From Promethearchaeia archaeon (GTDB lineage Archaea > Asgardarchaeota > Lokiarchaeia > Sigyniarchaeales > SOKP01): 23,510 nucleotides of DNA. Where the stretch lies: positions 1 through 23,510 of the forward strand of contig JAWOCD010000037.1 of assembly GCA_046483985.1 (NCBI GenBank). The letters are read 5' to 3'. The notes beneath the pieces were generated by a model. The model ran no database searches, was not told the DNA's origin, and was given only the letters and a program-made list of their open reading frames with translations. Positions 1 through 23,510 of this stretch are shown here, one piece after another (the first letter of the stretch is position 1; every line of letters starts with the position of its first letter). The position numbers and the translations under genes are program-made.

Positions 1-1
1 T

Positions 2-187
2 CTCGATTTGTCGAAGATGGTTAATCAAATGCTGGAAAAAGGTTATCGTATTGTAAACGGCTACGGAGATCTCAGCGGGAAAACGTTTCGAATTGGTCAT
101 ATGGGGGAAATCACAATCAAGGAATTGGAGGAAATGCTTAAAACTTTAACTGATGTTATATCCAAACTCCGGTTAGAAAAGTTATAA
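2..187 (+). CDS. Class V PLP aminotransferase (alanine-glyoxylate/serine-pyruvate type), C-terminal fragment, 5' partial
   Basis: Not in the ORF track. Frame 2 reads LDLSKMVNQMLEKGYRIVNGYGDLSGKTFRIGHMGEITIKELEEMLKTLTDVISKLRLEKL* (TAA 185-187). FRIGHMG is the typical C-terminal motif of this family. Confidence 0.85.
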   Translation, partial: LDLSKMVNQMLEKGYRIVNGYGDLSGKTFRIGHMGEITIKELEEMLKTLTDVISKLRLEKL

Positions 188-318
188 AAAATATCGTTTC
201 TTTGGTCTTTTATAGATTTTCATTTTCATAGATTGAAAGACAAGCCAAAAAAGAGGTTAAAGAATTAGAAGGAAAAATCAAAAGATATCAGGAGAAATTC
301 GGTAAATCAAAATAAACT

Positions 319-2256
319 CTATACGTTTCTTACCCAAAGAGGTCCAACCCATGCGACATCATCTCCCCGCGGAATCAATTCCCGATTATAGGAGTCAAAG
401 ATGCCATCGTAATAACTTGACCCTTCGGTAAAGACCTTTATATAGTAAAATGTTTCTCCATTCGTACTTAATTCATCCGCCTCGTCGACTCCAATATCCG
501 CCTCGTCGTGTATATAATACTCTCCGTCTCTTTTATTCTCTTCGGGGTCGATATCTCTGTAATCCCAGTAACTGAGTCCTTCAAGGGGGTCGGTATCTAC
601 CCATGAGCCATGGAATATCTTTTTATCATTACTAAAATCTAATTCCTTCCATACTTCATTATTCCGAATAATTTGGATTTTCTTTAAGGTATTGGCATCT
701 CCCCCGCCAGCGGCGACATCCAGTTCAATTAACCGATTCACGGAGTTATCCTCAACGGAAATAATTGAATTACTTTCCCCAATTCGAGTTCCATTAATTG
801 AGAAATTAACATACGGCCGGGAGGTCCCTTTCGTTGCATAACACGCCCTTTTCCACATGGCATCAAAAATGTCTCCTCTTTCCAGAGAGGGGGCAAACAC
901 TCCAATTAATCCATTTTGCTGAAATTGATGGCATCTGAACATGTGATTGGGAAACGCTGTATATGAGAGCGGCGCTTGCCATAGATGCCGCGCTTCAGTA
1001 TGGGACAGGCTATGCCCTATATGTCCATCGTGGGAATCGCCCGAAGCCATAAAACCCAGGTGATATCCCATTGAAAGGGCATCTCTAATATGATATCCCG
1101 GCTCATCGGTTTCCATTAATTGGGGGGTGTCTGTCCCGCCCATGAGAGGATAATTGTTGCCTTGTTCTGTGCTCATTTCACTTGATCCGTGGACACTATA
1201 CATTTCCACTAACCTGGTAATTTCCGGATCAAAATAGGACCAGTCTGTTTTCATTCCCATCATGGTATGAGGGGGATGATGGGCGATGGTCATTACTTTC
1301 CGCTCCTCCTTTTCCGCCATCCAATTTTTTAGGGCTTCATTCAATAATTTTTCGTTGGTATACTCTTGTTCCGCCCCGCTAAAAAATGGCACTTCTGAGG
1401 TACGGGAATAAATTACTCTATCTCCCAAAGTGTTTCCACTTCCTAAATAATTCCCTCTCCATTCATATGCTTGTAATGTTACAAAGTTATCTTTTCCGTT
1501 CCACTGCTCCACCACCGATTTTGTGTGTTCCCAATTGACTTTCCATCCCAATGGAGAAACCAATGCATTAACGAAATGGTCGTGGGTCGTAATCGAGGCA
1601 AAATCCAAGCATGCTACATTCTTTGCGTAGTAAAGAACCGTATCCAAGTTACCGCTTCCGTCACATTTTGAGGTGTGCCCGTGAATGTCTCCCCAGAGTA
1701 AATAATCCTCTGGCTTCTCTTCATGGACCACGATTGGATTGCTATAAGCTTTCATCTCATTATCCTTATCTTCTGCAACCAAATAATGGATACCGGGTTC
1801 AGTAAACTGGACGGAAAATGTTTTCATGCCTCCATCTCCCCACGGAAAACGATAGGCTTCAACCATTCCTTGAGAAAACGAACTCGGTTTGAATTTATAG
1901 CTTTTCCTTGAAAAATTAACGTTTGTACTTACTAAAGTTCCGTTTGATCCTGCTTTTTCCTTAACGGCACTAAACTCGACACTTCCAGAATATCCGCATG
2001 ATAATCGCTCGCAATAATCCCAACATTCCACGGTGAAGTCTTCCGATTCTCCTTGCTGAACAATTGAAGGACCAAAAACCCGTAATTGGGCCGGATCATT
2101 CTTGACCAGAGGTCTCCAATTAAAATTAACAGGATCTATAGTCCAAAAATAGAAACCGACAAAGAGAAAAATAAATATGAAAATCCATTTGACCGATTTT
2201 TTCCGGGGCCCGTCCTTTAAGACTTGGGGAGTCCGCAGTATGTTTTTCTTCTTCAT
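319..2256 (-). CDS. Membrane-anchored DUF3604 / CehA-McbA-like PHP-fold metallohydrolase
   Basis: 645 aa. N-terminal TM (WIFIFIFLFVGFYFW), a beta-rich domain, then PHP metal motifs WGDIHGHT..DG, LDFASITTHDH, AHHP, EMYSVHG and GFMASGDSHDGH, ending in AWVGPLWV. Confidence 0.75.
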   Translation of the reverse strand: MKKKNILRTPQVLKDGPRKKSVKWIFIFIFLFVGFYFWTIDPVNFNWRPLVKNDPAQLRVFGPSIVQQGESEDFTVECWDYCERLSCGYSGSVEFSAVKEKAGSNGTLVSTNVNFSRKSYKFKPSSFSQGMVEAYRFPWGDGGMKTFSVQFTEPGIHYLVAEDKDNEMKAYSNPIVVHEEKPEDYLLWGDIHGHTSKCDGSGNLDTVLYYAKNVACLDFASITTHDHFVNALVSPLGWKVNWEHTKSVVEQWNGKDNFVTLQAYEWRGNYLGSGNTLGDRVIYSRTSEVPFFSGAEQEYTNEKLLNEALKNWMAEKEERKVMTIAHHPPHTMMGMKTDWSYFDPEITRLVEMYSVHGSSEMSTEQGNNYPLMGGTDTPQLMETDEPGYHIRDALSMGYHLGFMASGDSHDGHIGHSLSHTEARHLWQAPLSYTAFPNHMFRCHQFQQNGLIGVFAPSLERGDIFDAMWKRACYATKGTSRPYVNFSINGTRIGESNSIISVEDNSVNRLIELDVAAGGGDANTLKKIQIIRNNEVWKELDFSNDKKIFHGSWVDTDPLEGLSYWDYRDIDPEENKRDGEYYIHDEADIGVDEADELSTNGETFYYIKVFTEGSSYYDGIFDSYNRELIPRGDDVAWVGPLWVRNV

Positions 2257-2301
2257 ATTTTTCTAAATAAATTACTTAACCAATTAATTTAACGTCTTCA
2301 A

Positions 2302-2934
2302 TCAGCCTATGATGGCTAAATTCAAAATATTTATGGCTTGAATAAAATATAAAATCAGCGTAATTGCTCCAAAAATTAAGGCTCGCCAATCCTTCTTCAT
2401 AAGGAGATATATACCTCCTACTAAAGAGAATATATTCAAAAATGGGACCAATACGAAAGCTAATGAAAATATAGTGTGAATGGTATAAGGGTATTCATTA
2501 TTCTCGATATCATAAAACAGATCTTTGACATCCGAATGGAAGTGTCTCCAATTATTGACGATGTTGAGGAGATAAATTTCCTTTTTCTCGCTCTCAAACG
2601 CTTCCTGATTAAATTTTAAAGATTTATTTAGCTCTTTGAGCAAGAATCCGAACTTTCTCAATGATTTCTCCGTCTCTTCGGTATAAAATTTAAATTTCTT
2701 CCCGTATAAGTCGAAATTGGATTTAATGTTCTTTATCTCTTGTAGTATTGAATCGATTTTCGGGGTAAACGTGTTCTGAAACTCGGAGCCTTCTATGGAT
2801 TCCGTTATCGTTACGAAAAGATTTTTAACCTCGGCGATATTTTGATGAACGAATTCAATAAATTCGGGATTGATTTGGTTCCTAAAGAGATTTAGGGGGT
2901 TCAATTTTGATTTTGTACTCTCTGAAATTGTCAT
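2302..2934 (-). CDS. Hypothetical membrane protein (helical N-terminal region, two C-terminal TM segments)
   Basis: 210-aa ORF with a charged helical N-terminus and hydrophobic IFSLAFVLVPFLNIFSLVGGIYLLM and ALIFGAITLILYFIQAINILNLAIIG segments. Confidence 0.7.
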   Translation of the reverse strand: MTISESTKSKLNPLNLFRNQINPEFIEFVHQNIAEVKNLFVTITESIEGSEFQNTFTPKIDSILQEIKNIKSNFDLYGKKFKFYTEETEKSLRKFGFLLKELNKSLKFNQEAFESEKKEIYLLNIVNNWRHFHSDVKDLFYDIENNEYPYTIHTIFSLAFVLVPFLNIFSLVGGIYLLMKKDWRALIFGAITLILYFIQAINILNLAIIG

Positions 2935-3030
2935 AAAACCGTACTCTTTCTTGTGAAGTTTAATCTTATCTTATAATTTCTATAAATACGAACTTCATAA
3001 TATAATTAATTATTGTCCTTATCATTCCGC

Positions 3031-3411
3031 TTACATTAAAATATAGTCAACGATTAAATTAATGACCCCGCCTAGGGGAATTAACAACACGTGAGTGACA
3101 ATGAAAGCCCGTTTGATATATTTGGGGATGATCTCATTATCGCTGAACTTTATAAAGTAAACGGCTATCAGTTCCAACACCGCCATGATAAATTCCATAA
3201 TTAGGATGATGTCAAAAAAGAGCATGATATTAAAGGAAAAAATTGCCGTTTTTTGGAGCGGTTGCACTAATACTTTCAAAAGGGGTCTTAGAAAGAGAAA
3301 ATAGCCAATTCCGATTGTTAAGTCAAAAAGCCCGTCGAGAATCAGAATGATTGTGGATCTTTCTTTTTTATAGACAACGGGAGGGTCATCGTAATTTTTC
3401 CTTTCTGTCAT
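3031..3411 (-). CDS. Hypothetical 3-TM membrane protein, copy A
   Basis: 126 aa with three hydrophobic segments. 109/126 aa identical to 6502..6882 (hand count), mostly conservative changes, which supports real coding status. Confidence 0.85.
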   Translation of the reverse strand: MTERKNYDDPPVVYKKERSTIILILDGLFDLTIGIGYFLFLRPLLKVLVQPLQKTAIFSFNIMLFFDIILIMEFIMAVLELIAVYFIKFSDNEIIPKYIKRAFIVTHVLLIPLGGVINLIVDYILM

Positions 3412-3497
3412 TTCTCTTAGGAACCAATAAAATTATTAAACCATTAAAAACAAAGCACTCATCCTTAATTAATAATAACAACCATTTTAACTTGATT
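3031..3497. repeat. Diverged direct repeat (126-aa gene + about 85 bp of upstream sequence), copy A; partner about 6502..6977
   Basis: Beyond the gene, taaaccattaa...actcatcctta..taa.aata...ttgatt is shared by both copies; similarity then stops. Confidence 0.85.
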
Positions 3498-3530
3498 ATC
3501 TATTAAGAACCTCTCGAGCCGAGAGCAAAG

Positions 3531-3568
3531 TGCAATAACAAAAATGACCCGTCTGCAATAACAAAAAT
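3531..3568 (+). repeat. Two exact 15-bp direct repeats TGCAATAACAAAAAT (23-bp period), possible protein-binding sites
   Basis: Copies at 3531-3545 and 3554-3568, about 30 bp upstream of the 3600 ATG. Confidence 0.8.
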
Positions 3569-3599
3569 ATTAAAATATGCGGCGCTATATTATCTGTAT

Positions 3600-3854
3600 A
3601 TGAGAACTTACAAAACGAAGACAAAGACCATCGTAAAGACGGAACGGAAGGTCGATACGGTCTCTTGCAACAAATGCGGGAAGGTGCTGGAACGCGGGAG
3701 CGCGCACGGAAACGATTACGGGAAACTCAGGATCGATTACGGATTTTATAGTATGTTCGATGGTGACATGTTTATGGGAGACCTGTGCGACGAGTGCGGG
3801 AAAGAGCTGATCGAAGAATACAACCTCAAGCGATTCAAAGGCGTGCGCATGTAA
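3600..3854 (+). CDS. Small Zn-ribbon hypothetical protein of virus/plasmid type
   Basis: 84 aa with CNKCG ... DLCDECG. GC is much higher than the flanks (35/60 at 3661-3720). Confidence 0.7.
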   Translation: MRTYKTKTKTIVKTERKVDTVSCNKCGKVLERGSAHGNDYGKLRIDYGFYSMFDGDMFMGDLCDECGKELIEEYNLKRFKGVRM

Positions 3855-4088
3855 GACGCTGTACAAATGTCAAACCCATATGCCAAACCCGCAAAACCTT
3901 GATTGACGGTTTGAGAACCAACCTGTATTACCTAAGGTACTGATCACGCATTAGCGAATATGAATCTCACGCCGTTAGCCGTGAGTAGTTTAATCCATAA
4001 TTTAATAACTAATATTAAATAAATATATAGTAAATTCTTTTGATCGCCTATGGTGGGAAAAAAGAATACTAAACGGCCTGATACTTGA

Positions 4089-5549
4089 ATGAAAAAACTA
4101 ATAATTCTCTGTTTTGATGGCTTAAGTTGGAACATCATTAATAAATTAAATAAAGCAGGAATAACAAACAACATAGAGCGGCTCATGGAATTGGGAAGTT
4201 ATGGCTCAATGAAAGCGGATTTCCCGCTAATTTCCCCTCGAATTTGGACGTCTATACATACGGGATACAAAGCAAATAAACATGGCATCTTAGATTTTTA
4301 TTTTACCCCTCGAGATATAAAGAAACCGTCAATGTGGGACTACTTACATAAAGAAGGATTTAGAGTGGGAGTTTATCGACCTTTGATAATCCCAAAAACA
4401 ATTAAAAATACGCCCTTTTTTATTCCCGGCTTTCTTTCGCCTCAAATTAACGCAAGTCCCCAAAAATACCAATTTATAAAAGATTTGGACGAACAGCTGA
4501 GAGCAGATTCGAAAGGGCTCTCGGTTTTAATCACGCTTTTCAAAACGTTCTTAAATTTATTCAAGTCGAATTTCTCGTTGAGCAAACTTCTAAAGATCCT
4601 CTTGTTCACGGTTAAGTATATCTCCTCGCGCCATAAAAAATCTAGTTTGTTTTACCTGAAGGAAATAGAGTTCTTAATTCATTCAAGCTTTTATTTGAAT
4701 TTAATCAAACGACATCGCCCCGAATTTTCGATTTTTTATGAAAACTCATGTGATAGTATCTCACATCAGTTCTGGAACGAATGGAGGGATAAAACAGATT
4801 TATCTTTTGCGATTCCACGGATATATAGTGAAATAGATAAATATATCGGAAAGGTATACGAGTTTGCGATGAAAAATGGCTATTCTCTTCTGATTCTCTC
4901 TGACCACGGATTTAGTGTAAATAAAGACTTAAAAAAGCACGGATATCTAAGAACTATTAAGATTACGGGATTATTATCCGCTTTAGACTTAGAGGACCAT
5001 TTATTCGGCATTCAGTTGGATAATTTCGCCTACTTCAGAAAAAAACCTACCTCCCAGAAATCATCGGAATTTTTTAGAGACATGTTTGAAGCTGTTAAAT
5101 TCAAAGATAAGCAATTTTTTTCCGTTGAGAAGTACAAGGGAAATTTCATAATAACGGTCAATATTGAAGTTGTCCCGTTGCTAAAGCCTGAAGGGATTAT
5201 TAAAATCTCTGACAAGGAAGAAGTGACCGTGGAGGAAATAATTGAATTTAACTCAAACCGATTTGGGGCTCATAGCAGTAAAAATGGAGTTTTTATGTTA
5301 TGCGGCGAAAACATTAGAAATAAAAAAATTAAAGAGGTGAAACCTTATGATATCTTGCCCACTCTTTTTGCCCATCTCGGGGTTCCTATCCCCAAACAAT
5401 TGGATGGGAAGGTGGTCAAAAACATATTTAGTAAGAAACCAAAACCGCAATATTATGACTATACGGAAGATGCGGAAGAAGGGATTGAGGGGAAAACGAA
5501 ACGTGAAAAAGAAACCATTAAGAAACATCTTAAATCCTTGGAAATCTAA
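4089..5549 (+). CDS. Alkaline phosphatase superfamily protein (type I phosphodiesterase / nucleotide pyrophosphatase-like)
   Basis: 486 aa. Motifs IILCFDG, nucleophile region ISPRIWTSIHTG..HGI.DF, DSISHQFW, LILSDHGF, GAH...GVF and DILPT.....G...P...DG. Confidence 0.85.
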   Translation: MKKLIILCFDGLSWNIINKLNKAGITNNIERLMELGSYGSMKADFPLISPRIWTSIHTGYKANKHGILDFYFTPRDIKKPSMWDYLHKEGFRVGVYRPLIIPKTIKNTPFFIPGFLSPQINASPQKYQFIKDLDEQLRADSKGLSVLITLFKTFLNLFKSNFSLSKLLKILLFTVKYISSRHKKSSLFYLKEIEFLIHSSFYLNLIKRHRPEFSIFYENSCDSISHQFWNEWRDKTDLSFAIPRIYSEIDKYIGKVYEFAMKNGYSLLILSDHGFSVNKDLKKHGYLRTIKITGLLSALDLEDHLFGIQLDNFAYFRKKPTSQKSSEFFRDMFEAVKFKDKQFFSVEKYKGNFIITVNIEVVPLLKPEGIIKISDKEEVTVEEIIEFNSNRFGAHSSKNGVFMLCGENIRNKKIKEVKPYDILPTLFAHLGVPIPKQLDGKVVKNIFSKKPKPQYYDYTEDAEEGIEGKTKREKETIKKHLKSLEI

Positions 5550-5648
5550 AAATTTAATCTCATTCTTATAATCCATAATCCCAGACGGTTTTATTAGTGA
5601 AAAAGGTCGGAACACTTAGAGTACGGTATCAAGGAAAAGGTTCTTTGT

Positions 5649-5730
5649 AAGATTATTAAGGATTGTTTGAATTCTGATAAATTTGAATTTATGCTCATCC
5701 ATGGTCGCCGACACGTAGGAAGACAGAGAT
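5649..5730 (+). pseudogene. Relic of the N-terminus (Walker A) of an archaeal ATPase_2-family ATPase
   Basis: KIIKDCLNSDKFEFMLIHGRRHVG. Adding one A after 5720 (GGA AG ACA GAG -> GGA AAG ACA GAG) restores GRRHVGKTE, matching the family motif GRRRVGKT. No in-frame start upstream of the relic. Confidence 0.65.
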
Positions 5731-5811
5731 CCATTTCCATTGGCTTGAACGATATGAACAGAGTTATTACAGAAATAGGATAAGCGATACTAAGAGATAC
5801 GAGAACAAAAA

Positions 5812-6478
5812 TTAAAGGGAATAGGAACCTGTTCCATACGTTTTATTGGTGAAAATGTATACGATTTCCTTTCCCTTCCCTTCTGCGGGCTTCTTGAGTT
5901 TTAATTGTACCGTAATCGGCTCTTCTTTCGTTCCTCGGGGAGTTTTTTCGATATTTTTGCCCTTATATTTCAGATTAACAGCGTCTTGATGGATATAAGT
6001 GTCATTTTGATCGCCCATAATGATCAAATCGTCCTTTTTCGTGATATATCCATCGTTCACCAGCACATCAGCCCACTTCGAATTGGGATCGTACTTTAGG
6101 ATTTTTCCCACCTGGATATAGCGATAATGAGATAAATTGTACGGATAGTTGTGCTGATGATCTTCCTCGGTCATACGCTTGAAATAGAACCCCGGCGTAA
6201 ACCCCCGATTATAAACCCGTTTTAGGTCGGTGACCCATCTTCCCACTTTAGTTTCATTAAATGTCCCCTCATAATACGCTTCAATCGCCTCTCTATAGGT
6301 TTTACTTACAATCTCAACGTAATGGGGATGACGCATTCGACCCTCAATTTTAAACGCGTCGATATTTGCCTCAATTAAGTCCGGGATATATGCGATTGTG
6401 CATAAATCACGGGAGTTCATAAATCGCACACCATCGTAGATGTATTCGTTATTCTCTTTATCCTTAACCCACCATCGT
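5812..6478 (-). pseudogene. 5'-truncated second copy of the U32-family gene (C-terminal 221 aa, frame intact)
   Basis: 197/221 aa identical to the C-terminal part of 8253..9515 (hand count). Nucleotide identity ends at caccatcgt (6478 vs 8919), just after the Cys motif, so the Fe-S ligands are missing. Confidence 0.85.
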
Positions 6479-6501
6479 GTCCTCTCACTACCCCCTACCA
6501 A

Positions 6502-6882
6502 TTACATTAAAATATAATCCACGATGAGATTGATAATCCCGCCTAAGGGAAGTAACAGGACGTGGGTGACCAAAAAAGCCCGTTTGATATATTTGGGAAT
6601 GATCTCGTTATCGCTGAACTTTATAAAATATACCGCCACCAATTCCAAGATTGCCATGATAAATTCCATGAATAACACGATGTCAAAAAAGAGCATGATG
6701 TTGAAGGTAAAAATCGCCGTCTCTTGGAGCGGCTGCACTAATACCGCCAAAAGCGGTCTGAGAAATAAAAAATAGCCTATACCAATTGACAAATCGAAGA
6801 GTCCGTCAAGAATCAGAATAATGGTGGATTGTTCCTTTTTATAGACAGCGGGCGGCTCATCGTAGGTTTTCTCTTCTTTCAT
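6502..6882 (-). CDS. Hypothetical 3-TM membrane protein, copy B
   Basis: 126 aa, same length as 3031..3411 and 109/126 aa identical to it. Confidence 0.85.
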   Translation of the reverse strand: MKEEKTYDEPPAVYKKEQSTIILILDGLFDLSIGIGYFLFLRPLLAVLVQPLQETAIFTFNIMLFFDIVLFMEFIMAILELVAVYFIKFSDNEIIPKYIKRAFLVTHVLLLPLGGIINLIVDYILM

Positions 6883-6994
6883 TTCCCTTTTGTGTTGTTA
6901 ATCCTTTTAAACTACTAAACCATTAATTGCTAGTAACTCATCCTTACTTAAGAATAGAAAGCATTGATAATTTGATTTTTCTTTGGCAAAATTT

Positions 6995-7027
6995 TTATTA
7001 TTTGAATAATAATTATTCAATTAATAA
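6995..7027. repeat. 33-bp AT-rich imperfect palindrome
   Basis: ttatta-t-ttgaataat-a-attattcaa-t-taataa, with perfect 9-bp inner arms at 7002-7010 and 7012-7020. Confidence 0.6.
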
Positions 7028-7041
7028 TAATTAAAATAATA

Positions 7042-7169
7042 ATCGGACGATAGTGGTGGAAGGATACCGAAATAGATTTAATTGGATTCAATCCGAATGT
7101 AAATGGCAAGATCACGTCAATGGACATTCAATTGCCGCAAAATTAATCGCAAAAGCATCAAAGAATTGA
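7042..7169 (+). pseudogene. Relic of a DUF234 (PD-(D/E)xK-like) C-terminal domain of an ATPase_2-DUF234 protein
   Basis: IGR*WWKDTEIDLIGFN (TAG 7051-7053, probably from TGG), then a frameshift to ECKWQDHVNGHSIAAKLIAKASK. This matches the family pattern GRWW...EID....ECKW. Confidence 0.7.
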
Positions 7170-7218
7170 ATTGATACGAGATGTCTAAAAACAGAGAGAG
7201 GTAAAAATAAATAATAAA

Positions 7219-8022
7219 ATGATATTAGGAAATAATTTTATTTTTCTACGATTACAAAAATCGGCATCAACGCATATTACAAAAATACTAGATAATTTAT
7301 TTAATGTTAGGAACTATGGGAAACATAATACATTAAATAAATTGACAGATAAGTATGTATTTGGTACTATTCGCAATCCTTATTCCTGGTATATATCACT
7401 ATGGGCAACTGGATGTGAATCATTTGAATTTATCTATAATGATATTAGATTTAATGAATTTAATAGGAGAAATTTAATACCAGAATATTGTAAAGATTTG
7501 AATGTACACAAAGTAAATAAGATAATTAAGAATTGTATTGCTTTAATTAAAGTAAAAAGGTTATGGAGATATTTATATTCTGATATTAATAATGAAAATT
7601 TATTTAGGAAATGGTTAAAATATATTTTTTCAATAAGAAAAGATATTCTATATGAATTAGATAGTGATATAAAAATCGGATTTTACACATATATTTATTC
7701 TAAATTATATTTATATAATTTTATAGAAAATATAAATAAAGTAAATTCAATAGAAGATTTAATTCGGTATGATAATTTTTATAATTTAATGGATTTTACC
7801 ATAAAAACTGAGAATTTAGAGAATGAATTAATATTATTTCTTAATGATATTACGAGTATTAATGATAAAGAAAAAGAATATATCTTATCTATGAAAAATA
7901 ATAAATCTAATACCACTAAACATAAACCCTATGAGGAATATTACGACGAAAAATCTATTAAATTAATAGAAGAATATGAATCATTTATTCTTAATAAATA
8001 TAATTATGTATTCGGTGATTAG
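7219..8022 (+). CDS. Sulfotransferase-family protein (Sulfotransfer_2-like)
   Basis: 267 aa. 5'-PSB-like FIFLRLQKSASTHI, 3'-PB-like FGTIRNPYSWYISLW, IKTENLE and C-terminal HKPYEEYYD.....I........Y.Y.F. Extremely AT-rich (4/60 GC at 7681-7740). Confidence 0.7.
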   Translation: MILGNNFIFLRLQKSASTHITKILDNLFNVRNYGKHNTLNKLTDKYVFGTIRNPYSWYISLWATGCESFEFIYNDIRFNEFNRRNLIPEYCKDLNVHKVNKIIKNCIALIKVKRLWRYLYSDINNENLFRKWLKYIFSIRKDILYELDSDIKIGFYTYIYSKLYLYNFIENINKVNSIEDLIRYDNFYNLMDFTIKTENLENELILFLNDITSINDKEKEYILSMKNNKSNTTKHKPYEEYYDEKSIKLIEEYESFILNKYNYVFGD

Positions 8023-8258
8023 ATGAAAGTGAATGATAAAGTTAATTTTGATAATATTTGGTTATAAGACCAGATACTATTGATGTATTTAGTAACTATA
8101 ATGATACTGAAGAATTGGAAATCATAATTAAAAATTTAGGTGAAGATAAGAGTAGAATTGCCATTTCAATTGATATACCTAAAGGTATAATAATTAAATA
8201 TGGTAAGTCTACTTATAAACATAAATATCATGATCTCCCATTATTCTCATTTTCATAA
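8023..8258 (+). pseudogene. Frameshifted, probably 3'-truncated hypothetical gene
   Basis: ATG at 8023 directly follows the sulfotransferase stop, with GGTGA upstream, and gives MKVNDKVNFDNIWL*. A second frame (8058..8258, VIRPDTID...) continues and ends at a TAA inside the last codon of the U32 gene. Confidence 0.45.
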
Positions 8259-9515
8259 GGAGTAAGACCCCGTCCCGTACGTCTTATTGGTGAAAATATA
8301 GACCGTTTCCTTTCCGTTTCCTTCGACTGGCTTCTGCAGTTTTAATTTAACCGTAATGGGATCGTCTTCTGTCCCTCGCGGGGTCTTTTCCGTCCGTTTT
8401 CCCTTATATTTCAAATCAATAGCGTCTTGATGGAGATAGGTGTCGTTTTGGTCGCCCATAATAATGAGATCATCCCCTTTCGTGAGGTATCCGTCGTTTA
8501 CCAGCACATCCGCCCATCCCGAATTGGGATTGTAGTGCGAGATATTTCCCACCTGGATATAACGATAATGGGATAAATTATACGGATAATTGTGCTGATG
8601 GTCTTCCTCGGTCATTCTCTTGAAGTAAAAGCCGGGCGTGAACCCTCGGTTATATACCCGTTTTAAGTCGGTGACCCACCGTCCCACCTTATTATCGGTA
8701 AACGTTCCCTCATAATAGGCTTCGATCGCCTCTCTGTAGGTTTTACTTACCACCTCAACGTAATGGGGGTGACGCATCCGCCCTTCGATCTTAAACGCGT
8801 CGATATTTGCCTCGATTAAATCGGGAATATATGCGATTGTGCAGAGATCCCGGGAGTTCATAAACCGCACGCCGTCGTAAATATACTCATTATTCTCTTT
8901 ATCCTTAACCCACCATCGTCTCCGACAAGGCTGGATACAGTTCCCCCGATTTGCCGATTTTTCCTCGCTTCCGCAGATATCTTGGGAGAAGTAGCACCTT
9001 CCGCTGACCGATGTACACATTGCCCCGTGAATGAAGGTTTCAATTTCCGCGGTGGTCATGTTCCGTTTTATCTCTTTAATCTTTTCAAGGGATAATTCTC
9101 TCGCAAGGATTAACCGTTCTGCCCCTAAATCTTGATAAAATCGTGCAGAAAGGGAGTTGGATATGTTGCATTGGGTGGACACGTGAAAGGGGATCCCTTT
9201 TTGCTTTGCCATCTGTATTACGGCAAGATCATGTGCTATGACCGCATCAACCTCCGCAGCATATGCTTCTGCAAGTATCCTCCGGATTTGGCTTAATTCG
9301 TCATCATACACCAAAATATTCGTCGCCAGGTAGGTTTTTAATCCGTGGTCATGGCAGTACTGGACAACCGGTTTTAACTCATCGAGGGCGAAATTTTCAG
9401 CCCGCATCCTCATGTTAAATTCCTTTATTCCGAAGTACACGGAATCTACATAGGATTTGCATGCCTTAATGGACTTCACATTCTTGGCGGGTGCGAGAAG
9501 TTCGACTTTTTTCAT
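8253..9515 (-). CDS. Peptidase U32 family protein (TrhP/RlhA-like Fe-S RNA hydroxylation family)
   Basis: 420 aa. ELLAPA, DSVYFG...FNMR.RA.NF, HVSTQ, LARELSL, E.FIHGAMC...SGRC...SANRG.C.QPCR and FKIEGRMR, plus a C-terminal beta-barrel region. Confidence 0.92.
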   Translation of the reverse strand: MKKVELLAPAKNVKSIKACKSYVDSVYFGIKEFNMRMRAENFALDELKPVVQYCHDHGLKTYLATNILVYDDELSQIRRILAEAYAAEVDAVIAHDLAVIQMAKQKGIPFHVSTQCNISNSLSARFYQDLGAERLILARELSLEKIKEIKRNMTTAEIETFIHGAMCTSVSGRCYFSQDICGSEEKSANRGNCIQPCRRRWWVKDKENNEYIYDGVRFMNSRDLCTIAYIPDLIEANIDAFKIEGRMRHPHYVEVVSKTYREAIEAYYEGTFTDNKVGRWVTDLKRVYNRGFTPGFYFKRMTEEDHQHNYPYNLSHYRYIQVGNISHYNPNSGWADVLVNDGYLTKGDDLIIMGDQNDTYLHQDAIDLKYKGKRTEKTPRGTEDDPITVKLKLQKPVEGNGKETVYIFTNKTYGTGSYSL

Positions 9516-9730
9516 AATACTCCGAAAACTTTTTTATATTAATGAGAGTTTTATATATAGATAAATTAAGACCTCTATTATTTATACTTCTTAAATGCAA
9601 GGTTTTTTTGATCTATTCTTTGAGTCAAAACCATAAATAAAATAAAATATTGCTTCATTTAAAGTTATTAAATCGAAATGTAACTGGAATAGGTCATATT
9701 TATAATCAATAGATTTTATTGGTGTGTAAG

Positions 9731-10189
9731 ATGAAAGGAGAAAGAGAACGGATATCAAAGGATGATTATTTTATGCAGCTGGCCGAGGTGGTGTCAAAAC
9801 GCTCGACATGTCTAAAGCGAAATGTGGGGGCCGTGTTAGTGAAAGGCGCGCATATCATCTCCACCGGCTATAACGGTGCGCCCTCCGGGTTCAAACATTG
9901 TACCCCCGAGAGCTGTGTGAGAAAAAATATTAAAAGCGGGGAGCGCCCGGAATTATGCAGAGGGGTGCATGCAGAGATCAATTGTATCATCCAAGCAGCA
10001 ATCCACGGGACATCCATCGAGGGCAATACCACCCTTTACTCCACCACATTTCCTTGCATGAATTGTCTCAAGCTTTTAATTAATTCGGGTATCAACCGTC
10101 TGGTTTATAAGGAGGGGTATAATATGGAGAACGCGATTAAGCAAGATCTCTTAAGAGAATCCGAGATTATCGTGCAGAAGTTCCCTTGA
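9731..10189 (+). CDS. dCMP deaminase family protein (ComEB-like)
   Basis: YFM.LA....RSTC..R.VGAVLV, TGYNG.P.G, HAEIN and PCMNC zinc motifs. ATG 9731 is preferred over TTG 9719 because GGTG precedes it. Confidence 0.9.
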   Translation: MKGERERISKDDYFMQLAEVVSKRSTCLKRNVGAVLVKGAHIISTGYNGAPSGFKHCTPESCVRKNIKSGERPELCRGVHAEINCIIQAAIHGTSIEGNTTLYSTTFPCMNCLKLLINSGINRLVYKEGYNMENAIKQDLLRESEIIVQKFP

Positions 10190-10220
10190 CTCTTAGTATA
10201 GTCAATTTCTTTCACATAAA

Positions 10221-11324
10221 TTAATCTTCAGTAGAATCTTCCTTATGTTTATGCCTGTGCTGGGAATTATGAGAATGCTCATGAGTGTGAGTCAATTTTC
10301 TATGTTTATGGGTAACCGTTTTATTTTGAGTATTATTAGCATTATGCTCTTCTGAAATAGGTTCTATCGTCTGAAGGTGTTTATCTTTTTCGAGACGAAG
10401 TGAGTGAGTATGGACTATTTTGCCGTGCGAATGGAGGTGAGCATGGTGATCTGTGGTTATTAATAATACTCCAATGAAAGTTAGGAAAAAGATAAAATAT
10501 CCAGCGAACCCAATCGTTTCTTGTAAAAAAAAAGCTGATAAAAGGGCTGCAATAAACGGAGAAGTAGAGAAAAGAATACTCGTTTTTATAGTTCCAATTT
10601 TTTTCAAAGCAGAGATAAACAAAATTATAGAAAATGCAAAAGAAAAAAGGCCTATAAAAAACACGTAAATATAGTTAGGAGGCGATAAAATAATCGGAAT
10701 TCCAAGCAGAAGTGAAAAGAGTAAGGAAGTTAGTCCTCCAAATATGCCTTTTATTGAAGTGATTTGAGCTGCTGATTTTTCACCAAGGGTTTGCGTAATG
10801 TTATTGTCTATTGCCCAAAAAAAACACCCTAATAGTAAAAAAATTACCCCCGGATTCAATAAGAGAGAAACCTTAACTATTTGAAAATCAATTGACCATA
10901 ATAACAAACAAATAATTACTAAAATAATTCCTATATCCCCTCTTTTACCTAACCGCTCATTAAATATTAAAGCTGCCAGAAGAATTGTAAAGATAACTTC
11001 AAAATTAAGGAATAAAGAAGTTTGAAAGGCGGTGCTGAAAAATAAACCGTATAATATAAAAAGTGGTGCCAATATACTCCCCGTCAGAATTATTATTAAC
11101 AATTTTGGTATATCTTGAACCTCCACCTGTGCTTGGACTTTTTGCACCTTAAAAAAAGCGGGTACCAATAAGAGCCCCGAAAGAAAATAAGTCCACCCAG
11201 AAAGAACCAGAGGTGTGATTTCTTCCAACAAAATTTTATTCAACGGGGTAGAAATTGCATATAGGAGTGCTGAGAGAAATGCGAAAAGGTACCCTAAGTT
11301 AAATTTTCGGTTTTCAAAGTGCAT
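10221..11324 (-). CDS. EamA/DMT family transporter with His-rich C-terminal tail
   Basis: About 10 TM segments in two EamA repeats (SLFLNFE...T...A....ER, WAIDNN.T, P.IAALLS....QE) and a His-rich tail. ATG 11324; alternative TTG start 11339. Confidence 0.85.
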   Translation of the reverse strand: MHFENRKFNLGYLFAFLSALLYAISTPLNKILLEEITPLVLSGWTYFLSGLLLVPAFFKVQKVQAQVEVQDIPKLLIIILTGSILAPLFILYGLFFSTAFQTSLFLNFEVIFTILLAALIFNERLGKRGDIGIILVIICLLLWSIDFQIVKVSLLLNPGVIFLLLGCFFWAIDNNITQTLGEKSAAQITSIKGIFGGLTSLLFSLLLGIPIILSPPNYIYVFFIGLFSFAFSIILFISALKKIGTIKTSILFSTSPFIAALLSAFFLQETIGFAGYFIFFLTFIGVLLITTDHHAHLHSHGKIVHTHSLRLEKDKHLQTIEPISEEHNANNTQNKTVTHKHRKLTHTHEHSHNSQHRHKHKEDSTED

Positions 11325-11508
11325 CAAATTACATAACAAAACAGCGATTAATAAATCTCATTATTAGAAATTAAAAATAGAAAAAATGAGTACTGAGCGT
11401 AAAAACTGTTATCCATTTAAACATTAGGGACAATCGTAAAATCTATTAAAAATGCAAAATTATTTAATCTCAAAATATTGAAAATTTGAAACGTGTGAAC
11501 TTAAGCAA

Positions 11509-12963
11509 ATGTCATCCCAAAATAATGACCTCGTTGTTATGAAATTCGGAGGATCTTGCCTTCAAGATCCCGAATCATTTAAACAGACGACCGATAACAT
11601 CGAAAAATATATCAATGACGCAAAAATCATTGTTGTCTGTTCTGCAATAAAAGGAGTCACCGATAAACTCATTAATTTTTACAATCGTTCGTGTATAGAA
11701 GGAAATGACGGAACTGAATGTAAAAAAATACTTGATGAATTACGAGAACGGCATAAACGGGTTATCGATCAGATTATCGAAAAGGATAAAGAGGAACATA
11801 AGGATGCAACTCAATTTTTAGAAAAGAATGTCGAGGAATTAAACCAATTAGGACGTGTCATCGGCTTAATCCGTCCCAGACTTGAAATCCAAGATATAAT
11901 TGTGTCATACGGTGAAAAGCTTAGTACTTATATTGTTACTCAGTATCTTAAATCCAGAAGATACGAGCCAGAATTTATTTCAACCGAGAAGATCATTAAA
12001 ACCGATGACAATTTTGGAAATGCCTTACCCTTATTGGAGGAAACAGAAGAACTAGTGATCGAGCATATAAAACCGTTGCTGGAAAATGAAAATAATAAAA
12101 AAATTATTTGCGTAACGGGGTATTACGGTTCTACCAAAAAGAAACAAATCACCACCTTGGGTCGAGGCGGTACGGATTTAACGGCCGCTATTATGGCATA
12201 TTCCCTCAAAGAGTATTTTTCCCCCAAAGTTATCTATTGGAAGGATGTAAAGGGGTTTCTGGATGCAGATCCGCGAATTGCAAAAAAAACGTCCCTCTTA
12301 AAAAGAATTTCTTATGTAGAAGCAAAAGAACTTGCCTTTTTTGGTTCAAAAGTCCTCCATCCCCTCTGTCTTGATGTAAATGAAAAGGGTAATATTCCCT
12401 CCGAAATACGACAGTTTGAGAACCCGGATTCCGAAGATTTCACGACTATCACGAAAGAGGTTGTCACGGACGATAAGATCATTAAAGCAGTGACCTCCAT
12501 GGACCAAATTTCAATGGTTACTATTTCAAGCGGCACAATGATCTCTTTACCGGGAACCGTTTCAAAATTATTCTCGCTCTTGGGAGACAATAACGTGAAT
12601 ATTAAGTTCATCTCTCAGAGTAGTTCTGAAAATAATATCACCTTTGGAATAGACCAAAAGGATTCGAGCAAGGTGAGCAGGCTACTGGGATTCTCGAAAT
12701 TTTTTGGGAAACAATGGTTTAACATAAAAATTGATAATGACATCTCACTCTTAGCAGTGATTGGTGCCGGAATGCTGCACACACCGGGAATTGCCGGAGA
12801 GATATTTACCACTTTGGGAGATAACGATATAAATGTGAGAGCAATCGCTCAAGGGTCCTCAGAACTCAACATCACCATTATCATTGCCAGAGAGGACTGT
12901 AAAAAGGCGGTAAATGTCCTTTACTCGTATTTTATCGATAACGGGATCAAAAAGGAGAATTAA
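11509..12963 (+). CDS. lysC: Aspartate kinase with two ACT domains
   Basis: VMKFGGS, VVCSA..GVTD.L, SYGEKLS, TTLGRGGTD.TA, DV.G...DPR, SY.EA.ELA.FG.KVLHP and two ACT domains (ISQSSSE, IAQGSSE). Confidence 0.93.
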   Translation: MSSQNNDLVVMKFGGSCLQDPESFKQTTDNIEKYINDAKIIVVCSAIKGVTDKLINFYNRSCIEGNDGTECKKILDELRERHKRVIDQIIEKDKEEHKDATQFLEKNVEELNQLGRVIGLIRPRLEIQDIIVSYGEKLSTYIVTQYLKSRRYEPEFISTEKIIKTDDNFGNALPLLEETEELVIEHIKPLLENENNKKIICVTGYYGSTKKKQITTLGRGGTDLTAAIMAYSLKEYFSPKVIYWKDVKGFLDADPRIAKKTSLLKRISYVEAKELAFFGSKVLHPLCLDVNEKGNIPSEIRQFENPDSEDFTTITKEVVTDDKIIKAVTSMDQISMVTISSGTMISLPGTVSKLFSLLGDNNVNIKFISQSSSENNITFGIDQKDSSKVSRLLGFSKFFGKQWFNIKIDNDISLLAVIGAGMLHTPGIAGEIFTTLGDNDINVRAIAQGSSELNITIIIAREDCKKAVNVLYSYFIDNGIKKEN

Positions 12964-13034
12964 TGCTTCCAATCGCATCTCTATCTTCTATATTTTGCTC
13001 TTAGATAAAAAAAGGAGAGTAAATTAGAGTTAGG

Positions 13035-14270
13035 TTAATAAAAATCTGCAAACTTCTTTTCTGCTATTTTTTTCCGATTTATTTGACGTTGTTTTTGTGA
13101 TAAATTATTCTGTAGAGCTTTGTTGCAGATTTCTTTTCCGATATTCACTTTTGGATTATTTGCCCAATTCACATCTAATAACAAGCATAAATAATAGACA
13201 GTCGATTGAATGAAAGCAATTAAATCTGCGATGGAAGACACTTCGGGGCTCTTCACGGATATACTCGCTGAGGGAACACTTTGCTTAATCAACGCTTGGA
13301 AAGTCGCATCTGCTTGATAATTTACTATGTTCTGGGCGGAATTCCCGTGTATATAATCAAGAGACGAGGGGAGCATCAAATCCGGCTCCTCATTCTCGAT
13401 TGTAAGGATTAACGGCGTTACGATCCCTTTTGTCCCTCCTAACAGATATTCCAAGACTGAATGCTGGCATAAGGGGGCTTCTTGATACGCTCCCATTAAT
13501 CCCTTTCCTTCCTTACCGGTACTTTCGGAAATCTCTTGTACCAATAACCCTGTGCTTCCTTCGAGATTGTGCGAATATGGCATGGAAAATAAGAGCCGAT
13601 AGTTTTGCTTATAAAGGGTATGAAGAAATATTGCATACTCTAAAGCGGGGTTTTTCTGGAAATTCATATAGGTCTTATAGGCATCCGACATACTTTCGAG
13701 GAACCCGTGCACATCGATACCGGCAATATAACCGGGCACTATGGCAACATTCGTGATCGAGGCGGCGAATCTTCCCGATAAATCGGGTACTCCCAATATC
13801 GGGCTCTTTAGGCTTTTTAGGAGATCATTCATGGGACCTCTGGAAGAGAGACCCAGAAATGGATACCCCTCTTCTATAAACGTGCCAATTGTGGAATTAA
13901 TATCCAGAGTTTTTCCGCTTCTGGAAATGGGAATTACCAAAGAATTTTCGGGGCTTGTTTCCTCAAGACATTGAGCAAGTTCCACCGATCGGGAATTCAT
14001 TATGGGATAGATCGAGACCTCAGAAAGATGTTGCAGGGCGAGCAATGTTTGAATTGACCCTCCCGTTCCGAGAACGATGAGGTTTTCAAATCCCTTTAAG
14101 GTGAATTTTTCCCTTGTTTTTTTGATCTTTTCAAAATCGATATATGATTGGGTATCCGTAAAGAAGGGTTCATCCCAGTGCGCTTTATTATCCTTTATCG
14201 TGTTAATCCCTTTTTGTCGTATTTCGTCCGTAATTTTGGGGTAATATTCAAGTACTAGATTTGGATTCAT
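13035..14270 (-). CDS. pgi: Glucose-6-phosphate isomerase-like SIS-domain protein (divergent PGI family)
   Basis: LGTGGS, ISRSGKT, SGRF, Q...ESTGKEGKG, QHS..E and P.V..GK match PGI-family motifs, with several substitutions. Confidence 0.65.
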   Translation of the reverse strand: MNPNLVLEYYPKITDEIRQKGINTIKDNKAHWDEPFFTDTQSYIDFEKIKKTREKFTLKGFENLIVLGTGGSIQTLLALQHLSEVSIYPIMNSRSVELAQCLEETSPENSLVIPISRSGKTLDINSTIGTFIEEGYPFLGLSSRGPMNDLLKSLKSPILGVPDLSGRFAASITNVAIVPGYIAGIDVHGFLESMSDAYKTYMNFQKNPALEYAIFLHTLYKQNYRLLFSMPYSHNLEGSTGLLVQEISESTGKEGKGLMGAYQEAPLCQHSVLEYLLGGTKGIVTPLILTIENEEPDLMLPSSLDYIHGNSAQNIVNYQADATFQALIKQSVPSASISVKSPEVSSIADLIAFIQSTVYYLCLLLDVNWANNPKVNIGKEICNKALQNNLSQKQRQINRKKIAEKKFADFY

Positions 14271-14460
14271 TTCACATCATGATATTTAAAGCAAATTTTA
14301 TATTATAATAGACTTTAATTTATTTAATTAATATTATTTATCCTTGAAAATTATTAATCCCTCTGGAAACACATCCAAACAAAAAAATTAAAATTGGATA
14401 AATATTATTTTTAATGATAAAATATATTGTCTTAATAAAATAAACAAAAAGAATTTTCTT

Positions 14461-14823
14461 ATGTCTGATGAGCAACTTAAATTCCTACTCGAAAACCTAA
14501 TGGATAACATTGATGGCATTCGCTCCGCGGCTTTAGTTTCTGATACTGGTTTGATCGTCCAAGCGGTCTTAGAAGAAGGAATTTCAGAGATAAAGTTAGC
14601 CGCGATGACCGCCACGATCCTATCCGTTGCTGAAAGAGTGCTAAAAGAATTGAAATCCGGAACCTTAGATGTATGCGTATTGCAAGGAGATGCCGGAAAT
14701 TTTGTCGTTATGGAAGCCGGAAATGAATTGATTTTAGCCGTATGTTTAGAATATAACGCAAGGATGGATACATGCTTTACAGAAATGAGAAAAATAAGCC
14801 AGCAAATAAAAACTATTTGCTAA
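14461..14823 (+). CDS. Roadblock/LC7 (MglB-like) domain protein
   Basis: 120 aa with L..L....DGIRSAALVS.TGL, LAAMTATILS.AER...EL..G.L....LQG..G..VV..AG.E.IL and a C-terminal helix, the canonical roadblock pattern. Confidence 0.92.
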   Translation: MSDEQLKFLLENLMDNIDGIRSAALVSDTGLIVQAVLEEGISEIKLAAMTATILSVAERVLKELKSGTLDVCVLQGDAGNFVVMEAGNELILAVCLEYNARMDTCFTEMRKISQQIKTIC

Positions 14824-14954
14824 AGCGCTAAAGTGCTTCCTCTTCTCCCGACCCGCTCTTTTTCTCCTTAGTTTTAGTTGAGAATGAGGCTAAGCCAACA
14901 CTCTTTCTTCGTGAACACTCAACCAATCTAATCTAAGTAAGGAATCTTGATTAT

Positions 14955-17186
14955 TTATTTCATTACTTCGAGGAAGCTTTTTAGCTCATCAATGAGTTTG
15001 GAACTTTTTTTAAGCTCCTTTTCGAGCAAATGTTTATTATCTCGCTCCGCCATGAGTTTCTCGAAGATTTCTTTATCTTTTTTGCTGTAATCTTTCATGA
15101 GATAAATCTGCTCTTCCTTTTTCTCAAGCTTTTCCTCCAAATTTCTAATTTTGGTTCTCAATCTATCGACAATTTGATTTAAAGATACCAAGTTATCTTT
15201 CTCGTCGAGCGTGTCCAGATAATAAACCTTCAAATTATCAAGGATATTCACATCGCATATCGGACATTTCTTTTGATTTGTTAACCAAAATTTCATGCAG
15301 TCCAGATGGAAGTAATGACCGTTCCCGCAGTCGCAAATTTTGCTGCCTTTTTTAAATTGTTTAAAACAGATGATGCATCCTTCAGAGGAGGGTTTTTTCT
15401 CATAGATCTTCAATTTTTGCTCGAGAAAATTGAGCTTGTTGATATCTTCTTCATAGGAGAGATACTTATCAAACGGGAAATTGATTTCCTCAAAAGTCGA
15501 TTCCAACTTGCTCATTTCATTCTCCAGTTTTTTCTTGGTTTGGAGGACACGGTTTTTATTTAGTTTAGGCAGTTCATAGGTTTCTTCGGATGCTGCGGTA
15601 TCCCCGACGATTGCTTCTTTCGTCCCATATTTCTTCTTAGTGTAGCGCTTTTTGTCAATGTTCACTTGCCCCGTGATTTCTTGCCGTTCAAATAGCTTTC
15701 TGAAGCAACTTATCAAGATGTCCTCGGAGATATTATATTTTTTCTCAAATAATGAAAAGGGAATACTGGCGCCCGTAGAAGAGTTGATATAATTTTTAAT
15801 TTCTTCTTGAACCCGTGAGGTCAGATCGTGAATTTGCTTATTGACCCTTTCAGCTTTTTTTTCTAAATTTCCTTTTTCATAATGTTTCGCCGCTAATTGA
15901 TAATTTTCTATCACCGTTGCTATATCATCCGAATCCAAGTTTAATCTGGCGATTTTTTGGTATGTATCTCCCATCTTTTCGAACTCCTGCTTCTTGCTAT
16001 AGAATTCCAACGCTTTATTGGCTAATATTTCCGCTTTATGGAGATTATCGTTATCCCTCGACAGATCACTCAATTGGAGGTATAGATCTCCGGCGTGCAG
16101 AAACTCTCCGGCATTTTTATGCTGGATTGCGGCCTTCTCGAGCGCGATTTCTGCCGCTTCGGTATTTCCTTTCACGAGATATTTTTTGGCTTGTATGCTT
16201 AATCCCTTGGCGGGTAATCCAATAAATTCAATAGTCATAATGAGGGACTTTAGGTAGGGGTCTTTTTTAGTCTTGTAAATATCTTGCCCAATTTCATAAA
16301 TCTTATTCACGGTCTTACTGAGATTACGCCCTCGATTTTCTAAAAGAATCCCCGAATACAGTTCCTCTCCGGATACTTTTCCGAATCGATTTACGAATAC
16401 GATTTCGCTTTTTTCAAAAATATCAATAACAAATACGAGATCCCCGAATTCAAATGTATCCAATTCACTTTTTGCATGACGAATACTTGACAAAATCCCG
16501 TGTTGGAATCCCTCTCCGGTATTGTTGATACTCACAACCTCTCGTTCACTATCCTTAAGAAAACACGTCGCCTCGTTAATCTTTAGGTTACTTAATTTTT
16601 TACTTATATGAGACCCATAGGAATCGATGTTTCCGCTTTCTAGTGCTAAGTTTGCTTTTTTAGCTTTATAGGATTGCAGTTCCACTTTTCCCAAGCTATT
16701 TAAATTTTTGGCGACAACTCTCAGGAATTTGTCACTGATATCAGAGATTTTATATTTTTCTTTTTTCTCGGTCTCGAATAGAGATTTAAACTCTTTATCC
16801 TTGCTCTCTTCTATTTTAATAAGCAAATTCTTTATTTTTTGCATTTTTTGATATAATAACTTCCCGTTCGGGGGCCACCCTTTAATATCAATCAAAATAA
16901 ATAGATTGATGACCTTTAAATTAATAAGAACCACGGCCACTTTTTTAAAAAAGAAGACTTGAATCAGCGGCTCGCTGATGTTGATGTTCTGCGAAAACTC
17001 GCGGAAAATATAATACAATGCCTTCGTTTTTGAACCTAAGATTGCCGGTTTTATTTTATATTTTCTCGATTTAATAGCGAATGATAAGGGCATTCCTTCG
17101 GCGTCGATAATTGCTAGATTCATAAAGTGAGGATTGGTACGGATAAGATCCACTAAAATTTTATCAAAATCTCGTTTTTTTACCAT
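14955..17186 (-). CDS. Multidomain putative E3 ligase: tandem Roadblock-like domains, TPR/SNAP-like repeats + winged helix (PCI-like), RING-H2, coiled coil
   Basis: 743 aa. RING-H2 at aa 604-644: CIIC-x12-C-x3-H-x2-H-x2-C-x3-W-x6-CPIC (nt 15255-15377). The other domains are read from residue patterns and are less certain. Confidence 0.75.
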   Translation of the reverse strand: MVKKRDFDKILVDLIRTNPHFMNLAIIDAEGMPLSFAIKSRKYKIKPAILGSKTKALYYIFREFSQNINISEPLIQVFFFKKVAVVLINLKVINLFILIDIKGWPPNGKLLYQKMQKIKNLLIKIEESKDKEFKSLFETEKKEKYKISDISDKFLRVVAKNLNSLGKVELQSYKAKKANLALESGNIDSYGSHISKKLSNLKINEATCFLKDSEREVVSINNTGEGFQHGILSSIRHAKSELDTFEFGDLVFVIDIFEKSEIVFVNRFGKVSGEELYSGILLENRGRNLSKTVNKIYEIGQDIYKTKKDPYLKSLIMTIEFIGLPAKGLSIQAKKYLVKGNTEAAEIALEKAAIQHKNAGEFLHAGDLYLQLSDLSRDNDNLHKAEILANKALEFYSKKQEFEKMGDTYQKIARLNLDSDDIATVIENYQLAAKHYEKGNLEKKAERVNKQIHDLTSRVQEEIKNYINSSTGASIPFSLFEKKYNISEDILISCFRKLFERQEITGQVNIDKKRYTKKKYGTKEAIVGDTAASEETYELPKLNKNRVLQTKKKLENEMSKLESTFEEINFPFDKYLSYEEDINKLNFLEQKLKIYEKKPSSEGCIICFKQFKKGSKICDCGNGHYFHLDCMKFWLTNQKKCPICDVNILDNLKVYYLDTLDEKDNLVSLNQIVDRLRTKIRNLEEKLEKKEEQIYLMKDYSKKDKEIFEKLMAERDNKHLLEKELKKSSKLIDELKSFLEVMK

Positions 17187-17254
17187 TTATATCAAGCCAG
17201 CTTTAATCTGATATGTTCACGTAATAATTCATATCGTATTACAATATAATTTTT

Positions 17255-17572
17255 ACTTAATCCTAATATACTTTTATTCAAAATAAAGATATTACATGAA
17301 ATAAAATACGAACTGCTAAAAAAGAATTACTAATTGCCTTTCTTGGGATAAAATCAAGAATACCATGAGAAGTATGCTTACAAATAAAAAAACAAAAAAA
17401 CAAAAAAATGAAAAAATCAGAACTTAATCCTAATATATTTTTATTCACAATAAAAGATATTACATAAAATACGACGTAGTAAAAAAGAATTACTAATTAC
17501 CCCTCTTGCCTCAGACCTGCGAAAAAAAGGAGTAGAACCTTATCATCCTAACGAAAATGAAAAAAGTAGAAA
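17255..17572. repeat. Intergenic diverged tandem duplication, two units (167 bp and about 150 bp)
   Basis: acttaatcctaatata..tttattca.aata..agatattacat..aaatacga...taaaaaagaattactaatt.cc..tcttg at 17255-17345 and 17422-17508. Shared tail aaaatgaaaaaa..agaa at about 17405-17422 and 17554-17571. Confidence 0.85.
17381..17416 (-). terminator. Clustered oligo-T tracts, candidate archaeal intrinsic terminator
   Basis: The minus strand has T6-CA-T7-G-T7-G-T7 about 160 bp downstream of the giant surface-protein gene. Confidence 0.4.
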
Positions 17573-17573
17573 T

Positions 17574-20500
17574 TTATATCTGTATTTTCCATCCTTCTTT
17601 TTGGGTGAATTGAATCTTCTTTTCCTTTCGCATCTGGTCCATCACGAGTTTTACGGTCTTTTCCGAGATAGTCTTCTTATCCTCGGCGCTTGCTTCTAAC
17701 ACCTTTTCAATCATGACGGCTTTGCTTTTTACCGACTTTTCCTTGTACAAGATTTTCAGGATCGTACTTTCAACATAATCGCGCACGTTTTTGGGGACTG
17801 ATTCAATCCCTTTTCCTTTTGCGCCTTTTTTCGGAGTTAAAGGAGTCTTTTTCTTCTCCTCCTCTTCTTGTTCAATTACCACCGTTTTTACCTTCAAATC
17901 TTTCTTCTTCTGCGCGTTTTTGCCTGCTTCGTCGGAACTAACCTTTCCCTTTTTCACCTCTTGAGGGGTTGCGGCTTTCTTTTTCCCCTCTTCTTCAACC
18001 ATTTCCTCTTTTTTACCGCGTGCTTTAATAAGTACAATTCCAAAAATAGCAGCCGCTCCGATTACGATTCCCATGATAAGAAAGATTAAGAAATCTGGAC
18101 CTTCCTCAGGAGGGGGTTCTTCTTCATCTTCTTCCTCGGGTAAAAGCTCCAATTCAATTGAAGTAATTTCTTGGCTTATTGGTGTGAAGCTCTCGTTTCC
18201 AGCATAGCGGAAGGTTAAAGTAATTTCTGAAGCATCTTCGGGAACATTCACGGAAAAGACTGCATCTCCCGTTTGGTTTGTTTCCTCCGTTTGCTCGGAT
18301 ATTTTGGCTCCGAAAGCTGCAGAAAGGCTCACATTTGCATGACTGATAACTTCATTAATATCCCTTTCGTAATAGAGCCCTACTGTTACCTCAAAGGAAC
18401 CGCCTTGAATCACTTTATCCGGAATTCCTGTGATATTCCACTTAGAGATAAACCGACTGATTCTAAACTTTACGGTAAAGGATTGCCCCTCGTACCATGT
18501 TTTATTCAGACGTATCGTTACGCTGTAGTTCCCTTCGGGTAACTGACTTGCGTTTATCTCCCATTGAAATAGCCCGTCTGTATCGGAAATATTGTGGTCT
18601 TTGCCTTGGAACGCCAGATTACCGGTTGCGTTTTTAATTATCTTAGAGGGGTATGAACTGTTGAAATTCATATTGATTGTTATATTATCAAGGGGTTGAG
18701 CCTCATAGAGCTCCGCCGTTGAATTAAAATCAAGGAGGATATCTTGATACTGGGTCAAATTCAGAATGTTGTACTCGGTCAGTCCGGTAACGTTAAGCTC
18801 ATATTCAGTGGTTTTATTATAATACCACGATTTATTAAATGAAAGATATATGGTAAACGGGCCAAATCCCTCAGATTCGAACTGTTTCCAGCTCAATTTA
18901 AGGTCTATGGTATAATTTTGTGCATTTTTTGTCACACCAGTCTCATTATATTCTTCACCCGGCGTTACCTTCCATCCAACATTTGCTCCCGTAATAGGAA
19001 CCCCTCTTTCCGAATCATTATAAGTAAACACCAGATGGACTGTTTCATTTGAGAAAAATTCCGTGTCTTCTGGGCCCTCTTGTAGTTGTAAACTTGTCAT
19101 TCCTGTGATTGTGAAATTTAAATTGAGACATTGCTCTTCATAATTCGCCTTACTGATGTTAAAATAAAGGGTAAATTGGCCATAATCGTTAAATAGTGTA
19201 AGGTTATGCGCCTCCAGTTCAATTTTATAATTACCCAATCCGGAACTATTAAATGTCCAGTTTGAGGTATAAATTTGTTCTTTTCCTCCGATTTTCCATT
19301 CGATTTCCGTATCTGTATCATCTAGAGTTAAACCTTTAACCGAATCATTATAGGAAAATTCGATGGATATCGTTTCATTTGAATCATATGGATGATCATC
19401 TTCCGGTGAATCAATCTGCGCTGCCGTTAATCCGGTGACGGAAATACTTAAGTGCTCGGTTTGGTTCTCATAATAGGTCTGATTTAACTCGATATAGATA
19501 GTGAAATCGCCATACCCATCAAATTCGGGTTCTTGCAGCGAAACATTGATGACATATAAATCTGTTGCCTCGTTAAACGTAACATTGTCATCTGTAAATT
19601 CTCCGGAAGGGCCCACCTTCCACTGAATTTGGGCTTCTAATATAACACTATTGTTTACGGAATTATTAAAGCCTAATTTAATGGTTAAGAACTGATCGGA
19701 ATTATAGTTAGTTTCCTGACTTGGTGATTTAATCTGGGACTCCGAGAGTCCGGTAATATTCAATGAGAATTGCGTGGTCTTATTGTAATAGTAAGTCTTA
19801 TTTAGCTTGATAGAGACATTAAATGGACCATAGCCCTTGAAATAATCGCTGTGACACGATAATTCGATTTCATATTTCTTAGACATTGAATTAAAAGAAA
19901 CTCCTTGATCTGCATAGGTTCCGTCTTCCCCTACTCTCCATTCTAAATCTGCATTGGGGATAAATCGACTTCCATTGAACGGATTGGAAAAGTTGAGGAT
20001 AATGGTAAAGCTTTCATTTGCGAAATATTCCGTTTGTTTTGGCCCATCCAGTGATAATTTGGAAAGCGCGGTGATATCGAATTCATATTCAACGGATTGA
20101 TTCACGTAAAAGGTTTTATTGATAAGAATGTCGATGGTGAATGGTCCGTAGCCCCAGAAGTCATTATCGCTGCAATTGACGGTGATGTTGTAATAGCCAT
20201 TATTATAATCGTGCCTTTTGGCTGAATATTCTTTGCCGTTAATTAATGCCGTGATACTTGCATTTGTAAGACCTTCGTTTGGGATCGTGTCATTGAAATA
20301 GACCGTGATATTGAACACATCATCCGACTCATACTCTCCAGTTTCATCTGGGAACACTTGCTCCAAGGAGAGGTCGGTCGGTCGGGCCCGAATGGTGAGA
20401 TTGAACTTATGTGTGACGTTTGCCCAATTGAACTTCGACATATTAATTTCAATGACAAAGGTTCCCTCTTTGTTGAAGGTAGGAATCGTCCACGAATAGT

Positions 20501-23500
20501 TTCCGTTAGTAACCGTGCTGGCGTTGTAATAATACTCTTCATCAAACAAGAGCGAGCAGTTCGCACCTTCACTTATCCACTTTTTGTTCAGTTTATCCCA
20601 GTAGGAGAAGGTCACCGTTGTATTATATCCCAAGTACCCAAAATACGTAGTATTAGTCTCTTCCTTCTCGAGTGTTTTGGGTTGTTTGGTTTCATGGTCC
20701 AATTGAACCACGTCTTCCAACGACCCGTTTGTCGGAATATAGACTACTTTTAGGGAGCCGCTTATCTCACTGTTTTCGTGGTTATCCTTGGAAAATCTAA
20801 TGGTGAACCCATGCGTGCCCGTTGTCATGTTATGCGTCGGGACCAGAAATGAGCAATTGCCATCAGGACCCGTGGTGTTAGAAATAGAGATCGAAAGATC
20901 CGGGATTTCAAAACGCGCATTCGCCTCTTCAATTCCTTCGGTGGTATTTGTGTTTATATACTCCGCCAGAAAGATGGTGTCGTAGTTTCGATAAACCAGC
21001 CAATAGTCATCCGTTTCGCTGTACTGCACGGAGGTCTTGCCACCGGTTTGATTAACCGCTAAAATAGATGCATTCGTTTGGTAATCAACGATTGAGAGGT
21101 TAAACCCGCTGTGGGAAGAATAATAGTTCGGCTTCGCGAAGGTTATATTTACCGTATATTCGGGCTCATCGTATCCCGTGGAATTCAGTTCGAACCATGC
21201 TTGCCCGTTTGCATCCGTCGAATTATCAAGTTCCTCAATTAAATCGTCTCCCAAGGTCACGTTCAGATTTCCGCCTGCGTTTCCAATTACATAGGAATGG
21301 TTTACATCCCAATAGGTCACGCGTACGGTTACATTGGAAACACCCGTGGTGGTATAATATCGGTATCCGTTTTCATAGGATTCGGACAGTTCGCCCGTAT
21401 CATCGTAGACCTGATCGATGGTGACATTGGTGTGGATAATATTGATATCAAACCGCCACGTCGTGGTATTTGCCTGATAATTCTCTTTTTCAAACGTGAC
21501 ATTAAAGGAATACCCATCACCTACCGCGAGCTTGCTGGTATTGACCTCCCAGCTGTATATCCCGCCGCTCTCATCGGCGATATAGTATTCGGTATCGTAT
21601 CCGTTATAAAAGCTCAAATTTCCCGCGGCGCCGGCAAGTTTCTCGTCGGTGTAGTAATTCTGGTAATTCATATACACGGTGAGATTTTTCCCTTTAAACG
21701 CTTCAAACGCCGTCCCATTCAGCTTCACGTTCTGCTCATATTGGGTAAGGTTTACCATATTGACCGAGGTATTGCACTCGAGAATGGTAAGGGAAAAGGT
21801 ATCGACGGTGGTGTTGTAATAGGTAGCGTTTAAGGCGACATCTACATCGTAGGTTCCCGCATAGAGGCTTTCTGTATTTAACGTGGAGATATAATATCCG
21901 TCGGTGTCTGTGGTAATGACCACGGGGGACCACGAATCTGTTTCGTTATATATCGTTAGGTTGCTCCACGCCCCGGAGATCAATTCGTCTCCGTTGTCGG
22001 TGTCAAAATACGAAAGGTTGAAGGTCACGTCCTCGCCGTAATAGATGTTCCACGGCTCGGATTGGATCGTATGGCCGTAGACGCTCTGATTTAACCCCTT
22101 GATTGCGTAATCCGTCCGATTCCAGATATACAGCTGCACATCATAGACCTGCGTCTGGTTCCATTGGGAATAGATCTCAAAGGTGATCGAATAGGGAGTG
22201 CTTCCGTTTCCCACGACCTTACTGGTATTCAAGACTAAATCGTAGGTTCCGTCATCATTGTCATTCCAAGAATGAATAAACTTCTCGTCAATGGAGGTGA
22301 CTTCTACGGTTGCGCCGGAAATGGGCGAGCTCTCGTTCCACATATACTCTCCGGTAAATGTGGCGTTGTTTCCTCGTACCACGGTCAGAACGCTCGGGTC
22401 AATGGACTGTTGGGTTGCATTATAGAGATAATAATTGTATTTTACAGATCGGTTGATATAATATTGCAAGGAGGTGTTGATGGTTATCTGAATGTGTCCA
22501 TACCCGACCGTGCGGACTTGCCAATTATAAACCGTTAAATTGTAATATCCCCCCCCTACATCCTTGTAGTTTGTGCTCTCATACCCTGTGCCGTTTACAT
22601 CATGGAGTATTTCCGCCTCTTCAATACCCTGGTCTAAGACGGTATCGTTGTAGAAAAGGGTAATATTGAAGCGCTCCGTCGATAACCAGTCTTGGTATTG
22701 GGCCGGTGTCTGTTCGTCAATAATTAGCTCTGTTACTCGTTCAAGGTAAAAATTGTAGGTATCGGTTTTGTTGTCGTAAAAGGATTTGTTGACCATGAGT
22801 TGGACATCGATTGGACCCGCCGAATCGATCGCACCCGGATTGACGGTGATATTAAAATACCCATCGGTACCGTTGGTGGCGGTAGTCCATAGCCATCCTT
22901 GCCCGTCGATATTATAGGAGATATTACCGTCGATGCCCTCCTCTAGATGAAGATCTTCGTAGTACACGGTAATATTAAAGGGTGCATCGTCGGTCCGATT
23001 GTTAATATCCTCTTCCGGTTCGATGATGGTAAATTGGGTCTCGCGCACCAGATAAAAGCTGTAGGTGTCGGTTTTATTGTCGTAGAAGGATTTATTGGCC
23101 ATGAGTTGGACATCAATTTGACCTGCCGAATCGATCGCACTCGGGTTGACGGTGATGTTGAAATAGCCATCGGTACCGTTATTGGCGGTGGTCCAGAGCC
23201 ATCCTTGCCCGTCGATATTGTAAGAGATATTGCCGTTGATACCCTCGTCTAAGTTGAGATCTTCGTAGTACACGGTAATATTGAATAGCGTATCATCGGT
23301 CCGCTTGCTAATGCCTTCTGCCGGAGCAATTATGGTAAATTGGGTTTCCCGCACCAGATAAAAGTTGTAGGTGTCGGTTTTATTATCGTAAAAGGATTTG
23401 TTCGCCATGAGTTGTACATCGATTAGACCCGCAGAATTGATCGCACCTGGATTAACGGTGATGTTAAAATAGCCATCGGTCCCGTTATTGGCGGTAGTCC

Positions 23501-23510
23501 ACAGCCATCC
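17574..23510 (-). CDS. Giant type I membrane surface glycoprotein with tandem Ig-like repeats and a cytoplasmic winged-helix-like C-terminus; 5' partial
   Basis: The frame stays open past the called Met (23408) to the window edge (GWLWTTANNGTDG...), so the protein is at least 1978 aa. About 100-110-aa beta-rich repeats with dense N-x-S/T, an acidic/Pro linker, TM at 18027-18092, a Lys-rich linker and a 74-aa terminal domain. Confidence 0.9.
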   Translation of the reverse strand, partial: GWLWTTANNGTDGYFNITVNPGAINSAGLIDVQLMANKSFYDNKTDTYNFYLVRETQFTIIAPAEGISKRTDDTLFNITVYYEDLNLDEGINGNISYNIDGQGWLWTTANNGTDGYFNITVNPSAIDSAGQIDVQLMANKSFYDNKTDTYSFYLVRETQFTIIEPEEDINNRTDDAPFNITVYYEDLHLEEGIDGNISYNIDGQGWLWTTATNGTDGYFNITVNPGAIDSAGPIDVQLMVNKSFYDNKTDTYNFYLERVTELIIDEQTPAQYQDWLSTERFNITLFYNDTVLDQGIEEAEILHDVNGTGYESTNYKDVGGGYYNLTVYNWQVRTVGYGHIQITINTSLQYYINRSVKYNYYLYNATQQSIDPSVLTVVRGNNATFTGEYMWNESSPISGATVEVTSIDEKFIHSWNDNDDGTYDLVLNTSKVVGNGSTPYSITFEIYSQWNQTQVYDVQLYIWNRTDYAIKGLNQSVYGHTIQSEPWNIYYGEDVTFNLSYFDTDNGDELISGAWSNLTIYNETDSWSPVVITTDTDGYYISTLNTESLYAGTYDVDVALNATYYNTTVDTFSLTILECNTSVNMVNLTQYEQNVKLNGTAFEAFKGKNLTVYMNYQNYYTDEKLAGAAGNLSFYNGYDTEYYIADESGGIYSWEVNTSKLAVGDGYSFNVTFEKENYQANTTTWRFDINIIHTNVTIDQVYDDTGELSESYENGYRYYTTTGVSNVTVRVTYWDVNHSYVIGNAGGNLNVTLGDDLIEELDNSTDANGQAWFELNSTGYDEPEYTVNITFAKPNYYSSHSGFNLSIVDYQTNASILAVNQTGGKTSVQYSETDDYWLVYRNYDTIFLAEYINTNTTEGIEEANARFEIPDLSISISNTTGPDGNCSFLVPTHNMTTGTHGFTIRFSKDNHENSEISGSLKVVYIPTNGSLEDVVQLDHETKQPKTLEKEETNTTYFGYLGYNTTVTFSYWDKLNKKWISEGANCSLLFDEEYYYNASTVTNGNYSWTIPTFNKEGTFVIEINMSKFNWANVTHKFNLTIRARPTDLSLEQVFPDETGEYESDDVFNITVYFNDTIPNEGLTNASITALINGKEYSAKRHDYNNGYYNITVNCSDNDFWGYGPFTIDILINKTFYVNQSVEYEFDITALSKLSLDGPKQTEYFANESFTIILNFSNPFNGSRFIPNADLEWRVGEDGTYADQGVSFNSMSKKYEIELSCHSDYFKGYGPFNVSIKLNKTYYYNKTTQFSLNITGLSESQIKSPSQETNYNSDQFLTIKLGFNNSVNNSVILEAQIQWKVGPSGEFTDDNVTFNEATDLYVINVSLQEPEFDGYGDFTIYIELNQTYYENQTEHLSISVTGLTAAQIDSPEDDHPYDSNETISIEFSYNDSVKGLTLDDTDTEIEWKIGGKEQIYTSNWTFNSSGLGNYKIELEAHNLTLFNDYGQFTLYFNISKANYEEQCLNLNFTITGMTSLQLQEGPEDTEFFSNETVHLVFTYNDSERGVPITGANVGWKVTPGEEYNETGVTKNAQNYTIDLKLSWKQFESEGFGPFTIYLSFNKSWYYNKTTEYELNVTGLTEYNILNLTQYQDILLDFNSTAELYEAQPLDNITINMNFNSSYPSKIIKNATGNLAFQGKDHNISDTDGLFQWEINASQLPEGNYSVTIRLNKTWYEGQSFTVKFRISRFISKWNITGIPDKVIQGGSFEVTVGLYYERDINEVISHANVSLSAAFGAKISEQTEETNQTGDAVFSVNVPEDASEITLTFRYAGNESFTPISQEITSIELELLPEEEDEEEPPPEEGPDFLIFLIMGIVIGAAAIFGIVLIKARGKKEEMVEEEGKKKAATPQEVKKGKVSSDEAGKNAQKKKDLKVKTVVIEQEEEEKKKTPLTPKKGAKGKGIESVPKNVRDYVESTILKILYKEKSVKSKAVMIEKVLEASAEDKKTISEKTVKLVMDQMRKEKKIQFTQKEGWKIQI
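18781..20388 (-). repeat. Five degenerate Ig-like repeats (about 107 aa) of a second family
   Basis: Recurring GYGPF/GYGPF/GYGDF/DYGQF/GFGPF, N(K/Q)T(Y/F)Y.N-like motifs and ITAL/ITGL/VTGL/ITGM/VTGL boundaries. Confidence 0.75.
22745..23510 (-). repeat. Intragenic 306-bp (102-aa) high-identity tandem repeats, at least 2.5 copies
   Basis: The anchor atgagttg recurs at 22795, 23101 and 23407. Peptide unit ...GNISYNIDGQGWLWTTA.NGTDGYFNITVNP.AI.SAG.IDVQLM.NKSFYDNKTDTY.FYL. Confidence 0.95.

Follow-up and report, generated by a model that had tools for sequence, protein, structure and literature searches.

Two long-diverged copies of a tightly linked U32/126-aa gene pair lie side by side on a Promethearchaeia contig

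Some integrative elements carry a 3′ end that replaces that of the gene they target, and SSV-type elements have one of their own genes split when they integrate. Homology-facilitated illegitimate recombination (HFIR) has been described for Acinetobacter, Streptococcus pneumoniae, and Pseudomonas stutzeri in work cited in PMC5361080, and for T6SS and Rhs loci it has been proposed that a new module is anchored upstream and that the old 3′ part, together with its partner gene, is displaced downstream (PMC5361080). In Asgard archaea, and above all in Lokiarchaeia, tandem duplications of gene blocks that evolve under purifying selection are reported to be common (PMC13247210). Here we describe a Promethearchaeia locus that shares features with each of these systems.

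The window that we analyzed is the whole of one contig (23,510 nt). In this clade the usual gene string is aspartokinase (AK), dCMP deaminase and then, on the opposite strand, U32, the 126-aa gene, the 210-aa gene, and DUF3604, and the U32-126-210-645 order is identical in the relatives L057, L060, and L063-L068. In the window, a full U32 gene is followed by a U32 3′ fragment, each with a 126-aa gene after it (Table 1). The genes flanking the tandem are single-copy in the genome bin: no second copy of the AK, dCMP deaminase, 210-aa, or 645-aa gene was found there. Among the relatives examined, none has two copies of the U32/126 pair.

Table 1. Features of the tandem locus and its surroundings (positions in the window).
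Feature	Position	Strand	Remarks
Conserved downstream genes	319-2934	-	210-aa membrane protein (2302-2934) and 645-aa DUF3604/CehA-like metallohydrolase (319-2256); Pfam, NCBIfam
126-aa membrane protein gene, copy A	3031-3411	-	followed by conserved spacer, 210-aa and DUF3604 genes, as in relatives
Ancestral spacer right half and presumed promoter, copy A	3412-3497	-	aligns to 6883-6977 and to L057 spacer from about position 73
Cargo A	3498-5740	+	zinc-ribbon gene, AlkP-superfamily gene, N-terminal ATPase_2 relic
Ancestral U32/126 spacer left half, unit A only	5741-5811	-	aligns to positions 1-69 of the 136-nt spacer of L057
Truncated U32 3′ half, U32-A (codons ~197-420)	5812-6482	-	open frame 5812-6501
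Junction filler, 126-B stop codon to start of U32 homology	6483-6501	-	unique in genome
126-aa membrane protein gene, copy B	6502-6882	-	87% aa identity to copy A
Ancestral spacer right half and presumed 126-aa promoter, copy B	6883-6977	-	aligns to 3412-3497 and partly to L057 spacer
Cargo B	6978-8252	+	sulfotransferase-like gene, C-terminal DUF234-type ATPase relic, AT-rich palindromic stretch
Full-length U32-family gene, U32-B (420 aa)	8253-9515	-	PF01136; 3′ half 8253-8923 pairs with the fragment
dCMP deaminase gene	9719-10189	+	PF00383; divergent from U32; part of GC3-rich patch 6502-10189
EamA-type transporter gene	10221-11339	-	PF00892 E=6.7e-37; between dCMP deaminase and aspartokinase, a place where relatives lack it

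The tandem structure is real and recent, its anatomy in the assembly and selection on both copies being shown here, along with a recent truncation, a vacant interval in relatives, and a compositional patch with two edges. Alignment of 3031-3497 with 6502-6977 gave 377 matches, 90 mismatches, and 9 gapped positions (81% nt identity), with all gaps in noncoding sequence upstream of the 126-aa gene, while 5818-6482 and 8259-8923 aligned ungapped with 551 of 665 positions identical (83%). Both alignments bear out the repeat structure of the preliminary description, and the counts of differing residues given there (17/126 and 24/221) were obtained again (25/223 for U32 when two junction codons are included). 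The truncated U32 copy, said to be free of stops and frameshifts, indeed has an open frame of 229 codons. It matches the Peptidase_U32 profile at positions 137-230 of 233 only, whereas U32-B covers positions 2-230 (Pfam, E=1.5e-77) and has TrhP as its best NCBIfam match, below the cut-off. Over 8253-8923 the two copies are 89% identical in amino acids and 83% in nucleotides. U32-B orthologues (64-85% identity) occur in nearly all genomes of the family. The 126-aa protein, with ~3-4 TM helices predicted from hydropathy, matched no Pfam family; its homologues (55-78% identity) are always encoded directly downstream of U32.

The preliminary description placed an illegitimate join at 6478/6479; the join is non-homologous, as proposed, but the U32 homology may reach 6482-6488, so that the filler between its end and the 126-B stop codon (6502-6504) is 13-19 nt long. 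This stop codon is in frame with the ORF of the U32 fragment, and a 30-nt perfect match (6449-6478 = 8890-8919) ends 4 nt from the end of homology. The filler (6483-6501) resembles neither U32 nor the 126-210 spacer that is conserved in relatives, and a fuzzy search of the bin found it once. The 31-mer spanning the junction was absent from JGI metagenome contigs, and exact sequence look-ups found no independent contig with either allele or the junction. As previously noted, integrase and transposase domains were absent from all ORFs scanned, and we found no tRNA and no significant flanking direct or inverted repeats; a candidate repeat at the spacer edges was not significant (p=0.3-0.95). The locus thus showed no integrase gene, att direct repeats, tRNA, or other defined target such as would mark it as a site-specific integrative element.

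Both copies had been proposed to have evolved under selection and to have been joined recently, and both points held when examined. The dN/dS ratio was 0.061 for the U32 half and 0.09 for the 126-aa gene, indicating strong purifying selection for nearly all of the divergence, and dS was ~1 for both gene pairs (1.14 and 0.95). Derived amino-acid changes were equally numerous in the U32 fragment and the full copy (9 vs 9), the maximum-likelihood branch lengths were nearly equal (0.068 vs 0.074), and almost none of the derived changes of the fragment fall in its half TIM-barrel part, which we take to be unable to fold on its own. Since the fragment shows no excess of changes and its frame is still open, the truncation is recent. 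In simulations of neutral decay, the probability of an open frame had dropped to 0.12 by 0.05 substitutions per site and to 0.02 by 0.1, so the truncation spans at most a few percent of the divergence time. The expectation that the A and B copies would group with different taxa failed: they are each other's closest relatives in both gene trees (97/95 and 89/92).

The two cargos are unrelated to each other, as had been stated for all DNA between the paired genes, but they carry complementary relics of one ATPase_2/DUF234-type gene. Cargo A contains a zinc-ribbon gene (3600-3854, 84 aa, CxxC...CxxC, GC3 0.67), an alkaline-phosphatase-superfamily gene (4089-5549, 486 aa, PF01663 E=3.4e-22) whose nearest homologues are 41% identical and all from Asgard archaea, and an N-terminal ATPase_2 relic (~5640-5745) with a degenerate Walker A motif; the two best six-frame hits of this relic fall in the Walker A regions of two ATPase_2 genes, which are the only intact ones in the bin. 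Cargo B contains the palindromic stretch (6990-7042), a frameshifted C-terminal relic (7043-7184) that aligns in nucleotides to the C45 ATPase gene (aa 352-403; score 81 vs a shuffle maximum of 67), and the sulfotransferase-like gene (7219-8022, 267 aa, GC 20%, GC3 0.146), whose product has 708 homologues, with Sulfotransfer_2 matched by 8 of 30. Cargo B was not found in 100 genomes of the family.

The proposal of a hypervariable cargo slot was not supported by the relatives, whose interval is invariant, the very outcome that the preliminary description had named as counting against it. In six related lineages (~15 contigs), U32 and the 126-aa gene are 9-136 bp apart with no gene between them, and cargo in this interval is confined to the two copies of this contig. 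The spacer remnant of ~70 nt in unit A (5741-5811) aligned to the L057 spacer with a score of 18, which 0 of 2000 shuffles reached (p<0.0005), and cargo A, leaving these 70 nt of ancestral spacer in place, is thus a clean insertion. The similarity of the two units does end at the U32 stop codon, as described earlier, but only because the ancestral spacer is missing from unit B. In the best explanation, both cargos inserted earlier into the U32/126 spacer of the A/B clade, which is otherwise empty as a rule, and do not testify to a general hotspot.

The two units also differ in base composition. In compositional tests that were chosen after the data were seen and that cover few genes, third positions that differ between A and B in the two gene pairs had GC in B rather than A at a ratio of 66:35 (p=0.003), first and second positions at 32:19, and all codon positions pooled at 98:54; FYMINK residues numbered 23 in A and 10 in B. 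That the B unit is GC-richer in both genes points to evolution in different genomic backgrounds. Against L060, the dCMP deaminase gene had a third-position shift of the same type (42:16, p=0.0009), and the GC3-rich patch of dCMP deaminase, U32-B, and 126-B together gave 183:95. The left flank (AK and the C-terminus of a 411-aa gene) showed no B-type shift (125:121; p=0.0005 vs the patch), and the right flank gave 241:200 (p=0.003 vs the patch). Since the shift is absent on both flanks, it marks an internal patch and not a one-sided switch; a change of composition persisting from the junction to the contig end was not seen on the far-side flank.

Taken together, these results suggest that the tandem probably arose when a few kilobases from a sister lineage were added beside the resident copy. 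The specific reading that we favor, tentatively and at somewhat less than an even chance, is that DNA of a GC-richer sister lineage entered the genome, with an anchor on its upstream side and an illegitimate joint at 6483-6501 in the resident U32 gene. A segment of ~3.7-5 kb would have been taken up from this lineage B, carrying dCMP deaminase, the full U32 gene, the sulfotransferase-like insert, and its own 126-aa gene. Upstream, the segment would have recombined with the homologous region of the resident, and its downstream end, cut 13-19 nt past the 126-B stop codon, would have been joined without homology at about codon 196 of U32-A, a process of the HFIR type or an additive integration. 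The resident U32-A 3′ half, spacer, cargo A, and 126-A would then have been shifted downstream as a displaced remnant. The EamA-type transporter gene may be the left edge of the imported patch: the gap between dCMP deaminase and AK is 225 bp in L057 and L060, which have no such gene, and upstream of AK conservation is limited to the last 75 nt. We infer which way the transfer went, which lineage gave the DNA, where the upstream crossover lay, and that cells carry the junction.

The combination of homologous recombination at one end and an illegitimate join at the other, proposed in the preliminary description, is thus still the best single model, and the fact that the GC3-rich patch has a boundary on either side speaks for it, but the separate taxa from which the two copies were expected to come are not borne out. 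With A and B as sisters in both trees, the donor lineage is hypothetical and unsampled. Recombination across 18% divergence is expected to be inefficient. Further observations count against the import: the complementary ATPase relics around the central block need extra lineage-specific deletions, the bin has blunt archaeal/bacterial joins plus contigs of a second related population, and neither allele nor the junction was seen on any independent contig.

The last two observations bear on an alternative that we consider unlikely, an assembly or library chimera in which two co-occurring sister populations, each with a single U32-cargo-126 locus, were joined at 6483-6501. In the same bin, AT-rich archaeal DNA is bluntly joined to DNA of 64-70% GC on C89 (~15845, where both ORFs are broken and there is a 7-nt repeat, TGTCGAT) and on C91 (~4200). 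In addition, topoisomerase VI A and B are among 25 kb of the bin that occur twice, at 74-79% identity, which means that the bin also holds a second related population; contamination is 4.8%, the window is an entire contig of 23.5 kb, and neither allele was found anywhere else. A single mis-join, however, would make one whole side B-like, and the patch is bounded on both sides. The junction also lies at a non-homologous position, which a switch at a shared k-mer cannot create, so that a de Bruijn path requires real reads across it. Furthermore, the AK, dCMP deaminase, 210-aa, and 645-aa genes have no second copy in the bin, and the distance to the co-binned population (pS 0.71-0.76) exceeds that between A and B (pS 0.54-0.585).

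Quite improbable, in our view, is an old tandem duplication of U32-126 within one genome, with both copies kept by selection and with a recent deletion of the region between the units and of the 5′ half of the downstream U32. The sister relationship of A and B is what a lineage-specific duplication predicts, the dS values of the two gene pairs are alike, tandem blocks with this mode of selection are reported to be common among Asgard archaea (PMC13247210), and the bin has further tandem paralogues, for example at C66 87670-93116. In one genome, though, a shared mutational bias is expected, yet B is GC-richer; the single-copy dCMP deaminase gene has the B-type shift and AK does not; and the relatives hold only one copy of the pair.

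The ATPase relics suggest yet another history, which we regard as very improbable: one four-gene island (zinc ribbon, AlkP-family gene, ATPase_2/DUF234 gene, and sulfotransferase-like gene) would have inserted between U32 and the 126-aa gene, and a circularized, cargo-less U32′-spacer-126 fragment of another lineage would have replaced the middle of the ATPase gene. The N- and C-terminal relics do lie in plus-strand gene order around the block 5741-6977, the same C45 gene is the best hit of both, the bin has only two intact family members, and the block is a circularly permuted version of the locus as it stands, without cargo, in all relatives. This history nevertheless pairs the U32 fragment with 126-B, whereupon the GC shift vanishes (45:56, vs 66:35 under the A/B labeling); the circle must open at the same spacer position as the island edge; and GC3 differs widely among the cargo genes (0.146, 0.39, and 0.67), unlike what one island would show.

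A standing, integrase-free replacement hotspot at U32/126, with cargo turnover by recombination in the flanking genes, is highly improbable. The same spacer holds different cargo in the two units, their right edges coincide (3497 and 6977) and share ~23 nt missing from L057, and no integrase, tRNA, or repeats were found; on the other side, the interval is empty in six related lineages, and at the family level the genes after U32 vary genus by genus in an ordinary way. Selection limits breakpoints to a spacer of ~100 nt, from the U32 stop codon to the 126 promoter, so the coinciding edges are not very improbable. A further reading, with a bare outside chance, would make the U32/126 spacer of this Promethearchaeia clade a specific attachment point for a small integrase-less element whose ATPase_2/DUF234 gene was split on integration, much as the integrase gene of SSV-type elements is, the tandem being a caught intermediate of allele or cargo exchange between sister Asgard lineages.

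To our knowledge, recombination mechanisms are essentially unstudied in Asgard archaea because almost nothing has been cultured. If the junction is real, the locus would be tangible evidence that sister lineages of Asgard archaea exchange DNA, here with an additive and partly illegitimate integration as the outcome, and would show that two diverged alleles of a conserved gene pair can coexist for a short time in a single genome. Should the junction be an artefact, the locus still serves as a caution: given the blunt chimeric joins in the bin, "tandem alleles" in metagenome-assembled genomes need read-level proof.

The locus is an instance of known recombination outcomes and reveals no new kind of system. 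It resembles integrative elements in that an intact gene copy has a displaced 3′ fragment downstream of it and, like SSV-type integration, shows an element gene (here ATPase_2/DUF234) as separate N- and C-terminal relics beside chromosomal flanks; unlike these, it has no integrase, att repeats, or tRNA, its duplicated part is 670 bp at 83% identity instead of a short identical core, and what is split is an ATPase gene and not a recombinase gene. With Asgard tandem block duplications it shares paralogous blocks that lie next to each other, evolve under purifying selection in both copies, and are sisters in trees, but here one copy is truncated mid-domain, base composition differs between the copies, and dN/dS (0.06-0.09) is far under the median of 0.367 reported for tandem paralogues (PMC13247210). 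As in Rhs, CDI, and T6SS effector-immunity loci, so far as they are portrayed in PMC5361080, a displaced 3′ fragment of a gene, with the partner gene, comes after the full-length copy, and the incoming module would be anchored in the conserved upstream part; here, however, conserved orthologous U32 3′ halves (89% aa identity) take the place of polymorphic toxin tips, the partner gene (126 aa) is conserved where those loci have a variable immunity gene, there is a single displaced unit, and conflict systems are not in evidence. HFIR, as cited in the same paper, likewise has one homologous anchor and one non-homologous joint, adds foreign DNA beside the anchor, and needs neither a recombinase gene nor an att site. 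The present locus differs in being inferred from one contig of an uncultured Asgard archaeon, in the ~18% divergence between donor and recipient, and in that the added DNA is homologous to the displaced part, which gives a partial tandem.

The two-unit tandem of the preliminary description was reproduced on contig C73, which at 23,510 bp is the whole window and belongs to genome bin G000 (4.06 Mb, 128 contigs, 97% complete, 4.8% contamination). By the names that its close homologues carry, it is placed in Promethearchaeia, Asgard archaea of the Lokiarchaeia type. Between units A and B, the 126-aa gene segments align with 377 matches, 90 mismatches, and 9 gapped positions, the gaps being confined to the region upstream of the gene, and the U32 segments are identical at 551 of 665 positions without a gap. 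The encoded proteins differ at 17 of 126 residues for the 126-aa protein and at 24 of 221 for the U32 halves. The truncated U32-A copy matches just the final 40% of Pfam's U32 profile and lies in an open frame of 229 codons that comes directly after the stop codon of 126-B, in the same frame; the 13 to 19 nt from this stop to the first U32-like codons are unmatched elsewhere in the bin. No tRNA, integrase, or transposase was found at the locus, and no convincing inverted or direct repeat and no significant terminal repeat was found at the cargo ends. By eye, the spacer edges suggested a target-site duplication or att core, which was rejected as nonsignificant against shuffles.

Positions of the features discussed, in the window unless a contig or locus is named
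Feature	Position	Strand
210-aa and 645-aa (DUF3604) genes	319-2934	
126-aa/210-aa spacer	2935-3030	
126-A	3031-3411	-
126-aa gene repeat, units A and B	3031-3497; 6502-6977	
Right spacer half, unit A	from ~3474	
Right cargo edges, A and B	3497; 6977	
Cargo A	3498-5740	
Left spacer half, unit A	5741-5811	
Central block between ATPase relics	5741-6977	
U32-A	5812-6482	-
U32-A open frame	5812-6501	-
U32 repeat, units A and B	5818-6482; 8259-8923	
30-nt perfect match	6449-6478	
Junction	6483-6501	
126-B	6502-6882	-
126-B stop codon	6502-6504	-
B-type patch	roughly 6502-10189	
Cargo B	6978-8252	
U32-B	8253-9515	-
dCMP deaminase gene	9719-10189	
EamA-type transporter gene	10221-11339	
Intergenic direct repeats	17255-17508	
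306-nt repeats	22624-23510	
Archaeal/high-GC abutment	C89 ~15826-15850; C91 1-4200	
Blunt joins	C89 ~15845; C91 ~4200	
Colinear ~25 kb	C29:16198-41004; C91:4308-32916	
Matches of C127 genes	C66:56702-58858; C126:65772-67589	
Prismane/CO-dehydrogenase tandem (L085)	C66:87670-93116	
Split U32 call	L065 1091-2353	

The U32/126 interval had also been described as a hypervariable cargo slot, a claim that comparison with relatives does not support. In six lineages on about 15 contigs (loci L057/58, L060-62, L063-68, L007, L082, and L083), the gene order is aspartokinase, dCMP deaminase, then U32, 126-aa, 210-aa, and DUF3604, and the U32-126 gap is invariably gene-free, at 9 to 136 bp. Because it is empty in all six, the interval is not a general cargo slot. 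At the family level, the genes after U32 vary by genus, as in ordinary synteny decay. The 126-aa protein, a small membrane protein without a Pfam family, is rare (1 of 40 related genomes searched), and its gene, wherever present, comes immediately downstream of U32. Between the 126-aa and 210-aa genes, the spacer contains an AT-rich motif (TTAATTATATTAT ... TTTATAGAAATTATAAG) that is strongly conserved at the same place in L057, L060, and L063, among lineages with saturated synonymous sites, and that probably serves the 210-aa gene as its promoter. In L065 (ERZ10759765), the U32 gene is called in two pieces of 57 and 353 aa, which suggests a frameshift or sequencing error.

Unit A keeps the ancestral spacer, its left half aligning to positions 1 to 69 of the L057 spacer, which is 136 nt long (none of 2000 shuffles scored as high), and its right half aligning from position ~73 onward. 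Because both halves flank cargo A, this cargo is a clean insertion into the ancestral U32/126 spacer. Unit B is without the left half, and cargo B begins immediately past the stop codon. The right cargo edges coincide, with ~23 nt common to both units and absent from L057. The genes of cargo A code for a zinc-ribbon protein and for a member of the alkaline phosphatase superfamily (PF01663) whose nearest homologues, all Asgard, are 41% identical, and the very AT-rich gene of cargo B (GC3 0.146) belongs to a family of ~270-aa proteins, 8 of 30 members of which match Sulfotransfer_2. When an intact island was sought in 100 family genomes, the AlkP-family gene had no close homologue (at most 37% identity) and the sulfotransferase-like gene had none.

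By the Nei-Gojobori method, the two U32 halves are separated by a dS of 1.14 with a dN/dS of 0.061; for the pair of 126-aa genes, dS is 0.95 and dN/dS is 0.09. Polarization with eight outgroups assigned nine derived changes to A and nine to B, and derived changes were almost absent from the TIM barrel part that the U32-A fragment retains. Maximum-likelihood trees placed A and B as sisters (97/95 and 89/92) on equal branches (0.068 and 0.074), and under simulated neutral decay the chance of an intact frame was P = 0.12 after 0.05 substitutions per site, falling to P = 0.02 after 0.1. Given the low dN/dS, the even split of derived changes, the equal branches, and the simulated decay, the fragment was part of a working full-length gene until the last few percent of divergence. 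These data support the earlier proposal that the copies evolved separately and were joined recently, and they exclude an old duplication that produced the fragment at once. Pseudogene decay as the source of the fragment's lower GC3 was rejected, as the fragment shows no excess of amino acid change.

The units differ in composition as well, in tests that were picked after seeing the data and cover few genes. At third positions where the copies differ, unit B has the higher GC in each gene (44:23 and 22:12; p = 0.003 when pooled), as it has at first plus second positions (32:19), and FYMINK residues at differing sites number 23 in A versus 10 in B; regrouping the U32 fragment with 126-B abolishes the shift (45:56). 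Relative to L060, GC3 was gained in the dCMP deaminase gene (42:16), both U32-B halves (48:33 and 64:31), and 126-B (29:15); aspartokinase (96:95) and the end of the 411-aa gene (29:26) showed no such gain, nor did the U32-A fragment, 126-A, or the 210-aa and 645-aa genes. The patch differed from the left flank (p = 0.0005) and the right flank (p = 0.003), and flank versus flank gave p = 0.34. Because the gain lies within dCMP deaminase, U32-B, and 126-B and on neither flank, the B-type segment is, on compositional grounds, an internal patch. On its left side, between dCMP deaminase and aspartokinase, the EamA-type transporter gene, with a His-rich tail, occupies a position where L057 and L060 have just 225 bp, and is a third lineage-specific insertion in the neighborhood.

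We tentatively hypothesize that a few kilobases were taken in from a GC-richer sister lineage. The imported segment would have been anchored upstream by homology and joined illegitimately, at the junction, into the resident U32, displacing the resident U32 3' half, cargo A, and 126-A. Had a Campbell-type crossover taken place within the 30-nt perfect match, dCMP deaminase and the U32 5' half should be A-type, and GC3 does not favor this. No donor can be named because the nearest relatives of either allele are just 78% (126-aa protein), 85% (U32), and 41% (AlkP-family protein) identical; exact-protein look-ups with 126-A and 126-B gave no record, and the junction-spanning 31-mer was absent from JGI metagenome contigs.

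That the junction is instead an assembly or library chimera is unlikely, since the patch has a boundary on either side, the junction does not fall at shared sequence, and each flanking gene occurs once in the bin, but the same bin does contain blunt joins of archaeal to 64-70% GC DNA in contigs C89 and C91 and carries 25 kb, including topoisomerase VI A and B, twice at 74 to 79% identity. Both joins, where the archaeal DNA is AT-rich, are near contig ends, and at the C89 join each of the two ORFs is interrupted within its protein and there are two copies of TGTCGAT. These contigs are probably chimeric, which affects trust in any odd junction of the bin. The ~25 kb is colinear between C29 and C91 at 70 to 79% nucleotide identity (pS 0.71-0.76 for the topoisomerase VI subunits), and because of this duplication G000 seems to include a second, related population. 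Contig C127 (7.7 kb), with two adjacent genes 93 to 94% identical (dS ~0.2) to genes on two large contigs, C66 and C126, could be a variant from a close strain, a mobile element, or a further chimera.

An old duplication of the full unit followed by a recent deletion would agree with the sister relationship of A and B and with the tandem duplication frequency reported for Asgard archaea (PMC13247210), but the compositional difference between A and B does not fit, and we regard this history as improbable.

Other repeats were seen in the bin. The Prismane/CO-dehydrogenase-family genes on C66 (783 and 795 aa; 86% nucleotide and 92% amino acid identity) are an ordinary complete tandem duplication and make a useful comparison. 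In the window, tandem 306-nt (102-aa) repeats of 84 to 86% identity occupy the 5' part of a 1944-aa surface-protein gene and extend past the contig end, and two direct-repeat pairs, of 33 nt (94%) and 50 nt (82%) with a spacing of 163 to 167 nt, lie between the RING-finger gene and the giant surface-protein gene.

Two short ATPase_2/DUF234 relics, for which a Pfam search gave no match, were established only by comparing six-frame translations and nucleotide sequence with the ATPase genes of the bin itself: an N-terminal one, whose Walker A is degenerate, at the end of cargo A nearest U32, and a frameshifted C-terminal one at the 126-proximal end of cargo B. Both best match one gene on C45, the bin having just two intact family members, and they stand in gene order on the + strand, flanking the central block. 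A history in which an ATPase gene ancestrally occupied the slot and then decayed differentially was rejected, since the orientation of the relics is the reverse of what it requires. A nested insertion of a circularized, cargo-less U32'-126 fragment into the ATPase gene of one island would account for the relics but disagrees with the compositional evidence and with the unevenness of GC3 among the cargo genes, and is likewise improbable.

The tandem structure is either an artefact or an example of recombination outcomes that are already known. The import that we tentatively favor would have the outcome proposed for Rhs C-terminal displacement and for effector-immunity arrays of the T6SS (PMC5361080).
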